Part shown: positions 1 through 64,000 of the stretch, piece after piece
How the letters are laid out: every line of letters begins with the position of its first letter
How positions within the stretch are numbered: the first letter of the stretch is position 1
Origin: an uncultured Chloroflexia bacterium
Lineage (GTDB): Bacteria; Chloroflexota; Limnocylindria; Limnocylindrales; CSP1-4
NCBI GenBank assembly: GCA_963709605.1
Contig: CAVPWX010000015.1
Location: 72,684-136,683, forward strand
Direction: 5' to 3'
DNA length: 64,000 bases
Notes under the pieces: generated by a model
Told to the model about the DNA's origin: nothing
Seen by the model: only the letters and a program-made list of their open reading frames with translations
Database searches by the model: none
Position numbers and translations under genes: made by a program

Positions 1-1
1 G

Positions 2-532
2 CTCTCCGGGGGCCAGAAGCAGCGCCTCTCGATCGCGCTGGCGCTGGTCGGCGATCCTCAGCTGGTCTTCTTCGACGAGCTGACCAGCGGGCTCGATCCC
101 CAGGCCCGCCACGCAACCTGGGATCTCGTCCGCGACGTGCGAGCCAAGGGGAAGACGGTCTTCCTGACGACGCACTACATGGAGGAGGCCGAGCGGCTGT
201 GCGACCGCGTCATGATCATCGACGCCGGGCGGATCGTCGCGCTGGACACCCCCGCCGCGCTTGTCCGTGCTCTCGGTGCCGAGCAGCGGATCGCCTTCAG
301 TGCGGACGGAATGGCCGACGAGGTCCTCGGGGCGCTGCGGGCGACCCCCGGGGTGGAGCGCGTCGAACGGTCGGGCGGGCGCGTCGTGGTGTACGGGCGG
401 TCTGACCAGCTCCTGTCGCCGATCCTGGACGTTCTCGAGGAAGCGCACCTGTCGTTCCACGATCTGCAGACCGAGCAGCCGAACCTCGAGGACGTCTTCC
501 TGGCCCTGACCGGGCGAGAGATGCGGGACTGA
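2..532 (+). CDS. ABC transporter ATP-binding protein, C-terminal part (5' end lies outside the window)
   Basis: The reading frame is open from base 2. It reads LSGGQKQRLSIALALVGDPQLVFFDELTSGLDP (ABC signature plus Walker B), followed by the H-loop region TTHYMEEAERL. An ABC-2 permease starts 15 nt downstream. Confidence 0.9.
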   Translation, partial: LSGGQKQRLSIALALVGDPQLVFFDELTSGLDPQARHATWDLVRDVRAKGKTVFLTTHYMEEAERLCDRVMIIDAGRIVALDTPAALVRALGAEQRIAFSADGMADEVLGALRATPGVERVERSGGRVVVYGRSDQLLSPILDVLEEAHLSFHDLQTEQPNLEDVFLALTGREMRD

Positions 533-546
533 GGGGCGCGACGGCC

Positions 547-1296
547 ATGTCGATGCGCGGACTGCCGATCCTGGCCTGGACGCATGCGAAGCTCTACCTG
601 CGTGAGCCCATTGCGACGTTCTTCACGGTCTTCTTCGCCCCTCTCATGCTCGTCCTGTTCGGGCTCATGTACGGCAACGAGCCGAATGAGGTCTTCGGTG
701 GCCTTGGGTCCATGGACGTCACGGTGCCGGCCTACCTGGGGATCATCATCGTGACGGTGGGCCTCATCGGCCTGCCCATCCAGACGGCGGTCAACCGTGA
801 GCTGGGCATCCTGCGCCGCTACCGGGTCACCCCGCTGCGCCCCCTGACCTACATCGTCGCCGACGTGACCTCCTACTGGGTCATGGCGCTGGTCGGCGTG
901 GTGGTCCTCGTCGTCGTCGGGAAGCTGGCGTACGACGTGCGGTTCGAGGGCAGCATCCTGAGCGTCCTGGCCGGCTTCACCCTGTGCACCCTGGCGTTCC
1001 TCGCGATCGGGTTCGTGATCGCGAGCTTCGCTCCCTCGGCGCGGGTCGCCCAGACGGTCGGGATGGTGGTGGCCTACCCGATGATGTTCCTGAGCGGGGC
1101 GACGATCCCGTACGAGCTGCTCCCGCCGACGGTCCAGCGGATTGCCGACTTCCTGCCGCTCACGTACGTCGTCAGGCTCATGCGGGGACTCTGGGTCGGC
1201 GAGCCATGGTCCGACCTCTGGCTCGAGGTGGGCGTGCTGACCGGCATCCTCGTTGTCTGTGGAGCCGTCTCGGCGCGATTCTTCCGCTGGGAGTAG
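547..1296 (+). CDS. ABC-2 type transporter permease
   Basis: 249-aa ORF with about 6 hydrophobic segments and a typical ABC-2 layout (e.g. YPMMFLSGATIPYELLP). It is tightly linked to the upstream ATPase. Confidence 0.85.
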   Translation: MSMRGLPILAWTHAKLYLREPIATFFTVFFAPLMLVLFGLMYGNEPNEVFGGLGSMDVTVPAYLGIIIVTVGLIGLPIQTAVNRELGILRRYRVTPLRPLTYIVADVTSYWVMALVGVVVLVVVGKLAYDVRFEGSILSVLAGFTLCTLAFLAIGFVIASFAPSARVAQTVGMVVAYPMMFLSGATIPYELLPPTVQRIADFLPLTYVVRLMRGLWVGEPWSDLWLEVGVLTGILVVCGAVSARFFRWE

Positions 1297-1347
1297 GGGC
1301 ACATCCGCCTTGCTCGGCGCCGGGTCCACCACGTGATTCCCCGCGAT

Positions 1348-1527
1348 ACCACATCGGGCAGGTCGGGCCGTTTGTCACTCGCCAACCCCGCTCACATCGG
1401 TCAGCGTCCCCTCAGCGGGAGGCTCTGACACGCGGCCCATGCCCAGGCCGCCGGGACCGCGCCGAGCCACCGGCGAGACCGAGCAGCGGAGACGCGTCCC
1501 GAGGCAAGCCTGAGTCGGGAGGGATCG
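1348..1527 (+). repeat. Copy 1 of a ~180-nt paralogous leader element (copy 2 is at 8993..9169); ends at the start codon of the downstream gene
   Basis: Manual alignment with 8993..9169. The first 60 nt are about 88% identical (ACCACATCGGGYAGGTCGGGCCGTTTGYCACTCGCCAA...CACATCGGYCAGCGT) and the whole element is about 70% identical. Weaker similarity extends about 40 nt further upstream. No credible ORF is present. Confidence 0.55.
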
Positions 1528-2937
1528 ATGCGAGCCACGTCCTCTGGCCGGCGCCGATTGGGCGTCGGTCTGTCCCTTTCCCTGGCGGTCGCCCTCCTGA
1601 TGACGGTTGTCGCGCCTGTCGGTGCCGCCACGGTGGGCGCCTCCTGGCAGGCGAAGGTCGGCAGCACCGGGGCGAATGGAACGGCGACGATCCAGGCGTA
1701 CACGACGGGGTCGGGGTCGCTCGCCCTCAAGCTCGCCAAGCTGAAGGCAGCCACCTACTTGCCCGTCACGCTCTCGAAGGGGACGTGCGCGTCCGTCGGG
1801 TCGCGGCTCATCACGTTCCCGGCGATCAGGACGACGAGCTCCGGCGCTGCTGTCCGGACGTCGAGCCTCACGGTCGCCCAGGTGACGAAGCTCAAGGCCG
1901 CGACGACGGGCACCGGGAAGATCGCCATCCGGGTCGGCAGCAGCACGACCGGCGGCACGAAGTGCGGCGTCTTCACGGTCCTCTATGCGCCGATCGGCAT
2001 CGTGATTCCGGCGGGATGGCCGGACGTGGCCGCGTTCCAGACCGCCCTCAAGACCGCCCCGTATGGCGCCCGGATCCTGGTCAGCCGGGACTCCGCCACG
2101 GAGAAGGCGGCTGTCGAGGCGTTGATCCGACAGGGCATCAAGGTCCTGATCCTCACGCCACAGGGCAGCGCGGCGGCCGCGGCGGCCGCCGATGAAGCCA
2201 GGTCCGCCGGCGTCAAGGTCATTGCCAATGACCGCCTGATCCTCGACACCGTTGCGGTCGACTACTACGTGACCTTCGACTGCCTGGCGGTGGGCGCGGC
2301 CCAGGCCCAGTACCTGATCGACCGAGCCGGCGGGACGAAGGGCAACAATCTGTACCTGTACGCCGGCAATGCCGCCGACAACAACTCCTTCGTGTTCCTC
2401 GAGGGTGCCTGGGAGAAGCTCCAGCCGAAGATCTCCGACGGCACGTTCGTGATCCGGAACTCGAGCGTGGCCGTTGGTTTCCAGGGCAGCCCCACCCTGA
2501 CCCATGACCAGCTGGCCCAGGTCATCGCCCAGGTCACGACGAACTGGGACTTCAACACCGCCCGGACCCTCGCCGCGGGCAACCTGGCGGCCCTGCCCGC
2601 GGCCGCCAAGGGCACGGCCTTCGTCCTGGCCCCCAACGACACCACCGCCCGCGCGATCGGGGAAGCCTTCGCGGCCGACAAGGACGTGACGAAGGCCTGG
2701 CTGACCGGCCAGGACGCGGAGAAGGCGTCCGTCCAGGCCATCATCAACGGGACGCAGGGGATGACCGTCTTCAAGGATCCCCGTGCGCGGGTGAAAGATG
2801 CCCTCGCCACCGCGGCGACCTTCCTGCGGGGCGGCACGCCGGTCGCGACCACCACTGTCAACAACGGCGTGATCGACGTCCCGAGCAAGCTCCTGCCGAG
2901 CGTCACGGTCACCAGGACAACGTCCAGGCGGCCCTGA
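1528..2937 (+). CDS. Secreted ChvE/xylose-type sugar-binding protein (periplasmic binding protein family) with an extra ~140-aa N-terminal domain; apparent C-terminal frameshift
   Basis: GGGAGGG RBS and a signal peptide (RRRLGVGLSLSLAVALLMTVVAPVGA). The C-terminal 320 aa resemble multiple-sugar-binding proteins (DYYVTFD, LTGQDAEKASVQAIINGTQGMTVFKD). After ...SVTVT the family-typical tail QDNVQAALIDTGYYKASDF... continues in another frame to a stop at 2994-2996. This implies a 1-nt loss near 2911-2913. Confidence 0.8.
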   Translation: MRATSSGRRRLGVGLSLSLAVALLMTVVAPVGAATVGASWQAKVGSTGANGTATIQAYTTGSGSLALKLAKLKAATYLPVTLSKGTCASVGSRLITFPAIRTTSSGAAVRTSSLTVAQVTKLKAATTGTGKIAIRVGSSTTGGTKCGVFTVLYAPIGIVIPAGWPDVAAFQTALKTAPYGARILVSRDSATEKAAVEALIRQGIKVLILTPQGSAAAAAAADEARSAGVKVIANDRLILDTVAVDYYVTFDCLAVGAAQAQYLIDRAGGTKGNNLYLYAGNAADNNSFVFLEGAWEKLQPKISDGTFVIRNSSVAVGFQGSPTLTHDQLAQVIAQVTTNWDFNTARTLAAGNLAALPAAAKGTAFVLAPNDTTARAIGEAFAADKDVTKAWLTGQDAEKASVQAIINGTQGMTVFKDPRARVKDALATAATFLRGGTPVATTTVNNGVIDVPSKLLPSVTVTRTTSRRP

Positions 2938-3020
2938 TCGACACGGGCTACTACAAGGCCAGCGACTTCACCGGCTCCTGGCCGGGCAAGCCGTAGTCCG
3001 ATCCGCGGCCTGGCGTGCGC

Positions 3021-3125
3021 GGATAGCCGACCCGCCACATGCAGCCTGGAGGGCCGGGACGGCTCTGCGTAACAGCACCGTGCTCAGGAGCCCGAGCCAA
3101 ACCGGTCCAGTTATCGTGTCGTCAC
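3021..3125 (-). repeat. Degenerate copy A of the tRNA-Gly 3'-half plus 68-nt arm repeat
   Basis: Aligns with 6150..6245 and 8820..8916 (gacccgcCacatgcagcCtggaGggccgggacggct.tgcgtaacagca.cgtgctcagg.gcccgagc...cagttatcgtgtcgt). The acceptor-side end is eroded. Confidence 0.7.
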
Positions 3126-3255
3126 CATTGGCGCCACGGCCAGCCAACCGCCGCGCCATGCGGTGTCGGCTCAAGCTCGAACCCGTGGAAGCAGTTCGCA
3201 CTGATCCTGGCGACGCGCGCCTCCGTGAGCATCCGCTCGAAGGGACACTCCCGGA

Positions 3256-4263
3256 TCAGGCGTCGGCCAGCGCTGCCCTGAGCGCCGGGATGACGGTGGA
3301 CCCGTATGCTTCCAGCTGCGCCTCCTCGTCCCCGCTCATCAGGTAGAGGTTGAACTGGTCGACGCCGACCCTGCTGAGCTCCCTGAGCCGTCGCACGTGT
3401 TCCTCGGGCGGGCCGACGATGGCGAAGCGATCCACGACGTCGTCGCTCACGGACGCAGCACTCGACGAGCCGAACTCGCCGTGGCGGCGTTCGTCGTTGC
3501 CCTCGCGACCTCGGATGTAGCCGGTCAACAATTCGGGCAGTTGATCGGCTGGATACCTGTTCACGAGGTCGACGACGTGACCGCTGACGAGGCCCGGGAA
3601 CCAGCGCACATGCTCACGGCACTCCTCGATGCGGCCCACGTGCGCTGGGGCCGCGGCCTGGACCTTGATCGATGAAGGATCCCGGTCGGCTGTTTCGGCC
3701 GCATCTCGCATGAGGCCGACCATCCAGCGGATCAGATCCGGATCCGCCAGCTGGAGGATCAGGCCGTCGGCGATGCGGCCGGCCATGGCGAGCGCCATCG
3801 GACCGTACCCGGCGATCCATGTGGGCAGCTGCCAACCCTTCGCCCAGGGGAGGCTCAGGTCAGCGCCCTCGTACTCGGTCGATCGGCCCTCGACGAGGTC
3901 GCGGATGACCGTGGCCGCATGCTCCAGCATCTTCATCGTGGTGGGAGGCTTGCCGAGCGAGCGGACCGAGGCGTCGCCGCGGCCGATGCCGAGGTCCATA
4001 CGGCCACCCGAGATCTCTTCGAGCGTCGCGAGAGCGCTCGCCGTCACGCTCGGGTCTCGCGTGGCCGGGTTCGTCACGCAGGTGCCGAGGCGCATGTGCG
4101 TGGTGTTGATGGCCATCAGCGTGAGAAGCGGGTAGACCTCCCTGAACGGCAGGTGATTGTCGAAGAGCCAGCCGTAGCTGAACCCGGCGGCCTCCGCCTG
4201 CCTCGTGAGCGCGACGAACCGTTCGGTGTCGTGGTCAGGCTTGAGCGTGAATCCGAAGTCCAT
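3256..4263 (-). CDS. LLM-class (luciferase-like) F420/flavin-dependent oxidoreductase
   Basis: 335-aa ORF. It reads MDFGFTLKPDHD...GFSYGWLFDNH...LGTCVTNPATRDP...GGRMDLGIGRGD, typical of methylene-H4MPT-reductase-like LLM proteins. Confidence 0.85.
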   Translation of the reverse strand: MDFGFTLKPDHDTERFVALTRQAEAAGFSYGWLFDNHLPFREVYPLLTLMAINTTHMRLGTCVTNPATRDPSVTASALATLEEISGGRMDLGIGRGDASVRSLGKPPTTMKMLEHAATVIRDLVEGRSTEYEGADLSLPWAKGWQLPTWIAGYGPMALAMAGRIADGLILQLADPDLIRWMVGLMRDAAETADRDPSSIKVQAAAPAHVGRIEECREHVRWFPGLVSGHVVDLVNRYPADQLPELLTGYIRGREGNDERRHGEFGSSSAASVSDDVVDRFAIVGPPEEHVRRLRELSRVGVDQFNLYLMSGDEEAQLEAYGSTVIPALRAALADA

Positions 4264-4427
4264 GGCTCGCAGCCTACACCGCGGCCTGCGCTCGACCAGA
4301 CGCCATGCTGTCCGCCCGCATCAGTCGTCCGCCGAGACCCTGGAGGCTGCATGTCGTGCTGGGCCAGCCCCCGGCCCTCCCCCAGGTGCCGGTCACGCCG
4401 GACTCTTCTGAGGCTGAGTGTCGCGCG

Positions 4428-5936
4428 TCAGAAGGTGACCGACACCTCCTCCGAGCACGCGCCCCCATCCGTCTCGCAGATTCGGTAGACGTAGGTCCCG
4501 CCGCCCACCCGGCCGATGCGGTCTGTGTAGGACCCATCATTGTCGGTGGTCGTGACGACGACGCCGTCCCGGTACACAGCCACCTGGCTCCCGTCGGCGC
4601 CACTCCAGGCGAGGTCGACGTACCACACCTTTCGCACCACGTACGGATTCGCCGCGAGGGTGATGCCCCCGGGGGGCGGCTCCACCCCGCCACCACCGCT
4701 GGCCGCGAAGGCGTCGACGAGGCCGTACCCGTACTGCGGGTCGCGTCCGGATGTCCCGAGATCGACGGCCGTCGCCGCCAGCTGCTCACGGAGCTCGTTT
4801 GCGACCCCGTACGCCCCGTCGTCATCGCTGAGCACGCCCGCGGCGAGCACGAGGGCGGCAGCGCCGGCGACGTGCGGCGCCGACATCGAGGTTCCCGACC
4901 CGAACTTGTAGTGGCAGTCGAGATCCCCGTCGCCGTCGCCGTCCTCGCACACCGGCTGCGGATCCAGGTAGCTGGCGCTCATGTCGCTCGGCCAGGTGGA
5001 GAAGACGCTGACGCCGGGCGCGCTGAGCTCCACCGCGGCGCCCGTGGAGGACCAGCACGGCCGCACGTTCGCGCTGTCGATGGCGGCGACGGCAATGACG
5101 CTGGCGAAGAGCGCAGGGTAGGCGACGTTGCTTCCCTTGCCGGCGCAGTTGCCGCTGTTACCGGCGGCGGCGACGAGCAGGATGCCGGCTTCGTACGCCC
5201 GTTGCATCGCCTCCTCCGCGATGCTCGAGTAGTCGCCGCGCCCGATGCTCATGTTGACGACGACGGCGGTCGGGTTCCCGTTGTTCCAGATGTCGTCGAT
5301 CGCCGCGATGTGGCGGCTCCAGGCGCCTACGCCGTCCGCATCGAGCGTCTTGTAGGCGATCACGGTCGCTTCCGGCGCAACGCCAACCACTCCGGTTTCC
5401 TCGCCGTGCAGCGCGGCTGCCACGGTCCCGGCGACGTGCGTCCCATGCCCGTAGTCATCGTCGGCGTTCTGCGTTTCCGTCACGTAGTTCCAGCCATGCT
5501 CGCAGTTCACCGCGAGCTCGAGGTGGTCGCAGTCGATGCCGCTATCGATCACCGCCACGCGCACCCCGGCTCCCAGGTTGCCGGTGGCATGGACCTCGTC
5601 GGCCCGCACGTGCGCGATGCCCCAGTCGTGAGTCGGCCGGTACTCCAGGGCATAGAGGAGGGAGTCGGGCTCGACGACCGCGACGCGCGGGTTGCGCGAG
5701 ATGCCCGCGAGCGCAGCCTCCGGCACGGTCGCGGCGACGGCGGGGACGATCCCGAACGAGCGGGTGACGTCGGCGCCCAGACCCCTCAGACCGGCAACGT
5801 CGGCTGCTGTCGGAGGAGCTGTGAACCGGATCAGAACCGGAACCCGCTCCATCGATGCACCCAGCACGGGTGCAGGCATGAGCGTCGTGATGAGCATCGC
5901 CGTGGCGACGACTGCCAGACACCGACGACCAGACAT
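4428..5936 (-). CDS. Secreted S8 (subtilisin-family) serine peptidase with a C-terminal beta-sandwich domain
   Basis: Catalytic triad contexts VAVIDSGID, HGTHVAGT and GTSMSAPHVAG. The start is chosen at MSGRRCLAVVATAML (signal peptide), which has a GGAGG RBS upstream. The longer track ORF reaching 6248 runs through repeat copy B. Confidence 0.88.
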   Translation of the reverse strand: MSGRRCLAVVATAMLITTLMPAPVLGASMERVPVLIRFTAPPTAADVAGLRGLGADVTRSFGIVPAVAATVPEAALAGISRNPRVAVVEPDSLLYALEYRPTHDWGIAHVRADEVHATGNLGAGVRVAVIDSGIDCDHLELAVNCEHGWNYVTETQNADDDYGHGTHVAGTVAAALHGEETGVVGVAPEATVIAYKTLDADGVGAWSRHIAAIDDIWNNGNPTAVVVNMSIGRGDYSSIAEEAMQRAYEAGILLVAAAGNSGNCAGKGSNVAYPALFASVIAVAAIDSANVRPCWSSTGAAVELSAPGVSVFSTWPSDMSASYLDPQPVCEDGDGDGDLDCHYKFGSGTSMSAPHVAGAAALVLAAGVLSDDDGAYGVANELREQLAATAVDLGTSGRDPQYGYGLVDAFAASGGGGVEPPPGGITLAANPYVVRKVWYVDLAWSGADGSQVAVYRDGVVVTTTDNDGSYTDRIGRVGGGTYVYRICETDGGACSEEVSVTF

Positions 5937-6131
5937 GGCTCCCCTCCATCCTATGGCGTCACCGCCGGTCACCGTCATAGGGGGCCGCTGGCGCGAGACG
6001 TCCGCCTCATCTGCGCGTTGCACGCAGTCAGCCCTTAAATCGACGGCGAGGCGGGAGGCGGCGTCAAGTGCCAGACAGCCTGATCTGAACCGCGACACAG
6101 CCTGCGTGTCGCCAGGGAGATCAAAGGGGGT

Positions 6132-6245
6132 TGGAGCGGGAGACGGGGATCGAACCCGCGACATGCAGCTTGGAAGGCCGGGACGGCTATGCGTAACAGC
6201 ATCGTGCTCAGGGGCCCGAGCGGAAGTGTCAGTTATCGTGTCGTG
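6132..6245 (-). repeat. Copy B of the tRNA-Gly 3'-half plus 68-nt arm repeat
   Basis: Bases 6132-6178 are identical (47/47) to the 3' part of the tRNA-Gly gene at 11207-11253, covering the CCA end, T arm and anticodon loop. The next 68 nt are shared only with copies A and C. Confidence 0.85.
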
Positions 6246-6569
6246 CAAAGGGGAGTTTGAGCGCTCTTAGCATTAGGTCAAGATGAGGTAGGTTGCAGTG
6301 GAAGGGGACAGAAGCATGAAGGTCAGCGTGTTCGACTGGATGGGCTGAACGACTGCACCTAGGCTGGACAATGGGAGTAGGCGAGAAGCTCAGACACGAG
6401 GGCTTTGCAAGGCGGCAGGGACGGCGCAGAGCCCCTGGTGAGTTCCAGCGGCCGCGATGATATTAGAGACGAAGGCCTCTAGACGAGGACCGGAAATACG
6501 TCCACGACGGGATCGACCACCCTTGGCGGTCGATGCAACAGTTGGCGATCGGGCGAGCCTCTCTCTGGT

Positions 6570-7116
6570 ATGACGGGTTTAAAGACGGCCACGATGTCGA
6601 TGACCGCGGCGCTGCGGCAGGCAGTCGCGGGGGACGAGGCCGCGTTCGCCCGGATCGTGGCGACCTACCACGCGGACATGATCCGAGTCGCCTACGGCAT
6701 CTGCGGCGAGCCGGACCTGGCCCTCGACGCGGTGCAGGCGGCCTGGCTGATCGCCTGGCGGAAGCTGCGAACGGTCGGGAACCCGAGCGCTCCGGTCGTG
6801 GCTCGTGGCGGTGGCCGCGAACGAGGCTCGCCACGACGGTCCGACGCGGCGCATCGGGGCTCGGGTGGTCGAGATCGAGCTCGATGATGCCGGACAGCGG
6901 CGCGCCGGACCCTGCCGATGACGATCGGGCGGGTGGACCTGGTGAACGCCCTGCGCCACCTCAAGGCCGGACGAGCGCTCGCTCATCGCGCTGCGCTACG
7001 GGGCCGAGCTGCGACTCGAACGAGATCGGGCCGCTGCTGGGCATCTCGGCCTCGGGCGTGCGCGCACGACTGCTCGGCTCATGGGCCGCCTGCGAAAGGA
7101 GCTCGACGATGGCTGA
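6570..7116 (+). pseudogene. ECF (sigma-70 family) sigma factor, disrupted by several frameshifts
   Basis: Region 2 is intact (EAAFARIVATYHADMIRVAYGICGEPDLALDAVQAAWLIAWRKLRTV). The remaining pieces lie in different frames: LRSWLVAVAANEARH..., VDLVNALRHLK..., ...SLIALRYGAEL, SNEIGPLLGISASGVRARL and MGRLRKELDDG*. Confidence 0.7.
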
Positions 7117-8584
7117 GCTCGACGTCTTCGAGGATCGCTTCACGGCGGCCTATCGCCGGTACCTCGACGAGGTCGCCGACGGAGGTGGAGCCGCGAGGTC
7201 GCGCGGATCGTCACCGCCGCGCACCCGGCCGGCCACGGGCGGGCGTCTGGCCCGGCGCTCAGGCCGGCACCCGCGTTCGCCTGGCTGGTGCTGCTTGCCC
7301 TGCTGCTGGCCGCCTGGGCGCGGCCGCCTTCTTCGTTGGCTCGCAACGGTTGCAGAGGCTCCCGGCTGTGATACCGCCCGTCAGCAGACTGCACCACGCG
7401 GCACGCACACCACGTGAGCGAAGGCCGTACGTCGCGCGAGCGCAACGGGAACACACTGCGCGATCAGGATGGACGGCACTCGAATGCTGGGGCAGCAACT
7501 GGTACGGCGAGGCGACGGGCCAAAGGCGATGGCACTACATCGCGTGAGCGCAAGCGCGAGGGGCACACTGCGCGATCGCACAACGGGACGCTGGCTGCTG
7601 GGGCTGGAACCGTATGGCAGGCGACTCCGCCAGCGGCACCTACCTCGGTGAGCGCGGGCTGGCATCACACGTGCGCGATCAGGACGGACGGCGCCTCGAG
7701 GCGAGGAGAAACGGCGACGAGACGACGCGCGTCCGGGACATACGTGCGTTGGTGCGGGGTTTGGCATACCTGCGCATCCGCGACCGACGGGGCGCTGTCC
7801 TGCTGGGGGCTTGAGATGGCCAGGTTGAACACGCCGGCCGGCACCTACGTTTTCGTGGACGCCTTCAGCCAATGCGCGATTGGACTGACGGGACGCTTGC
7901 CTGCTGGCGTCGGCATCGACGAGCCGACGCCACCTCCCGGCACCTATGTCGCCGTGAACGGAGAGTGGAGCAGACGCTGCGCGCTCGGCACCGACGGGAC
8001 GCTGACCTGTTGGGGCCCCGAGGCATCGCCTCCGCCCGCCGGCACATTCACCGCCTGACCGGCGACTTGCCAGATTGGGAGGCCTGCGCGATCCGGACCG
8101 ACGGGAAGCTCACGTGCTGGGGCGTCGACTGGATCGCGAAGACCGATCCCGGTGGCTGGATAGGGCCCCCTTCGCACTTGATGCCGACATGCGCAGCATC
8201 GTCCCCGCTTCCGAGGTCCCGGGGATCGTCGCGGTACGTCGAGTTCGGGTCGGTCGGGTCGGGCTGCAGCGTCATCATGCCGGCGACGACCTTCTCGGTC
8301 AGAGCCATCCACTTCGCAGCGAACCTTGAGCGCGAGGTGCGGGCGGGCGAAACCGTGACGTCACGCTGTCGGTGGAGATGGCGACTTGCTCGTAAGAGCC
8401 GGCGTCCCGGACGTTCGACGTGCAAGGCGACTGCGTAGGCGGACTCCTGTACTGGGCCTACGCTGCCCCGCCCTGGAGTGAGCTGTCCGCCTTCCCGATC
8501 TCCTGGACGACCGGCCACTACCGCCTGGACCTCTCCGCGGGCGGGAAGGTGCTCGCACAGGGCGAGTTCGACGTCGGGCCCTAG
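7109..8584 (+). pseudogene. Degraded anti-sigma-like / RCC1-like repeat protein gene(s)
   Basis: The start MAELDVFEDRFTAAYRRYLDEV overlaps the sigma factor stop. A TM-like segment (AFAWLVLLALLLAAW) follows in another frame. At least 5 copies of the motif GTY..V....HTCAIRTDG.L.CWG are scattered over all three + frames. The terminal fragment ...ISWTTGHYRLDLSAGGKVLAQGEFDVGP* ends at 8584. Confidence 0.55.
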
Positions 8585-8801
8585 CGGGGGGCCGGCCCCG
8601 GCTCGGCACCGGCCGGCCCGCTCTCCTTGCGGGATGAGAGGCGCACCGGACGTCCGATGGTCGATTGTCCTCAGGAAGTGAACCGTGGCGGCTCCGAAGG
8701 TCGCCGTTGAGCGTTGCAGCACGCGATTCGGCGACATCGACCGGTCGCCGAGAGGGCCGGTCCGCGCAGGCTGCGTGTCGCCCCGAGCACGAACAGGGGA
8801 A

Positions 8802-8916
8802 TGGAGCGGGAGACGGGGATCGAACCCGCGAAATGCAGCTTGGAAGGCCGGGACGGCCATGCGTAACAGCACCGTGATCAGGGGCCCGAGCGAAGGTGTC
8901 CAGTTATCGTGTCGTG
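8802..8916 (-). repeat. Copy C of the tRNA-Gly 3'-half plus 68-nt arm repeat
   Basis: About 94% identical to copy B over 115 nt, with one mismatch to the tRNA core. The sequence just below it (cccgagcacgaac) also resembles the sequence just below the real tRNA. Confidence 0.85.
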
Positions 8917-8992
8917 ACGACCGACGGCAAGCCCCCGCGGGGCTGGCTGCCAACCTCGCTCGACGCCTTGTCCATCAGGTGGTTGCCTGCGC

Positions 8993-9169
8993 ACCACATC
9001 GGGTAGGTCGGGCCGTTTGCCACTCGCCAAGCCGGCCCACATCGGCCAGCGTTTCCTCTGCGAGAGGCGATGAAACGCGGTTCAACCCCTGGCCGCGTGA
9101 CCGTGTCGAGCCACTGGCGAAGCCGACCCGCCGATCGCGCCCCGAGGCGAACGCACGAACCGGAGACAG
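8993..9169 (+). repeat. Copy 2 of the ~180-nt paralogous leader element (copy 1 is at 1348..1527); ends at the start codon of the downstream gene
   Basis: See copy 1. Two small hairpins are kept in both copies through C-to-U changes that give G-U pairs: GCGGCC/GGCCGC versus GCGGTT/GGCCGC, and CGCCG/CGGCG versus TGTCG/TGGCG. Confidence 0.55.
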
Positions 9170-10151
9170 ATGAGAGCAGTCGTTTGCACGGACTACGGAC
9201 CGCCGGATGTCCTTCGAGTCAGGGACGTGCCGAAGCCCGTTCCGAAGGACGACGAGGTCCTTGTCCGAATCCGCGCCACGACCGTCAGCGCGGCCGATTG
9301 CGAGCTGCGGCGGTTCGACTTCGCTCCCTGGATCTGGGTGCCCATGCGGCTTGCGTTCGGCATCTTCAGACCGCGACGACGTGTGCTCGGACAGGAGCTC
9401 GCCGGTGACGTCGAGTCGGTGGGCAAGAAGGTCAGGTCGCTCAGGAAGGGCGACCGGGTCTTCGCGGCGACGGGCATCCCCCTGGGAGCCTACGCGGAGT
9501 ACATCTGCCTGCGCGAGAACCCCCCGACCGGGGTGATCGCGACGATGCCGGCGAACCTCGACTACGCGGAGGCTGCGGCCGTTCCCTACGGAGGAGGCGA
9601 GGCCCTGTTGTATCCTGCGGAAGGCGGGCGTCCGGAGCGGACAGAGGGTCCTGGTCAACGGCGCGGGAGGGAGCTTCGGCACGTTCGCGGTCCAGCTCGC
9701 CAAGGTCCTCGGGGCGCACGTGACCGCGGTGGACAGCGCGCCGAAGCTGGAGATGCTGCGCACGATCGGCGCGGATCGCGTCATCGACTACGCCCAGGAG
9801 GACTTCACCGACAGCCCCGAGACCTACGACGTCATCTTCGACGTGGTCCGCGGCACACCGTCCGCTCGCATGGTTGGGTCGCTGACCGAGAACGGATGGC
9901 TGCTCATGGCCAATCCGGGCTTCCTGCAGATCGTTCGCGCCAGGTGGGCGGCGAGGGGAAGCAGGAAGCGGGTGTCGTTCACGGCATCGACCTTGACGGG
10001 CGAGGACCTTGCCTACCTGCGCGGCCTGGTCGAAGCGGGGCGACTGCGCCCGGTCGTCGACCGGCGCTTCCAGCTCGAGCAGATGGTCGAGGCTCACAGG
10101 TACGCCGAGGCCGGCCAGAAGCTGGGGAACGTCGTTGTCGTCGTCGCCTAG
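9170..10151 (+). pseudogene. Zinc-type alcohol dehydrogenase / NADPH:quinone oxidoreductase (MDR family) with one apparent frameshift
   Basis: The N-terminus reads MRAVVCTDYGPPDVLRVRDVPKPVPKDDEVLVRIRATTVS... and stays in frame up to ...AVPYGGGEAL. The Rossmann part ILRKAGVRSGQRVLVNGAGGSFGTFAVQLAKVLGAHVTAVD...GNVVVVVA* continues in another frame. The shift lies near 9607-9612. Confidence 0.75.
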
Positions 10152-10211
10152 TTGCGGCCACTGAAGCCGGTACACGTTGGGCCGAGCGGGCTCGAACAGA
10201 GAGGGAACACC

Positions 10212-11178
10212 ATGAAGGCCGTCATCCAGACCGGCTACGGCTCGGCGGACGTGCTCCAGCTCAAGGAGATCAACAAGCCCGTTGCCGCCGATGACGAGGT
10301 GCTGGTGCGCGTCCAAGCGGCATCGCTTGCCGCCGGTGACTACTTCGGCATGAGGGGCGTGCCCTTTCCCATCCGGATGTACGTCGGGTTCCCGAGGCCG
10401 AAGAAGGACTACGTCGTGGGGGTCGATCTGGCGGGGCGCGTCGAGGCGGTCGGCAAGAACGTGACGCGCTTCAAGCCGGGCGATGAGGTGTTCGGCGGGT
10501 GCAGCCGCGCATGCGCCGAATACACGTGCGCCAAAGAGGACCAGCTCGTTCCCAAGCCGAACAACCTGACGTTCGAGCAGGCCGCGGCCGTGCCCACGTC
10601 GGCCGTGGCCGCTCTGCAGACGCTTCGCGATCACGGCAAGGTGCAGCCCGGGCAGAAGGTCCTGATCAACGGCGCGTCGGGGGGCGTGGGAACCTTCGCC
10701 GTGCAGATCGCCAAGGCCCTCGGGGCGGAAGTGACCGGCGTGTGCAGCACGGCGAACGTGGACATGGTCGGATCGATCGGAGCGGACCATGTCATCGACT
10801 ACACCAAGGAGGACTTCACCCAGGGCGAGCCGCGCTACGACCTGATCCTCGACAACGTTGCGAGTCACTCGTTCGCGGACTACAGGCGCGTGCTCGAGCC
10901 CGGGGGGACGCTCATGCCCAACAGCGGGCATGCCGGCATGGGCTACGTCATCAAGGCGTTCCTGCTGCCGCTGTTCGTGCGCCAGGTGGAGCGCCCGTTC
11001 GTCGCGAGGCCGAACCAGGACGACCTGATCACCCTGAAGGGCCTGGTCGAGGCCGGGCGGGTCACGCCTGTCATCGACCGAGACGTATCCGCTGAGAGAG
11101 ACCGCTGAGGCCTTTCGGTATCTGGACCAGGGTCACGCTCACGGCAAGGTCATCATCGTCGTGGCGAACGGTGAGTGA
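10212..11178 (+). pseudogene. Second MDR-family NADPH:quinone oxidoreductase; apparent 1-nt insertion near the 3' end
   Basis: Reads MKAVIQTGYGSADVLQLKEINKPV...INGASGGVGTFAVQIAKALGAEVTGV. After ...VTPVIDR the conserved tail TYPLRETAEAFRYLDQGHAHGKVIIVV continues in the +1 frame to a stop at 11176-11178. The extra base is at about 11082. Confidence 0.75.
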
Positions 11179-11206
11179 GTAGCGTCCCGAGCACGAACCG
11201 AGGAAG

Positions 11207-11282
11207 TGGAGCGGGAGACGGGGATCGAACCCGCGACATGCAGCTTGGAAGGCTGCCGCTCTGCCAGCTGAGCTACTCCCGC
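11207..11282 (-). tRNA. tRNA-Gly (anticodon UCC), CCA encoded
   Basis: The reverse complement is GCGGGAGTAGCTCAGCTGGCAGAGCGGCAGCCTTCCAAGCTGCATGTCGCGGGTTCGATCCCCGTCTCCCGCTCCA. It has a 7-bp acceptor stem GCGGGAG/CTCCCGC, an anticodon stem GCAGC/GCTGC with loop CTTCCAA, and a T loop TTCGATC. Confidence 0.93.
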
Positions 11283-11407
11283 CCGGGCGCACGGCGCGCG
11301 GGCCGCGGCGAGCCCAACGGTACCACGGCCGACGGCCGGGGCTGCCGGGCCGAGAGAGCTGCAGCGGTTGGCGCGGCGTGGGCACCGCGGCCGCGCTGGG
11401 CAAGCCG

Positions 11408-13246
11408 TCAGCGACGGGTGACACTCGGCGGGCTCCAGTTGCCGAGCCCGTCGACCGCGCGCACCTGGACCGCCACCTTCGAGGTGCGACTCCGCAGCGG
11501 CAGGGCGACCGAGGTCGCGGAGGTGCGGAGGGTGGCGACCTTCCACGGTCCCCCGTTGACCGAGTAGCGGACCCGGTAGGCGACTGGCCCATGGGCATCC
11601 TTGGCCGCCTTCCAGCGTGCCCGCCAGGTGCCCGACGTGGTCGAGAACCAGAGCTCGGGCGCGATCGCGAGCACCGGGCCCGTCCGGTCGAGGTCGACCG
11701 TGGCGGCGCGCGGCTTCGAGAGGGTGCCGCCCGCGTCACGGACCTGGACCCACACGGTTCGCGGCCCGTCCCTGCCCGCGCCGCTCACCGACACCGCGAA
11801 GGACGGCGGCACCGTGATCCCGGAGCCGTCGGCGGTCGGGGCCGGGAGCGGTCGCCAGGCGTTCCACGTCGTGCCGTCCCGCCCGAAGCGGACCTCCGTG
11901 ACCGGACGGCTCCCGGGGGTGGCGGTGACCGCCGCGCTGACGGCCAGGTCCCTGGTGGCGCTCGGGGAGAGCGAGAGGGAGGCCACCCGGGGCGGCCCGA
12001 ACATCGACTTGAGGAGGTCCCAGTGCCCCGGGACGCCGCGGTCGTAGCCGAGCGCCCAGATCCCGACGCCGGCAAGGCCCCGGGAGACGGCGAGGTCGTA
12101 CTTCGGGCGCAGCGACGTCGGCGTGTCGTAGAAGACCTGGCGCCAGGTCGACGCCGCCTGGTCGTACCAGGCGTACCAGCTGACCGCCTCGCCGGGGTCG
12201 TAGAGGAGCGGCACGCCGAGCGACGCCGGCTTGCCGATGTTGCGGCGAGGGGTGTAGGTGCTGCCGGTGCCGGTCCGGGCGGCGCCGAGCTCCGCGGATT
12301 CCGTGGGCCAGCTGATGCCGTAGTACGGCAGGCCCAGGATCACCCGGCCCAGGGGAACGCCCTCTGCCGCGTATCGGTCCACCGTCCAGCGGAGATCGAG
12401 GCCGCCCGTGGTGGAGCGCCCGACAAGCGGCGCGATCGCGCCCGGGTTCGAGGAGTTGGTCCGGTAGGCGTAGCCCATGATGAAGATGCGGTCGGCGCCG
12501 GCATCGGCCGCCAGCTTGGCCATCTGGGCGCCAGAGTTGTTGGCGTTCGTCGCCACCGAGACGGTCGCCGACGGGTTGTCGGCCCGCAGGGCGGCCCGGA
12601 GGTTCGCCACGAAGACACCGTACTCGTCGAACCAGGAGGTCCGGATGAGCTCGACGTCGACGTTGACGCCCTGGGCGCCCGTCTCGCGGACGAATGCCTG
12701 CAGCTCGGAGATCGTCCGGGCCTGGCGGGCGGGGTCGCCGAAGAAGGTCTCGTTCTTGTCGTAGCCGAAGCTCGTGAAGCAGATCTCGACGCGCACGCCG
12801 CGGGCCCGCGCGGCGGCAACGGCGGCGCGCCCGAGCGACCCGGTGATCGCCCTGTAGCCGGACTGGGTCGTGTCGAGCGTCCCGCTCCCCGTCCAGGTGA
12901 CGGAGAAGAGGCCCAGAACCGAGAGGGCGTTCCAGTCGACGTAGTCGAGCGTCTCGCTGCTCATCTCCCAGTACGGGAGGTAGCCGTACACGTCGCCCGA
13001 GAGGTGGTCGCTCATCGGCGACTCGGGGCTGCCGATCGGCGGTGTCGTCGGCGCGGGCGCGGGGGTCTCCGACGGCTCCGGGGTCGGCGCGAGCGTGGGC
13101 TCAGGGGTCGGCGTCTCGATCGGCGACGGCGTCGGCTCCGGGTCCTGCGCCCGAGCCGCCTGCTCGACGGCCGGGGCAGCGAATGCCGACGCGAACACGA
13201 GCAGCGCGAGGACGACGATCGCCGTCCGTCGGGCGTGGCCGGTCAC
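11408..13246 (-). CDS. Secreted GH18 glycoside hydrolase (chitinase / spore-cortex-hydrolase-like) with C-terminal Ig/FN3-like domains
   Basis: GTG start at VTGHARRTAIVVLALLVFASAFA (signal peptide). A Pro/Thr linker follows, then a GH18-like core (GVNVDVE, IFIMGYAY, LGLPYYG, GVGIWALGYD). Confidence 0.85.
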   Translation of the reverse strand: MTGHARRTAIVVLALLVFASAFAAPAVEQAARAQDPEPTPSPIETPTPEPTLAPTPEPSETPAPAPTTPPIGSPESPMSDHLSGDVYGYLPYWEMSSETLDYVDWNALSVLGLFSVTWTGSGTLDTTQSGYRAITGSLGRAAVAAARARGVRVEICFTSFGYDKNETFFGDPARQARTISELQAFVRETGAQGVNVDVELIRTSWFDEYGVFVANLRAALRADNPSATVSVATNANNSGAQMAKLAADAGADRIFIMGYAYRTNSSNPGAIAPLVGRSTTGGLDLRWTVDRYAAEGVPLGRVILGLPYYGISWPTESAELGAARTGTGSTYTPRRNIGKPASLGVPLLYDPGEAVSWYAWYDQAASTWRQVFYDTPTSLRPKYDLAVSRGLAGVGIWALGYDRGVPGHWDLLKSMFGPPRVASLSLSPSATRDLAVSAAVTATPGSRPVTEVRFGRDGTTWNAWRPLPAPTADGSGITVPPSFAVSVSGAGRDGPRTVWVQVRDAGGTLSKPRAATVDLDRTGPVLAIAPELWFSTTSGTWRARWKAAKDAHGPVAYRVRYSVNGGPWKVATLRTSATSVALPLRSRTSKVAVQVRAVDGLGNWSPPSVTRR

Positions 13247-13277
13247 TCCCCGACCTTGGCAGCCCGGGCTGGATCCG

Positions 13278-14282
13278 TCAAACGGTGTCGGTCGCCTCGG
13301 GAGTCGGGGGCTTCCGGCGCTTCGGTCGGCGGGAGACCGGCGCCTCGGCGGCCGGGGGCTCGGTCGCCTGGGACGTCGCGAGCTGGGGGGCCTCCGTCGC
13401 CTCGGCGGCAGCGGGCTCGGTCGTCCCGGCAGCCGGCGGTTCGACGGCCAGGGGCTCAGCGGCGGGCTCCGGTGGCTCTGCCGGCACCCGGCCGGCCTCG
13501 AACCCCGCGCGGGCCGCAAACTCGGCCGAGATGCCCGCGGCGATCAGGGCGGCCTCGGCCCGGTCCCGGATGCCGAGCATCTGCTTCCGGGTCATGGCGA
13601 AGACGCCGAAGCCGAACGCGCTGCCCATCACGCCTGCGGCGGGGCTCTCGGGGGCGGGCATGCGAACGCGGAAGCGCTCCACGAGGCGAGTCCGACGGTC
13701 GTCGTCGAGCGGACGGAGGACGAACGCCCAGCTGGCGGCGAACCCGGGCATCGAGGGCATCATCCGCCCGGCCGCCTTCAGGTTGGCCGGCGTCTCCTCG
13801 ACGGCCTCGCCGGCGGCCTTCCTGGCACGGGCCGCCTCCACCTGCTGCTGCACCGTCGCCTCGTCGGCATAGAGCACCAGCGAGCTGCCCGGCTCGATGG
13901 CCCGGACCACGAAGGCGGTGTCGGGCGAGTTCGGGACGAGGTCGCCGACCGCGAGCTGCTGGAGCTCCGGGACGATCCGGTCGACGCTCGCCCCCTTCAT
14001 GTCGACCACGTCATAGCTGTACCAGCCGGCGCGGTTGTAGCCCATCTGGACGAGCCAGGGCCAGACGGCGTCCGGCGGGGCGCCGATCTCCACGCCCCGG
14101 GTCTCCACGACCGTCGCGTCCGCGACCAGGTCGTCGCCGGGCAGGACGAGGTCGGCCTCGGCCGGGTCGACGCCCCAGGACCGCCACCACGGTCGGATGG
14201 CGAATGCGTACGTTGCGCCGGCCGCGGCGGTGGCGGCGACGGCTCCGATGATCAGCTTCCCTGCGCGCATGGCGAGTGGCAC
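13278..14282 (-). CDS. SRPBCC (START/polyketide-cyclase-like) family protein with a low-complexity Ala/Pro/Glu tail
   Basis: Has an N-terminal TM segment. It then reads PPDAVWPWLVQMGYNRAGWYSYD...AFVVRAIEPGSSLVLY, typical of SRPBCC proteins. Its stop lies 32 nt upstream of the GH18 start. Confidence 0.75.
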   Translation of the reverse strand: MPLAMRAGKLIIGAVAATAAAGATYAFAIRPWWRSWGVDPAEADLVLPGDDLVADATVVETRGVEIGAPPDAVWPWLVQMGYNRAGWYSYDVVDMKGASVDRIVPELQQLAVGDLVPNSPDTAFVVRAIEPGSSLVLYADEATVQQQVEAARARKAAGEAVEETPANLKAAGRMMPSMPGFAASWAFVLRPLDDDRRTRLVERFRVRMPAPESPAAGVMGSAFGFGVFAMTRKQMLGIRDRAEAALIAAGISAEFAARAGFEAGRVPAEPPEPAAEPLAVEPPAAGTTEPAAAEATEAPQLATSQATEPPAAEAPVSRRPKRRKPPTPEATDTV

Positions 14283-14743
14283 CTCCGATCCTGCATCCTG
14301 CGGCCTCGCGCGGCCCTGTGGGGAGTGCCGGAGGGCACTCCGATGCAGGCCGGTGCGGGTGGCGGGGCCGGGTGCCTCTCGGCGGGCGGTGGACCTCGCG
14401 CGCGGCCCGGGGGGGCCCGCGGGCGGTGGTGCGCGGGTCGGGCAGTTTCCTCGTCGATGCGGCGTACCTGATCACTAACGGACTTCGAGCCTCGTCCGAG
14501 CGTCGAACCGGGTCGCGTCACCGGTCCGGGCTGGCTCGCATCCTCGTCAGCGCGTCCCCCATGGGCCAATAGCGAGGATAGCCAGGGGCGTTCCCGCCGC
14601 CCGCTCCCCCTCGACTTCGTTTGTGATCCCCAGGCGCGCATTGGCGAGGAAACCGCGCCCGCGGGCGGCGCCCGTGGGCGGCGGGCGTGCCGCGGTCGGC
14701 GAGCACCCGGCCCAGGCCACGCCCGACCCGCTACGCTTTCGCC

Positions 14744-15016
14744 ATGTGCCGCAGCATCCGTCCCCTCCGCGGCCGCGCCGCGCCTCCCGCCACCGAGGGC
14801 GACGTCCGCGACGCCGCCCGCCAGTACGTCCGCAAGGTCGCCGCGATGCGCCCCGCGGCGCGGGACGCCGCGGCGTTCGAGGCGGCGGTCGACGAGATCG
14901 CCGCGGCGACCACCCGACTGCTGGCGGCGATGGGCTCGCCGCCGGTCCCCGGGCCGGCGACGCCGCCCTCGGCATGGCCGGCACGCCCGGGCCGCCCGCG
15001 TCCCGCACGCGCGTGA
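14744..15016 (+). CDS. DUF2277 domain-containing protein
   Basis: Reads MCRSIRPLRG...ATEGDVRDAARQYVRKV...AFEAAVDEIAAATTRLL, which matches the conserved DUF2277 N-terminal pattern. The start is taken at the internal Met of the track ORF. Confidence 0.65.
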   Translation: MCRSIRPLRGRAAPPATEGDVRDAARQYVRKVAAMRPAARDAAAFEAAVDEIAAATTRLLAAMGSPPVPGPATPPSAWPARPGRPRPARA

Positions 15017-15107
15017 GCCGCCGCATGCGCCGGGAGCCGGCCACGCACGGACAGCCGGCCACGCACGGACAGCCGGCACGCTCGGGACGTCCGCGCCCCG
15101 CCCACCC

Positions 15108-15956
15108 GTGACCGACGACGCGCTCCGGGCCCAGTGGGCGGCGGTCGCCGAGCACTACGGCACGGGCTGGTCGCACGCCGGCGGCGCCGACCTCGCCTGG
15201 ATGGTCGAGGCGCTCGCCCCGCGCCCGTCCGACCGCGCCATCGACCTGGGCGCAGGCGCCGGCCATGCCAGCCTCGCCCTCGCCCCCCACGTCGCCCGTG
15301 TCGACGCCGTCGACCCGACCCCGGAGATGCTGGCGGTGGCGGGGCGCCTGGCTGCCGAGCGCGGCATCGGGAACATCGTCCCGACGGAGGCCGCCGCGGA
15401 GGCCCTGCCCTTCCCGGACGCCACCTTCGACCTGGCGATGAGCCGCTTCTCGATCCACCACTGGCCCGACCCGGGACGGGCCCTCGCCGAGGTCGCCCGC
15501 GTCCTCCGGCCGGCGGGGCGGCTCGTGATCGTCGATCTCGTCGCCCCCGAGGACGCCCGACTGGACGCCTTCCTCAACGCCGTCGAGCTGCTTCGCGACC
15601 CGACCCATGCCCGGTCGCTGCGCCCGTCGGACTGGCGGGCCGTGATCGCCGGGGCGGGCCTGGCCGGCGACATCGTCCGCGAGTGGCGCTTCCGCCACGA
15701 CACGGAGGACTGGCTGGCGCGCACCGCTCCCGCGCCCTGGCGCGCCGAGGCCGTGCGCCGGCTCCTTCGCGAGGCGCCGCCGCTGGCGCGCGCGGCGTTC
15801 GAGATCGCTCCGGACGGCTCGGGGTTCACGGTCGGGGCGGTCGTGGTGGCCGCCACGGCACGGAACGGCGCCGGGCGGGCGGCATCGAACGGAGCCGGGC
15901 GCACGGCACCGCGGGGCGCCGGGCGGGCGGCAAGCGAGGCCAGCCCGGACGGCTAG
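15108..15956 (+). CDS. Class I SAM-dependent methyltransferase
   Basis: Motif I AIDLGAGAGHASLAL, then DLAMSRFSIHHWPD and LRPAGRLVIVD. GTG start. Confidence 0.8.
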   Translation: MTDDALRAQWAAVAEHYGTGWSHAGGADLAWMVEALAPRPSDRAIDLGAGAGHASLALAPHVARVDAVDPTPEMLAVAGRLAAERGIGNIVPTEAAAEALPFPDATFDLAMSRFSIHHWPDPGRALAEVARVLRPAGRLVIVDLVAPEDARLDAFLNAVELLRDPTHARSLRPSDWRAVIAGAGLAGDIVREWRFRHDTEDWLARTAPAPWRAEAVRRLLREAPPLARAAFEIAPDGSGFTVGAVVVAATARNGAGRAASNGAGRTAPRGAGRAASEASPDG

Positions 15957-17443
15957 CGGGCCGGCGCCCCCAGGTCGCCTCGGCGCGCCGCCATCGCCCG
16001 CCGGAACATGGCCGCGTAGGCCGGCGCGGAGGCACGCTCCCAGGCCCAGTCGACCGCCATCGCCCGCCGCACCAGGCCGTCCCAGCGGCGCCGGTCGCGA
16101 TCCCCGAGGACGCCGATCGCCCGCTCGCAGGCGAACCGGAGGGCGTCGGGCGTCGCCTCGTCGAAGAGGAACCCGGTTCCGCCGTCGGGATCCTCGTGGA
16201 GGTCCACGATCGTGTCGGCCAGGCCGCCCGTCCGGCGGCCGATCGGCGGCGTCCCGTAGCGCATGGCGATCATCTGGCCCTGGCCGCAGGGCTCGAAGCG
16301 CGACGGCATCAGGAAGATGTCGGCGCCCGCGTAGATTCGCCGGGCGAGGTCGCGGTCGAAGCGCTCGACCATCGCGATGCGGCCGGGGAACGCCGCAGCG
16401 GCCGCCCGCATCCCCGCCACCAATCCGGCGTCGCCGCTCCCGAGGGCGATGATCCGGGCGCCCCCGGCGGCGAGCGCAGGCGCGGCGCCGGCCACGAGGT
16501 CGAACCCCTTCTGGGGATCCAGCCGCCCGATGACGCCCAGGATCGGCGCGGGATCGGCAGCCTCGAAGCCCACCCGGGCGCAGAGGTCGGCCCGGCAGGC
16601 CGCCTTGCCGGAGCGGTCGGCCGCGTCGAAGGGGGCCGCGATCAGGGCGTCGGTCGCCGGGTCCCAGAGCTCCTGGTCCAGGCCGTTGAGGATTCCCAGG
16701 AAGCGGGCGCCGCGGGACCGGAGCTGGCTCTCGAGGCCCATCCCCATCTCGGGCCCGAGGACCTCGCGGGCGTACGTCGGGCTCACCGTGTTGACCATCT
16801 CCGCCCGCAGGATCCCCTCGCGGAGGAGGTCGATCCCCCACCCGTCGCCGGCGGGAGGATCGGCGCCGAGGCCGATCTGGGCGACGCGGGCGCGCGGGGT
16901 CCAGCCGTGGTAAGCGAGGTTGTGGATCGTGAGCGTCATGGCCGCCGGGCCGATGAGCGGATCGGGGCCGTAGACGAGATCCCGCTGGAGGACGCCGGGG
17001 CAGGCGTGCCAGTCGTGGAGCGCCACCACGTCGAGGGGACGGCCCTCGGCCCGTCGCGTCTCCAGGGCGGCCCGCGTGAGCAGCCCGAAGCGCCAGGCGT
17101 TGTCGGCGAAGTCGCCGCGGGCGTTGCCGTAGAGCCCGTCGCGGTCGAAGGCCGGCGGGTGGTCGACGAGCCGGAGCCGATAGCCGGCCGCCTCGAACGA
17201 GCGGATCACGATCTCGCCGGACCCCCCGGCCGCGCGCGGGTCCGGGACCCGGACGGCCAGCGTCTCGACCGGCCGGTCGCGGGGCACCGGCACCGAGCGG
17301 TAGCGCGGCAGGAACACCTCGACCGGCTCGTCGAGGGCGCCGGGCACCCGCGCGAGCGACCGGGCGAGGGCATCCACGACGTCGCCCAGGCCCCCCGTCT
17401 TGGCCCAGGGCTCGCACTCGGCGGCGACGAAGATGACGCGCAC
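15953..17443 (-). CDS. glgA: Glycogen synthase (GT5)
   Basis: N-terminus MRVIFVAAECEPWAKTGGLGDVVDAL (KTGGL motif); 496 aa of full-length GlgA-like sequence. Confidence 0.92.
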   Translation of the reverse strand: MRVIFVAAECEPWAKTGGLGDVVDALARSLARVPGALDEPVEVFLPRYRSVPVPRDRPVETLAVRVPDPRAAGGSGEIVIRSFEAAGYRLRLVDHPPAFDRDGLYGNARGDFADNAWRFGLLTRAALETRRAEGRPLDVVALHDWHACPGVLQRDLVYGPDPLIGPAAMTLTIHNLAYHGWTPRARVAQIGLGADPPAGDGWGIDLLREGILRAEMVNTVSPTYAREVLGPEMGMGLESQLRSRGARFLGILNGLDQELWDPATDALIAAPFDAADRSGKAACRADLCARVGFEAADPAPILGVIGRLDPQKGFDLVAGAAPALAAGGARIIALGSGDAGLVAGMRAAAAAFPGRIAMVERFDRDLARRIYAGADIFLMPSRFEPCGQGQMIAMRYGTPPIGRRTGGLADTIVDLHEDPDGGTGFLFDEATPDALRFACERAIGVLGDRDRRRWDGLVRRAMAVDWAWERASAPAYAAMFRRAMAARRGDLGAPAR

Positions 17444-17617
17444 GGCCCGGATGGTACGCCGCGCGCCCGGCCCGCGAGATGCCGGTCCGCCCGCCCCGGG
17501 AACGTCCGCCGCCGAGGGCGCCGGGCCGGAAACGGCGCCCGGGCGACGCTCGCTCGCCGGGATTCGTGCGACTAAACCGGTTCACGAAGACCGTCGTGCG
17601 CGGTATCATCGGCGGCC

Positions 17618-19825
17618 ATGGAATCCCTCGTCCGCGTACCCGCCCAGGCCGGGGCGCCGTTCCGCCTCCCGCCGCAATTCGAGGGGCTGCGCCGCCTCGC
17701 CTACAACCTCTGGTGGATGTGGCACCCCCGCGCCGCGCTCCTCTTCCAGCGCATCGATGCCACCACCTGGTCGCGCTATCGCAACCCGATCGCCCTCTTC
17801 GAGAGCCCCATCAACTGGCAGCCGCTGCTGGACGACGCTGGCTTCATCGCGGAGTACGAGGACGTCCTCGAGGCGCTCGATCGGTACATGAGCAGCGGCG
17901 CCGATCACTGGTTCCATCGGGCCCACACCCGCCAGCTCGGCGGCCCGGTCGCCTATTTCTGCGCAGAGTACGGGTTCCACGAGTCGCTGGGCATCTACTC
18001 CGGCGGCCTGGGGGTCCTCGCCGGCGACCACATGAAGAGTGCCAGCGACATGGCCCTCCCGTTCGTCGGCGTGGGGCTCCTCTACCGCAAGGGCTACTTC
18101 CGCCAGTCGATCGATGCCGACGGGCACCAGGAGCACGCCTACCCCGACTTCGACCTGAACCGGCTGCCGGTCCTGCGCGTCCTGGACCGGATGGGCGATC
18201 CGCTCTACGTCCAGGTCGAGCTCCCCGGGCGCACCGTCCACGTCGCCGTCTGGATGCTCCAGGTCGGCCGCGTCCCGGTCCTCTTCCTCGACACCGACCA
18301 CCCCCGCAACGACGAAGCGGACCGCCCCATCACCCACATCCTCTACGTCCGCGGCCGGGAGATGCGGCTCCACCAGGAGCTCGTGCTGGGCGTGGGCGGC
18401 GTGCGCGCGCTGCGCGCCCTCGGCATCGCGCCGGTGGCCTGGCACCTCAACGAGGGTCACTCGGCCTTCTCCCTCGTGGAGCGCGTCCGCGAGATGGTGG
18501 GAGCGGGCACCCCCGTCGACGAGGCGTGGACGGCGGTGAAGCGGAGCAGCGTCTTCACGATCCACACGCCCATCTCCGCCGGCAACGAGCGCTTCGATGC
18601 GGACCTCGTGCGGCGCGTGGCCGGGCCCCTCTTCTCCGGTACCGGCCGCGGCGGCGGCGGCGTCCCGATCGAGGAGATCCTCGAGCGCGGCCGCGGCGTG
18701 GACGGCGACTCCGGCCAGTTCGACATGACGGCCTTCAGCCTGCGCCTCTCCAACGGCGCCAACGCCGTCTCGAAGCTCCACGCGGAGACCGCCAACAACA
18801 CCTGGGAGCAGCTCGTGGGCGGGCGCCACATCCTGGGCGTCACGAACGGCGTCCACACCCCGACCTGGGTCGGCCGCCCCCTGCGCGAGCTGTTCGAGCG
18901 CTTCCTGAACGCCGACCTCGACGACCTCGACGGCCAGTCGGATACCGAGCGGTTCTGGGAGCGGGTGGGGCGTGTCCCCGACCGCGACCTGTGGGACGCC
19001 CACCTGCACCAGAAGCGGGAGCTCTCCATCTTCGCCAGCCAGCGGCTCGTGGCCCAGATGGCGCGCCACGGCGAGGCGCCGTCGACCCTGGTCGAGCTGG
19101 AGCAGGCGCTCGATCCCGAGATCCTCACCATCGGGTTCGCCCGCCGTTTCGCCACCTACAAGCGGGCGGCGCTCCTCTTCACGGACGTCGAACGCCTCGC
19201 CCGCCTGGTCCACGACGCCGAACGCCCGGTGCAGTTCGTCTTCGCCGGCAAGGCCCATCCGGCGGACCGGCCGGGCCAGCAGGTCATCCAGTCGATCTTC
19301 GCCCGCAGCCGCTCGCCCGAGCTCCGCGGCCGCGTCTTCGTCCTCGAGGACTACGACATGCGGGTGGCGAAGCTGATGGTCCGGGGCGTGGACGTCTGGC
19401 TCAACAACCCGCGCCGCCCGCTCGAGGCGTCCGGGACCTCGGGGATGAAGGCGTCCGCCAACGGCATCGTCAACCTCTCCGTCCTCGACGGCTGGTGGGA
19501 CGAAGGCTGGCTCGGCGACAACGGGTGGGCGATCGGCGGCCGGGTCACCACGCCCGACGAGGGCGCCCAGGACTGGGCCGACGCGCTCGAGCTCTACCGG
19601 ATCCTCGAGGCAGAGGTCGTCCCGCGCTACTACGACCGGGGGAGCGACGGTCTTCCGAAGGCCTGGCTGGAGCTGATGAAGCGGGCCATCTCCACCACGA
19701 TCTGGCGCTTCTCCACGACGCGGATGCTCCACGAGTACACCGAGCTCCTCTACCTCCCCGCCGCCGGCGTCGACGTCGTCGCGGCGGCCGCCGCCAGGCA
19801 GCAGGTGGTGACCGAGGCGGGCTGA
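17618..19825 (+). CDS. glgP: Alpha-glucan phosphorylase (GT35, DUF3417-type N-terminus)
   Basis: 735 aa. Reads YFCAEYGFHESLGIYSGGLGVLAGDH...ASGTSGMKASANG (pyridoxal-phosphate Lys context). Divergent from glgA. Confidence 0.9.
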   Translation: MESLVRVPAQAGAPFRLPPQFEGLRRLAYNLWWMWHPRAALLFQRIDATTWSRYRNPIALFESPINWQPLLDDAGFIAEYEDVLEALDRYMSSGADHWFHRAHTRQLGGPVAYFCAEYGFHESLGIYSGGLGVLAGDHMKSASDMALPFVGVGLLYRKGYFRQSIDADGHQEHAYPDFDLNRLPVLRVLDRMGDPLYVQVELPGRTVHVAVWMLQVGRVPVLFLDTDHPRNDEADRPITHILYVRGREMRLHQELVLGVGGVRALRALGIAPVAWHLNEGHSAFSLVERVREMVGAGTPVDEAWTAVKRSSVFTIHTPISAGNERFDADLVRRVAGPLFSGTGRGGGGVPIEEILERGRGVDGDSGQFDMTAFSLRLSNGANAVSKLHAETANNTWEQLVGGRHILGVTNGVHTPTWVGRPLRELFERFLNADLDDLDGQSDTERFWERVGRVPDRDLWDAHLHQKRELSIFASQRLVAQMARHGEAPSTLVELEQALDPEILTIGFARRFATYKRAALLFTDVERLARLVHDAERPVQFVFAGKAHPADRPGQQVIQSIFARSRSPELRGRVFVLEDYDMRVAKLMVRGVDVWLNNPRRPLEASGTSGMKASANGIVNLSVLDGWWDEGWLGDNGWAIGGRVTTPDEGAQDWADALELYRILEAEVVPRYYDRGSDGLPKAWLELMKRAISTTIWRFSTTRMLHEYTELLYLPAAGVDVVAAAAARQQVVTEAG

Positions 19826-19901
19826 CCCGGCCGCCTCACGAGGACCACCACCGACACCCCAGCAAGGACCCCGCATCGCAAGGCCATCCCAGGGAGGACC
19901 C

Positions 19902-22103
19902 GTGGCGCCGCGCATCTCGCTCGCCCTCGCGATCCACAACCACCAGCCGGTGGGCAACTTCGGCTGGGTCTTCGCCGACGTCTACGAGCAGGCCTACGCG
20001 CCCATGCTCGACGCCCTCGACCGGCACCCGGGTGTCCGCCTGGCCCTCCACTACACGGGGCCGCTGCTCGACTGGATCCGCGCCGAGCGCCCCGAGTTCC
20101 TGGAGCGGCTGCGAGCCCTCGTGGAACGGGGGCAGGTGGAGCTGCTCGGCGGCGGCTACTACGAGCCGGTCCTCGCCTCGCTGCCCGAGCGCGACCGCGT
20201 CGGCCAGCTGGCCAGGATGGCCGACGAGGTGGAGCGGATCGCCGGACGCCGCCCGCGCGGGGCCTGGCTCGCGGAGCGCGTCTGGGAGCCGGACCTGCCG
20301 ACGTCGCTCGCCACGACCGGCTACAGCTGGACGATCGTCGACGACAACCATTTCCGCGCCGCCGCCGTCCCCGAGGACCGCAACTGGGGCCCCTACACGA
20401 CCGACGACCAGGGCCACCTCCTGACCGTCTTCGGGACCGAGAAGGGGCTCCGCTACCGGATCCCCTTCGGCGAGGTCGACGATGTCATCGCCTACCTCCG
20501 CGACCACGCGACCGAGGAGGGCGAGCGCGTCGGGATGATGGGCGACGACGGCGAGAAGTTCGGCTCCTGGCCCACGACGTGGGAGCACTGCTGGGGGTCC
20601 ACCCGCTGGATCGACCGCTTCTTCGCTGCGCTCCAGGCGAATGCCGGCTGGCTCACGACGGTCACGCCGTCGGACTGGCTGGAGGCCAACCCGCCGATCG
20701 GCCGGGTCTACCTCCCCACCGCCTCCTACGCCGAGATGGGCGAATGGGCCCTCCCGCCGGACGACAGCCGCGCCTTCGCCGACCTCCTCCACCGGGCCGA
20801 GGCGACGGAGGCCCCGGAGTACCGCTTCCTGCGGGGTGGCTTCTGGCGCAACTTCCAGGTGAAGTACCGCGAGATCAACGACCTCCACAAGCAGATGCTG
20901 CGCACCTCCCGCAAGGTGGCCGCGATGCCGGAGGGGCCCGCCCGGACCACCGCCCTCGACCACCTCTACCAGGGCCAGTCCAACGACTGCTACTGGCACG
21001 GCCTCTTCGGCGGCATCTATATCAGCCACATGCGCCTGGCGACCTACGAACACCTGATCGCAGCGGAGGACGCCGCCGACCGGGCCGCACGGGCCGCCGG
21101 CCGGTCCCCGGATCCGGTGCTGGTCGAGGACGTCGACCTCGACGGCGTCCCGGAGGTCGTCCTCGCCACCGAGGGCCAGCTCGTCGCGGTGAAGCCGTCG
21201 GAGGGCGGCGGCATCGGGAGCTGGGACGTGCGGGCGGTGCGGCACGCGCTGGCCGCCGTGATGCGCCGCCGCCCCGAGGCTTCCCACGAGACGCTCGTCG
21301 CCCACGAGCGGCGGCTCGCCGAGCGGGGCGCGGCCGCTCCCGGCGAGAGCGGCGGCGTGGGCTCGATCCACGACCGCGTCAGCATGAAGGAGCCCGGCCT
21401 CGCGGGACGCCTCCACTACGACGCCTACGAACGGCGCTCCGGGCTCGTCCACCTCTTCGCCCCGGGCACCACGCCGGGGGCCTTCGCCCGCGCCGACGCC
21501 GCCGAGCTCGGGGACTTCGTCGCGGGCTCCTTCCGGATCGAGGCGACGGGCAGCGACGACGGGGCCGGCTGGGTCCGGCTGGTCCGCGACGGCGAGGCCC
21601 GCACCCCGGCCGGCGCGCTTCCCGTCCGGGTCCACAAGACGGTTGCCGTCGGCGGCGACCGGCGCACCCCGACGCTGGCCCTCGAGGTCCGCGTGGAGAA
21701 CCGCGGCGGGGGGCCGCTGGAGGCGCTCCTGGCGGTCGAGTGGGCCACGACGATGCTGGGCGGGGGCGCAAACCCGGCCGCCTACTACCTCATCGACGGC
21801 GAGCGGGTGCCCCACGACTCCGCCGGAAGCCGCGCCTCGATCGCCGAGCTGCGGTCGGGCAACGAGTACGTCGGCCTCGACGTCGCCACGCGCGTGGAGC
21901 CGGCGGCCGAGACCTGGATCTCGCCGATCGACACCGTCTCCAACTCCGAGGCCGGGTTCGAGCGGGTCTACCAGGGATCGGCGCTCCTCTTCGCCTGGCC
22001 GATCTCCCTCGCCGCCGGGGCCGCGACCACGGTGCGCGTGGAGCACGCGGTGCACCACCGCGCACGACCGGGCCGTCGAGGAGGCGCTGTAACGCCGCGA
22101 TGA
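19902..22103 (+). CDS. GH57-family alpha-amylase / 4-alpha-glucanotransferase-like protein
   Basis: Reads ISLALAIHNHQPVGNF...LHYTGPLLDW...ELLGGGYYEPVL...WLAERVWEP, which are GH57 catalytic-domain motifs. A long C-terminal extension follows. Confidence 0.85.
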   Translation: MAPRISLALAIHNHQPVGNFGWVFADVYEQAYAPMLDALDRHPGVRLALHYTGPLLDWIRAERPEFLERLRALVERGQVELLGGGYYEPVLASLPERDRVGQLARMADEVERIAGRRPRGAWLAERVWEPDLPTSLATTGYSWTIVDDNHFRAAAVPEDRNWGPYTTDDQGHLLTVFGTEKGLRYRIPFGEVDDVIAYLRDHATEEGERVGMMGDDGEKFGSWPTTWEHCWGSTRWIDRFFAALQANAGWLTTVTPSDWLEANPPIGRVYLPTASYAEMGEWALPPDDSRAFADLLHRAEATEAPEYRFLRGGFWRNFQVKYREINDLHKQMLRTSRKVAAMPEGPARTTALDHLYQGQSNDCYWHGLFGGIYISHMRLATYEHLIAAEDAADRAARAAGRSPDPVLVEDVDLDGVPEVVLATEGQLVAVKPSEGGGIGSWDVRAVRHALAAVMRRRPEASHETLVAHERRLAERGAAAPGESGGVGSIHDRVSMKEPGLAGRLHYDAYERRSGLVHLFAPGTTPGAFARADAAELGDFVAGSFRIEATGSDDGAGWVRLVRDGEARTPAGALPVRVHKTVAVGGDRRTPTLALEVRVENRGGGPLEALLAVEWATTMLGGGANPAAYYLIDGERVPHDSAGSRASIAELRSGNEYVGLDVATRVEPAAETWISPIDTVSNSEAGFERVYQGSALLFAWPISLAAGAATTVRVEHAVHHRARPGRRGGAVTPR

Positions 22104-23518
22104 CCCGTGGCCGCCTTGCCGTCCACGCGCACTTCTACCAGCCGGAGCGGCGAGACCCGTTCGGCGGCCCGCCGCGCCCTGATCCCTCGGCCGCCCCCTA
22201 CCGCAGCTGGACGGCCCGCATCACCGCCGAGTGCTACCGCCCCAACGCGGAGCGCGGCAACCTGGACCGCATCTCGTACAACGTCGGGCCGACCCTGACG
22301 AGCTTCCTCGCCGCCGAGGCGCCCGAGACGCTGGCCCGGATGGCGGCCTCCGCGCGCGGCGAGAACGCCTTCGCCCAGGGCTTCCACCACGCGATCCTCC
22401 CCCTCGCCTCGGCCCGCGATCGCCGGACCGAGATCCGCTGGGGGCTGCGCGACCACGAGCTCCGCTTCGGGCGCCCCGCGGCCGGCTTCTGGCTCCCCGA
22501 GACGGCGGTCGACGCGGCGGTCCTGCGGGTCCTGGCCGAGGAGGGCGTCCGCTTCACGATCCTCGCGCCGTGGCAGGCCGCGACGCCGGGGATCGAGCCG
22601 CGGCGCCCCCACCGCGTCGACCTGGGCGCCGGCCGCTCGCTCGTTGTCGCCTTCTACGACGCGGACCTGTCGGCGGCCGTCTCGTTCCGGCCGGACGTCA
22701 CCGCCGACGCCGACCGGTTCGCCCGCGAATGGGTCCTGCCGCGGACGACGAACCCGCTCCACCGCGACGGCTCATCGAGCTGGCAGGCGGGGTCGCCCCT
22801 CGTGCTCGTGGCCTCCGACGGCGAGCTCTACGGCCACCACCAGCCGTTCCGGGACCTCTTCCTGGAGCGCCTCGTCGACCCGTCGGTGGATCGCGGCTTC
22901 GACGTCGTTCCCCTCGGCGAGGCGCTGGCCGGGGAGGACCGCGAGGCGCTTCCGCGCGTCCGCGTCGCGGATCGGACCTCGTGGAGCTGTCACCACGGCG
23001 TGCTCCGCTGGAGCGCCGAGTGCCCGTGCACCGCCGACGCCCACTGGAAGCAGCCGCTCCGGGCCGCGTTCGAGCGGCTCGCGGGGGCCATCGACGAGGT
23101 CACCGAGTCGCATGCACGCGGGACGGCCGCCGACCGCGATCCGTGGGCCGCCCGGGATGCCTACGTCGAGGTCGTCCTCGGGCAGGAGACGCCGGCGGCC
23201 TTCTCCGCCCGGCTGCTCGGCGCCCCGGCCGCGGCCGGGACCCGACGCGATCTCGAGGTGCTCATGGAAGCCCAGCGCTGGCGTCTCGCGATGTTCGCCA
23301 GCGACGGGTGGTACTGGGAGGATCCGACGCGGCCGGAGACGCGCCAGGTGCTGCGCTGCGCGGCACGGGCCGCCCGCCTCGTCGACGGGCTGGCGGGCAC
23401 CCGCCTGGAGCGGAGGCTCCTGGAGGACCTCGCCCTCCTCGTCTCCCCCTCGCGCGGCATCGACGGCGCGGTGATCTACCGCGAGGCGCTCGCCGAGGTG
23501 TGGCAGCCCGCGTCCTGA
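22100..23518 (+). CDS. GH57-related DUF3536 domain protein
   Basis: Its start overlaps the upstream stop (ATGA). Reads LAVHAHFYQPER...ISYNVGPTLTSFL...FHHAILPLA...GFWLPETAV...DGELYGHH. Confidence 0.8.
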   Translation: MTRGRLAVHAHFYQPERRDPFGGPPRPDPSAAPYRSWTARITAECYRPNAERGNLDRISYNVGPTLTSFLAAEAPETLARMAASARGENAFAQGFHHAILPLASARDRRTEIRWGLRDHELRFGRPAAGFWLPETAVDAAVLRVLAEEGVRFTILAPWQAATPGIEPRRPHRVDLGAGRSLVVAFYDADLSAAVSFRPDVTADADRFAREWVLPRTTNPLHRDGSSSWQAGSPLVLVASDGELYGHHQPFRDLFLERLVDPSVDRGFDVVPLGEALAGEDREALPRVRVADRTSWSCHHGVLRWSAECPCTADAHWKQPLRAAFERLAGAIDEVTESHARGTAADRDPWAARDAYVEVVLGQETPAAFSARLLGAPAAAGTRRDLEVLMEAQRWRLAMFASDGWYWEDPTRPETRQVLRCAARAARLVDGLAGTRLERRLLEDLALLVSPSRGIDGAVIYREALAEVWQPAS

Positions 23519-23688
23519 GCCCGCCGAAACGGCGAACCGCCGGCGTGGCCGGCGGTTCGTCACTGCTCGGGTCGGCTGGAGGGAGGAGGGAGAGGGGATA
23601 GCCTCGCCGAGCGTGTATGGTGGGCCCGAAGGCCGGTGCGTTGATATAGTCGAGCAGGTCAAGCGAAGTGTAGTTGGACTATTGGACT

Positions 23689-24732
23689 ATGTCAACGGGC
23701 GAGACGCCCCAAGGTCCGGGTTCCGGACCGGCCCCGGGTGACGAACCGGTGCGCGGGCGAAACGGGGCCGGGTCGCTCGACATCACGCGGGACTCTGACG
23801 TCCCCATCTCTACCCAGCTCTACTGGCAGCTCGCCTACCAGATCGACACGGGACGCCTCCACGCCGGGTCCCGGCTCCCCACCGTCCGCGAGCTCGGCGG
23901 CGTCCTGCGGGTCAACCCGAACACGATCCGCGCCGTCTACCGGCGCCTCGCCGAGGCCGGCTACGTGGTCAGCCGGCAGGGAGCCGGCACGCGCGTCGCC
24001 GCCCGGCCCCCGGTCCGTCGCACCGCCGGCACCCTCGACGGCCTGGTCGCCGAGCTCCTGCGCACGGCCGCCCGCGCCGGCTACTCCGCGGACGAGGTTG
24101 CGTCGGCCGTCTACGCCGTGGCGACGGAGCGGCGGCGTCCCGGGCCCCGGGTCAACGTGCTGTTCGTCGAGTGCACCGCGGCGGACGCCCGCCGCGGTGC
24201 CGAGCAGATCGCGACGACGTTCCCCGGGCTCGCCGAGGCCGACGGGGCCCTCATCGACAGCGTCGTCGAGCGCCTGGAGCGCCACCACTACGACCTCGTC
24301 GCCACGTCGACCTTCCACGCCGACGAGACGATCGCCCTCGTCGCCGGCCGCGCCCCGGTGGTGGCCCTGATGGCCGCCCCCTCGTACGCCGAGCTGCTCG
24401 ACGAGATCGGGGCGCTGCCGCCGGGCAGCACCGTCGGGCTGGTCTGCTCGTCGACGCGCAGCACGGCGAACATGGCCGAGTGGCTCGCGACCACAGGCGG
24501 CGGGTCGCACCTCATCGCGGCCGTCGCGGGCGATGACGACGCCCTCGCCCAGGTCGATCGCGAAGCGGACCTCCTTCTCCTCACCCGCGAGGCGCTGGAG
24601 GTCGGGCTCGCCCCGCGCTTCCGGCGTCCCGAGCGGATCCGCGAGTGGACCTACGACCTCGACCAGGCGGGCCTCCAGCTGCTCCGGCTCGCGATCGAGC
24701 GGGTGCGGAGCGCGCGGGCCCTGGAGGGCTAG
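23689..24732 (+). CDS. GntR-family transcriptional regulator with an uncharacterised C-terminal domain
   Basis: Winged HTH: ISTQLYWQLAYQIDTGRLHAGSRLPTVRELGGVLRVNPNTIRAVYRRLAEAGYVVSRQGAGTRVA. The ATG at 23689 is preferred over the TTG at 23674 that lies in the repeat TTGGACTATTGGACTATG. Confidence 0.8.
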   Translation: MSTGETPQGPGSGPAPGDEPVRGRNGAGSLDITRDSDVPISTQLYWQLAYQIDTGRLHAGSRLPTVRELGGVLRVNPNTIRAVYRRLAEAGYVVSRQGAGTRVAARPPVRRTAGTLDGLVAELLRTAARAGYSADEVASAVYAVATERRRPGPRVNVLFVECTAADARRGAEQIATTFPGLAEADGALIDSVVERLERHHYDLVATSTFHADETIALVAGRAPVVALMAAPSYAELLDEIGALPPGSTVGLVCSSTRSTANMAEWLATTGGGSHLIAAVAGDDDALAQVDREADLLLLTREALEVGLAPRFRRPERIREWTYDLDQAGLQLLRLAIERVRSARALEG

Positions 24733-26558
24733 CCGGGGCTTCCGGGCCCGCGGACGGCGGGGGCGGCCGAGGTTGCGGCGGCCGCCGAGACGGCGGAGCG
24801 CTCGTCGCCGAGGAGGATCCGCCGCAGGGCCGGGATCGGGGGCGTGCCGTGGGCGAGCACCGCGTCGAGGTGCTCGCGGTAGACGAAGCCGGGCGTCTCG
24901 CCGAAGCCGCCGACGACGCGCGGGGCCGGCACCGCGGCGACGCCCCGGGGGTCGCCGCAGGTGGCGGCCAGCCGCCGGCGCCGCTCCTCCTCCAGGTCCC
25001 ACATCGCCACCGATCCGACGAAGTACGTGGAGAGCTGGGTCGCCGTCAGCCGGGCCCGCTCGTACTTCTTGACGGCCTCGCTCTCCTCCTGGAAGCCGCC
25101 CTCGACCATCAGCCGCATCGCCTCGTCCTCGGTCATGCCGCGGGCGTGGATCCCGGCGTCGAGGAGGGCGTTCGCGACGACCCGCAGGTAGAGCTTCCAG
25201 TGGACCAGCAGGAGAGCGGGGTCGTGGGCGCGGTAGCCGAGGTCCATCATGACCTGGGTGACGTAGACCGCCCACCCCTCGGCGAAGACGCCGGAGGCAA
25301 AGGCCGCCCGGACCAGCGACGGCGAGCGGTTCGCGTGGGCGAGCTGGAGGTAGTGGCCGGGCACGGCCTCGTGGATCACGAGGGTCACCAGCATCCGGTC
25401 GTTGTCCTCGCGCAGATACGACTCGATCTGCTGGGGCGTCCAGTCATGCGGGATCGGCGTGACGTAGAAGTAGCTGCGGAGCCCGCGATCGAGGGGCCCG
25501 GGCGAGCTGAGCATCGCCCCGCCGAACGCGCGCAGGAACCGCGGGGTCCACTCGATCACCAGCGGCTCGTCGGCCAGGGCGACCACGTTCCGCTCGCGAC
25601 AGAAGGCCTCCACCCGGCCCAGCTCCTCGCGACAGAAGTCGAGGAGCTCGTCCGGACGACGATGGGCGGCGGCGATCGCGTCGAGGGCCCCGCGGACGAG
25701 GGCGCGCTCGTCGGCGGGGGGCGGCTCCCCGGGGCGGAGCGTCGGCCACAGCCCGCGCGCCAGGCGGACCATCTCGCCGCGGACGGCGTCGAACTCCCGG
25801 CGGGCGCGCGCCTCGAGCTCGTCGGGCGTCGTCTCGATCCGCAGCGTGTGGCGAAGGCTGGCGGCAAAGAGGTCCGGCCCGAGACGGCCCTCGCCCTCCG
25901 CCGCCGGCAGGACGACGTCCCGGAGGTGGGACGCGAAGCCGTCGAGGGCAGCCTCGGCCGCGGCGACCGCCGGCTCCAGGTGGGCCCGGACGGGGGCGAG
26001 CTCCCCCTCCTCGTCGGCGCTGGCGGCGGCCGCAAGCGCCTCGCGACAGAGCTCCGCGATCCCGGGGAGCTGGGCGAGGGCGACCTCGGCGTGGAGGCGG
26101 CTGACCGGCCGCTCGGGGGTGCCCACGAGCCGCCCGCGCGCCGCGGCCAGGACACCCGGGATCCCCTCGATCCGCTCGGCGGCCGAGGCCAGCCGGACGC
26201 CGAGGGGCGCGAACTCGCGGGCGAGCAGGAGGTGGATCCCGTCGCCCAGCAGGTAGACCCAGGCCAGCGGGTCCCAGGCCTCGCCGCGCAGCTCGGTCTC
26301 GGCGAAGCGCATCGCCGCGAGCTCGCCCAGGACGATGTCGCGGTCGACCGCCTGGTCCGCGGTGAGGGCGCCGGCCGGGAGGGCCGCGAAGGCCTCCGTC
26401 CAGCGGTCGAGCAGCGCGACGAGCGCGTGAGACCCGGCCTCGGTCCGGTCCGGCCACTCCCCGTCATGGTCGTGGTGGCCCAGCGACGTGGCGAAGACGG
26501 GGCTCGCACGGAACAGGTCGGCGAAGAGGCCGTGCACGAGCTCGTCGAACGTGGTCAC
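24729..26558 (-). CDS. DUF885 family protein (metallopeptidase-like)
   Basis: 609 aa containing the HEAVPGHYLQ motif typical of DUF885. Confidence 0.8.
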   Translation of the reverse strand: MTTFDELVHGLFADLFRASPVFATSLGHHDHDGEWPDRTEAGSHALVALLDRWTEAFAALPAGALTADQAVDRDIVLGELAAMRFAETELRGEAWDPLAWVYLLGDGIHLLLAREFAPLGVRLASAAERIEGIPGVLAAARGRLVGTPERPVSRLHAEVALAQLPGIAELCREALAAAASADEEGELAPVRAHLEPAVAAAEAALDGFASHLRDVVLPAAEGEGRLGPDLFAASLRHTLRIETTPDELEARARREFDAVRGEMVRLARGLWPTLRPGEPPPADERALVRGALDAIAAAHRRPDELLDFCREELGRVEAFCRERNVVALADEPLVIEWTPRFLRAFGGAMLSSPGPLDRGLRSYFYVTPIPHDWTPQQIESYLREDNDRMLVTLVIHEAVPGHYLQLAHANRSPSLVRAAFASGVFAEGWAVYVTQVMMDLGYRAHDPALLLVHWKLYLRVVANALLDAGIHARGMTEDEAMRLMVEGGFQEESEAVKKYERARLTATQLSTYFVGSVAMWDLEEERRRRLAATCGDPRGVAAVPAPRVVGGFGETPGFVYREHLDAVLAHGTPPIPALRRILLGDERSAVSAAAATSAAPAVRGPGSPG

Positions 26559-26626
26559 GGGTGGCTCCGGAGCGGGTGTCGGGAGGGCAGTCCGTGGAGG
26601 ATAGCCGGGTCGCTAGACTCCGGGGC

Positions 26627-27331
26627 ATGGATTCCGCCGCGCCGGGGCGCCCGGCCGTCTCCCCCGCGACCGCCCCCTGGGTGATCCCCGTCACGCTCGC
26701 CGGTCGCCGGGTGCGGCTGGAGCCGCTGGAGCGCACCCACGTCCCCGGCCTGCTCGCGGCAGGCGCTGATCCGGCGACGTGGACCTGGATGCACGCCCCG
26801 CTGACGGACGAGGCGGCCATGCGCGCCTGGGTGGACGACGCGCTGCGAGCCCGCGACGCCGGGGCGGAGGTGCCCTTCGCGACGGTCGACGCGACCACCG
26901 GCCGAATCCTCGGGAGCACCCGCTTCATGTCGATCGCACCGGCCCACCGGCGCCTCGAGATCGGCTGGACCTGGCTGGCGCCGGCCGCGCAGGGGACGGG
27001 GGCCAACACGGAGGCGAAGCAGCTGATGCTCGAGCACGCCTTCGAGCGGCTGGGAGCGATGCGCGTCGAGCTCAAGACGGACGCCCGCAACGAGCGCTCC
27101 CGGGCCGCGCTCGCCGGGATCGGCGCCAGGTTCGAGGGCGTCTTCCGGCGCCACCAGCTGATGGCCGACGGCCGGGTCCGCGACTCGGCCTGGTACGCGG
27201 TCACCGACGAGGACTGGCCGGTGGTGCGGGAGCGGCTCCGGGCGCGCCTGGCCGCGCAGGCCGGCCCCGCGCCCGAGGAGGAGCGCCGCCGCTTCGCCCG
27301 GAGATGCGGCCGGTGCCCGCCGACCTCCTGA
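26627..27331 (+). CDS. GNAT family N-acetyltransferase (RimJ/RimL-like)
   Basis: Reads RVRLEPLERTHVPGL...LEIGWTWLAPAAQGTGANTEAKQLMLEHAFERLGAMRVELKTDARNERSRAAL. Confidence 0.82.
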   Translation: MDSAAPGRPAVSPATAPWVIPVTLAGRRVRLEPLERTHVPGLLAAGADPATWTWMHAPLTDEAAMRAWVDDALRARDAGAEVPFATVDATTGRILGSTRFMSIAPAHRRLEIGWTWLAPAAQGTGANTEAKQLMLEHAFERLGAMRVELKTDARNERSRAALAGIGARFEGVFRRHQLMADGRVRDSAWYAVTDEDWPVVRERLRARLAAQAGPAPEEERRRFARRCGRCPPTS

Positions 27332-28998
27332 TCGTCGACGGGCGCGTCTTCCGGGGCTTCGGGCCCGGGGAAGCACCGCCGCACGGGTCGGCGCCGGGCG
27401 CACGACCCGAGGGAGCGCCGACCGCCGTCGCGGTGGCGGGCGGCCGGATCGCCTACGTCGGCGACGACGCCACTGCCCGCCGCGAGCACGCGGGGCCGGG
27501 GACGCAGGTCGTCGACGCTCGCGGCGGCCTCGTGTCCGCCGGCTTCGAGGACGCCCACCTCCACCTGCTGTCGGGCGCGCGCAGCCTGGACCGGATCGAC
27601 CTGTTCGGCGCCGAGACGCTGGCCGAGATCGGGGCCCGGATCGCCGGCTGGGCTCAGGCGCACCCCGACGCGCCGTGGGTCGTCGGGCGAGGCTGGTTCT
27701 ACGTCCCGTTCCCCGGCGGCCTCCCGACGGCGGCCCGGCTCGATGCGCTCGTCCCGGACCGGCCGGCCTACCTGCGCTGCTACGACGGCCACTCCGGCTG
27801 GGCGAACTCGCGGGCGCTCGCGCTGGCCGGCGTCGACGCCTCCACCCCCGACCCGCCGAACGGCCGGATCGTCCGCGACCCGGCGACCGGCGAGCCCACC
27901 GGCGCCGTCCTGGAATTGGCCCAGGAGCTGCTGGAACGGGTCCTCCCCTCCCCGACCGCCGGCGAGGACGCGGCGAGCCTGGGGCGCGCCTTCGCGGCGC
28001 TCCTCGCCGCCGGGATCACCGCCGTCCAGGACGCCTGGATCGAGGCCGCCGACGTCGCCTTCTTCCGCGGCCTCCGCGCCGCCGGCGCGCTCCCGGTCCG
28101 CGTCCGACTGGGGATGGCAATGCCGTCGGGGATCGCGCCGGGGCCGTGGCGCGACCTCCTTGACCGGTACGACGCCCTGGTCGGCGACCTCGCCGGCGAC
28201 GACTGGCTGACCTCCGGCATCCTGAAGGGCTTCGCCGACGGCGTGATCGAGTCGCGGACGGCCGCGATGCTCGCCCCGTACGAGGGGACGAGCACGACCG
28301 GCGACCCGGAGTGGACGCCCGACGGGCTGGCCGCCGCCGTCGAGCACGCCTCCCGGCGCGGCTGGCAGGTGGAGATCCACGCGATCGGCGATGCCGGCGT
28401 GCGGATGGCGCTCGACGCCTACGAGCGGGCGGGCGCGGCCGGGGCCGGCGAGGCGCGGGCGCGACGACACCGCGTGGAGCACATCGAGACGATCGACCCG
28501 GCCGACATCCCGCGCTTCGGCGCCCTCGGCGTGATCGCGAGCATGCAGCCGTTCCACGCCGACCCGGCCCCCGGCCAGATCGGGACATGGGCCGCGAACA
28601 TCGGCCCGGATCGGGCGGGCCGGGCCTGGGCGTGGCGCTCCATCCTCGACCGCGGGGGCCGCCTGGCGCTCGGCAGCGACTGGCCGGTGGTCCCCTTCGA
28701 CCCGTTCATCGCCCTCCACGGGGCGGTGACCCGGCAGACCCCGGCCGGCGAGCCGCCGGGCGGCTGGCTGCCCGCCGAGCGGCTCACCGTCGCCGAGGCG
28801 CTCGCCGCGTACACCCTCGGCCCGGCCTTCGCCGCCCACGCGGAGGCACGGCGTGGGATGATCGCGGTCGGCCACGACGCCGACCTCGTCGTCCTCGACC
28901 GGGATCTCCTGGCCGAGGGGCCGTCGGCGATCGTGGGGAGTCGCGTCGTCGCGACGATCGTCGCCGGGCGGATCGTCCACGCGGAGGGCGCCGCATGA
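27304..28998 (+). CDS. Amidohydrolase-family metal-dependent hydrolase (Amidohydro_3-like)
   Basis: Reads LLIVDGRVF...GGLVSAGFEDAHLHLL...HAIGDAGVRMALDAYE...RHRVEHIE...LGSDWPV. Confidence 0.85.
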   Translation: MRPVPADLLIVDGRVFRGFGPGEAPPHGSAPGARPEGAPTAVAVAGGRIAYVGDDATARREHAGPGTQVVDARGGLVSAGFEDAHLHLLSGARSLDRIDLFGAETLAEIGARIAGWAQAHPDAPWVVGRGWFYVPFPGGLPTAARLDALVPDRPAYLRCYDGHSGWANSRALALAGVDASTPDPPNGRIVRDPATGEPTGAVLELAQELLERVLPSPTAGEDAASLGRAFAALLAAGITAVQDAWIEAADVAFFRGLRAAGALPVRVRLGMAMPSGIAPGPWRDLLDRYDALVGDLAGDDWLTSGILKGFADGVIESRTAAMLAPYEGTSTTGDPEWTPDGLAAAVEHASRRGWQVEIHAIGDAGVRMALDAYERAGAAGAGEARARRHRVEHIETIDPADIPRFGALGVIASMQPFHADPAPGQIGTWAANIGPDRAGRAWAWRSILDRGGRLALGSDWPVVPFDPFIALHGAVTRQTPAGEPPGGWLPAERLTVAEALAAYTLGPAFAAHAEARRGMIAVGHDADLVVLDRDLLAEGPSAIVGSRVVATIVAGRIVHAEGAA

Positions 28999-29405
28999 AG
29001 GGCTTCATCGCCACGTTCATCGCCACGGGGGTCGCCCTCTGGGTGACCGCGCGGTTCGTGCCCGGCATCGAGATCCCCTCGTCCGCGTTCGCGACGATGC
29101 CCGACGACCTCATCGCCTTCGGGACGATCGTGCTCGTCTTCGGCGTCGCCAACGGGCTGGTCGGACAGGTCGTCACGATGCTGTCCCTGCCCCTCAACCT
29201 CGTCACGATGGGCCTCGCGGGGTTCATCCTCAACGTCGTCCTCTTCCTCGGCGCGGCCTACGTCTCGAACGCGGTGGGCGGCTCGATCAAGGTGGGCGAC
29301 TACCCGCCCGAGCTCATCACCCAGGCGACCCTGGTGGCCGCGGCCCTGGGCTCGCTCGTCGTCGGGATCGTCTCGGCGCTCGCCCGGCTCGTCCTCCCGG
29401 ACTGA
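28995..29405 (+). CDS. Phage-holin-family-IV-like small membrane protein
   Basis: 136 aa with 4 TM segments. Reads MKGFIATFIATGVALWVTARFVPGIEI. ATGA overlap with the amidohydrolase stop. Confidence 0.7.
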   Translation: MKGFIATFIATGVALWVTARFVPGIEIPSSAFATMPDDLIAFGTIVLVFGVANGLVGQVVTMLSLPLNLVTMGLAGFILNVVLFLGAAYVSNAVGGSIKVGDYPPELITQATLVAAALGSLVVGIVSALARLVLPD

Positions 29406-29429
29406 GGCGGGAGCAGGCGGGGGACGACG

Positions 29430-30919
29430 ATGGACTCGGCCGGCGACCGTCTCGCGGCGCTCGTGCCCGTCCTGCGCGTTGCCGCCCGCCGGTTCGGGAC
29501 CCCGCTCTACGCCACCGACGGGGCGGCGCTGGACGCGGCGGCGGCCGCCGTCCGCGCGGCATTCCCCGATCCCTGGCTGCGCACCTACTCGCTGAAGGCG
29601 AACGACCTCCCGGTTGTCGTGGCACGGATCGCCGCGCACGGCTTCGGTGCGAACGTCGTCTCGAGCGGCGAGTGGGCGCTCGCCCGGCGGGCGGGACTCC
29701 CGAACGCCGCGATCACCCTGGAGGGGATCGGCAAGACGGACGGGGACCTCCGGGCGGCCGCCCGGGCGGCCGCCGACGGGGAGCCTCTCCGCTGGATCGC
29801 CGTCGAATTGGCCGACGAGGCGGCGGCCCTCGCCCGTGCCGTTCTCGCCGCGCGAGGGCGCGCCCGGGCCGGCGGCGGTCCCGCTCTCCGCGTCGACGCG
29901 CTCGTGCGGCTCAACCCGGGCGTGGAGCCGGAGACCCACGCCGGACTTGCGACCGGCTCGCGGGCCTCCAAGTTCGGGGTGAGCCCCGACGAGGTCGGCC
30001 CGCTGATCGAGGCCGGGGGCGGCCCCGACGGGCCATCTGCTGGCGGGGACTCCACCTGCACGTCGGATCGCAGCTCGGGGCGGTGGACGCCTGGCGCGAC
30101 GCCGTCCGGCGGGCGCTCGCCCTCCTCGCCCTCCTCCGCGGCGGGATGCCCGACTTCGACACCCTCGACGTCGGAGGCGGCATGCCGGTCGCCCCGTGGC
30201 GGGCGGCCCCGGTCCCGGCACCGGGCCCGGCCCCGGTCGCGAACCGTGACGACATGCCGCGCCAGGCGACGGTGCCGGGCCCCGAGCGGTTCGCCGCCGA
30301 GATGCCGGCCCTCCTCGACGCGATCCCGGCCGACCGGCGGCCCCGGCGCATGGCCGTCGAGCCGGGGCGGGCGCTCGTCGCCTCGGCGGGCTGGCTGGTG
30401 GCCCGGGTCCTCCACGTCCGCGAGCGAACGCTTCCCCCGGAGGCAGCGCCGCCGGAGCGCGCCGGGGCCCATGCGCTCGCCGTCCTGCCGCCCGGCTCGT
30501 CCACCGAGGACCGCACCCGGCGGCTCGTCGTCGTCGACGCGGGCATGACGGAGCTGATCCGGCCCGCCCTCTACGGCGCCGAGCACGCCGTCGTCGCCCT
30601 CACGTCCCTGGGGCGGGCGGTCCGCCCGGGCGCGGACCCCCGCCCCTCCGGCCGTGGCGGCGCCCGCCCCTCCGGCCGCGGCGGCGCCCGCCCCGCGCGG
30701 GTGGACGGCCCCGTCTGCGAGTCGACCGACACTCTCGGCGAGCATCTCCTGCCCCCGCTGCGGCGGGGCGACCTCGTGGCCATCGCCGACGCGGGCGCGT
30801 ACGCTGCCTCGATGCGCTCGCCGTACAACGGCCGCCCGCGGCCGGCCGAGGTCATCGTGGAGGCCGACGGCTCGCTCACCCTGGCCCGCCGGCGCGGCAC
30901 GCTGGGCTCGCTCGGGTGA
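29430..30919 (+). pseudogene. lysA: Diaminopimelate decarboxylase with an apparent internal frameshift and an in-frame 24-nt tandem duplication
   Basis: The N-terminal frame reads FGTPLYATDGAALD...YSLKANDLPVV...KFGVSPDE. After ...IEAGGGPDG the conserved GLHLHVGSQLG...VDAGMTELIRPALYGAEH...GPVCESTD...YNGRPRP continues in another frame. The shift lies near 30030-30045. The duplication gives RPSGRGGARPSGRGGARP. Confidence 0.75.
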
Positions 30920-32637
30920 GGCGCCTCGTCGCGACCCTGGGCGTCCTGCTCGCGCTCGTCATGTGGCTGGCGCCGGTCTCGCCGGCTCGCGCCGAGACGC
31001 CGGCCGGCCCACCCTACCCCGACCCGGTCGCCGGCCGGGCCGTCTACGACACCGCCGGCCTCTTCACGGCGGCGGCGATCGCCGAGGCGGAGACGACGAT
31101 CGACCGGATCGAGGAGCGGACCGGCGCCGAGGTCGTCGTCTACACCCAGGTGAAGCCGGAGGCGACCACCGAATCGACCGAGGAGGACGCGATCGCCCTG
31201 ATCGACCAGTGGGGCGTGGGCCGGCAGGGCTTCGACGACGGCCTGGCGATCCTCATGAACGTCTACACGGAGGCCGGCGGGCGGGTCCGCGGGCAGGTCC
31301 AGCTCTATGCCGCTCCCGGCTTCCGCGCGCTCTACCTGACGAACGAGGAGCGGCAGCGGATCTTCGACGAGGAGATGCTCCCGCTCCTGCGCGACCAGCG
31401 CTTCGACGACGCGATGCTCGTCGCGCTGCGCCGGGTCGACGAGGTCGCCACGGCCGAGAACGCTGCGCAGCTCACGTTCTTCCGCCAGCTCGACGCGGTG
31501 ATCGGGATCGTCGGCGGGCTCGGCGGCTTCCTCGTCCTGGCCGGATACGCGTTCTTCCACTGGCGGCGCTACGGGCGCGACCCGTACGTCGTCGACAGCC
31601 CCTCGATCTACCTGCCCGCCCCGCCCCCGGAGCTGACCGCGGCCGGCGGCGCCCTCCTCCACGACGGCCGCTCGTCGCGCCGGACGCTGACGACGGCGCT
31701 GCTCGACCTTGCCTCCCGCGACGAGCTCGCCTTCCTCGCCAAGGACCGGCCCATCGGGCCCGACGAGGTCGAGGTCGCCCTCCACCCGCCCGACCTGGAC
31801 GACCCGCGGGTCCGCCTGAACCGCCGCAACCCGCTCTCGCCGGCGGAGCGCCACGCCCTCGACAGGCTCGAGGCGAAGGGCGACGCCGTCGGCGAGGGCG
31901 TCCGGGTCCTCGACCGGGCGGCCCTCCTGCAGTTCGGGAAGTCCGTCCCCGAGTTCGACGAGCGCCTCGAGAGCGAGCTGGTCAGGCGCGGCTGGTTCGG
32001 CGAGGCGCCGGGCAAGGTGATGAGGCGCTGGTTCCTCATCGGCGGAGCCGAGATCGGGGCGGCGATCCTCGCCTTCATCCTCGGGTCGATGATCCCGTCG
32101 AGCGGCTTCGTCCTCCTCGCCGTCGGGCTGGCGACCGCCGGCGTCGTGACGATGGTCGTCGCCTGGGCGATGCCGGCCCGCACGCTCGCCGGGGCGACGA
32201 TCCGGGCGATGCTGGCCGCCTACCGGCGCACGCTCCAGGCGGTCCTCTTCGGGGCCCGCTCGATGGACCAGGTGGTCGCCGAGCCGCGGCTCGCCTGGCT
32301 CGAGACGCCCGACCGGGCGGTCGTCTGGGCGGTCGCCCTGGGCCTGCAGGACGAGGTCGAGGAGGTCCTCAAGCGGAGCATGGAGGATCTCCGCGCCGGT
32401 CGGACCGGCTCGGCGTACGTGCCCATGTGGTACGGCAGCGCCAGCGGCCCCGGCGGTGCCGGTGGCTGGGGCGGCTTCGCCCCCGGGGTCATGTCGGGCT
32501 CGGCAATCCCGAACCTCGGCGGGATGTTCGCCGCCCTGGGCACGATCGGGAACACGCCGTCGTCGTCGGGGAGCGGCGGCGGCTTCTCCGGCGGCTCGTC
32601 GGGCGGCGGAGGCGGGGGCGCCGGCGGCGGCTTCTGA
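30916..32637 (+). CDS. TPM-domain / DUF2207-type membrane protein with a Gly-rich C-terminus
   Basis: GTGA overlap with the lysA stop. Signal peptide, then a TPM motif (AVYDTAGLFTAAAIAEAETTIDRIEERTGAEVVVYTQ). A DUF2207-like region follows (PPPELTAAGGALLHDG...LLDLASRDELAF), then TM segments and a GGGFSGGSSGGGGGGAGGGF tail. Confidence 0.78.
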   Translation: MRRLVATLGVLLALVMWLAPVSPARAETPAGPPYPDPVAGRAVYDTAGLFTAAAIAEAETTIDRIEERTGAEVVVYTQVKPEATTESTEEDAIALIDQWGVGRQGFDDGLAILMNVYTEAGGRVRGQVQLYAAPGFRALYLTNEERQRIFDEEMLPLLRDQRFDDAMLVALRRVDEVATAENAAQLTFFRQLDAVIGIVGGLGGFLVLAGYAFFHWRRYGRDPYVVDSPSIYLPAPPPELTAAGGALLHDGRSSRRTLTTALLDLASRDELAFLAKDRPIGPDEVEVALHPPDLDDPRVRLNRRNPLSPAERHALDRLEAKGDAVGEGVRVLDRAALLQFGKSVPEFDERLESELVRRGWFGEAPGKVMRRWFLIGGAEIGAAILAFILGSMIPSSGFVLLAVGLATAGVVTMVVAWAMPARTLAGATIRAMLAAYRRTLQAVLFGARSMDQVVAEPRLAWLETPDRAVVWAVALGLQDEVEEVLKRSMEDLRAGRTGSAYVPMWYGSASGPGGAGGWGGFAPGVMSGSAIPNLGGMFAALGTIGNTPSSSGSGGGFSGGSSGGGGGGAGGGF

Positions 32638-33098
32638 CGCCGCCCACGCCCCCGGGGGCCGGGGTGCCGGCCGCAGCGGGGCCGGGGGTTCGGCCGCGTG
32701 GCAGCCGCCGCCGGCTGAGGTGGGGCTCCGACCGTCCGGTGGCCGCGTCCCGCGGGTTTCCTCGCCGATGCGGCGCCAGGCATCACTATCGGAGATGCCG
32801 CTCCCTGAGAGGTGGTGAAGGCGGCGCGCCGGCGGGTGGCGGAGGCATGGTTCCCTCGCTTGTGGTCACCTGCGACCGCACTGACGAGGATCGTCGACGG
32901 CGATACGCGCCCCGCCGGGCGCGGTCATCCGTTTGTGATCACCTGGCCATCATCGGCGAGGGAATTGGCTGCACCGGGGCGGCGGGCGCGCGGGGCGCCG
33001 GTGCGGCGGGGGTCCGGGGCCTGCGCCCATGCCATCCCAGGCGCCCGCTTCGACCCCACCCGCCCGTGCCGGAGGCGGTCTTCGGCTAGACTCGGGCC

Positions 33099-33431
33099 AT
33101 GGGTGCCGTCGACACGATGGAAGTCTTCTTCGAGGAGCTGAACGCCGGCGCGCGCGACCGAGCCGTGGCCCTGATGGACGAGCGCGTGGAGATGCGTGTC
33201 CACGTCGGGGACAGCGCACGGACGCTGCGCGGGTTCGACCAGGTGAGCGGCTGGTTCCTGCGCGCCGACGCCGGGCTCAAGATGGTCCCCGGCGAGATCA
33301 AGGACATGGGGAACACCTGGCAGGCGGACGTGCTCGTCCTGCGGCCGGGCGCCCCCTCGCAGCACCTCGACGCGGCGTTCCGCGTGGAGGCAGGCAAGAT
33401 CACCTCGATCAACCTGGCGCCGCGCCGGTAG
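33099..33431 (+). CDS. NTF2/SnoaL-like small protein
   Basis: 110-aa ORF with the composition and length of SnoaL-like proteins. No strong motif is present. Confidence 0.5.
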   Translation: MGAVDTMEVFFEELNAGARDRAVALMDERVEMRVHVGDSARTLRGFDQVSGWFLRADAGLKMVPGEIKDMGNTWQADVLVLRPGAPSQHLDAAFRVEAGKITSINLAPRR

Positions 33432-33470
33432 GACGCGCCGGGGTCGGCGGCTGCGGCGCCCCACGGTGCC

Positions 33471-34740
33471 CTACGGCGCCGGCGTGATCTCCGCGTCGAC
33501 GATCTCGGTGGGCAGCGGCTGCGGGATCACGATCTCGTCGCCGACGTTGATGCTGTTGGGGTTCTTGATCTGCGGGTTGGCGGCCAGGATCTGGTCGACG
33601 GTGACGCCGTACTCCGTGGCGATGCCGGAGACCGTGTCCCCCGCCTTGACGACGTGGACCACCTGCGCCGGGGTCGGCACGGGGGTCGGGCTCGGCGCGA
33701 TCGTGGGCCCGGCCGACCCGGACGCCACGGGCGTCGGGCTCGCCTGCTCGTCGCCGCCCCCGCCCAGCCCCCTGAGAAGGAACGGGGTCGCGAACAGGGC
33801 GATGCCGACGACGAGGACGATCAGGGCATAGACCAGCGGGCGCGGGATCCCGCCCCCCTCCCCGCGGGACTTGAGGGACGGGTAGGCCTCGAAGCGCCGC
33901 GGCTCCTCCCAGGTGGGTGCGGCGGGATCGTGTCGCTCGTGGGAGCTGGCCGTGCGCCGCCCGCCCTTGGCCGGCGCCACGGGCGCATAGCCGATCGGCA
34001 CCCGGCGCGGCTCGGCGATCGGCCGCCGGCCCGGCGGCGCATCGCGGTCCTCCCCATAGCGGTCCCCCGCCGCATCGGCCTCCCCGGCGTCCCACGGCTC
34101 GCGCTCCTCCCACTCGGGGGGCAAGGCGGCCGGCTGCCGGCCCCGGCCCGCCAGGAAGGCGGGGGGCGCGGCGGCCTCGGCGGCCGCCTCGTCGAGATCC
34201 GCGGCGGGCGCGGGGGCTTCGCGCTCACGGCCCGTCTCGTACTCGGCCGGCGCGAGGTCCGCCGGCTCGGCCGCAGCGCCCGTCGGCGGCCTGGCGGCGG
34301 CCGGGCCAACGTCGCCGGCCGGCCCGGCCGCAACGCCTTCCGCGGCGGCCGGAGGCGGCTGCGACGCCGGGCGCCCACGGTGGCGGGGCCGCCCAGTCGG
34401 GGCCGGACGGGCGCGGGGCGGGCCCGGACGGCGGGGGCACGGCAGGCGGCTTGGCAGCCGTTGAGGGCCGGGGCGTGGCGGCGGGATCGCGCGGCGAGCG
34501 GATCGGGGACTCGGCCTTCGGCGGCGCCGCCTCCCGCCGCGCCCAGTCCACGAACGTCGGACAGCCGGCAAAGGCGCTCGCCAGGCAGTACGCGGCCTGG
34601 TGGGCCAGGGCCCGCGGTGCGGCCGGGCTCTCCGCGAAACAGCGGTGGCGGTGGTCGGGGACCGGGGAGCGGAAATCGCGGTCGTCGTCGAAGGCGACGA
34701 AGGGACAGACGACCTGCGGGTCGGCGGTGCGCTCGCTCAC
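33471..34740 (-). pseudogene. LysM-domain membrane protein with an N-terminal Cys/His-rich cytoplasmic domain; apparent frameshift in the Pro/Ala-rich linker
   Basis: The GTG start at 34740 gives VSERTADPQVVCPFVAFDDDRDFRSPVPDHRHRCFA...HQAAYCLASAFAGCPTFVDW. The TM segment (LVYALIVLVVGIALFATPFLL) and the C-terminal LysM (HVVKAGDTVSGIATEYGVTVDQILAANPQIKNPNSINVGDEIVIP) lie in another frame. The shift lies near 34330-34400. Confidence 0.65.
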
Positions 34741-34896
34741 GCGCCGATGATACCCGGGCGGTCGATCGGGCTTCGGGGTCGACCGGCACGCCCGACCCGC
34801 CCCGGCGACGCGGCCGGCCGGAATGCGCCGACGGGCCGGCACCGAGCGCACCGGCCGGCACTTGACCGCAGCGGCTCGCCGGCGTTTGCTGGCGCC

Positions 34897-35529
34897 ATGC
34901 GATCCCGCGGCCGGCGTCCGCTCGTCCTCCCGCTGGCGGCGCTCCTGCTCGCCGGATGCGGCCAGGGCACCTCCGCCGTACCCTCGACCGCCCCGTCCGT
35001 CACCGCCCCGTCCGCGGCGACCGCGTCCTCCACGCCACCCGGGCCCACCGACGTCCCCACCGTCAGCGCGTCGCCCCCGCCGTTCACCTGCGACGAGACC
35101 GTCCGGCGGCCGGGCTCGGTGCCGCTGGCCCTCCTCAGCGGCTTCAGCGTCGCCAACGACAGGGGCACGGGGCGCATCACCTTCGCGTTCCGCTCCGCCG
35201 GCAACGTCGCGGCGACGCCGGACATCGAGATCCGCCCGGCGGAGCCGCCGTTCACCCGGGACCCCAGCGGCCTGCCGCTCGAGGTCGCCGGAACGGCCTT
35301 CCTCGTCATCGTCCTGCAGGGCGGGACGGCACTCGACGCGGACTACAACCCCACCTTCGAGGGCCCCTTCGACGCCAACCCGGCGGGCAGCCCCATCGTG
35401 GCGGTGCGGCGCGCCGGCGACTTCGAGGCCGTCTCCAGCTGGGTGGTCGGGCTCGACGGCCCGCCCTGCGTCCGCCTCCTCCCGCCGGACGGCAGCAGCC
35501 GGCTCGTGATCGAGATCGAGACGAGGTGA
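34897..35529 (+). CDS. Lipoprotein of unknown function
   Basis: Lipobox LAALLLAGC, followed by a Pro/Ser/Thr linker and a ~140-aa beta-rich domain. Confidence 0.7.
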   Translation: MRSRGRRPLVLPLAALLLAGCGQGTSAVPSTAPSVTAPSAATASSTPPGPTDVPTVSASPPPFTCDETVRRPGSVPLALLSGFSVANDRGTGRITFAFRSAGNVAATPDIEIRPAEPPFTRDPSGLPLEVAGTAFLVIVLQGGTALDADYNPTFEGPFDANPAGSPIVAVRRAGDFEAVSSWVVGLDGPPCVRLLPPDGSSRLVIEIETR

Positions 35530-35533
35530 TCCG

Positions 35534-36475
35534 ATGAGCACCGCGCCCCCGTCTACGTCCCGGACTGCGTCCTCGCTGCCCGAGATCCGCCTGGCGAGCA
35601 CCGTCGAGCTGGCGGGCGGCCGCCTCGCCGAGTGGGAGGCGATGGGGTCCGGTGAGCCGCTCCTGTGGATCGAGGGCGGGCCCGGTTTCCCCGCCCATCT
35701 CGGGCGACCCGACGTCGTCCTCCTGGCCGACCGGTTCCGCGGCCACCTGGTGAACGCTCCGGGGAGCGGGCGAACCTCCGTGCCGGCCGGCCCCGAGGGC
35801 TACGGCCTTCCCGGCCACGTCGCCTTCTTCGACGAGGTTCGCCGGGCGCTCGGGCTGGGCCCGGTGACCGTGATGGGCCACTCGTGGGGCGGGCTCGTCG
35901 CGGCCGCCTACGCCGCGCTCGTGCCGGAGGCGGTCACGCGCCTGATCGTGATCGACGGCTACGCGGGCGGCGGATCGGTCGACCCGGCGGCGGCGAAGGC
36001 CGAGCGGGAGCGGTCACTCGATCGGCTCCGCGACCGGCCCTGGTTCGCCGCGGCGCTCGCCTCGGACGTGGAGATCGACCCGCTCACGGTGGCCTCCGAG
36101 GAGGAGCTCGTGCGCGGCTGGGACCCGTGCTGGCCCCTCATCTTCGCCGAGCCCGACCGCGAGCCGGCGCTGGGCCACGTGGCGCGGATTCGCCGCGAGC
36201 TCCGGGCGCACCTCCCGGTCCTGGGCGCGTGGGCCACCCGCTTCGAGGCCGACGATCACCGGCCGCTGCTCGCGACGGTTGCCTGCCCGACCCTCGTGCT
36301 CGCCGGCGAGCACGACTACATCTGCGGGCCGGTGTGGGCTCGCGAGGTGGCCGGCGCGATCCCGGGCGCCCGCTGCGTCGAGATCCCGGGCGCCGGGCAC
36401 GTCCCGCAGTACGAGGCACCGGCGGCGCTCCGGGCCGCGATCGACGACTGGCTGGCGACGACCGGCATCCGCTGA
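35534..36475 (+). CDS. Alpha/beta hydrolase (proline-iminopeptidase-like)
   Basis: Nucleophile elbow VMGHSWGG, an HG-type oxyanion region (IEGGPGFP) and a C-terminal GAGHVPQYE. Confidence 0.82.
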   Translation: MSTAPPSTSRTASSLPEIRLASTVELAGGRLAEWEAMGSGEPLLWIEGGPGFPAHLGRPDVVLLADRFRGHLVNAPGSGRTSVPAGPEGYGLPGHVAFFDEVRRALGLGPVTVMGHSWGGLVAAAYAALVPEAVTRLIVIDGYAGGGSVDPAAAKAERERSLDRLRDRPWFAAALASDVEIDPLTVASEEELVRGWDPCWPLIFAEPDREPALGHVARIRRELRAHLPVLGAWATRFEADDHRPLLATVACPTLVLAGEHDYICGPVWAREVAGAIPGARCVEIPGAGHVPQYEAPAALRAAIDDWLATTGIR

Positions 36476-36548
36476 GGCAGCGCGCGGAAGGGCCCGCTCA
36501 CTCGCGCGCAGGGGTCGTTTGACACCCTGCCGGGGCGCTCCGACACTT

Positions 36549-36592
36549 CGGGAGACGAACGGACGCTCACGGCGTCGTTCCCGTGTCTCCCG
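36549..36592 (+). promoter_or_regulatory. Long GC-rich hairpin between the hydrolase stop and the sodN RBS (terminator or 5'-leader structure)
   Basis: CGGGAGAC GAACGGACGC tcac GGCGTCGTTC ccgt GTCTCCCG. The outer 8-bp stem is perfect and the inner ~9-bp stem has one bulge. The GAAGGAG RBS follows at 36615-36621. Confidence 0.35.
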
Positions 36593-36628
36593 GGGGTCCG
36601 CCCGCCCCGCAACCGAAGGAGTGCCCAG

Positions 36629-37039
36629 ATGCGCCCGACCCGCCTGCTCCGCCCGACGACCGTCGTCCGGGCCCACTGCGACATCCCGTGTGGCATCTAC
36701 GACCCGGCCGAGGCGCTCCTCGCGGCCAAGACCGTCGCCCGCATGGTCGAGATCATCCACAGCATCGAGGGCAACGACACGGCGGCCCGCAACAAGTTCA
36801 GCCGCTGCGTCGCGGTCAAGGAGCAGCACGCCGAGAAGGTGAAGAAGGAGGTCCAGGTCATCTGGTCCGACTACTTCAAGCCCGAGCACCTCGAGGCGAT
36901 CCCCGACCTCCACACGAAGGTCTGGAACCTGCTCAAGCTGGCCGGCAAGAACAAGCAGAGCGTCGACGCCGACGCGGCGGCCCAGCTCATCGCCGCCACC
37001 CAGGAGTTCAGCGACCTCTTCTGGTCGACGAAGAAGTAG
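36629..37039 (+). CDS. sodN: Nickel-containing superoxide dismutase precursor
   Basis: A 15-aa leader (MRPTRLLRPTTVVRA) is followed by the Ni-hook HCDIPCGIYDP. The 136-aa length is typical of SodN. Confidence 0.93.
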   Translation: MRPTRLLRPTTVVRAHCDIPCGIYDPAEALLAAKTVARMVEIIHSIEGNDTAARNKFSRCVAVKEQHAEKVKKEVQVIWSDYFKPEHLEAIPDLHTKVWNLLKLAGKNKQSVDADAAAQLIAATQEFSDLFWSTKK

Positions 37040-37234
37040 CGACGACCGGCCCCCGGGCCACGGAGCCCGCTCCCACGAGCCGCCTCCAGGACGCCGGGCC
37101 CGCCGCCCGGCGTCCCTGCGTCTCCGGTCGACCCCGCCACCACGGCCGGCGAACGGCGTCGACGGCGGCGGCGCTGGAAGTTCGCCGCCTACCTCGGGCT
37201 CCTCGCCGTCCTGGCGCGCATCTTCGACGCGGCG

Positions 37235-37679
37235 ATGATCGCCCGGCGTGCCCGCCGCGGCCCGTGGCGGGCGGAGGTGGCCGAGCGGAGCATGGCCCCG
37301 GCGCTCCTCCCCGGCGACTGGCTGCTCCTCGATCCGACGACCCGCCGCTGGCCGCGGCCGGGGACGGTCGTCGTGGTCCGCGAGCCGGGGACCGGGATCC
37401 TGGCGATCAAGCGCGTCGCGGCCCGCGGAGACGGCGTCGGGGCGCCGAGTCTGCGCAGGGCGTGCTGGGGCCAACGGCCCCACCGGCAGCGTCGCCGGTC
37501 CGGGCGCTCCCCACGGCGCGGCGCGGACCCTCGGGCCTCGCGAAGCCTGGGTCCTCGGCGACGCGCCCGAGGGTTCGATCGACTCGCGGACCTACGGCCC
37601 CCTCGACGCTGACGACCTCGTCGCCCGGGCCTGGTTTCGCTACGGGCCAACAGGCAGGGTGGGCCGGCTGCGCAACTGA
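37235..37679 (+). pseudogene. sodX: Ni-SOD maturation protease (S26 signal-peptidase family) with an apparent frameshift
   Basis: The N-terminal frame reads ...WRAEVAERSMAPALLPGDWLLLD...GTVVVVREPGTGILAIKRVAA. The C-terminal conserved part EAWVLGDAPEGSIDSRTYGPLDADDLVARAWFRYGP is in another frame. The shift lies somewhere in 37430-37540. A TM-like segment upstream of 37235 has no start codon in frame. Confidence 0.65.
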
Positions 37680-37680
37680 T

Positions 37681-37711
37681 GCACGGCGGGCCGGCGCACG
37701 CACCGGCCGTG
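37681..37711 (+). terminator. Hairpin immediately after the sodX stop
   Basis: GCACGG(cggg)CCGG cgcacgca CCGGCCGTGC, followed by TCGTGT. It starts 2 nt after the stop codon. Confidence 0.4.
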
Positions 37712-38047
37712 CTCGTGTCCCACAGGTCCGCGGAATCACGGGGCCAGCTTCCCTCGCCAACGTCACGCCCCACAGCACTATCCGGGAAACGCCAGCCCTG
37801 GGCGACTCCCTCGTCTCTGTTGGGGTCGGCAGCGGGCGGTCGTTCCCGCCAATGCCCCATGGGCGGATCATTGACGAGGATTCGCGCCCTTTCCCGGCTG
37901 CGGGATGGCCGCAGGCGTAGGGCGTATCTGGATAGCGTTGCCAGGGCGACCAACAGCGAGGAAAGCCCGGGTCGCGAGGCGGCAAACACGACGCACAAAG
38001 GGTTCCGGCGCCGGCCCCGAGTCAACGCGCCGCCCGGGCGTGCCCCC

Positions 38048-38938
38048 CTACCCTGCCGCCAGCGGGAGCCCGGCGGCGCGGACGTCCTCGGCGAAGCGGG
38101 CCAGGCCGTCGTCCGACGTGTCCCAGCGCGAGGGGAACGCGACGAGCCGGTCGAGCCCCACGGCCGCGAACTCGCCCAGCTGGTCGACCCGCTCCTGGCC
38201 GACGGGCCGGACGTCGGCGTCGCGGCAGTAGAGAGAGATGCGGAGCGTCGCCGGGTCCCGGCCCTCCTCCTCGCACCGCTGGCGCGCGACGGCCATGTGC
38301 TCGGCCACCGCCGCGGGCCCCAGGAAGACGAGGTTGAGCTCCTCGGCGAAGCGGGCGGCCAGGCGGAACGTCACGTTCCGCCCGTTGCCGCCGACGATGA
38401 TCGGGATGCGCGGCTGCTGGACTCCCTTCGGGACGTTGATCGCCCCGGCGACACGAGCGTAGCGGCCCTCGTAGCTCGCCCGGCCGGGCTCGAGCATCCG
38501 CCGGATGATCTCGAGGTGATCGGAGAGGGCGGCCAGGCGCTCCCGCAGTGACGGGAAGCCGTAGCCGTACGCCACCCACTCGTCCTCCTTCCAGCCGGCC
38601 CCGATGCCGAGCTCGAAGCGCCCGCCGGAGATGACGTCGAGGGTCGATGCCATCTTCGCGGTGAGGGCGGGGTTCCGGAACCCGGTGCAGATGACCATGT
38701 GGCCGAGGCGCAGCCGCGAGGTGGCCGAGGCCAGGGCGCCGAGCATGGTGAACGACTCGAACGTGATCTCGTCCTGCGGGTCGGGAACGGTCGTGAAGTG
38801 GTCGAAGACCCAGGCCGACTCGAAGCCGAGGGCATCGGCCTGCCGGGCAAGCGCTACCGCGTTCGCCCAGGCGTCGAGGGCGTTCCACCCGTCGTACTCG
38901 CCCTTCCATCCCTGGGGGACCATCACCCCGACGTCCAT
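38048..38938 (-). CDS. LLM-class F420-dependent oxidoreductase (Rv1855c-like subgroup)
   Basis: The start at MDVGVMVPQGW is chosen within the longer track ORF. Reads GFESAWVFDHF...GHMVICTGFRNPALTAKMASTLDVISGGRFELGIGAGW. Confidence 0.85.
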   Translation of the reverse strand: MDVGVMVPQGWKGEYDGWNALDAWANAVALARQADALGFESAWVFDHFTTVPDPQDEITFESFTMLGALASATSRLRLGHMVICTGFRNPALTAKMASTLDVISGGRFELGIGAGWKEDEWVAYGYGFPSLRERLAALSDHLEIIRRMLEPGRASYEGRYARVAGAINVPKGVQQPRIPIIVGGNGRNVTFRLAARFAEELNLVFLGPAAVAEHMAVARQRCEEEGRDPATLRISLYCRDADVRPVGQERVDQLGEFAAVGLDRLVAFPSRWDTSDDGLARFAEDVRAAGLPLAAG

Positions 38939-39083
38939 GCGTGATCGCCTCTCTCGTGGTGGGCCGGCGGCAGTGCCGACGGAATCCGGGCGGGCGCGCA
39001 GGTCGGGCGCCGGCCGGCCGGCGACGGCGCGCCGAGCGCGCAGGCCACCGGGCTTCTCGAGCATCGAGCCTATCATCGGCGTC

Positions 39084-40370
39084 ATGGAGACGCCCCCGCC
39101 GTTCGACCCCTCCGTCACCTCCCATCCGGACCCCGAGGCGGTCCTGTCCGGCCCGCCCGAGCCGTGGGACTCCCTGCCGATGCCCCTCGCCCGCGGGGGC
39201 CCGCCGTGGTGGATGACCGAGATGATCGCCGCGGAGCCGGCGCTCTCCGGCCGGGTCCTCCACCGCCTCGGCGTCGTCCGCCGCGCCTCGGGCACACCGG
39301 GGGTTCCGGCGCGCCTCGAAGTCCCGGGGCGGGACACGCCCGCCGGCCGGCTGGCCGCCGCGATCCGGGCCACCCTGGAGCGGGGCGAGCCGGTCGTCGT
39401 CGTCGGCTGCGGGACGAGCGAGCACGGGGCCCAAGCGTTCGCCGCCATCGTCGCCGACGCGGCGGCGCGGGGCGGGATCCGTGGCGCGGGGCAGCCGGGG
39501 AGCGTGCTCGCGGCCCAGGCGCTCGAGGCGTCGCTCGCGCCCCAGCGGGGCGGGCTGATCGTCGGGATCAGCCACGAGGGCGCGACGAGCGCCACCCTCG
39601 CCGCGCTGGACGCCGCCGCCGCGGCCGGGGCGCGCACGGCGGCCGTGACGGTGAGCGCGGCGTCGCCGATCGGGCGGGCCGGCCTCGTGCTGGCGACCGG
39701 CGAGATCGACCGCAGCTGGTGCCACACGGTCGGCTACCTCTCCCCGATCCTCGCGGCGGTCGCCGTCGGGGCGGCGCTCACCGGCGAGCCCGGGGACGCG
39801 GACCCGGGCGCCGTGCGCCGCTTGCTGGACGCCGGCCTGGGCCGCGCCTCCCACGCGGAGGCGATTGCCGGGGCGCTGGCCGGCTCGCGCACGATCGTCG
39901 TCGTCGCGTCCGGCACCGACCGGCCGGCGGGGCGGGAGCTCGCCCTCAAGATCGAGGAGGCGACGTGGCTCCCGACCGCTGTCCGCGACCTCGAGACGCT
40001 CCTCCACGGCCACCTGCCGGCGATGGACGAGCAGACCGGCCTCGTGCTGCTCCTGGCCGACCGCGACGGCCGCGCGATCCGCTCCGGCCGGGCCCAGCAG
40101 GCGATGGCGGCCGCGAGCCGCGTTGGCGTCCGGGCCGGCGGGATCCTCGCCGAGGGGCTCGACGCGGAGTGGCCGGCCTTCCTGCTCCCGGCCGGCCGGA
40201 TCCTGGTCCCGGAGGCCCCCCTGCTCCCGGCGCCGGTCGCCGCGCTCTTGGGCACCACGACGCCGCTCCAGCTCCTCGCGGAGCGCCTGGCCCGTGCCCG
40301 CGGCACCGACCCGGACGCGATCCGGCGCGACCAGCTCGCCTACCGCGAGGCGGGCACGCTGGCCGAGTAG
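39084..40370 (+). CDS. SIS-domain sugar-phosphate isomerase/aminotransferase-like protein (GlmS isomerase-domain-like, no glutaminase domain)
   Basis: Two SIS-like halves: VVVVGCGTSEHGAQAF...ISHEGATSATL...AAVT, and VVVASGTDRPAGRELALKIEE. Confidence 0.75.
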   Translation: METPPPFDPSVTSHPDPEAVLSGPPEPWDSLPMPLARGGPPWWMTEMIAAEPALSGRVLHRLGVVRRASGTPGVPARLEVPGRDTPAGRLAAAIRATLERGEPVVVVGCGTSEHGAQAFAAIVADAAARGGIRGAGQPGSVLAAQALEASLAPQRGGLIVGISHEGATSATLAALDAAAAAGARTAAVTVSAASPIGRAGLVLATGEIDRSWCHTVGYLSPILAAVAVGAALTGEPGDADPGAVRRLLDAGLGRASHAEAIAGALAGSRTIVVVASGTDRPAGRELALKIEEATWLPTAVRDLETLLHGHLPAMDEQTGLVLLLADRDGRAIRSGRAQQAMAAASRVGVRAGGILAEGLDAEWPAFLLPAGRILVPEAPLLPAPVAALLGTTTPLQLLAERLARARGTDPDAIRRDQLAYREAGTLAE

Positions 40371-40457
40371 CCTGCCCCCCCGGGGTGATGCGGGGCGTTC
40401 CACGGCGGGGCATCCGGGGCGACCGCCGTTCTCCCCGGCGATGCCCGTTGCGGGCAT

Positions 40458-40521
40458 GTTCACGGCGCTTGACGTTCACGGCGCTTGACGTACACGGCGC
40501 CCGACGTACACGGCGCTCGAT
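40458..40521. repeat. 16-nt tandem repeat x4 (GTWCACGGCGCYYGAY)
   Basis: gttcacggcgcttgac / gttcacggcgcttgac / gtacacggcgcccgac / gtacacggcgctcgat. The palindrome ATGCCCG-TTG-CGGGCAT (40441-40457) lies just before it. The repeat sits between convergent genes. Confidence 0.85.
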
Positions 40522-40624
40522 ATGTCCGCAAGGGGCATCGCGCCGGCGGGAGGTGCTCAGCCGGTATGCCGCGACGAACGCCCCCGGGCATCAGGTGGCC
40601 GACGCGGAGGCCGAGGCTCTCCGC

Positions 40625-40672
40625 GGTCGCCTCCTCGGTCGCCTCCTCGGTCGCCTCGGCGGTCGCCACCGC
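40625..40672. repeat. 12-nt tandem repeat x4 (GGTCGCCTCCTC and variants)
   Basis: ggtcgcctcctc / ggtcgcctcctc / ggtcgcctcggc / ggtcgccaccgc, located 37 nt beyond the LLM gene stop. Confidence 0.8.
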
Positions 40673-40708
40673 CGGCGTCGACGCCGGGCGGCCAACCTGT
40701 CCCTGCGC

Positions 40709-41656
40709 TCACCCCCGCACGAGCGCCTCGCCCAGCAGGTCGATCATCTCGAGGTCCCACGGCAGGAAGTCCTGGAGCACCAGGCGCTGGGCACCGGCCG
40801 CCTCGAACCGCCGTGCCGTCTCGCGGGCCTCGCCCGGCGTGCCGAGGATCCAGCGCGGGCGCCGCGCCTCGAACCACCCGGCGCCGGCATCCGCAAGCCC
40901 GAACTGCTCGAGGGCCGCCGCGGACCGCCGCTCAACCTCGGCCGCGTCGCGTCCCACCAGCGTGCCGACCATCGCGGAGTGGACGATCGTGGCCGGGTCG
41001 CGGCCCGCGGCGCGGGCGATCTCGTCGAGCCGCTCGAAGCGCTCCGCGACCCGCTCCGGCGCCGAGCTCGTGACGTTGAACTCGTCGGCGAAGCGCACGG
41101 CGATCCGCATCGAGCGCGGGCTCCCCTCGCCGCCGACGATGATCGGCGGGGCCGGCCGCTGGACCGGCCGGGGACGGAAGAGAGACCCGGGCACCGTGTA
41201 GTGGCGGCCCTCGAAGGACCACCCGTCGGGCTCCTGCCAGAGGCCGCGGAGGATCGCCAGCTGCTCCTCGAGCATCTCCGCCCGGACCTCGATCGGCGGG
41301 AAGGCGAGGCCGTGGTGGGCGTGCTCAGCGTCGTTCCAGCCGGCCCCCACTCCCACCTCGACGCGGCCGCCGGACATCTCGTCGACCGTGGCCACGATCT
41401 TGGCCAGGGCGCCCGGATGACGGAACGTCACCGGCGAGACGAGGACGCCGAGGCGGATGCGGTCGGTCTCGCGGGCCAGGCCGGCGACGACCGTCCAGGC
41501 GTCGGTGGTCGGGCGCCCGCCTTCGCCGGGGAAGCTGTCGTAGTGGTCCGAGCGGAGGAGAGTCTCGAACCCGGCGGCCTCGGCCCGGCGGGCGATCGCC
41601 AGCTGGTCGGCGTAGGAGCAGCCCTGCTGGGGCTCGATCATGAGCGCGTACCGCAT
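40709..41656 (-). CDS. LLM-class F420-dependent oxidoreductase (Rv1855c-like subgroup), paralog of 38048..38938
   Basis: The start at MRYALMIEPQQG has a GGAGG RBS. Reads GFETLLRSDHY...GVLVSPVTFRHPGALAKIVATVDEMSGGRVEVGVGAGW. Confidence 0.87.
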   Translation of the reverse strand: MRYALMIEPQQGCSYADQLAIARRAEAAGFETLLRSDHYDSFPGEGGRPTTDAWTVVAGLARETDRIRLGVLVSPVTFRHPGALAKIVATVDEMSGGRVEVGVGAGWNDAEHAHHGLAFPPIEVRAEMLEEQLAILRGLWQEPDGWSFEGRHYTVPGSLFRPRPVQRPAPPIIVGGEGSPRSMRIAVRFADEFNVTSSAPERVAERFERLDEIARAAGRDPATIVHSAMVGTLVGRDAAEVERRSAAALEQFGLADAGAGWFEARRPRWILGTPGEARETARRFEAAGAQRLVLQDFLPWDLEMIDLLGEALVRG

Positions 41657-41670
41657 CTCGTGCCTCCGCT

Positions 41671-41766
41671 GGGGCGGGCGTCGGCCCGCAGGTCGGGGCG
41701 GGCGACGGCCCGCAGGTCGGGGCGGGCGACGGCCCGCAGGTCGGGGCGGGCGACGGCCCGCAGCTG
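41671..41766. repeat. 24-nt tandem repeat x4 (GGGGCGGGCGACGGCCCGCAGGTC) in a divergent promoter region
   Basis: Four head-to-tail copies with 1-3 substitutions. They lie between the LLM start (41656) and the marR promoter. Confidence 0.88.
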
Positions 41767-41795
41767 GGGCGACCGGCAGGCCGTCGGTCGTCGCG

Positions 41796-41824
41796 TTGAC
41801 GAATTGATTGGGCCCGTCTACATT
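41796..41824 (+). promoter_or_regulatory. Sigma-70-like promoter for a probably leaderless marR transcript
   Basis: TTGACG (41796-41801), a 17-nt spacer, then TACATT (41819-41824). The GTG start at 41831 lies 6 nt downstream. No RBS is present. Confidence 0.45.
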
Positions 41825-41830
41825 GTTCAG

Positions 41831-42361
41831 GTGACCACAAATGATACCGCCACCGCCACCCGGACCGCGCTCCTCCGCGAGATCGCGGACGGCGTGGCCA
41901 CGCTCGCCGGGCGGCATCGCTGCGCGGTGGCGCGGCGCGTCCACCACAGCGGCATCAGCCTGGGCCACCTCCAGATCCTCTGGATTCTGCAGGAGCATGG
42001 ACCGCTGCCGGTGAGCCGGCTGGCCGACTGGCTCGGGATCGGCGTCCCGAACGCCACCGGCCTCCTCGATCGCATGGAGCAGCGGGGCCTCGTGGAGCGG
42101 GTCCGCGACGGCGACGACAGGCGGGTCGTGCACGCGCAGATGACCGATCTTGGCCGGGCCACGGTCGCCGATCTCGACGGCTGGCGTGCCGAGCTTGTCG
42201 AGCAGGTCGTGGAACCCCTCGCGACCGACCAGCTCGAGGCCCTCGCGGGCCGCCTCCAGCAGCTCAACAGCGAGGCCGAGCCCACCTCCGCGCATCGCTC
42301 GCCCGCCCATCTCGCCTCCAGCCAGGTCGCTGCGCCCGAACGGGAAGCTCCCACCCGATGA
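41831..42361 (+). CDS. MarR-family transcriptional regulator
   Basis: Reads LGHLQILWILQEHGPLPVSRLADWLGIGVPNATGLLDRMEQRGLVERVRDGDDRRVV (winged HTH). ATGA overlap with the MFS gene. Confidence 0.85.
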   Translation: MTTNDTATATRTALLREIADGVATLAGRHRCAVARRVHHSGISLGHLQILWILQEHGPLPVSRLADWLGIGVPNATGLLDRMEQRGLVERVRDGDDRRVVHAQMTDLGRATVADLDGWRAELVEQVVEPLATDQLEALAGRLQQLNSEAEPTSAHRSPAHLASSQVAAPEREAPTR

Positions 42362-44097
42362 TCGAAGGCAGCCCGACCACCGAGCTCCCGCCCGCCGGCG
42401 CCACACCTCAGCCGGCCATCGAGCTCAGCCGCCGGGCACGCTTCGAGGTGCTGGGGGCGATCCTGCTGGCCCTCCTCCTGGGAGCCCTGGACCAGACGAT
42501 CGTGGGGACTGCGCTGCCGCAGATCGTCACCGACCTGCAGGGCAACGATCTCTACACCTGGGCCGTCACGATCTACCTGCTGACCTCGACGATCAGCGTT
42601 CCCTTCTACGGCAAGCTCTCCGACTACTACGGGCGGAAGCCGCTCCTCCTCTTCGGGATCACCGTCTTCCTCATCGGCTCGGTCCTTTCCGGCCTCTCCC
42701 AGTCGATGGAGCAGCTGATCCTCTTTCGGGGCATCCAGGGGATCGGCGCCGGCTCGCTCTTCCCGATCTCCCTGGCGGTGATCGGCGACCTCTTCACCCC
42801 CGCCGAGCGGGGCAAGTACCAGGGGCTCTTCGGCGCGGTGTTCGGCATTTCGGCGCTCGTTGGCCCGGCCCTCGGCGGCTTCATCACCGACACGTTCGGG
42901 TGGCACTGGATCTTCTACATCAACCTCCCGCTCGGCCTGGTCTCGCTGGTTGTCGTGGCCAGGGTCCTCCCCTCGATCCGGCGCCCCCACGGGGCCCTCA
43001 ACCTCGACTGGCTCGGCGGCGCGGTCTTCATCGGGGGCATGATCCCGCTCCTGGTCGGCCTGACCAACGCCCAGTCGGCCGAGTGGACGGACCCGCAGGT
43101 GGGCGGGTTGATCGTCGTCGGCCTCGCGCTCCTCGCGGTCTTCCTCGTCATCGAGAGCCGGGTGCGGGAGCCTATCGTGCCCCTCGACCTGTGGCGGGAC
43201 CGGACGTACGCCGGCTCCCTCATCGCCTCCTTCTTCGTCTCGACGGGCTTCTTCGCCGCGATCGTCTTCCTGCCGCGCTACTACCAGGTCGTGCTCGGCG
43301 AGAGCGCCACGGCCAGCGGCTATGCCCTCATGCCGCTCCTCATCGGCGTCATCGGGTCGAGCATCGCGAGCGGCCAGATCGTCGCCCGGACGGGCAAGTA
43401 CAAGGTCCTCCTGCTCGGCGCGGTGACGTTCCTGGGGATCGGCTCCTACCTCTTCACCAACCTGACGGCGACCACGGCGACGCCGACGATCTGGTTCTGG
43501 CAGGTCGTCCTCGGCATCGGGATCGGGCCGACCCTGGCCGTCTTCACGATCGTGATCCAGAACGCGGTCTCGTTCGCGAGGCTGGGCGTCGCGACGTCGA
43601 ACCTGACGTTCTTCCGGCAGATCGGCGGCACGGTCGGGCTCTCCGTCGCGGGCTCGTTCTTCGGAACGCGGCTGGCGGCGCTCGTCCCGGAGCGGCTCGT
43701 CGCGAACGGCGTCCCGCAGCAGCTCGTGGACCAGTTCCAGGGCCCGGACGGCGCCGGCTCGGACCTCAACAACCTCGTCGGCGTCGGCACCGACCTCGGG
43801 GCGACGATCATGGCGGGCGTCCCCGAGCAGCTCCGGCCGATCGTCGAGCCCTATGTGCCGGCCATCGTCACCTCGATCTACGAGGCGATCTCGCTGGCCA
43901 TCTCGTCGGTCTTCTGGCTCGGCGTGGGAGCGGCGGTCATCGGGTTCGTGGCGGTCCTCGCGATCCGCGAGCTCCCCCTGCGCACCACGTTCGGGCCCGT
44001 GCCCGCGGCGCCGGCCCCTGCGGGTGCGGCCGGCGCCGCGGTCGCGACGGCCGGCGCCGCGGTCGCCGCGGGCGGCACCGCCGAGGCGTCGTCGTGA
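42358..44097 (+). CDS. MFS transporter, DHA2 (EmrB/QacA-like, 14-TMS) drug:H+ antiporter family
   Basis: 579 aa. Reads LDQTIVGTALPQIVTDL...GKLSDYYGRKPLL... with about 14 hydrophobic segments. Confidence 0.88.
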   Translation: MIEGSPTTELPPAGATPQPAIELSRRARFEVLGAILLALLLGALDQTIVGTALPQIVTDLQGNDLYTWAVTIYLLTSTISVPFYGKLSDYYGRKPLLLFGITVFLIGSVLSGLSQSMEQLILFRGIQGIGAGSLFPISLAVIGDLFTPAERGKYQGLFGAVFGISALVGPALGGFITDTFGWHWIFYINLPLGLVSLVVVARVLPSIRRPHGALNLDWLGGAVFIGGMIPLLVGLTNAQSAEWTDPQVGGLIVVGLALLAVFLVIESRVREPIVPLDLWRDRTYAGSLIASFFVSTGFFAAIVFLPRYYQVVLGESATASGYALMPLLIGVIGSSIASGQIVARTGKYKVLLLGAVTFLGIGSYLFTNLTATTATPTIWFWQVVLGIGIGPTLAVFTIVIQNAVSFARLGVATSNLTFFRQIGGTVGLSVAGSFFGTRLAALVPERLVANGVPQQLVDQFQGPDGAGSDLNNLVGVGTDLGATIMAGVPEQLRPIVEPYVPAIVTSIYEAISLAISSVFWLGVGAAVIGFVAVLAIRELPLRTTFGPVPAAPAPAGAAGAAVATAGAAVAAGGTAEASS

Positions 44098-44603
44098 CCC
44101 GCGCTGCGGCGACCCCGCCCCACCTCGCCGCGCCGGGCACCGCAGCGGCGCCCTTCGAGCCGGTCCTCGCCGCCGCCGAGCTGCCGCCGGGGGCGATCGC
44201 CCGGGTGACCCGGGGCGACCTCGACGTCCTCCTGGCCCACGTGCCCGACGGCATTCTCGCCACCGACGACCGCTGCCCCCACATGGCGGCGCCCCTCTCC
44301 CTCGGCCGGCTCGATGGCTGCGTCGTCGACTGCCCGCTCCACAACGGGCGGTTCGACCTGGCCACCGGCGAGGTCGTCCAGATGCCGACCACCGGCGGGC
44401 TCGACCCCGACGGCCGCGTCCACCCGACGTGGTCGCCGCCCGGCTCCGCGCCGAAGCCCGAGCCGCCCGGCAGGAAGGCCGAGGCACGACGCCTGACCCG
44501 CGTCCGGCGCCTCCGCTACTACCCCGTCCGGATCATCGACGGCATCATCGAGGTCGCGTTCCCGGAGCCTCCCGGGCGAACCGGGAAGCCCGGCGGCGAT
44601 TGA
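44094..44603 (+). CDS. Rieske [2Fe-2S] domain protein (small ferredoxin/NirD-like) with a Pro-rich C-terminal extension
   Basis: GTGA overlap with the MFS stop. Rieske ligands are CPHMAAPL and CPLHNGRF. Confidence 0.75.
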   Translation: MTRAAATPPHLAAPGTAAAPFEPVLAAAELPPGAIARVTRGDLDVLLAHVPDGILATDDRCPHMAAPLSLGRLDGCVVDCPLHNGRFDLATGEVVQMPTTGGLDPDGRVHPTWSPPGSAPKPEPPGRKAEARRLTRVRRLRYYPVRIIDGIIEVAFPEPPGRTGKPGGD

Positions 44604-44638
44604 CAGCGTCCCCGAACCCCGGTACCTTCCCTCCCCTG

Positions 44639-46420
44639 ATGTCACACCGCCTCCTGGGGGGCGTCGCCGCGCTGGCGATCGCCCTGGGGGCTCTCGCGTA
44701 CCCCAGCGCGGAGCCCGTCCGGGCGGCATCGGCCGACTGCACGGGATGGACCAGCTCCCTCGTGCCGCCGACGTCGATCCGGGTCTACCAAACAGCGACG
44801 AAGCGCACCGTGACGGTGCCCTTCCGAACATACGTCGAGAAGGTCGTGGCCGCCGAGTGGGGCCGGTCCGCGCCCCCTGCTGCCCTGCGGATCGGCGCCA
44901 TTGCCGTGAAGCAGTACGCCTGGTACTTCACGATGTTCTGGCGCGGTGGCCGTGACGCGGCCGGGCGCTGCTACGACGTGTCCGACAGCACGCGCGACCA
45001 GCTCTACGATCCCGGCCGCCGGCCCAGCGCGGCCCAGCTCGCCGCCGTCGCCGCGACCTGGAACGTGAGCCTGCGCAAGGGCGACCGGTTCTTCATGACC
45101 GGCTATCGGCCGGGGACGGGATCCTGCACCGCCCACATCGACGGCTGGCGGCTCTACCAGCGCGACGCGGTGGACTGCGTCCGTGCGTGGGGCGACACGG
45201 CCGAGACGCTCGCCCGGCGCTTCTTCAGCTACGTGTCGTGGACGGTCCCGGGGGCCGGCGACTACACCGGCGACGGGCGGGGTGACCTCGCCGCGCTCAC
45301 CGTGGATCCCGTCACCGGGGAGACCACGGCCCAGGTGTACACGTCGGACCTCGAGTACAAGGCGGCGGCCCGGACGAGCGCCCGGGCCGGGATCACCCTC
45401 GACGCGACCCCGTCGGACGAGCTCCTGGGACGGGCGAGCGGCGACGTCGACGGCGACGGTCGGGCCGACCTCGTGCAGCTCGTCCGGACAGCGGACGGCA
45501 TCGCCCTGGAGGTCATGCGCGGCGGTCCCGCCGGGCTTGCGCCGGCCACGACGTGGTGGCGCCAGGCGATCCCCCCGGCCGATCCCGCCGTCCCGGCCGA
45601 TCCCGCCGTCCCGGCCGATCCCGCCGTCCCGGCCGATCCCGCGGATCCAGCGGCCCCTGCGGCCCCGGTCGACGAACCATACCGGCTCGTGGTGGCCGAC
45701 TTCGACGCCGACGGGCGCGCTGACGCCGGCATCGTGCGAACCCTTCCCGACGCGCTCCCGACCACGCCGGCGACGCCGGCCGACCCACCCGTCCCGGAGG
45801 TGCCGGCCGCGGCCCTCGACGTGGCAACCTCGACCGGCACGGCCTTCGCCCGGGCCGAGCGAACATGGGAAGGCGCGGCCGACCTCGCGAGCTCGACCGT
45901 GCTGGCCGGCGACCTGACCGGCGACGGGCGCGGCGACCTCGTGGTCCTCTCCCCGCTCGAGGCGGGCGGCACCGCCATCGGGGTGGCGGCCTCGTCGACA
46001 CGGGACGAGCTCGACACGCTCGCCCGCTGGGCGACCGAGCCCCTGGCGCTCGACTCGATCCGGGCCATCGTCGGGGACGCGACGCGCGACGGCCGCGACG
46101 ACGTGGTCGTCGTGCGGCGGTCCGGCGCGGACGGTATCCGCCTCGTGGTCTACCGGTCGTCGAGCACGGGACAGAGCTTCACGCGCCTCCACTTCGGCGA
46201 TCCGCCGGCGATCTCGTTCGCCGGCAGCCGCTTCAGCACGGCCGACCTGACCGGCGACGGACGCGCCGATCTCGTCGCCCTGGTGGACCGCGGGAAGGAC
46301 GCCTCCGGCGTGCCGCTCGGCAGCGACGCCTGGACCTTCCTGTCGGACGGGACCTCCTACGCGCCCCGCCAGTGGTTCACCAGCCCGACGCTGGCATGGG
46401 AGACGACCTTCCCGTACTGA
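44639..46420 (+). CDS. Secreted SpoIID/LytB-like domain protein fused to FG-GAP/VCBS-like repeats
   Basis: Signal peptide. The N-terminal domain resembles SpoIID (YVEKVVAAEW...AIAVKQYAWYF). Repeated GD.TGDGRGDL / DFDADGRAD / DLTGDGRADL motifs follow. An internal 18-nt repeat gives PADPAVPADPAVPADPAV (45575-45640). Confidence 0.7.
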   Translation: MSHRLLGGVAALAIALGALAYPSAEPVRAASADCTGWTSSLVPPTSIRVYQTATKRTVTVPFRTYVEKVVAAEWGRSAPPAALRIGAIAVKQYAWYFTMFWRGGRDAAGRCYDVSDSTRDQLYDPGRRPSAAQLAAVAATWNVSLRKGDRFFMTGYRPGTGSCTAHIDGWRLYQRDAVDCVRAWGDTAETLARRFFSYVSWTVPGAGDYTGDGRGDLAALTVDPVTGETTAQVYTSDLEYKAAARTSARAGITLDATPSDELLGRASGDVDGDGRADLVQLVRTADGIALEVMRGGPAGLAPATTWWRQAIPPADPAVPADPAVPADPAVPADPADPAAPAAPVDEPYRLVVADFDADGRADAGIVRTLPDALPTTPATPADPPVPEVPAAALDVATSTGTAFARAERTWEGAADLASSTVLAGDLTGDGRGDLVVLSPLEAGGTAIGVAASSTRDELDTLARWATEPLALDSIRAIVGDATRDGRDDVVVVRRSGADGIRLVVYRSSSTGQSFTRLHFGDPPAISFAGSRFSTADLTGDGRADLVALVDRGKDASGVPLGSDAWTFLSDGTSYAPRQWFTSPTLAWETTFPY

Positions 46421-46486
46421 CGCCGCCGCCCGCCGGCGGAAGGCCCCGCGCGACTCCGCGGATCGACCCCGGCGCGACGGGCTCGC

Positions 46487-47365
46487 TCAGGCGCCCGGGT
46501 CGATCCCCGTGCGGCCGCGGCTGTTGCCGTTGGCATCGACGTAGGCGCGCATCTCGCGGGCCACCGCGGCCACGTCGTCCGACACCCGCATGAGGTTCAG
46601 CTCATCCTCGTCGAGCATGCCGGCCGGGATCGCCGTGGTCCGCAGCCAGTCCAGGAGGCCCGCCCAGTAGGCGCTTCCGACCAGGAAGACGGGGAAGTGC
46701 TGGATCTTGCCAACCTGGATGAGCGTCAGTGCCTCGAAGAACTCGTCGAGCGTCCCGAGGCCGCCCGGCAGGATCACGAACCCGTCGGCGTACTTCACGA
46801 ACATCGTCTTGCGGGCGAAGAAGTAGCGGAACTCGACGCCGAGGTCCACCCACGGGTTGAGCCACTGCTCGTGCGGGAGCTCGATGTTGCAGCCGATCGA
46901 GAAGCCGCCCGCTTCATGGCAGCCGCGGTTCGCCGCCGCCATGAGCCCCGGCCCGCCGCCGGTGATGACGGCGAAGCCGGCCTCCGCCAGGCGGGCGCCC
47001 AGCTGGCGCGCCATCTCGTACAGCGGTGAGTCCTCCTCGACGCGGGCAGAGCCGAAGACGGAGACCGCCGGCCCCACCTCGGCGAGGGCGTCGAAGCCCT
47101 CGACGAACTCGGCGGTGATGCGGAGGACGCGCCAGGGATCGGTGTCGGTGAACGGCGCGCGGACGCGGCGCAGGAACCGCTCATCGGCAGTCCGCGCGGA
47201 GGCCGGCGCCCGGCGCTCCACCGCCTCGCGCCGAACGACGAGGCGCCCGGCCCGGAGGCGGTCGCGACCGGACGTGATCGGCTCGCCCACGCCGCCGGGG
47301 GCATCCGCTCGCGATTCGTCGGACCGGGACGGCGGGTCGGGCGGGTGGGCGCTGGTGTCGGGCAT
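46487..47365 (-). CDS. LOG-family protein (TIGR00730; nucleotide 5'-monophosphate nucleosidase-like)
   Basis: Reads VSVFGSAR...ITGGGPGLMAAANRG...FVILPGGLGTLDEFFE (the PGGxGTxxE motif). Confidence 0.88.
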   Translation of the reverse strand: MPDTSAHPPDPPSRSDESRADAPGGVGEPITSGRDRLRAGRLVVRREAVERRAPASARTADERFLRRVRAPFTDTDPWRVLRITAEFVEGFDALAEVGPAVSVFGSARVEEDSPLYEMARQLGARLAEAGFAVITGGGPGLMAAANRGCHEAGGFSIGCNIELPHEQWLNPWVDLGVEFRYFFARKTMFVKYADGFVILPGGLGTLDEFFEALTLIQVGKIQHFPVFLVGSAYWAGLLDWLRTTAIPAGMLDEDELNLMRVSDDVAAVAREMRAYVDANGNSRGRTGIDPGA

Positions 47366-47565
47366 CGGGTGGGGTCTCCGCAGGATCGGGCTGTCGGCGG
47401 CAGGCTGATCGTAGCGCCGGGCGCCTCGACGCGCCTGCGCCCGGCACGGCAGGCGGGCGCGAGGCCGGCCGCGGAACGCCGAGGGCCCCGGCCGGCCGGG
47501 CCAGGTGCACGGCGACCCGGCATGCGCCGGGACGCTACGATGGCCCGGCCAACAGAGGAGGCCCC

Positions 47566-47844
47566 ATGTCCGTCTGGTTCACCGTCAGGCTCGACGATCG
47601 GCCGGGCTCGCTTGCCCGGGCCGCCCAGGCGCTCGCCGACCGCGGCGTCAACATCACCGGGATCGTCGGCGTCGCCGAGGACACGGACGGCGAGCTGATG
47701 CTGACGACGAGCGACCCGGCCGCCACCCGCCAGGCGCTCGCCGCCCTTGGCGTCGACTTCGACGAGCACGACCCGACCGACCCCCGCGGCCTTGCCGGTC
47801 CGGGCACCTTCGCCGACATGGCACGCACCCTGGCCGACCGCTGA
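47566..47844 (+). CDS. ACT-domain small protein
   Basis: Reads MSVWFTVRLDDRPGSLARAAQALADRGVNITGI, an ACT beta-alpha-beta signature. Confidence 0.65.
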   Translation: MSVWFTVRLDDRPGSLARAAQALADRGVNITGIVGVAEDTDGELMLTTSDPAATRQALAALGVDFDEHDPTDPRGLAGPGTFADMARTLADR

Positions 47845-47911
47845 GCCCGGGCACGTGCAGGCCCGCCGACGACCCCGCCGGTGAGCCCCGTCGCGCCGTG
47901 AGCCCCCGCAG

Positions 47912-48626
47912 ATGAGTCCCCGTCGCGCCGTGACGCAGCCGCCGACCGTCGCCATCCGCGTCGTCCACGAGGACAGCCCCGAGGCCCTGCCCGCGATCCT
48001 CGCGGTCGTCGCCGCCGCCGGCGGCACCGTCCGCACGATGAGCACCGTCCGGCGGCTGGACGGGGACGGTGGCGCCGCTCCCCACGGCGCCGCTCCCGCC
48101 TGCCGTCGAGACCGAGATCGAGATCGAGGGCCTCGCCGAGGAGGCGCTCGACGGAGCGATCGCCGGGGCGCCCGGCGTCCGCGGGCGCCACGCCACCCGC
48201 GCCCTCGACCGGATCTTCGGCAAGCGGGTGATCGTCGTCGGGGGCGGGGCCCAGATCGCGCAGGTCGCCCTGGGCGCGGTGAGCGAGGCCGACCGCCACA
48301 ACCTGCGCGGGGAGCGGATCTCGGTCGACACGATCCCCCTCGTCGGGGAGGCCAACATCGCCGGCGCCGTGCGCGCCGTCGCCGACCTCCCGCGGGCCCG
48401 CCTGCTCGTCCTGGCCGGCTCGATCATGGGCGGCGAGATCAGCGCAGCGGCGGACGAGCTGCGAGCGCTGGGGATCCCCATCATCGCCCTCAACATGGCC
48501 GGCTCCATCACCGACCACGTGGACCTCGTCGTCTCGGACCCCGTCCAGGCCGGCACCATGGCGGTCATGGCCGTCGCCGACACGGCCATCTTCGATCTCG
48601 CCCGCCAGCGTGGACGGCGCTACTGA
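47912..48626 (+). pseudogene. ACT-like N-terminus plus a conserved Rossmann-like domain (DUF5612-like), joined only across an apparent frameshift
   Basis: Frame 1 reads [41 protein letters not shown]. Frame 2 reads [10 protein letters not shown]...[42 protein letters not shown]...[10 protein letters not shown]...[15 protein letters not shown]. The shift lies near 48050-48105. The DUF assignment is from memory. Confidence 0.55.
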
Positions 48627-48662
48627 CGGCAGCCGTCGTCGGGCTGCTCCCGTTCGGCGGGT

Positions 48663-50987
48663 TCAGTCCCGGGTGGCGCGGCTCGAATCCCGGGCGTCCT
48701 GCGACCGTTGCGCCTCGAGCGCGTCGAGAACCTTGCCCGCGGTGATCGGCAGATCCGTGATCCTGACCCCGACGGCGTCGAAGAGCGCATTCGCGATCGC
48801 CGGTGCTGTTGCCGCCGCCGCCGGTTCGCCGATCCCCTTCGCCCCGAAAGGAGCCTCGGGATGGTCGGACTCCACGATGATCGGGACGATCTCCGGGACG
48901 TCCTGGATCGTCGCCAGCTTGTAGTCGGCGAGCGTCCCGTTCGCGATCCGTCCGCCGCGATCGGTGACGAGCTCCTCGAAGAGCGTGTTCGAGAGCCCCA
49001 TGACGACGCCGCCCTCGATCTGCTGCTCGCATCCCGTGGGATTGACCGCCCGCCCCACGTCGGCGGCCGCGGCGACCTTAAGCACGCTGATCACGCCCGT
49101 CTCGACGTCGACCTCGATCTCCACCGCCTGGGCGGAGACCATCCAGAAGATCGTGCTCACCGGCTCGAAGCCGCGGTCGGCGGCCAGCAGCGAGGACCGC
49201 GCGCTGCTGTAGCGGGCCTCCGCGACGAGCGAGTAGCCCTCGAACCCGTAGCGGCCGAGCAGCTCGCCGAGGGTGGCCCGGGGGCCGACCCCGTGCGCGA
49301 CGATGACCCCGTCGCGCAGGTCCAGGTCGGCGGGATCGATCTCCAGGACGTCGGCTGCCAGGGCGAGCGCCTTCCGCCGGATCTCGGCCCCGGCGGTGCG
49401 GATCGCGTTGCCGACGTGGAACGTGGTCCGGCTCGAGGCGACCGGCCCGTTGAACGGAGAGGTGGCCGTGTCGGCGGCCGGCAGCGAGACGGCGTCGAGC
49501 GGGACGCCGACGGCGTCGGCGGCCATCTGGCAAAGGACGGTCGCCTGCCCCGCGCCGATCTCCGGGGCGGCGCACAGCACGACGAGCCGGCCGTCCTGCT
49601 CGACCTTGAGGAGGACGTTCGAGCTCGTCGGCGTCGCCGTCTCCTTGATCATCGTCGCGATGCCCTTCCCACGGCGCAGGTGCGGCGCCGGCGCCCGGTC
49701 GACCGTCCCCCAGCCGATCTCGCGCGCGACCCGCTCGAGCGGCTCACGGGCGTTGACGCCGTGCATGACCTGCCCGTTGATCCAGGCGTCGCCGTCCTCG
49801 TACCCGTTCCGCCGGCGGATCTCGAGCGGATCGATCCCCAGCCGGTGGGCGATCATGTCCATCTGCGATTCGCAGGCCCAGGCCGCCTGCGTGGTGCCGT
49901 AGCCGCGGTAGGAGCCGGTCGGCTGGCGGTTCGTGTAGACCATCCGGGACTCGTACTCCACGGCGGGGATGCGGTACGGGCCGAACACGGCCTTGGGCCC
50001 CCGGATCGCGATCCCCACGGCATTGGAGGTGTAGGCCCCGCCGTCCCACAGGAACTCGGCCCGACGGGCGGTGAGCGTGCCGTCGCGCTGGACTCCCGTC
50101 TTCAGCCTGATGAAGGCCGGCATCCGGACCTGCGACGCGACCAGGTCCTCTTCCCGCGTGAGCTCGACCCGCACGGCGCGCCCGGGCACCTGGCGCGCCA
50201 GGGCGACCGCGACGGCCTCCGCCACCAGGGTGTTCTTGCCCCCGAAGGACCCGCCGACGTAGCCGACCACGATCCGGACCTGGCTGCTGGAGAGACCGAG
50301 GGCGGCGGCCAGCTCGCCGCGCATCTGGAACGGCCGATCGGTCGACGCCCAGATCGTGTACCCCTGGTCGGCCGGGCGGTACTGGGCGACGGCGACGTGG
50401 GTCTCCATCGCGGCGTGGCTCAGCGCGTGCGCGAAGAGCTCGTCCTCGAACACCAGGTCCGCCCGTCGGAAGCCCTCCTCGACGTCACCATGGCTGTAGC
50501 GAGCCACCGTGTTGACGTTGCTGTGGGCCACGATCTCGTGGCCTCCGCGGCGATACGTGTGGAGGTCGGGATGGACGAGCGGGGCATCCGGGGCGATTGC
50601 CTGCCCGGCGTCCAGGACCGCCGGCAGCTCCTCGTACTCGACGGTGACGAGGTCCAGCGCCTCCTGCGCCTGGAGCTCGGTGTCGGCGGCCACGGCCACG
50701 ACCGGCTCTCCGACGAACCGGACCCGGTCGATTGCCAGGAACGGCTGATCCTGGATGGACGCCCCGAAGGTGAAGGGGAAGTCCCGGCCCGTGACGATCG
50801 CCCGCACGCCGGGCGCGCCCTGCGCCCGCGAAGTGTCGATGGCCACCAGCCGCGCATGGGCGTGGGGGCTCCGCAGGACCGCCCCGTGGAGCATGCCCGG
50901 CAGGGCCACGTCGCTGCCGAAGAGGGCGCTCCCGGTGACCTTCTCCACGGCATCGACCCTGGGAACCCGCCTGCCCACGTACGTCAT
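48663..50987 (-). CDS. Molybdopterin-binding large subunit of a xanthine dehydrogenase / aldehyde oxidase / CoxL-family hydroxylase
   Basis: 774 aa. Reads MTYVGRRVPRVDAVEKVTGSALFGSD...GGSFGGK...GSYRGYGTTQAAWACE...GIGEPAAAATAPAIANA. Confidence 0.9.
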   Translation of the reverse strand: MTYVGRRVPRVDAVEKVTGSALFGSDVALPGMLHGAVLRSPHAHARLVAIDTSRAQGAPGVRAIVTGRDFPFTFGASIQDQPFLAIDRVRFVGEPVVAVAADTELQAQEALDLVTVEYEELPAVLDAGQAIAPDAPLVHPDLHTYRRGGHEIVAHSNVNTVARYSHGDVEEGFRRADLVFEDELFAHALSHAAMETHVAVAQYRPADQGYTIWASTDRPFQMRGELAAALGLSSSQVRIVVGYVGGSFGGKNTLVAEAVAVALARQVPGRAVRVELTREEDLVASQVRMPAFIRLKTGVQRDGTLTARRAEFLWDGGAYTSNAVGIAIRGPKAVFGPYRIPAVEYESRMVYTNRQPTGSYRGYGTTQAAWACESQMDMIAHRLGIDPLEIRRRNGYEDGDAWINGQVMHGVNAREPLERVAREIGWGTVDRAPAPHLRRGKGIATMIKETATPTSSNVLLKVEQDGRLVVLCAAPEIGAGQATVLCQMAADAVGVPLDAVSLPAADTATSPFNGPVASSRTTFHVGNAIRTAGAEIRRKALALAADVLEIDPADLDLRDGVIVAHGVGPRATLGELLGRYGFEGYSLVAEARYSSARSSLLAADRGFEPVSTIFWMVSAQAVEIEVDVETGVISVLKVAAAADVGRAVNPTGCEQQIEGGVVMGLSNTLFEELVTDRGGRIANGTLADYKLATIQDVPEIVPIIVESDHPEAPFGAKGIGEPAAAATAPAIANALFDAVGVRITDLPITAGKVLDALEAQRSQDARDSSRATRD

Positions 50988-51454
50988 CGGGCGATCCCCT
51001 TCGCCGCCGCGGCTCTGACCGCCTCGAGCACCTTGGGGTATGAGCCGCACCGGCACAGCACACCCGCCAGCGCGTCGGCGGTCTCCGCGGGATCAGGCTG
51101 CGGGCTCCGCCGGAGCAGAGCCTCGGCAGCCAGCACCATCGCGGGCGTGCAGTAGCCGCACTGGATCGCACCGTGCTCGACGAAGGCGGCCTGCACCGCG
51201 TCGAGCGCGCCGTCCCTGGCCGATCCCTCGATCGTCTCGACGTCCCGGCCCTCGGCGTCGGCGGCCAGCACGAGGCACGAGGTCACCGGCTCCCCGTCCA
51301 CCAGGACGAGGCACGTCCCGCACTCGCCGACACCACAACCCTCCTTGGCCCCCGTCAGATGCAGGGCCTCCCTGAGGAGCTCCAGGAGCGTCGTGCTGGG
51401 CTCGGCCTCGACGTCGTGCCGGGTCCCGTTCACGGTCAAGGTCAGGGGGATCAT
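50984..51454 (-). CDS. [2Fe-2S]-binding small subunit of the molybdenum hydroxylase
   Basis: Reads GCGVGECGTCLVLVDG and QCGYCTPAM...LCRCGSY. ATGA overlaps occur at both ends. Confidence 0.9.
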   Translation of the reverse strand: MIPLTLTVNGTRHDVEAEPSTTLLELLREALHLTGAKEGCGVGECGTCLVLVDGEPVTSCLVLAADAEGRDVETIEGSARDGALDAVQAAFVEHGAIQCGYCTPAMVLAAEALLRRSPQPDPAETADALAGVLCRCGSYPKVLEAVRAAAAKGIAR

Positions 51455-52344
51455 CGGAGCGGTGATCCCTGCTGGGCCAGGGACACGGCGTCGCGCAGGG
51501 TCCGCAGGGTCAGGACCCGGGCCAACGTCCTGCGGTAGGAGGCGCTGGCGCGCACGTCGGTGATGGGACGTGTCTCCTCGGCAGCCAGGTGCGCCGCTTC
51601 GGCGAGGTTCTCCTCGGACGGGGGGCGTCCGCGCAGCCATGCCTCTGCTTCCCGGGCCCGCAGCGGGGTCGGCGCCACGGAGGACAGCGCGATCCGGGCG
51701 TCGGCGACGTCGCCGGCCCCGCCCAGCACGATGCCGGCCGAGACACCCACGAGGGCGATGTCCCAGCCGCCCCCCCGCTTGCCCAGCTTGCGGAAGGCCG
51801 ACCCGGTTCCCGGGGAAGGGTCGGGCAGGAGGACCGAGGTGACGATCTCGCCGGTGGCCAGGCAGGAGACTCCCGGCCGGAGATGGAAGTCCTCGACGGG
51901 CACGGAACGGGTTCCGGCCGGGCCCTCGACCTGGATCTGGGCACCGTGCACGATGAGCGGCGGCGCCATGTCCGAGGCCGGGGACGACCGCCCGAGATTG
52001 CCCCCGATCGTCGCCAGGTTCCGGATCGGGCGGGTGCCGAGGGAGCGGGACGCCTGCCAGAGGGCGGGGTACCGCTCCCGGACCAGCGTCGACGACTCGA
52101 TGGCGCAGATCCGTGCCAGGGCGCCGATCCGCGTGCCCCCGTCGACCGGCTCGATCCGGTCCAGGCCCCCGATCCGCTTCAGGTTGACGATGGCGGGCGG
52201 CCGCAACGTGCCCAGCTTCATGTCGACGAGCAGGTCCGTGCCGCCGGCCAGCGGTCGGGCTGCCCCGCCTTCGGCTGCCAGCAGCTGCACTGCCTCCCCG
52301 ATGGAGGTCGGCTGGTGAAGGGTGAAGGGGCGGAGCCGGTTCAC
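51451..52344 (-). CDS. FAD-binding medium subunit of the molybdenum hydroxylase (CoxM/XdhB-like)
   Basis: Reads LAGGTDLLVDMKL...ATIGGNLG...VRASASYRRTLARVL. A GTG start at 52344 is chosen (VNRLRPFTLHQP); the start position is uncertain. Confidence 0.82.
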   Translation of the reverse strand: MNRLRPFTLHQPTSIGEAVQLLAAEGGAARPLAGGTDLLVDMKLGTLRPPAIVNLKRIGGLDRIEPVDGGTRIGALARICAIESSTLVRERYPALWQASRSLGTRPIRNLATIGGNLGRSSPASDMAPPLIVHGAQIQVEGPAGTRSVPVEDFHLRPGVSCLATGEIVTSVLLPDPSPGTGSAFRKLGKRGGGWDIALVGVSAGIVLGGAGDVADARIALSSVAPTPLRAREAEAWLRGRPPSEENLAEAAHLAAEETRPITDVRASASYRRTLARVLTLRTLRDAVSLAQQGSPLR

Positions 52345-52527
52345 GCCGATCTGCTCCAGTCCATCGTGGAGTGCCGTCGCGGCCGTTGCCGATGCCCCCG
52401 GATCATCGCGCCCCCCGAGCCGGCACCCGGAAGTGCCGGACGACCCTCTTTCGTGTGACCTCCCCGGACAACGGTGACGGCCTTGGATGCTCCGCGGCCG
52501 GTCCTGGCGCCGCGCTACCCTGTGGCC

Positions 52528-53427
52528 ATGCGCATCGCCACCTGGAACGTCAACTCGCTCAAGGCCCGGCTCGAGAAGGTCGATTGGTGGCTGGAGCGAG
52601 CGGCCCCCGACGTCCTGCTCGTGCAGGAGACGAAGCTGACGGACGACGACGCGCCCGCGCTCCCTTTCCGGATGGCCGGCTACGACCTGCTCCACCACGG
52701 CGAGGGGCGCTGGAACGGGGTCGCGATCGCCAGCCGGATGGGGATCGCCGAACCCGTCACGAACTTCGACGACGGCCCGGTGCGGAACAGCGGCCCCGGC
52801 GCTGCCGCGCCGGGCGAGGACGACGTCGATCCCTTCGGCGAGGCCCGCATGGTCTCGGCCGTCTGCGGCGGCATCCGCGTCGTCAGCGTCTACGCCCCGA
52901 ACGGGCGGGTGGTGGGCTCCCCCTTCTACGAGGGCAAGCTCCGCTGGTTCGAGCGGCTGGGCCGCTGGCTTCGCGAGACGCAGGATCCCGCCGCCCCGCT
53001 CGTCATCGGCGGCGACTTCAACGTCGCACCCGCCGACGACGACGTCTGGGACCCGGCGGCGGCCCACGGCGGGACCCACGTCTCGGAGCCCGAGCGGGAC
53101 GCCTTCCGGGACCTCCTCGCCTGGGGCCTGGTCGACACCTGGCGGGCCGCCAACCCGGGCCTGCGGCGCTTCACCTGGTGGGACTACCGGGCGGGCAACT
53201 TCCAGCGCAACGAAGGGATGCGGATCGACCACCTCCTGGCCACCGGGCCGGTCGCCGCGCGGGTCGTGGCGGTGGAGGTGGACCGCGAAGCCCGCAAGGG
53301 GACGCCGACGCCGTCGGACCACGCCCCGCTGGTCCTGGATCTCGACGCGCCCGGGAAACCCTTCGACGCCGGCTGGAGCGGCTCGGAGGCGCGCTTCGCG
53401 GCGCGTCGGGCGGCGCACAAGGGATGA
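52528..53427 (+). CDS. xthA: Exodeoxyribonuclease III
   Basis: Reads MRIATWNVNSLKARLEKVDWWLERAAPDVLLVQETK...GGDFNVAP...IDHLLAT...PSDHAPL. An upstream in-frame GTG at 52474 is possible. Confidence 0.9.
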   Translation: MRIATWNVNSLKARLEKVDWWLERAAPDVLLVQETKLTDDDAPALPFRMAGYDLLHHGEGRWNGVAIASRMGIAEPVTNFDDGPVRNSGPGAAAPGEDDVDPFGEARMVSAVCGGIRVVSVYAPNGRVVGSPFYEGKLRWFERLGRWLRETQDPAAPLVIGGDFNVAPADDDVWDPAAAHGGTHVSEPERDAFRDLLAWGLVDTWRAANPGLRRFTWWDYRAGNFQRNEGMRIDHLLATGPVAARVVAVEVDREARKGTPTPSDHAPLVLDLDAPGKPFDAGWSGSEARFAARRAAHKG

Positions 53428-54209
53428 GCCGCCGCCCGCGACACCTGGCCGGGGTGGCCCGCCGCGGCGCGGCCCGCCGGATCCTCGCCCTTGCCGCGGC
53501 GGGAGCGGTCCTCGTCGGGGCCTGCGGCGACGGTGCGACGCCGCCGGGGCAGTCGCCCGCGTCGTCGGTCGACACCGACGCCCTCGCAACCGCGTTCGTC
53601 GCGATCCTGGCCGATCCCGCGCTGCAGGCGGGCATCGTCCAGCAGGCGACGGCCACCTCGGAGACCGGCGACGACGTCCTCGAGCTGCGGGTCACGATGG
53701 TCGGCGAGCTCGCCCTCCCCGACGTCGCGCTCGAGGTCGCGATCGAGACCGAGGGCGAGTCCACGAGGTTCGCCCTCGTCGTCGTCGGCGACCGGAGCTT
53801 CGTCGACCTCGGGGAGGGCTGGCTCGAGGCGCCGCCCGGGTCGGTCGACACGACCGAGCTGACCGACGCCCTCGTCGTCGTGGACGACGCCGGCGATCTC
53901 GAGTACGCGGGCATGCAGGAGACCGACGGCGAGACCCTCTACCACCTGGTGGCCGTGCGCCCGCTCCCCTACTCGCCGGGCGGCCTGCCGGGGACCGGCG
54001 ACGAGACCGGCACGATCGACGACCTCGACGCGTACGTCGAGGCGGACGGCACGCCGGTGCTCATCGAGCTGTCGTTCACCGCCGGCAGCACGGCCGCGGC
54101 GACGACCGTGATCGGGACGACGCAGATCCGCTTCAGCGACGTCGGCGGCGGCCAGGTCATCGCGCCGCCGTCCCTCGCCCCCACGGCGACGCCGACCGCC
54201 GCGCCGTAG
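53424..54209 (+). CDS. Lipoprotein of unknown function
   Basis: ATGA overlap with the xthA stop. A twin-Arg-like/lipobox N-terminus (RRILALAAAGAVLVGAC) is followed by an acidic ~220-aa domain. Confidence 0.65.
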   Translation: MSRRPRHLAGVARRGAARRILALAAAGAVLVGACGDGATPPGQSPASSVDTDALATAFVAILADPALQAGIVQQATATSETGDDVLELRVTMVGELALPDVALEVAIETEGESTRFALVVVGDRSFVDLGEGWLEAPPGSVDTTELTDALVVVDDAGDLEYAGMQETDGETLYHLVAVRPLPYSPGGLPGTGDETGTIDDLDAYVEADGTPVLIELSFTAGSTAAATTVIGTTQIRFSDVGGGQVIAPPSLAPTATPTAAP

Positions 54210-54405
54210 CGACGCCCCGCCCGGCCGTTGCGCGATGCACCGCCGGCCCGACAATCGCGCGACGCACCGCCGGGCGCAGCGCGCCTGATCGACGCGGTGC
54301 GCGCCGGAGAGGTGGGGACGAAGCTACCGACGGGGTGTGACAGCCCCCGCCGGCGGGCGGCGGGCGGCGAGGTGGGTGGATCCGGGCCGGGCCGACACGG
54401 CACCG

Positions 54406-55647
54406 ATGGGCGTGCGCCGCCGCGGCCCCTGGCATCATGGGCGCGTGCACGAGCTCTTGCAGGTCATCGTCGATGCCGATCCTGCGGTGTGGGCGGCGGC
54501 CGGGTTCGCCGTGCCACCCGCCGACGCCGGCAGCGCCCCGACCTGCACGATCGGACAGACCACGATCGTCTTCGGCGTCGACCTGGCCGCTGAGGACCGG
54601 GGCGTCCGACGCGCCGCTGGCAACAGCACCAGCGAGCGCAGCGCCGACGACAGGGGCGAGGACCCACTCGCCGGCATCGTGGCGGTGGCGATCGCGGGGC
54701 TCGACCCCGGCGATCTCGACGGCATGACCCTCGTGGCCGCCCCACCGCCGGCGCCGCCGACCGATCCCGTGGCGCATCCCAACGGGGTGATCGCCCTCGA
54801 CCACCTGGTGGTCTGCTCGCCCGATGTCGACCGCACCACCGCGGCGCTCGTCGACGCCGGCCTGGTTCTGCGCCGCGAGCGTCGTTTCCCCATGGGTGCC
54901 GGTACGGCCCGCCAGTCGTTCTTCTGGCTCGGCGCCACCATCCTCGAACTCGTTGGCGACGACCTCGCGCAAGGACCCGGCCCGGCCGTCGCCTGGGGTC
55001 TCGCCTGCACCGCCATCGATCTCGACGTGGCGGCCGCTCTCGCCGGCGACGCTGCGACCCCACCGAAGCGGGCCGTGCAGCCGGGGCGGCGCATCCTGTC
55101 GCTGCACGGGCTCGGGGTCCCGGTCGCGCTGCTCACGCCGCACCCGAAGCTGCGGCCGGCACTCACGGGCGACCTCGACCGGATCGCCGAGGTCGAGATG
55201 GCGGCCGGGACGCTCTTCGCCGGCATCGGGCTCGCGGAGATCGCCGACGACCCCGTCGACACCGATGAGATCGGCCGCGCCATCGCCGACGGCCGGGTCT
55301 GGGTGGTCGAGCGCCGCGGCCGGATCGAGGGCTGGGTCATGGCGGTGGTGGTCGACGGCGAGGCCCACCTCGCCCAGGTGTCGGTGGCGCCAGAGGCGGC
55401 CGGGCTCGGTCTCGGTCGACTGCTCGCCGAACGCGTCCACCGCTGGGCGACCGACCAGGGTCACGCGTCGATCACGCTGACCACCTTCGTCGACGTGGCC
55501 TTCAACGGCCCGCTCTACGAACGGTGGGGCTACCGGACCCTGGATGCCGACCAGCTCGGCCCCGAGCTCGCCGCCATCCGTGCCGACGAGGACCGCCGCT
55601 GGCCGCACCTCGCCGGGCGCCGGCAGGCGATGCGCCTCGACCTGTGA
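54406..55647 (+). CDS. Fusion of a glyoxalase-like (VOC, Glyoxalase_3-type) domain and a C-terminal GNAT acetyltransferase domain
   Basis: The VOC-like part reads LDHLVVCSPDVDRTTAALVDAGL...FFWLGATILELVGDD. The GNAT part reads VWVVERRGRIEGWVMAVVVDGEAHLAQVSVAPEAAGLGLGRLL...LTTFVDVAFNGPLYERWGY. The start is uncertain (54337, 54406 or 54445). Confidence 0.65.
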   Translation: MGVRRRGPWHHGRVHELLQVIVDADPAVWAAAGFAVPPADAGSAPTCTIGQTTIVFGVDLAAEDRGVRRAAGNSTSERSADDRGEDPLAGIVAVAIAGLDPGDLDGMTLVAAPPPAPPTDPVAHPNGVIALDHLVVCSPDVDRTTAALVDAGLVLRRERRFPMGAGTARQSFFWLGATILELVGDDLAQGPGPAVAWGLACTAIDLDVAAALAGDAATPPKRAVQPGRRILSLHGLGVPVALLTPHPKLRPALTGDLDRIAEVEMAAGTLFAGIGLAEIADDPVDTDEIGRAIADGRVWVVERRGRIEGWVMAVVVDGEAHLAQVSVAPEAAGLGLGRLLAERVHRWATDQGHASITLTTFVDVAFNGPLYERWGYRTLDADQLGPELAAIRADEDRRWPHLAGRRQAMRLDL

Positions 55648-55862
55648 GGCCATCGCCTCACGCGACAGCGCGTCGAAGGGACACCAAGCCGAGACATCGG
55701 TTCCGTGGGGTCATCGAACTCACGGACGACGGACGCAGCTCCAGCGAGGGCACGCATCGACGGTCTCCGGTCGCGACGATGGCCCAGCCACGCGCCCGGG
55801 CGATACGGCGCAGCCCTCGGCCCCGCTGTCGAAGGCATGCGGCTCACCGGCCCAACCGCCCC

Positions 55863-56108
55863 CAGATCGAGTTCGGCCTGCTCACCGATGCGAGGGGCTG
55901 CCCGGTGGCGGTGGAGGCCTTCCCGGGCAACACCGCCGATCCCGCGACCCTCGAGGCCCAGATCGACAAGCTGCGGGTGCGCTTCGGCCTGGTCGACATC
56001 GTCCTCGTCGGCGACCGGGGGATGCTCACATCGGCCCGGATCGAACGCCTGCGCGAGATCGGCGGGATCGGCTGGGTGAGCTGCCTGCGCGCGCCCGCGA
56101 GCGTGTAG
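55863..56108 (+). mobile_element. IS1634-family (IS4-like) transposase fragment, internal piece only
   Basis: QIEFGLLTDARGCPVAVEAFPGNTADPATLEAQIDKLRVRFGLVDIVLVGDRGMLTSARIERLREIGGIGWVSCLRAP matches the DDE-region pattern of IS1634 transposases (..GLL....G.P......GNT.D..T......L...F......V.DRGM). No N- or C-terminal parts and no inverted repeats were seen. Confidence 0.7.
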
Positions 56109-56176
56109 TCAGAGCGCCGCAGCCCGGGGGGCCTCGTCCACGTTCAGATCTGCCCGTTTGCGGCTGGAAGTTCGGC

Positions 56177-56494
56177 CTAGATGCGGATCACCTCGGCGAG
56201 GTCGACGACGAGGATCGTCGCGCCGGCGTAGTGGACCACGCGGTCCTGCCAGTCCTTGAGGCGTTCGGTGAGGACGAGCGGGACTTCGACCTCGCGGCCG
56301 CTGCACGTGTCGCGGAAGATCTCGACGACCTCCGACACCGTGCCGTCCTCGACGGCGAGGATGAGCGTGACGTTCGGCGTCTCGAGGAAGCCGCCGACGG
56401 AGCCGAGCCGGGTGAACCGGTGGCCCTCCGAGCGCAATCGGTCGGCGGCACGCTCCGCGTCGGACGACTGGACGATCGCGAAGAGGAGCTTCAT
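56177..56494 (-). CDS. darA: Cyclic-di-AMP receptor, PII-like (DarA/PstA, YaaQ family)
   Basis: 105 aa. MKLLFAIVQSSDAERAADRLRSEGHRFTRLGSVGGFLETPNVTLILAVEDG...AGATILVV aligns along its length with the YaaQ pattern MKL..A.VQ..D...L....F..T.L...GGFL...N.T....VED...GGAT.FV. Confidence 0.8.
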   Translation of the reverse strand: MKLLFAIVQSSDAERAADRLRSEGHRFTRLGSVGGFLETPNVTLILAVEDGTVSEVVEIFRDTCSGREVEVPLVLTERLKDWQDRVVHYAGATILVVDLAEVIRI

Positions 56495-56498
56495 GACG

Positions 56499-57803
56499 TC
56501 ATTGTGCCTCGTCGTCGGGCTCCCCTGCCGGCGCCGGGACCGCGACCGAGGCGGCCCGCCCGCCGGCCTTCGCCCGGGCGCGGAGGCGCCTCTCCTCGGC
56601 CCCCTCGACCTCCGTCCGCCAGCCGCGCCCCGTGCGCCGGCCGTCCATCGCGTAGCGGTCGGCGACCATCAGGTCGAAGGCGTGGACCGACGCCTCCTGG
56701 TTCGAGTAGCGCCCCGCCGTCCAGCTGCGCGAGCGGGTGCCCTGCTGCTGCATCTCGACGACGTGGTAGTCCTCCCGGTTCGTGATGTCCCAGAACTCCA
56801 CGGCCCCGGAGACGTCGACCTTCCCGAGGTCGGCCGCCTCGACGTAGAGGTCGCAGTGGACGGTGCTCCGGTTGGGGCCGTCCGGCCAGGCCTGGTGGGT
56901 CAGCACGTAGTCCGGGTGGACCGAGACGATCAGGTTCGGCCAGAGGATGTAGTAGAAGATCCGGCGGGCCTCGGTCTCGTCGCGGGCGTAGAGGAGCGGC
57001 CGGCCGCCGCGCTGCCCGTTCATCGACATCGTCTCGCAGCCGTCGGCGAAGACCATCCAGCCGCCCTTCCACGGCCCGTCGGCCAGGAAGTCCTCGCCCA
57101 GGTCGTAGGGGGTCAGCTTGTTGAGGAGCGGGTGGACCGGCGGGCAGTGGTAGCACTCGCTGTAGTTCTCGGCCACGATCTTCCAGTTGGCGTTGACCTG
57201 GTAGGTCAGCCGCGCGGCGCGCCGCAGGGTGCTCATGTCACGCCCGAAGCCGGCATGGTGGTCATGCCAGTCGCCCGTGAACGTGCGCAGGTCCGGCGTC
57301 GTCGCCTCGTCGGCGAAGCAGAGGAAGACAAAGCCCTGCCAGGTCTCGGCGCGGACGGGCGCGAGGCCGGAGGTCTCGAAGCTGAAGTCCTCGAGGTCCT
57401 CGGTGTGCCTGGCGCGGAGGAGCCTGCCGTCGAGGTCGTAGATCCAGGCGTGGTAGGGGCACTGGAAGCGGACGGCCTTGCCGCACTCCCGCTCCTCCAC
57501 GGCGGTCCCCCGGTGGCGGCAGACGTTGTAGAAGGCGCGGATCGCGTCGTCGCGGCCGCGGACGAGGATCACGTTCTCGCCGAAGACGTCGCGGAGCACG
57601 AAGCTGCCCGGCTCCGGCATCTCCTCCGCCCGCGCCACGGCGATCCAGTCGCGGAGGAAGATGTGCTCGGTCTCCCATGCGTAGATCAATTCGTCGTGAT
57701 AGGCCCGCGCCGGGAGAAGGGTGGCCTTCCGGAAGGGCGCGCGGATGGCGGCGATCTCCTCCGGGGTCAGCGGCGAGCGGGCGGGCAGGCGGGTGACGGC
57801 CAA
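56499..57803 (-). CDS. Rieske-type non-heme iron oxygenase alpha subunit
   Basis: Rieske motif CRHRGTAV...CPYHAWIY. The catalytic region reads NWKIVAENYSECYHCPPVHP. 434 aa. Confidence 0.85.
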   Translation of the reverse strand: MAVTRLPARSPLTPEEIAAIRAPFRKATLLPARAYHDELIYAWETEHIFLRDWIAVARAEEMPEPGSFVLRDVFGENVILVRGRDDAIRAFYNVCRHRGTAVEERECGKAVRFQCPYHAWIYDLDGRLLRARHTEDLEDFSFETSGLAPVRAETWQGFVFLCFADEATTPDLRTFTGDWHDHHAGFGRDMSTLRRAARLTYQVNANWKIVAENYSECYHCPPVHPLLNKLTPYDLGEDFLADGPWKGGWMVFADGCETMSMNGQRGGRPLLYARDETEARRIFYYILWPNLIVSVHPDYVLTHQAWPDGPNRSTVHCDLYVEAADLGKVDVSGAVEFWDITNREDYHVVEMQQQGTRSRSWTAGRYSNQEASVHAFDLMVADRYAMDGRRTGRGWRTEVEGAEERRLRARAKAGGRAASVAVPAPAGEPDDEAQ

Positions 57804-57924
57804 GGGTGCTCCTCCTGTGGAGCCGCGATCGTAGCCGAGGATGCGGCCCGGACGCCGCCGCGGGCCAGCGCCGACGCCTGCGCCGACGCCTGCGCCGCGG
57901 GCCTGCGCCGACGCCCGCGCCCCC

Positions 57925-59574
57925 TCAGGCGAGCGTCACCGTCTCGTGCCAGCGCGGCACGTGGACGTCGAAGCCGAGCGCCGCCACCTTCGGGGCCAGC
58001 TCTGCCTGCGGGCCCGGGTCGCCGTGGACCAGGAAGACGCGCCGCGGGAAGCCCGGGGCGCCGGCGCGCTTGCCGGCCGCGAAGCCGGCCAGCCAGTCGA
58101 GCAGCTCGGGCTCGTCGGCGTGGGCGGAGAAGCCGTTCACCGAGCGAACCTGGCAGCGCACCTCGCGCACCGCGCCGTCGAGGCGGATCGTCCTGGCGCC
58201 GTCCTGGAGGTGGCGCCCCAGCGTCCCTTCCCCCTGGTAGCCGACGAAGAGGATCACCGCCCGCGGGTCGTCGATCAGCTCACGGAGGTGGCCCAGGACG
58301 CGTCCGCCGGTCAGCATCCCGTTCGAGGCGATGATCATGTACGGCCGGCGGGCGCGGGCGATCGCCCGCGACTCGTCGGCCGTCTTGACGATCCGCTGGT
58401 GCGGGTAGTCGAGCGGCGTGTCGCCGGCCTCGAACAGCTTCCGGGTCTCCTCGTCGTAGTACTCGCTGTGGCCGCGGTAGACCGAGGTCGCCTCGCGGGC
58501 CATCGGGGAGTCCAGGTAGAGCGGCAGGGCCGGGATCTCGCCGGCGGCGACGAGCCGGTCGAGCGACCAGATCAGCTCCTGCGTGCGGCCGATCGCGAAC
58601 GAAGGCACGAGGAGGACGCCGTCGTGCTCGGCGACGAGCCGGACGACCTCGGCCAGGACGCGGCGCGCCTCCGCCTCGGGCTCGTGCTCGCGGCCGCCGT
58701 ACGTCGACTCGACGAGCACGTAGTCCGCGTCCGCGACACGCGTGGGGTCGCGGATGATCGACGTGTTGCGCTTGCCGAGGTCGCCGGAGAAGACGACGAC
58801 GCGATCGCTGCCGCCGGGATGGTCCTGCACCCGGAGCCGGATGATCGCCGAGCCCAGGATGTGGCCGGCGTCGAGGAACGTGGCCTGGATCCCGGGGGCG
58901 ACCTCCTCCTCGACCTCGTACGGGATCGGCCGGAAGCGCCGGAGGGCCTCGATCGCGTCGACCTCCGTGTAGAGGGGTGCGTCGAGATCCACGCGGAGCT
59001 CCTCGGGTCGAGCCGCGGGCTCGCTGCCCGGGGGGAGCACGCGCGGCAGCGCTCCGCGATCCCACGTGCCGTCGGCGGCCTCCTCGGGGGTGCGCGGCAC
59101 CGACGCCCCGGCCGGCCGGTCCGGCTCGGACGACTCCTCGATCGCATCGCCCGCCTCGGCCTCGTCAATGGCCGCCTCCAGGCGTCGGAGGTCCCTGGCG
59201 TCCTCGGCCGCGGCCTTCTCCGGGTTGCGTCGCTCCCAGCGGGCCTCGCGCTTCGCGAACTCCTCCTGCAGCCGACCCGAGTCCAGGAGCACCAGGCGCG
59301 CCAGCTCGATCGTCCCGACCGTCGCGCGGACCGGACCGCGGAAGCCCTCGCGGACGACCGCCGGGATCAGCCCGCAATGGTCGAGGTGGGCGTGGGTCAG
59401 GAGGATCGCGTCGAGCGTCGCCGGGTCGTAGCCCAGGGGGATCCGGTTGCGGATCGCCTCGTTCGGGCCGCCCTGGAACATCCCGCAGTCGACGAGGATC
59501 CGGGCTTGGCCCGTCTCGAGGAGGAACTGGCTTCCGGTGACCGTCGTCGCAGCGCCCAGGAAGGTGATGTCCAT
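57925..59574 (-). CDS. MBL-fold beta-CASP family (RNA-metabolising) hydrolase with a ~80-aa acidic insertion
   Basis: Reads MDITFLGAATTVTGSQFLLETGQARILVDCGMFQG...LLTHAHLDHCG...ESTYGGREH...FSAHAD...LVHGD. The insertion (NPEKAAAEDARDL...ARPEELRVDL) lies inside the MBL domain. Confidence 0.85.
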   Translation of the reverse strand: MDITFLGAATTVTGSQFLLETGQARILVDCGMFQGGPNEAIRNRIPLGYDPATLDAILLTHAHLDHCGLIPAVVREGFRGPVRATVGTIELARLVLLDSGRLQEEFAKREARWERRNPEKAAAEDARDLRRLEAAIDEAEAGDAIEESSEPDRPAGASVPRTPEEAADGTWDRGALPRVLPPGSEPAARPEELRVDLDAPLYTEVDAIEALRRFRPIPYEVEEEVAPGIQATFLDAGHILGSAIIRLRVQDHPGGSDRVVVFSGDLGKRNTSIIRDPTRVADADYVLVESTYGGREHEPEAEARRVLAEVVRLVAEHDGVLLVPSFAIGRTQELIWSLDRLVAAGEIPALPLYLDSPMAREATSVYRGHSEYYDEETRKLFEAGDTPLDYPHQRIVKTADESRAIARARRPYMIIASNGMLTGGRVLGHLRELIDDPRAVILFVGYQGEGTLGRHLQDGARTIRLDGAVREVRCQVRSVNGFSAHADEPELLDWLAGFAAGKRAGAPGFPRRVFLVHGDPGPQAELAPKVAALGFDVHVPRWHETVTLA

Positions 59575-59603
59575 GGGGGGATGGTGCCACGCCGGAGCCA
59601 AGA

Positions 59604-59741
59604 TCACGCGCGTCCGGCGTCGCGCAGCTCCCGCAGCCCTCACGCGCGTCCGGCGTCGCGCAGCTCCCGGCCCTCACGCGCGTCCGGCGTCGCGCAGCTC
59701 CCGGCCCTCACGCGCGTCCGGCGTCGCGCAGCTCCCGCAGC
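59604..59741 (-). repeat. 34-36-nt tandem repeat x4 that reiterates the 3' end (last ~8 codons plus stop) of the gene at 59708..60559
   Basis: Units start at 59604, 59640, 59674 and 59708. Each unit reads TCACGCGCGTCCGGCGTCGCGCAGCTCCCG(GCCC/CAGCCC). The rightmost unit is the real gene end, ...ELRDAGRA*. Confidence 0.9.
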
Positions 59742-60559
59742 AGGTCCGCGTAGCCCCGGTGCCGAGCCCGGAGGGCCCCGAGATCGTCGAGCGGCGCCCA
59801 GGCCGGCGCCCGCGGCCGGACGATCGGGTCGAAGATCACCACGGTCGACGCGATCCCGGCGGCTTGGGGTCGTGCCCCGTCCCACCATCGGGCGAACGCT
59901 TCCGGCGCGTCCGGTCCCAGGGCCCGGATGGTAGCTCCTCGAAGCCGGAGGACGTGGAGGCAATCGGCCGTCCATGCGATCGTCAGGACGTGCGTCACCG
60001 AGCGGAAGCCGCCCCGCGCTCCGTGGCGCTCGGCGAGCGTGGCCGCGAGGTACCGGCGCTTGACGTTCCAGGCGCCGGCCAACTCGCCGACGTTGACGAT
60101 CGCGGTCTTCACCTCGTGGTGGAGGAGGTCGGGCCCCGTCGGGTCGACCACCGTCACGTCGGCGCGTCCGGCGAACTGGAAGTGCTGGAAGGGCTCGTCG
60201 GCGGCGACGTGGCGGCCCTGGGCCGCGTAGCGGGCGGCGAGCATCTCGACGATGGCCGCGTGCACGGGGTCCTCGACGCGACCCGGGCGCGCGCGGCTTC
60301 GCGGGTCGTCGAGCGACGCCTCGAAGCGGAGGCCGAGGGCGACCCCCAGGCGAGCGTACGTCTCCAGCGTCGCCGGCTCGCCGCGCTCGACGAGGTAGAC
60401 GAGCGTCCTGGAGACGCCCGCCTCACGGGCCAGGTGCTCGGTCGTCCATCGACGGCGCAGGCGCGCGTCACGGACCTGCGCGCCGATCGAGGCCGCGATC
60501 GCGGACAGCCGGGCGAGCGCAGCTGGAGGGGCCGGAGCGACCCGCGGAAAGCGTGCCAT
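59708..60559 (-). CDS. XRE-family HTH protein fused to a possible PD-(D/E)xK nuclease-like domain
   Basis: HTH: LRRRWTTEHLAREAGVSRTLVYLVERGEPATLETYARLGVALG. The C-terminal 200 aa contain GRADVTVVDPTGPDLLHHEVKT (a D...E.K spacing). The nuclease assignment rests on this motif only. Confidence 0.7.
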   Translation of the reverse strand: MARFPRVAPAPPAALARLSAIAASIGAQVRDARLRRRWTTEHLAREAGVSRTLVYLVERGEPATLETYARLGVALGLRFEASLDDPRSRARPGRVEDPVHAAIVEMLAARYAAQGRHVAADEPFQHFQFAGRADVTVVDPTGPDLLHHEVKTAIVNVGELAGAWNVKRRYLAATLAERHGARGGFRSVTHVLTIAWTADCLHVLRLRGATIRALGPDAPEAFARWWDGARPQAAGIASTVVIFDPIVRPRAPAWAPLDDLGALRARHRGYADLLRELRDAGRA

Positions 60560-60785
60560 TGCACATCCATTCAACACGGGCACGGTCATCTGGCCCTTAT
60601 CCGGGAGGATCGGCACGATGACGAAGCCCGCGCGGTCCACGGCGCGCTCGGCCCGCCCCCTGAGAGGCGGCGTGCCTGCATCCCGTGCCCGCCCGCGGGC
60701 AATCGACGGCCGCCGGAGTGTGAACGACGGCCGCCGAAGGGCCGGCGAAGGCGGCCGTTGTTCAATCCCAGTGCGATCCGGCAGC

Positions 60786-60940
60786 GTCTCGCGACGGCCG
60801 GCGCAGGGACGTCGGGGACGGCCAGGCACGCGGGACCGGCGCCGTCTCGCGACGGCCGGAGGCACGCGGGGACGGCCGAGGCACGCGGGACCGGCCGGCC
60901 GCGACGGCCGGCGCGCGGGGACGGCCAGGCGCGCGGGCCT
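60786..60940. repeat. Degenerate ~58-nt GC-rich tandem repeat (~2.7 copies)
   Basis: Units begin at 60786, 60844 and about 60897: GTCTCGCGACGGCCGG..GCACGCGGGGACGGCC.AGGCRCGCGGGACC. A 13-bp-stem hairpin lies just upstream at 60723-60762. Confidence 0.65.
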
Positions 60941-60972
60941 GGTTCCGTTGCCCCGGACGGTCCCGCCCCAGA

Positions 60973-61737
60973 TCACGCCAGCGTCAGCAGCGTCCCGACG
61001 GCGAAGCCCAGCACCGTGACGGCGCCCACGGCCTGGCCCGCCTCCTCGAACGCCTCCGGCATCATCGTGTCCGCCAGCATCGCGAGGACGGCGCCGGCTG
61101 CGAAAGCCTGGATCGTGGCGGCGGCCATCGGCGGGCTCCCTGCCAGCAGGACGTAGCCGAGGCCGGCCGCGATCCCGCTGAGGCCCACCACGATCGCCCA
61201 CAGCAGCAGCACCCGCCGCACCGGCCACGCCGGCGGGTTGCCGGGTCCCGGGGGCCGGGACGGATCGTGCGGCGCCCGGAGGCCCGTGGTCGCCGCGATC
61301 GCCTCCGGCACGTTCGAGATCGCGACCGCTGCGAGGAAGGCGAGCCCTATCCCCTCGCCCTCCAGCAACGAGATGCCGATCACGACCGACTCGGGGATCC
61401 CGTCGAGGATCGTGCCGAGGAGGATCCCCAGAGGGTCGTCCTTCTGTCGCCCATGGGAGCGCTTGCGGTGCCGAGCCGGGCCTCCACGGTGGATCAGCAC
61501 ATTCCCGACGGAGAACGCCGCGGCGCCGAGCGCCAGGCCGACGGTCACGGCGGGGATCCCCGCTGCATCGAAGGCCGACGCCGTGAGGTCGAGCGTCACC
61601 GCGGAGATCAGGGCCCCCGCCCCGAAGCCCGCGACCAGGCCGATCGCCCGGCGCGGCCAGGGGGAGACGATCGCCAGGGCGGCGCCGAGGAGCAGCGTCG
61701 ACGCCCCGACGAGGCCCCAGAACGCAGCCTCCAGCAC
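60973..61737 (-). CDS. ZIP-family divalent metal (zinc) transporter
   Basis: 254 aa with about 8 TM segments. Reads GILLGTILDGIPESVVIG...AISNVPEAIA...ADTMMPEAFEE. Confidence 0.82.
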   Translation of the reverse strand: MLEAAFWGLVGASTLLLGAALAIVSPWPRRAIGLVAGFGAGALISAVTLDLTASAFDAAGIPAVTVGLALGAAAFSVGNVLIHRGGPARHRKRSHGRQKDDPLGILLGTILDGIPESVVIGISLLEGEGIGLAFLAAVAISNVPEAIAATTGLRAPHDPSRPPGPGNPPAWPVRRVLLLWAIVVGLSGIAAGLGYVLLAGSPPMAAATIQAFAAGAVLAMLADTMMPEAFEEAGQAVGAVTVLGFAVGTLLTLA

Positions 61738-61827
61738 CGCGTGGCCCTCCGTGGAATCGGCGCCGGACGATCGGGCCGTCGAGGGCGCCGAGGGTCAGCA
61801 TGCCACGTCCGCCGGTACCATCGCCGG

Positions 61828-62496
61828 ATGCGCGACCGCTTCATCGGCCGGACGGTGCTCCGGCGGCTGCCGGGTCTCCTCGCCGGCCTCGCCCTGTTCG
61901 GCGTGGGGATCGCCATCATGGCGGCGTCCGGCCTCGGCCTCGGGCCGTGGGAGGCGTTCCACCAGGGGATCGCCAACCGGACCGGGCTCGCCCTCGGCAC
62001 CGTGAGCATCCTCGTCGGGATCCCGGTCCTGGCCCTGTGGTGGCCCCTGGGGGAGCGTCCGGGCATCGGGACGATCCTCAACATCGCGCTCATCGGGGTG
62101 GCGACCAACCTCACGCTGCCGCTCCTCCCCCGCCCCACGGAGCCGGTCCCGCAGCTGGCGATGAGCGTCGGCGGCGTCCTGGTCATCGGCCTGGGATCCG
62201 GGCTCTACCTCTCTGCCGACCTGGGGCCGGGGCCGCGCGACGGCCTGATGACCGGGCTCCACCACCGCTTCGGCTGGTCGATCCGGCGCGCCCGGACCGC
62301 CGTCGAGGTGATCGTGCTCGTGATCGGGTTCCTGCTCGGGGGCACGATCGGCCTGGGGACGATCCTGTTCGCCTTCGGGATCGGGCCGGTCGTGCAGGCC
62401 TTCCTGCGGGTCTTCGACCGCGAGGGCCGGGTCTCCCGGCGGCGCCGGCCGGACCTGGTCGAGGAGCTGGAGTCGCCCGGCACGGTCGGCGAGTGA
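61828..62496 (+). CDS. YczE/YitT-like integral membrane protein
   Basis: 222 aa. Reads GLALFGVGIAIMAASGLGLGPWEAFHQGI...GPGPRDGLMTGL. Family recognition is moderate. Confidence 0.6.
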   Translation: MRDRFIGRTVLRRLPGLLAGLALFGVGIAIMAASGLGLGPWEAFHQGIANRTGLALGTVSILVGIPVLALWWPLGERPGIGTILNIALIGVATNLTLPLLPRPTEPVPQLAMSVGGVLVIGLGSGLYLSADLGPGPRDGLMTGLHHRFGWSIRRARTAVEVIVLVIGFLLGGTIGLGTILFAFGIGPVVQAFLRVFDREGRVSRRRRPDLVEELESPGTVGE

Positions 62497-62546
62497 CGGG
62501 CCCCCGGGGCGCAGGCCCGCACCACGTCGCCCGCCTGCCCCGGCCC

Positions 62547-64000
62547 CTACGCGATCCGGATGAGGACCAGGGCGTCGATCGCGACCGCCGCGAACAGCAC
62601 CGTCAGGTAGCTGATCGAGAACTTGTAGAGCCGGATCGCCCCGGCGGTGGTCCCTTCGACGCTCACTGTGCGGGCGAGCTTCGCGGCCTGCCACAGGAAG
62701 ATGGCGCCCATCACCACGGCGGCCACGAGGTAGATGAGGCCCATCCGCGCGACGGCGAAGAAGATGAGGCTGATCGCGACGAGCAGGATCGTGTAGAGGA
62801 GGATCTGGCGCGTCGTCTCGGCCGTGCCCCGCACAACGGGGAGCATCGGCACGCCGGCGGCGGCGTAGTCCTTGGCGATCCGCATCGAGAGCGCCCAGAA
62901 GTGGGGCGGCGTCCAGTAGAAGACGATGGCGAAGAGGAGGAGCGCCGGGACCTCCACGCGCCCGGTCACCGCCGCCCAGCCGATGACCGGCGGGAGCGCG
63001 CCCGCCGCGCCGCCGATCACGATGTTCTGGGTCGAGGTGCGCTTCAGGATCATCGTGTAGACGACGACGTAGAAGGCGATCGCCAGCAGCGTCAGGAAGG
63101 CCGCGACGAGGTTCACGAAGTAGGCAAGCAGGGCGATCGAGATGATCCCCAGCACGATCCCGAAGACGACCGCCTGCTCGGGCTCGACCGCCTGCGCCGG
63201 GAGCGGCCGGCGCCGGGTCCTCGCCATGAGGAGGTCGATGTCGCGATCGAGGTACTGGTTGATCGCGTTGGCGCTCCCGGCGGCCAGCGTCCCGCCGACG
63301 AGGGTCCAGACGACGAGCCATACCCAGTCGACCCAGTCGACGCCGGGGAGGTCGCGGGTGGCCAGGACCATCGCAGGGATGGTGGTGATGAGGAGCAGCT
63401 CGATGATCCGGGGCTTCGTCAGGGCTACGTAGGCGCGCACCGTGTCACCGACGCGGCGCGCCGGCTCGGGCCCGGCGACGACGACCGGCTCGGCCCCGGG
63501 CCCGACGGCTGCGGCCGCGGCGTGCTGGACCCCCGCGCCGCCCGGAGCCCCCGTGCCGGCGACCGGCACGCCGGGCGGGACGGTGGCCCGCGCCCCGTAG
63601 TAGCTCACGAACGTGGCCCCCGCGGCAGCGGTCCAGATGAAGGCCGCCAGCGCGACGTGGAGCGTCTGCGTCCACGGCGCCAGCTGCGTCCAGACCTGGA
63701 GCGCCCCCACCACCGCCTGCAGCGGGTAGAGCAGCGCGGCGATGGTGACCAGCCAGAGGAGCGACCGGCTCACTCGCCCGGACCAGCGGCGGCGCCAGGC
63801 GGCGATCCACGTCCCGGCCAGGACCACCCCCACGACGACCCCGACGTAGCGGTGGAGCGCATGCGTGAAGGCCAGGGTCGCGGTGTCCGCCGGCATCTCG
63901 CCGAACGGCGGGACGATCGCGCCACCCATCAGCGGCCAGTCCGGGAAGACGAGGGCCGCATCGAGCGCGGTCACGTTGGCCCCGAAGACGAGGAGCGCGA
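62547..64000 (-). CDS. ctaB: Fused heme A synthase (CtaA/COX15-like, partial) and protoheme IX farnesyltransferase (CtaB); 5' end lies outside the window
   Basis: The C-terminal 300 aa are CtaB (ALTKPRIIELLLITT...NQYLDRDIDLLMARTRRRPLP...YTMILKR...FYWTPPHFWAL). The upstream part in the same frame is CtaA-like (FPDWPLMGG...THALHRYVG...QTLHVALAAF). The frame remains open to base 64000. Confidence 0.85.
   Translation of the reverse strand, partial: ALLVFGANVTALDAALVFPDWPLMGGAIVPPFGEMPADTATLAFTHALHRYVGVVVGVVLAGTWIAAWRRRWSGRVSRSLLWLVTIAALLYPLQAVVGALQVWTQLAPWTQTLHVALAAFIWTAAAGATFVSYYGARATVPPGVPVAGTGAPGGAGVQHAAAAAVGPGAEPVVVAGPEPARRVGDTVRAYVALTKPRIIELLLITTIPAMVLATRDLPGVDWVDWVWLVVWTLVGGTLAAGSANAINQYLDRDIDLLMARTRRRPLPAQAVEPEQAVVFGIVLGIISIALLAYFVNLVAAFLTLLAIAFYVVVYTMILKRTSTQNIVIGGAAGALPPVIGWAAVTGRVEVPALLLFAIVFYWTPPHFWALSMRIAKDYAAAGVPMLPVVRGTAETTRQILLYTILLVAISLIFFAVARMGLIYLVAAVVMGAIFLWQAAKLARTVSVEGTTAGAIRLYKFSISYLTVLFAAVAIDALVLIRIA

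Follow-up and report, generated by a model that had tools for sequence, protein, structure and literature searches.

Two unrelated genes in the window, by which we mean the whole 64 kb stretch of DNA analysed, are preceded by what looks like the same sequence, which raises the question of what this repeat is and how it came to stand before both. Pairwise alignment placed two homologous blocks of ~200 nt at ~1308-1507 (module A) and ~8953-9149 (module B) on the same strand; the modules, their parts and the two genes all lie on the + strand. Module A is upstream of a gene (1528-2937) for a secreted protein of the periplasmic-binding-protein family (Peripla_BP_4, PF13407, E = 8.8e-34, residues 169-435) with an extra N-terminal region of ~150 aa, and module B is upstream of an MDR-family oxidoreductase gene (9170-10294; Pfam ADH_N), which leads a tandem pair of such genes. 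The repeat is best explained as a real regulatory RNA, a further example of an already catalogued riboswitch class. Each copy very probably consists of a promoter that leads straight into a variant c-di-GMP-II riboswitch (GAG/GCG), and the two genes came by it through different histories. This settles the 200-nt repeat as promoter plus riboswitch and brings two genes that nothing else connects into one regulon.

Extent and identity of the repeat

A reading made from the sequence only had already recognised two same-strand copies 5′ of unrelated genes, and this is borne out. Its boundaries were less accurate. Homology begins ~40 nt further upstream than proposed, at ~1308 and ~8953, and stops short of the ATG: identity over the final 20 nt is 48%, like that of flanking controls (51-55%). 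The bases of copy B next to the ATG lie outside the repeat and belong to the gene's own ribosome-binding region, common to orthologues that lack the element. By segment, identity between A and B is 81% in the promoter part, 72% in the aptamer and 48%, equal to background, past 1507. The earlier identity estimates need small corrections, from ~88% to 90% for the first 60 nt and from ~70% to 77% for 1348-1527 against 8993-9169. The direct repeat CACATCGG does occur twice in each copy (1350 and 1393; 8995 and 9038), with a start-to-start spacing of 43 nt instead of the 45 nt given before.

A pattern scan with the aptamer core returned at least 113 loci, nearly all from Chloroflexota MAGs, and at least 130 matches including the window's two; the remaining 128 are termed relatives here. 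Among the matches listed, CACATCGG is private to the window's two copies (0/128 relatives). The family model R1 gave 160 matches in 100 of the pattern-scan loci listed, with E-values of 3.9e-19 and 1.7e-18 for the two copies; the next match in the window stood at 0.023, and no third credible match was found in the 64 kb. Further copies, which the sequence-only reading had suggested looking for, number in the hundreds in relatives and typically lie on the coding strand, with a start codon following 20-40 nt later. Each of its interpretations holds for part of the repeat: a riboswitch-like leader describes the 3′ two-thirds (an aptamer matching RF03169/RF03170, with a secondary structure other than the one proposed), a shared promoter or operator block only the 5′ third, and a duplicated module fits in that promoter and aptamer together behave like a unit that was duplicated or grafted.

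A promoter block in the 5′ third

The best-conserved 5′ third of the repeat is, from its positional signals, a promoter block and not RNA leader. A conserved box, GGCCGTTYGNCNCTCGCCA, overlaps the -35 position, which sits 17 nt upstream of a -10-like hexamer. The box of copy A, GGCCGTTTGTCACTCGCCA (1366-1384), matches the pattern exactly; its last six bases, TCGCCA (1379-1384), fall where a -35 element is expected, and the weak hexamer CAGCGT (1402-1407), assigned by position only, follows 17 nt after them. Copy B has the box GGCCGTTTGCCACTCGCCA (9011-9029, with TCGCCA at 9024-9029) and CAGCGT at 9047-9052, likewise identified by position. A scan with the sigma-70 consensus found no canonical promoter at either leader, both CAGCGT and TCGCCA being weak. 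In the relatives, NANNNT hexamers end 12-14 nt before the GAGGC of the aptamer in 75 of the 126 listed, against ~2-3 per other offset, and T(T/C)G precedes the -10 by 17 nt whether or not a promoter has the box. The same box at the same distance is found in 30 of the 130 family members among the matches listed, the window's two counted, and about three quarters of the aptamers listed are without the strict box and are served by other promoters. The box is also found without an aptamer, twice in L012 and once each in L061 and L092. Transcription of copy A is predicted to start at ~1413-1415. Helix P1 is just 5 bp long, pairs beyond it being mostly unpaired in the relatives listed, which fits a transcription start right at P1.

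A variant c-di-GMP-II aptamer in the 3′ two-thirds

The element had earlier been thought to match no known riboswitch, but an Rfam scan, one of the checks then proposed, places both copies above the gathering score. Copy A (aptamer 1409-1493; 73.9 bits with R1) matches c-di-GMP-II-GAG (RF03169, clan CL00127) end to end at 54.3 bits, the gathering score being 40. The two have in common the P1-P2-P3 layout, the conserved strands GAGGC, GAGCCA and UGGCGAGACCGA, GA before CCGA, and a position in the 5′ UTR. In copy A, P2 (1421-1423 with 1466-1468) and P3 (1430-1438 with 1453-1462, A1456 bulged) are intact, the pseudoknot strands (1449-1452 with 1472-1475) are complementary and the pocket dinucleotide, G1477 A1478, is the GA of the RF03169 consensus. 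It departs from the norm of the class in two non-pairs among the five of P1 (1415-1419 with 1483-1487) and in an ATG 45 nt past the CCGA at the 3′ end of the aptamer core, compared with the usual 20-40 nt. The class was reportedly defined by Weinberg et al. in PNAS in 2017.

For copy B (aptamer 9054-9137; 71.7 bits with R1) the best clan member is not RF03169 but c-di-GMP-II-GCG (RF03170), at 50.9 bits, only 3 bits above the gathering score of 47.9; the fold and the 5′ GAGGCGAUGA are in common. At the 3′ junction the GAG consensus is GAGACCG and the GCG consensus GAGCCCG, differing at one position, and the name c-di-GMP-II-GAG was presumably taken from such variant bases. The junction of copy B, GAAGCCG, matches neither. 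Because it has GGCGAAGCCGA where the GCG consensus has GGCGAGCCCGA, and because its AG pocket (A9121 G9122) occurs in only 2 of the 130 family members among the matches listed (the window's two counted), copy B is assigned to the variant clan and not strictly to GCG. Its P1 (9060-9064 with 9127-9131) contains one A.C mismatch, the loop strand of its pseudoknot is one base short, and its ATG is 43 nt past the CCGA.

Canonical c-di-GMP-II riboswitches (RF01786) belong to the same clan and have the same architecture, with the conserved GAGGC...UGA, GAGCCA and CCGA in common. They too precede heterogeneous genes, a good many of which encode surface or secreted proteins, the mix expected of a second-messenger switch. 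However, the canonical consensus GUGCAACCG is replaced in the variants by GGCGAGACCG or GGCGAGCCCG, the pseudoknot pairs are exchanged, and the canonical AA before CCG is GA in copy A and AG in copy B. Membership of RF01786 was rejected for both copies, which score better with the variant models (canonical matches were dropped as lower-scoring clan overlaps) and do not contain the junction GUGCAACCG. In the canonical-type loci L102 and L019, of which L102 alone has a confirmed RF01786 assignment, a terminator overlaps ACCGAC, whereas a search for intrinsic terminators in the two window leaders found none. To our knowledge no ligand has been identified for the variant (GAG/GCG) riboswitches, and our literature search found no report of one.

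Covariation, the other check proposed, supports the Rfam-type fold. Across the 128 relatives listed, compensatory changes mark P1 and P3 and are seen in 14 of 24 pairs, none of 500 shuffles reached any of five measures, and 84% of cells were paired, against 34-46% in slid controls. P2 is otherwise invariant and shows A-U and C-G replacements among the orthologues of gene A. The putative pseudoknot would join CGCC of the P3 loop to GGCG of the 3′ junction, with complementary strands in A and a shortened form in B; its columns are nearly invariant, so covariation is impossible there, and one G-C replacement was seen in the orthologue L306. Metatranscriptome contigs from sediment hold the aptamer core and cover 1392-1519 heavily, but by family-wide matches. 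Some of these contigs extend upstream of the aptamer, possibly by DNA carry-over or read-through, and cover of the gene bodies is low, by contigs 90-95% alike.

Proposed mechanism

How the leaders would operate, from transcription start through ligand binding to translational control, which could switch the genes either on or off, we infer as follows. Transcription would begin a few bases before P1, and the initial ~80 nt of the transcript would adopt the P1-P2-P3 and pseudoknot fold and bind a small signalling molecule; binding would then make the ribosome-binding site, which lies 25-45 nt further on, more or less accessible. Since no terminator was found, control is most likely exerted at translation initiation. 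Most likely to act as the switching strand is the conserved C-rich segment GCGUCCC, immediately before the Shine-Dalgarno sequence; this segment may pair with the 5′ strand of the aptamer, GGGAGGC, or, for copy A, with bases around the Shine-Dalgarno sequence. The putative expression platform of copy A (1494-1523) comprises GCGTCCCGA (1494-1502) and the Shine-Dalgarno GGGAGGG (1517-1523). By complementarity, UCCCGA (1497-1502) could pair with UCGGGA (1515-1520), and GCGUCCCG could pair with CGGGAGGC (1416-1423); the local hairpin is present in the MFE fold. A GCGTCCC-like motif lies 9-12 nt past P1 in ~30% of the relatives listed and is found in six of the seven gene A orthologues, L301 having GCGTTCC. 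When alternative pairing was tested, complementarity of the tail to the aptamer 5′ strand was weakly raised (4.39 vs 4.21 bp, p = 0.03), and thermodynamic tests of interplay between aptamer and Shine-Dalgarno sequence gave no signal over shuffled controls.

Two histories of one module

Copy A belongs to an old gene linkage that is conserved among orthologues, an aptamer being present upstream in 7/7 full-length orthologues of gene A. At the MDR gene the native 5′ region (9147-9169, with Shine-Dalgarno GGAG at 9162-9165) lies outside the repeat, is 48% identical to copy A and is kept in aptamer-less orthologues; L221, L235 and L232 have only GCGAACGCACGAACCGGAGACCC in common with it before the ATG and give no aptamer match. 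Since close orthologues are without the module but share the ribosome-binding region, module B was, on these comparisons, grafted onto that native region, and its aptamer has drifted. The graft provides a small, clear case of a regulon gaining members. A tRNA-Gly 3′-half repeat lies ~25 nt from copy B.

We extend this only tentatively to a general scheme, in which promoter box and aptamer would form a portable cassette, moved by duplication or recombination, by which unrelated genes (here the oxidoreductase pair) join one signal-controlled regulon of Limnocylindria-type Chloroflexota. Its inputs would be a DNA-binding or sigma factor at the box and a small-molecule signal other than c-di-GMP at the RNA, and the pocket sub-variants GA, AC, GC and AG, with canonical AA, may distinguish riboswitches of differing ligand specificity in the same genome.

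Alternative explanations

Either copy could be impaired, A with 3/5 pairs in P1 and B through its P1 mismatch, short pseudoknot strand and rare pocket. It is possible, though doubtful, that copy B, and perhaps copy A too, is a decaying relic whose promoter still drives the gene while the aptamer neither binds nor switches. The aptamer core of B is 77% identical to that of A and does not exceed 86% with any of the relatives listed, where that of A reaches 95%, and the promoter of B, at 81-84%, is like that of A. Moreover, L238, the one further MDR orthologue in which the module occurs, has a clearly degraded aptamer of 51 bits with P2 broken, and decayed aptamers stand behind intact boxes elsewhere (L063, L022:2086). 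On the other hand, B still reaches 71.7 bits with R1 and lies above the Rfam gathering score, pairing survives at several positions where its P3 differs (A-U for A.C, plus G-U pairs), and for copy A the aptamer is retained in all 7 orthologues. A different fold, formed by the two hairpins proposed from the sequence (1432-1451 and 1460-1475) as functional structure or as a ligand-free alternative, seems improbable. Over the 128 relatives listed, 93.5% of the cells of these hairpins can pair, and the hairpins, built from the P3 strands and both pseudoknot strands, would be mutually exclusive with the aptamer fold. However, they show one compensatory change only, 367/500 shuffles pair as well, changes in the 5′ strand lose pairing with no compensation, and the partner columns are nearly invariant, so that pairability follows from G+C-rich conservation.

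It is very unlikely that the repeat is only a DNA-level promoter or operator for one transcription factor, with an incidental RNA fold. The box is indeed the best-conserved part (90%) and occurs aptamer-free, but DNA binding would not select compensatory base-pair changes such as those of the aptamer part, which also matches curated RNA models, and about three quarters of the aptamers listed have other promoters; for the 3′ part a DNA-only reading is already contradicted. Barely credible is a plain dispersed or mobile repeat with no regulatory role, whether MITE-like or a gene-cassette recombination site, even though copies are many per genome, with as many as 9 arrayed within 8 kb (L083), the module is newly placed before the MDR gene, and copy B has the tRNA-Gly repeat close by. 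Terminal inverted repeats and target duplications were not seen around either copy, orientation and distance to the start codon are regular, conservation tracks the RNA fold, and the module keeps its place before gene A from species to species.

A regulon of mostly secreted proteins

With the promoter-riboswitch reading preferred, the two genes are part of a large regulon of uncultured Chloroflexota (Limnocylindria-type) whose products are mostly secreted; most of the 128 relatives listed come from uncultured members of this phylum. An ORF starts 20-40 nt past the aptamer in 92/128 of them. The downstream proteins are diverse, falling into 90 clusters among the 128 listed, and 89/128 (~70%) have signal-peptide-like N-termini; such targets look like a second-messenger-type regulon. 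This material could help in choosing candidate ligands and test constructs for the orphan variant c-di-GMP-II riboswitches, given how abundant the class is among uncultured Chloroflexota of soil and sediment, the bias to secreted proteins downstream, the range of pocket dinucleotides and an aptamer-gene pair kept in seven orthologues.

Extent of the duplicated module

Two homologous copies of one sequence lie on the same strand of the window (pairwise alignment; repeat family D7). Copy A (1308-1507, +) precedes gene A, which encodes a Peripla_BP_4 sugar-binding protein (1528-2937), and copy B (8953-9149, +) precedes gene B, the first of two MDR oxidoreductase genes (ADH_N/MDR; 9170-10294). A sequence-only reading had described these genes as unrelated, which they are, and had put identity at 88% over the first 60 nt and 70% overall, against the measured 90% and 77% (1348-1527 vs 8993-9169). 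The limits of the repeat have shifted. Homology starts further upstream than had been supposed, at ~1308/8953, with 81% identity across the promoter part (1308-1411 vs 8953-9056), and rather than running right up to the ATG it stops ~20 nt before each start codon, where the final 20 nt are 48% identical between the copies vs 51% and 55% in flanking controls. The direct repeat CACATCGG, said to occur twice per copy at a spacing of 45 nt, is present (at 1350, 1393, 8995 and 9038) with a spacing of 43 nt. It was found in 0 of 128 relatives, was rejected as a conserved feature and is given no weight.

Class and fold of the aptamer

No riboswitch consensus had been matched to the element from sequence alone. 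An Rfam scan at gathering threshold assigns both copies, 1409-1493 to c-di-GMP-II-GAG (RF03169, 54.3 bits, threshold 40) and 9054-9137 to c-di-GMP-II-GCG (RF03170, 50.9 bits, threshold 47.9). Copy A is filed as a member of RF03169; copy B, which passes the RF03170 score with the characteristic GC absent, is filed under the variant clan. The class is reportedly defined by altered pocket bases relative to c-di-GMP-II. We know of no identified ligand for it, and literature text searches found no later report of one. The RNA class is already catalogued (RF03169, RF03170, clan CL00127). What is new here is the rejection of two earlier hairpins, positional evidence for a promoter and start, the repeat boundary 20 nt before the ATG, and orthologue evidence pointing to a conserved linkage for copy A and a graft for copy B.

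Genome contigs were scanned with a conserved-core pattern (GAGGCNNTGA-N25-50-GAGCCANNGGCGANNCCGA). At least 113 loci were found, nearly all from uncultured Chloroflexota (Limnocylindria and 'Chloroflexia' soil bins), and several copies per 8 kb were often seen among the matches listed. Alignment A3 comprises 128 of the matches listed; as its loci were chosen by a strict core pattern, invariant columns are fixed and divergent members under-sampled in all family statistics. The pairs counted were P1 (5 bp plus two extension pairs), P2 (3 bp), P3 (6+3 bp with a bulged A) and the pseudoknot CGCC:GGCG. In A3 this Rfam-type fold has 84% of cells paired, vs 34-46% for slid controls, with changes on both sides in 14 of 24 pairs, and 0 of 500 shuffles reach any of the five measures. 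Two small hairpins (1432-1451 and 1460-1475) had instead been thought to be preserved by compatible changes. They are 93.5% pairable, but only one change is compensatory and shuffles pair equally in 367 of 500 cases; lacking covariation across the 128 relatives, they were rejected as the leader structure. They draw on the P3 strands and both strands of the pseudoknot, and would at best form an alternative fold. The proposal of a riboswitch-like leader thus holds for the 3′ two-thirds of the repeat, on Rfam and covariation evidence; the 5′ third carries promoter signals instead.

A covariance model built from A3 (R1) matches only copies A (73.9 bits) and B (71.7 bits) in the window, the next match scoring 16 bits. 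Among the core-pattern loci listed it gives 160 matches in 100 loci, so the family extends far beyond the two copies originally seen, with arrays of up to nine per 8 kb. Locus L083 has nine matches on one strand of 8 kb, in arrays of aptamer-led short genes. Arrays also occur in L071 (six) and L088 (four), and L022 is named among the array loci.

Promoter and upstream box

The most conserved part of the repeat, its first 60 nt as originally delimited, sits 5′ of the aptamer. In 75 of 126 relatives a NANNNT hexamer ends 12-14 nt 5′ of GAGGC, with ~2-3 at each other offset, and this fixed offset is the signature of a putative -10 element. It would set the transcription start at the 5-bp P1 or immediately 5′ of it, which fits the limit of P1, pairs past the fifth being mostly unpaired. 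A T(T/C)G signal lies 17 nt 5′ of the -10 hexamer in promoters with and without a strongly conserved box. This box, GGGGGCCGTTCGCCTCTCGCCAGA (also cited in the form GGGGCCGTTCGCCTCTCGCCAGA), embeds the -35 position in 30 of 130 members, both window copies included (pattern matches GGCCGTTTGTCACTCGCCA at 1366-1384 and GGCCGTTTGCCACTCGCCA at 9011-9029). The window hexamers (TCGCCA-17 nt-CAGCGT) are weak in both copies and a simple sigma-70 scan reported no canonical promoter for either leader; the promoter call therefore draws on position and family comparison rather than consensus strength.

The aptamer usually trails the box at a constant 41-43 nt. The box is also found without an aptamer (L012, twice; L061; L092) and before a decayed one (L063, L022). 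It is a separate element acting at the promoter level. A box-pattern scan of genome contigs gave mostly chance matches in unrelated high-GC phyla, and only the Chloroflexota matches are informative. A role as an anti-aptamer was also considered, the consensus box TCTCGCCAG being the exact 9-nt complement of the aptamer pseudoknot/pocket strand CTGGCGAGA. Such complementarity is relevant only if the box is transcribed. In the window copies it spans only 6 nt (1376-1384 vs 1470-1478) and the box lies 5′ of the inferred start, and the idea was not adopted.

The locus is well represented only in DNA metagenomes. In four sediment metatranscriptomes the summed contig depth over 1392-1519 is very high, but the matches come from many paralogous aptamers and some of them extend upstream. 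Cover of the gene body is thin, from contigs 90-95% alike. RNAs of the riboswitch family do occur in such sediment samples, the matches being family-wide rather than locus-specific. With 100+ paralogous aptamers mapping to the core, the 5′ end was not placed from these data.

Downstream genes and expression platform

In 92 of the 128 relatives the aptamer is followed, 20-40 nt on, by the start of an ORF that has a Shine-Dalgarno sequence, so the placement 5′ of start codons noticed in the window recurs in relatives. The downstream proteins are diverse (128 falling into 90 clusters) and a crude test scores the N-terminus of 89 of 128 as signal-peptide-like. The most frequent Pfam families are methyltransferases (9), SRPBCC/polyketide-cyclase-like (9) and SnoaL-like (4) proteins, with peptidases, serpins and repeat proteins among the singletons. 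We infer that this mixed, largely exported gene set is of the type targeted by second-messenger rather than metabolite riboswitches.

Neither leader A nor leader B contains an intrinsic terminator, and control of translation initiation is therefore the likeliest mechanism predicted for both. This differs from the canonical-type loci L102 and L019 (only L102 confirmed as RF01786), where a terminator overlaps ACCGAC, an arrangement expected of ON switches. A GCGUCCC-like segment lies 9-12 nt past P1, just 5′ of the Shine-Dalgarno, in ~30% of leaders (GCGTCCC at 1494-1500 in copy A; GCGCCCC in copy B). It is kept in 6 of 7 gene A orthologues although the Shine-Dalgarno position shifts, L301 having GCGTTCC. 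The C-rich strand GCGUCCCG (1494-1501) complements the aptamer 5′ strand CGGGAGGC (1416-1423) at 7 of 8 pairs and, in copy A, UCCCGA (1497-1502) complements the Shine-Dalgarno region UCGGGA (1515-1520). Because the C-rich strand can pair with both, a model in which it, the aptamer 5′ strand and the Shine-Dalgarno would compete is plausible. Predicted Shine-Dalgarno accessibility is 0.47 with the whole aptamer blocked vs 0.39, a biased comparison, and does not differ from that with shuffled aptamers. The P1 3′ strand pairs as well with shuffled tails as with the real one, and helix-length tests show weak trends opposite in direction. Accessibility, strand-pairing and helix-length tests thus lend no convincing statistical support to either an ON or an OFF direction.

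A conserved linkage and a graft

An aptamer match (44-68 bits) occurs at the same place in 7 of 7 full-length gene A orthologues (L300-L306; 68-81% identity), and shorter homologues without the N-terminal extension have none upstream. The aptamer-gene linkage of copy A is therefore conserved. In the orthologue set P2, invariant elsewhere, has both A-U and C-G replacements, with a single G-C replacement in the pseudoknot (n = 8; not significant). The extra ~150 aa at the N-terminus of the binding protein (1528-2000) travel with the riboswitch, aptamers being absent upstream of homologues that begin at residue ~155. The orthologue aptamers, ~30-120 nt before the gene, differ at positions that are invariant in the rest of the family, with GAAGC, GCAGC, TGAGC or AGCGC for GAGGC, and may be a sub-lineage with an altered core.

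L238 is the one locus, of 80 with MDR relatives, where an aptamer precedes the MDR gene, and that aptamer is degraded. Since just GCGAACGCACGAACCGGAGACCC before the ATG is common to the window and its close orthologues L221, L235 and L232, a promoter-plus-aptamer module (8953 to ~9149) was placed before gene B's own ribosome-binding region. Promoters A and B are mutually closest (81-84% vs ≤72% to any other locus). Aptamer core A is 95% identical to typical members; core B is 77% identical to A and ≤86% to any other. Aptamer B has an A.C mismatch in P1, a pseudoknot strand shortened by one base, and AG before CCGA, a dinucleotide seen twice in the family (GA 82, AC 26, AA 10, GC 5, AG 2). The canonical c-di-GMP-II class has AA at this position. 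That copy B has drifted or become impaired is a tentative reading which we would not favour strongly; that it has a distinct specificity is less likely still.

Neighbourhood of the copies

A minus-strand tRNA-Gly(TCC) gene occupies 11207-11282, and three partial copies of its 3′ half occur at 3001-3106, 6125-6230 and 8795-8900. They are spaced 2.4-3.1 kb apart, each continues into one shared non-tRNA sequence of ~70 nt, and they resemble att-site remnants left by small integrated elements. Copy B begins ~25 nt past the 8795-8925 repeat; the end of gene A lies ~60 nt before the repeat at 3001. The tandem MDR ORFs (9170-10294 and 10152-11108) overlap by ~140 nt and share a 205-nt repeat (9638-9842 vs 10649-10853, 76%). 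The first is 374 aa with an ADH_N domain only, the longest single-gene matches in relatives being ~330 aa, and a frameshift or a mis-call may affect its 3′ part. Elsewhere in the window are repeated DGDG-type units, with repeats listed at 45253-46281, 45556-45672 (five overlapping copies of a 45-nt stretch with an 18-nt period) and 59604-59750, and a four-copy repeat of 34-36 nt.

Follow-up and report, generated by a model that had tools for sequence, protein, structure and literature searches.

A tandem array of small cassettes, without a linked recombinase, bounded by copies of the tRNA-Gly(UCC) 3' segment in an uncultured Chloroflexia genome

Three cassettes beside a tRNA gene

The window, by which we mean the whole stretch of 64,000 nucleotides analysed here, contains at positions 3031-11282 a tandem array of three cassettes, of 2.4, 2.7 and 3.1 kb. 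At one end of it lies an intact tRNA-Gly(UCC) gene (11207-11282, minus strand), which ARAGORN and Rfam (tRNA match of 68 bits) place exactly where an earlier note on this DNA had put it. By alignment of the cores, the 3' 47 nt of this gene (11207-11253, minus strand), running from the anticodon stem to the CCA, represent the putative att core and the attL-type end of the array, and, again as previously described, they are copied further along, at 8802-8848 (46/47 identical) and at 6132-6178 (47/47). The direct repeat thus extends from the anticodon stem/loop to the tRNA 3' end, with the intact gene at one end of the array, the arrangement typical of elements inserted into tRNA genes. One T-loop position (A vs. 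T) differs among the cores of a single array, which argues for separate acquisitions of the cassettes rather than duplication in place.

All three cassettes are read on the minus strand. The one next to the tRNA, E1 (8849-11206), consists of a truncated P' arm (11167-11206), cargo, and its own P arm, the cargo being a c-di-GMP-II-GCG riboswitch (9054-9137, plus strand; Rfam) followed by two tandem MDR/zinc-ADH genes on the plus strand (Pfam), the first of which (9170-10148) is frameshifted in comparison with its homologues, while the second occupies 10152-11108 or 11175. The middle cassette, E2 (6179-8801), which aligns with a cassette of a related locus, L017, and also ends in a P arm of its own, encodes on the plus strand an ECF-type sigma factor (~6570-7110) and an RCC1-repeat protein (~7109-8581; Pfam RCC1_2), both frameshifted as judged from frame changes in tblastn. 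The third, E3 (3055-6131), likewise with its own P arm, encodes on the minus strand an S8 subtilase (within 4428-6248) and a luciferase-like monooxygenase (3256-4263), both recognized by Pfam. These cargo sets agree with the earlier description, and the decay noted there is borne out by frameshifts, relative to intact homologues, in the sigma-factor, the RCC1-like and the first MDR genes. Relative to the junctions, cargo genes point either way, and the cargo brings its own leaders, riboswitches for example. The G+C content of the cassettes is ~68%, vs. 72-79% in the flank on the 5' side of the tRNA.

Anatomy of the junctions

The copied core is part of a composite junction of 150-230 bp, made up of a P arm, the core and a P' arm, with junction copies 85-95% identical. 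A P arm of ~70 nt precedes copy B (8849-8920), copy C (6179-6246) and copy D (3055-3122), in agreement with the earlier observation that the same sequence stands in front of each fragment; for each test pattern, core or arm, the number of matches expected from dinucleotide shuffles is 0. Identity between the B and C arms, previously put at ~94%, is 91% in the alignment. The 5' edge of the P arm is sharp, beginning with GACGACACGATAACTGGACAC, and the arm is kept across unrelated cassettes. On the other side of the core, the DNA past the CCA that had been described as shared between copies proves to be a conserved P' arm of ~40 nt (consensus TTCGTGCTCrGsACGACACG(ATAA/CAGC)CTG), complete at B and truncated at C and at copy A, the tRNA gene itself; its proximal part is present at 36 of 50 cores in the locus family described below. 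The motif ACGACACGATAACTG occurs in both arms in direct orientation, at ~-69 and ~+22, and is conserved in most copies. These repeats look like the arm-type binding sites of a lambda-type (heterobivalent) tyrosine integrase, and binding of a protein to them would be predicted from the sequence. Junction B (8686-8920, minus strand), with the P' arm at 8686-8801, is the most complete attP-like hybrid site, followed by junction C (6092-6246, minus strand), whose partial P' arm covers 6092-6131. At several junctions the core runs directly into unrelated DNA, as expected of terminal attR sites.

As the junctions contain a tRNA T-arm and a small hairpin within the P arm, one might suspect a structured or regulatory RNA module (a tRNA-like 3' element, a terminator, a promoter) duplicated along with genes, or else an assembly artefact. 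We consider either highly improbable. More than 30 assemblies, independent of one another and produced by several projects, show the architecture, and cargo faces both ways relative to the junction. When 37 distinct junctions were analysed with RNAalifold, the consensus contained no structure besides the tRNA arms and a P-arm hairpin of 5 bp, with no compensatory changes in these junctions (pairs being either invariant or variable on one side only), and the sole tRNA match of Rfam to the window junctions was the real tRNA.

The far end of the array is different. Junction D (3031-3122, minus strand), an attR-type end as aligned with the related locus L001, comprises the P arm and a truncated core, true tRNA homology being limited to 3037-3054, where the core corresponds to the anticodon stem-loop. 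Compared with L001, the window lacks 181 nt, from core nucleotide ~19-22 to the flank of a binding-protein gene, with the microhomology CGCGGGT(T)CGG at both ends of the gap. Copy D, previously taken for eroded, is therefore a deletion derivative, the product of a 181-nt microhomology deletion and not of erosion by point mutation. Deletions at junctions are also found in L024. Beyond D, on the plus strand, lie a c-di-GMP-II-GAG riboswitch (1409-1493; Rfam) and a gene for a periplasmic sugar-binding protein (1528-2937; Pfam). A homologue of the latter sits within an analogous tRNA-Pro array, in L031, and in L034 the array directly adjoins ABC-2 transporter genes; the sugar-binding protein gene, on the left of D, may well be cargo too and not core genome.

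Related loci and exchange of whole cassettes

The junction (P arm, 47-nt core and ~40-nt P' arm) has more than 50 further occurrences, spread over 35 other loci, all from uncultured Chloroflexia/Limnocylindrales-type genomes and metagenomes; the sample included three Chloroflexia MAGs, 27 metagenome contigs and further relatives. Among the 66 cores in the 36 sequences, 14 are tRNA genes and the others are junction copies. The junctions delimit ~50 intervals in these 36 loci, with sizes clustering at 1.4-3.9 kb and with very varied cargo. In orthologous cassettes the P arm is 88% identical, the P' arm 80% and the cargo 82%, the arms being barely better conserved than the cargo. The L062 site, a distant one, retains motif A as well as the 47-nt spacing; its arm has otherwise diverged.

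The same cassettes recur in different company. One example is E1, whose upstream neighbour is the tRNA in the window, an E2-like cassette in L017 and a methyltransferase cassette in L009, and which, with the same truncated P' arm, recurs behind different neighbours in L017, L009 and L019/L028. Another example is E2, which aligns with L017 (1579-4441) end to end and junction to junction, at 80% identity, the order of E1 and E2 being opposite in the two loci. A third example is the monooxygenase part of E3, which matches L002 (982-2098; 89%) and L039 (4054-4308; 91%), each time behind a different cassette. Two close relatives are especially informative, L038 and L039, both ~95% identical to the window, which share its truncated D site but have another P arm and another cassette there. 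In L038, whose flank is 95% identical to that of the window and whose 117 nt in common with it at the tRNA and its flank are 100% identical, one different cassette, X, lies between the truncated D site and the tRNA; in L039 the arrangement is D-X-junction-E3. The P arm beside D is thus that of E3 in the window vs. that of X in these relatives, while the core remnant of 18-22 nt and the deletion are common to all, which locates the exchange to the anticodon stem-loop, within the core. Within one population, the array is identical in 24 of the 24 contigs read, so activity is not high.

The proposal of the earlier note, of attL, hybrid and attR junctions left by serial insertion into one tRNA gene, is supported by these data, as one and the same junction flanks unrelated cargo at 35 further loci, cassettes occur with varied neighbours and in varied orders, and close relatives differ by whole cassettes. 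The note had set against its own proposal the joint occurrence of two things, the three intervals being fixed in perfect synteny in relatives and the arm having no integrase-linked copy. The second does apply everywhere we searched; the first does not, and since both were required, the proposal is not refuted.

As had been noted for the three intervals, no recombinase accompanies these cassettes. There is no integrase or resolvase among the ~50 ORFs of the window, no match to PF00589 or PF00239 in the window cassettes, in 107 ORFs of 30 loci or in the 10-kb flanks, on either side of the array, of four genomes (L033, L034, L035 and L040), and no integrase remnant in the ~50 junction-bounded intervals of the 36 loci. 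Exact-pattern searches of 185,579 species-representative genomes, of JGI metagenomes and of IMG/VR returned no arm located beside a recombinase, and no circular form of a cassette was observed. An integrase gene inside the element and next to the att site, the hallmark of lambda-type elements, is thus missing here. It could be argued that the intervals are independent stumps of full-sized integrative elements or prophages, reduced by ordinary decay to sizes that are accidental, and not mobile units at all. Such decay is the standard route to CIMEs (PMC5704250), junction deletions do exist (at D and in L024), and the cargo in the window is visibly decayed. Nevertheless, we find this explanation improbable: some 50 intervals would all have lost their integrase without a trace, their sizes cluster, and small cassettes with identical boundaries recur across arrays, positions and orders, which is not a product of independent decay.

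Proposed mechanism and comparison with known systems

We favour, on balance, serial site-specific insertion of att-bounded, recombinase-less cassettes that are moved in trans by an unlinked tyrosine integrase. Each cassette would have been inserted by site-specific recombination into the segment of tRNA-Gly(UCC) between the anticodon stem and the 3' end. A circular cassette would bear an attP-like site of at least ~155 bp, composed of the P arm, a tRNA-identical core and the P' arm, and the crossover would lie in the anticodon stem-loop, which takes up the first ~22 nt of the core. Integration would regenerate the tRNA and shift the earlier core outward, the predicted product being tRNA-core-[P'-cargo-P]-core-[P'-cargo-P]-core-flank. 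Excision, insertion and reshuffling would probably all proceed in trans, the integrase gene lying elsewhere in these genomes or on a helper element that is seldom sampled. As no recombinase was identified, we infer rather than observe mobilisation in trans, and likewise the type of the enzyme and any present-day activity. Weighing against this reading are the fact that no search revealed an integrase able to act on these sites, or an arm beside a recombinase, the uniformity of the array in the 24 contigs of one population, arms hardly better conserved than the cargo, and the failure to see a circular cassette.

Homologous recombination could also yield some of the rearrangements, given junctions of 150-230 bp that are 85-95% identical. 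On this account, the junctions are relics of an old site-specific integration, with no dedicated integrase left, and shuffling today is due to homologous recombination, with the direct repeats recombining to remove cassettes, and double crossovers with incoming DNA adding or replacing them. The absence of an integrase from every search agrees with it, as does identity of 85-95% over at least 115 nt, enough for RecA-dependent exchange, and so do the stability of the array in one population and the many frameshifted cargo genes in the window, as in drifting DNA. We still regard it as rather unlikely. E3 and X were exchanged exactly at D despite a shared core of only 18-22 nt and diverged P arms. 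The edge of conservation at motif A is sharp and persists across unrelated cargo, suggesting constraint on protein-binding sites, and at the distant L062 site, with its otherwise diverged arm, motif A survives together with the 47-nt spacing. If homologous recombination alone were at work, the array would still be a clear additive flexible island, its growth history readable from the junctions.

Serial insertion in trans may tentatively be extended to a lineage-wide, integron-like platform for gene capture at tRNA genes, in which an unlinked chromosomal integrase shuffles a large pool of 1.4-3.9-kb cassettes, a possibility to which we give less credence. Each cassette would then consist of cargo and a ~155-bp attP with arm-type sites only, lambda-type att sites taking the place of attC hairpins, and tRNA-Pro(GGG) may be a second anchor site. 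A mobile element class made of cargo plus site and nothing else would follow.

Stacked, att-bounded elements devoid of recombinases have precedents in CIMEs and tycheposon islands, and these, along with additive tRNA islands, are the closest known systems. The CIMEs of streptococci (ICESt1/ICESt3 family) resemble the array in having attL- and attR-type bounds and no integration or transfer genes, as is the case here, and in accreting at tRNA or other att sites. However, CIMEs are described as decayed ICEs or IMEs that typically neighbour a functional relative, the integrase of which mobilizes them in cis, whereas the array cassettes (~50, of 1.4-3.9 kb) have no related integrase-bearing element in or near any array, nor was such a helper detected when genome, metagenome and viral collections were scanned for the arm pattern, and individual small cassettes turn up again, as discrete units, in several genomes. 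In tycheposons and the Prochlorococcus islands, as here, tRNA genes are the insertion sites, older elements are pushed inward and partial tRNA copies remain between elements; however, the 937 tycheposons counted are integrase-carrying elements, with integration and replication modules common across types, and partial tRNAs without a recombinase are treated as remnants (10.1101/2020.12.28.424599). The array shares the tRNA targeting but lacks recombinase and replication genes, so it is not a tycheposon; only the recombinase-less form is seen, with complete conserved arms kept.

Integrons and CALINs offer another parallel, in their small cassettes, mostly of one or two genes, with very varied cargo, a site of their own and no recombinase of their own, in arrays that vary between close relatives. 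The array is nevertheless not an integron, as its head has no intI, attI or Pc and is instead a tRNA gene, with GH18 and glycogen genes on its flanks and no recombinase. Nor are the junctions attC sites, for they show no attC-type hairpin or covariation, and their arm motifs are direct, not inverted, repeats. The site, unlike that of integron arrays, is a tRNA 3' half with direct-repeat arms, and cargo comes in both orientations with its own leaders. Xer-dependent modules (IMEX, pdif) use 28-bp dif-like XerC/XerD sites, to which the junction, with its tRNA 3' half and ~70-nt arms, bears no likeness by eye. The ssrA-specific islands of Dehalococcoides reportedly encode integrases of their own and show shorter direct repeats. 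They too belong to Chloroflexota and form tandem islands at one small-RNA gene, the 3' end of which is directly repeated (PMC3146451).

Should a recombinase acting in trans be confirmed, arrays of minimal cassettes, each of cargo and site, would not be peculiar to integrons, and ordinary att systems that target tRNA genes could give rise to them as well; this would explain the exchange of single accessory genes in a poorly known but abundant lineage of soils, sediments and freshwater. The ~155-bp site is a defined substrate on which candidate integrases can be tested. Island finders that depend on an integrase would miss these arrays, and the junction, with its P arm, core and P' arm, provides a precise tag for mining cassette pools from metagenomes. 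The cargo seen in these loci includes signalling cyclases, sigma factors, oxidoreductases, hydrolases and transporters.

Partial copies of the tRNA-Gly gene and the anatomy of their junctions

The single tRNA gene of the window is a tRNA-Gly(UCC) at 11207-11282 on the minus strand (ARAGORN; Rfam tRNA, 68 bits), and the 3'-half repeats that the earlier note had described next to it are real. The last 47 nt of the gene, from the anticodon stem 5' strand through the CCA end (the core), recur exactly at 6132-6178 (copy C) and with one mismatch at 8802-8848 (copy B). At both of these, as well as at a third, truncated site (copy D), the tRNA 5' half is indeed replaced by a common segment of ~70 nt, the P arm, positioned on the tRNA 5' side of each extra copy (8849-8920, 6179-6246, and 3055-3122). 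Dinucleotide-preserving shuffles give an expectation of zero matches for all three test patterns of the repeat, and no further copy of it is found elsewhere in the 64-kb window. The DNA past the CCA end, noted before as partly shared between copies, corresponds to a second segment, the P' arm, which is complete only at copy B (8686-8801), is cut short at copy C as well as behind the tRNA, and is absent at copy D. The one element of the original description that needs correction is the erosion of copy D: its alignment with the related locus L001 reveals not substitutions but a 181-nt deletion, extending from core nt ~19-22 to the flank of a binding-protein gene, with ends that have the microhomology CGCGGGT(T)CGG in common, and the apparent degenerate T-arm at this site is flank DNA. 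Cores cut after nt ~18-26, retaining the anticodon stem-loop and devoid of the T-arm and the acceptor end, are encountered repeatedly (window, 3031-3054; related locus L024, 4270-4300; viral contig L062, 7253-7277). The cut-off is a deletion at short microhomologies in the window and in L024, and the core of L062 likewise ends near this position, where an unrelated element adjoins.

Arrays of this type are present in related organisms. A scan of species-representative genomes, one for each of 185,579 species, and a scan of metagenomes with a looser arm pattern, both using exact patterns that diverged arms would escape, detected 3 loci (20 specified P-arm bases) and 27 more contigs, respectively. 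All three of the former are from uncultured Chloroflexia MAGs, and in each of them one or two arm-plus-core copies come after a tRNA-Gly(UCC). When the window and the first 40 related loci were searched by local BLAST with the P arm, the core, the P' arm, and the tRNA 5' half, 66 cores were identified in 36 sequences, 14 of them real tRNA genes and the remainder junction copies, with a core-to-core spacing of 1.4-3.9 kb (median 2.2 kb) and with at least five or six cassettes in the largest array (L028). The names of homologous proteins point to Candidatus Limnocylindrales / Chloroflexota. The earlier note had allowed for the repeats being assembly artefacts; this reading is excluded, as the repeat recurs in more than 30 assemblies.

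Conservation of the P arm across 37 distinct junctions sets in abruptly on the 5' side, at GACGACACGATAACTGGACAC, ~69 nt before the core, and continues up to the core itself; upstream of this boundary there is none. On the other side, TTCGTGCTCrGsACGACACG(ATAA/CAGC)CTG follows the core in 36 of 50 copies. One motif, ACGACACGATAACTG (motif A), is found on both sides of the core in direct orientation, and the P-arm decamer CCTGAGCACG is the inverted complement of CGTGCTCAGG in the P' arm. At several junctions the core runs straight into unrelated DNA (e.g., L006, L007, L010, L011, L020, L023, and L027), as expected of the terminal attR of an array. A structured RNA was considered as another source of such conservation and is likewise excluded: the RNAalifold consensus of the 37 junctions has no elements besides the tRNA arms and a single 5-bp hairpin, its pairs are either invariant or vary on one side, with no compensatory change, and Rfam offers no match. 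It is thus the primary sequence that is conserved, which is what would be expected of DNA bound by proteins.

Cassettes as units of difference between arrays

The three intervals delimited by these junctions, E1 (tRNA to B), E2 (B to C), and E3 (C to D), behave as discrete units when compared with related loci. E2, taken with the junctions on either side of it (6132-8915), matches L017 1579-4441 over its whole length at 80% identity, and part of E1 (9629-11253) matches L017 3-1625 at 87% identity, the latter alignment taking in E1's own truncated P' arm and ending exactly at the core 5' edge. The order outward from the tRNA is E1, E2 in the window, and another cassette, an E2-like one, and an E1-like one in L017. 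An E1-type P' arm also occurs in L009, after a methyltransferase cassette. The closest comparison is provided by L038, which is 94.6% identical to the window over 1044-3122 and 100% identical over 11207-11323, with a single, different 2.4-kb cassette, X (DUF2938, TetR, PEMT), between the same truncated D site and the tRNA, and by L039, in which X comes after D and a complete junction separates X from the monooxygenase end of E3. Whole cassettes thus distinguish the three arrays from each other. An account in which three full-sized elements decayed independently is unlikely, given that identical small units recur in other loci. The cores of one array also differ from each other in carrying A or T at one T-loop position (L001, L004, L012, L017, and L028), which fits separate acquisitions better than duplication in place.

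The D site is informative as to where such exchanges take place. The deletion and the 18-22-nt core remnant are common to the window, L038, and L039, and the adjacent P arm is that of E3 in the window and that of X, clearly diverged, in the other two. Judging by these alignments, the exchange must have occurred within that part of the core which corresponds to the anticodon stem-loop. For tyrosine integrases that target the anticodon loop, the crossover is in the anticodon stem-loop (tRNA sublocation preferences). The main rival reading, which we regard as rather improbable, is that the integrase is historical and that present shuffling is RecA-dependent exchange, with the junctions serving as portable homology. 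It agrees with the arms of orthologous cassettes being only slightly better conserved than the cargo (P arm 88%, P' arm 80%, cargo 82%), and with the identical array arrangement in all 24 contigs read from one population that carry an identical cyclase, but the homology available at D is a remnant of 18-22 nt, and the P arm has a sharp conservation boundary. Serial att-type insertion into one tRNA gene, as first proposed for this locus, fits the repeats, the whole-cassette differences, and the exchange at D.

The chromosomal setting is shared as well. In four relatives with 10 kb of sequence on each side, the backbone on the tRNA side consists of glycogen genes, a methyltransferase, DUF2277, (GH18), and the tRNA-Gly, and past the array of (ABC-2 transporter), aldo-keto reductase, PALP, hexapeptide transferase, DUF4395, and polyketide cyclase; by synteny with L034, an ABC transporter and core genes should lie left of window position 1. 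The binding-protein gene was ruled out as a conserved chromosomal flank, as ABC-2 genes directly abut the tRNA-Gly array in L034 and a homologue of this gene resides in the first interval of a tRNA-Pro array in L031. The latter, in a related MAG (8109-21482), is an analogous stack at tRNA-Pro(GGG), with the last ~22 nt of the tRNA and a terminator-like flank repeated at 17695 and 21101 and with no recombinase in its 13 kb; cassette stacking may not be limited to tRNA-Gly. Two loci contain insertion sequences. In L018, two junctions in inverted orientation, 104-214 (+) and 5752-5865 (-), flank 5.5 kb that include an IS256-family transposase and a GH5 cellulase, which suggests inversion or IS-mediated rearrangement within the array, and in L026 an IS21 is inserted directly after a core.

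Recombinases, a proposed mechanism in trans, and known systems

The statement that the intervals carry no recombinase was upheld by Pfam in the window, in 30 loci, and in the four relatives. No Phage_integrase, Resolvase, or Recombinase domains are found in the cassette ORFs of the window, nor any recombinase in ~40 further window ORFs (11 to 64 kb) or, by precomputed Pfam, in the shared backbone of the four relatives, 10 kb on each side. None is found among 107 GC3-supported ORFs of the 30 loci, as judged from the 25 commonest of 98 Pfam families; one representative of each homology cluster was also scanned individually, with a minimum length of 200 aa in the later loci, so that the result for small singleton ORFs comes only from the summary of the 25 commonest families. 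The only mobility genes that these scans revealed in the 30 loci are the IS256-family transposase and the IS21 pair of L018 and L026.

As to mobile elements elsewhere, a blastn search of phage and plasmid collections with junction B matched the tRNA part only, four arm or core patterns (including a 46-nt core pattern) had zero matches in IMG/VR, and the match to a shorter core pattern was an unrelated tRNA-Gly. A search with the motif A 15-mer returned 38 matches, 37 of them by chance. The single real viral match, at 7253-7346 (-) of L062 (IMGVR_UViG_3300046505_000116), combines motif A with a 47-nt spacer and the first 26 core nt, the arm being otherwise diverged, and directly adjoins an element encoding a P4-like primase, a DNA methylase, and a terS-like protein. 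This site shows which features of the arm are conserved, namely motif A and its spacing, and also that insertion beside these cores extends to other mobile elements. Relatives of its primase in Limnocylindrales belong to elements of ~8.7 kb that also encode a serine recombinase (L089, L094). These were rejected as the source of the enzyme: they possess no arm and are not at tRNA-Gly, so the serine recombinase is not identified as the enzyme.

The mechanism we propose is that circular cassettes with an attP (P arm, core, P' arm) would integrate serially, at the tRNA or at an existing junction, each integration remaking the tRNA and moving the older core outward, and that the reverse reaction between any two cores would result in the loss of one or several cassettes. 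The enzyme would be a heterobivalent tyrosine integrase with accessory factors, because the arms are long, conserved in sequence, and contain a repeated motif, and it would act in trans, because no cassette encodes such an enzyme. We consider this reading as a whole, serial integration of att-bounded cassettes by a tyrosine integrase presumed to act in trans, moderately probable.

The CIME comes closest in concept, as an element that is bounded by att sites, lacks genes for integration and transfer, and accumulates by accretion (PMC5704250). The tycheposon islands of Prochlorococcus are similar in the growth of a tRNA-anchored island and in partial tRNA copies between elements, but differ in that their elements were recognised by their own integrases. 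Integron arrays also consist of minimal cassettes with no recombinase inside, but the features that define integrons (intI, attI, Pc, and hairpin attC) are lacking here. Literature searches turned up no account of arrays of this kind from Limnocylindria or Chloroflexia. The arrays described here represent a pervasive family of cassettes made up of cargo and a site only, with complete, apparently lambda-type att sites at a tRNA gene and with no linked recombinase.

Cargo, composition, and riboswitches

Pfam confirms the cargo as first read: two MDR/zinc-ADH genes in E1, an ECF-type sigma factor and an RCC1-repeat protein in E2, and an S8 protease and a luciferase-like monooxygenase in E3. The sigma, RCC1-like, and first MDR genes have reading-frame changes relative to intact homologues of other loci, part of which may be long-read sequencing errors and not true decay. 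By far the commonest cassette of the family encodes an adenylate cyclase / AAA_16 / TPR protein of 1170-1220 aa that begins with a double zinc ribbon (L002, L003, L011, L021, L028, L033-L035, and L040). It usually adjoins the tRNA, and the window array does not contain it; in L033 and L034, the backbone has a paralogue 8-12 kb farther on.

The G+C content of cassette DNA is ~68%, versus 72-79% on the tRNA 5' side; in finer detail, it is 67-70% over the array and the genes left of it (1-11000) and 72-80% at 11500-17500. Very GC-rich stretches near 13278-14282 and 15108-15956 contain short tandem repeats of 24 nt and 57 nt (13288-13441 and 15854-15932), probably low-complexity protein segments. 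Two c-di-GMP-II riboswitches are recognized on the plus strand, one of the GAG type (1409-1493, 54 bits) upstream of the sugar-binding protein gene and one of the GCG type (9054-9137, 51 bits) upstream of the first MDR gene, their leaders (1348-1451 and 8993-9096) sharing 83% identity over 104 nt. L031 has four occurrences of similar leader repeats ahead of cargo genes, and cassette cargo may thus often be controlled by riboswitches of the c-di-GMP type.
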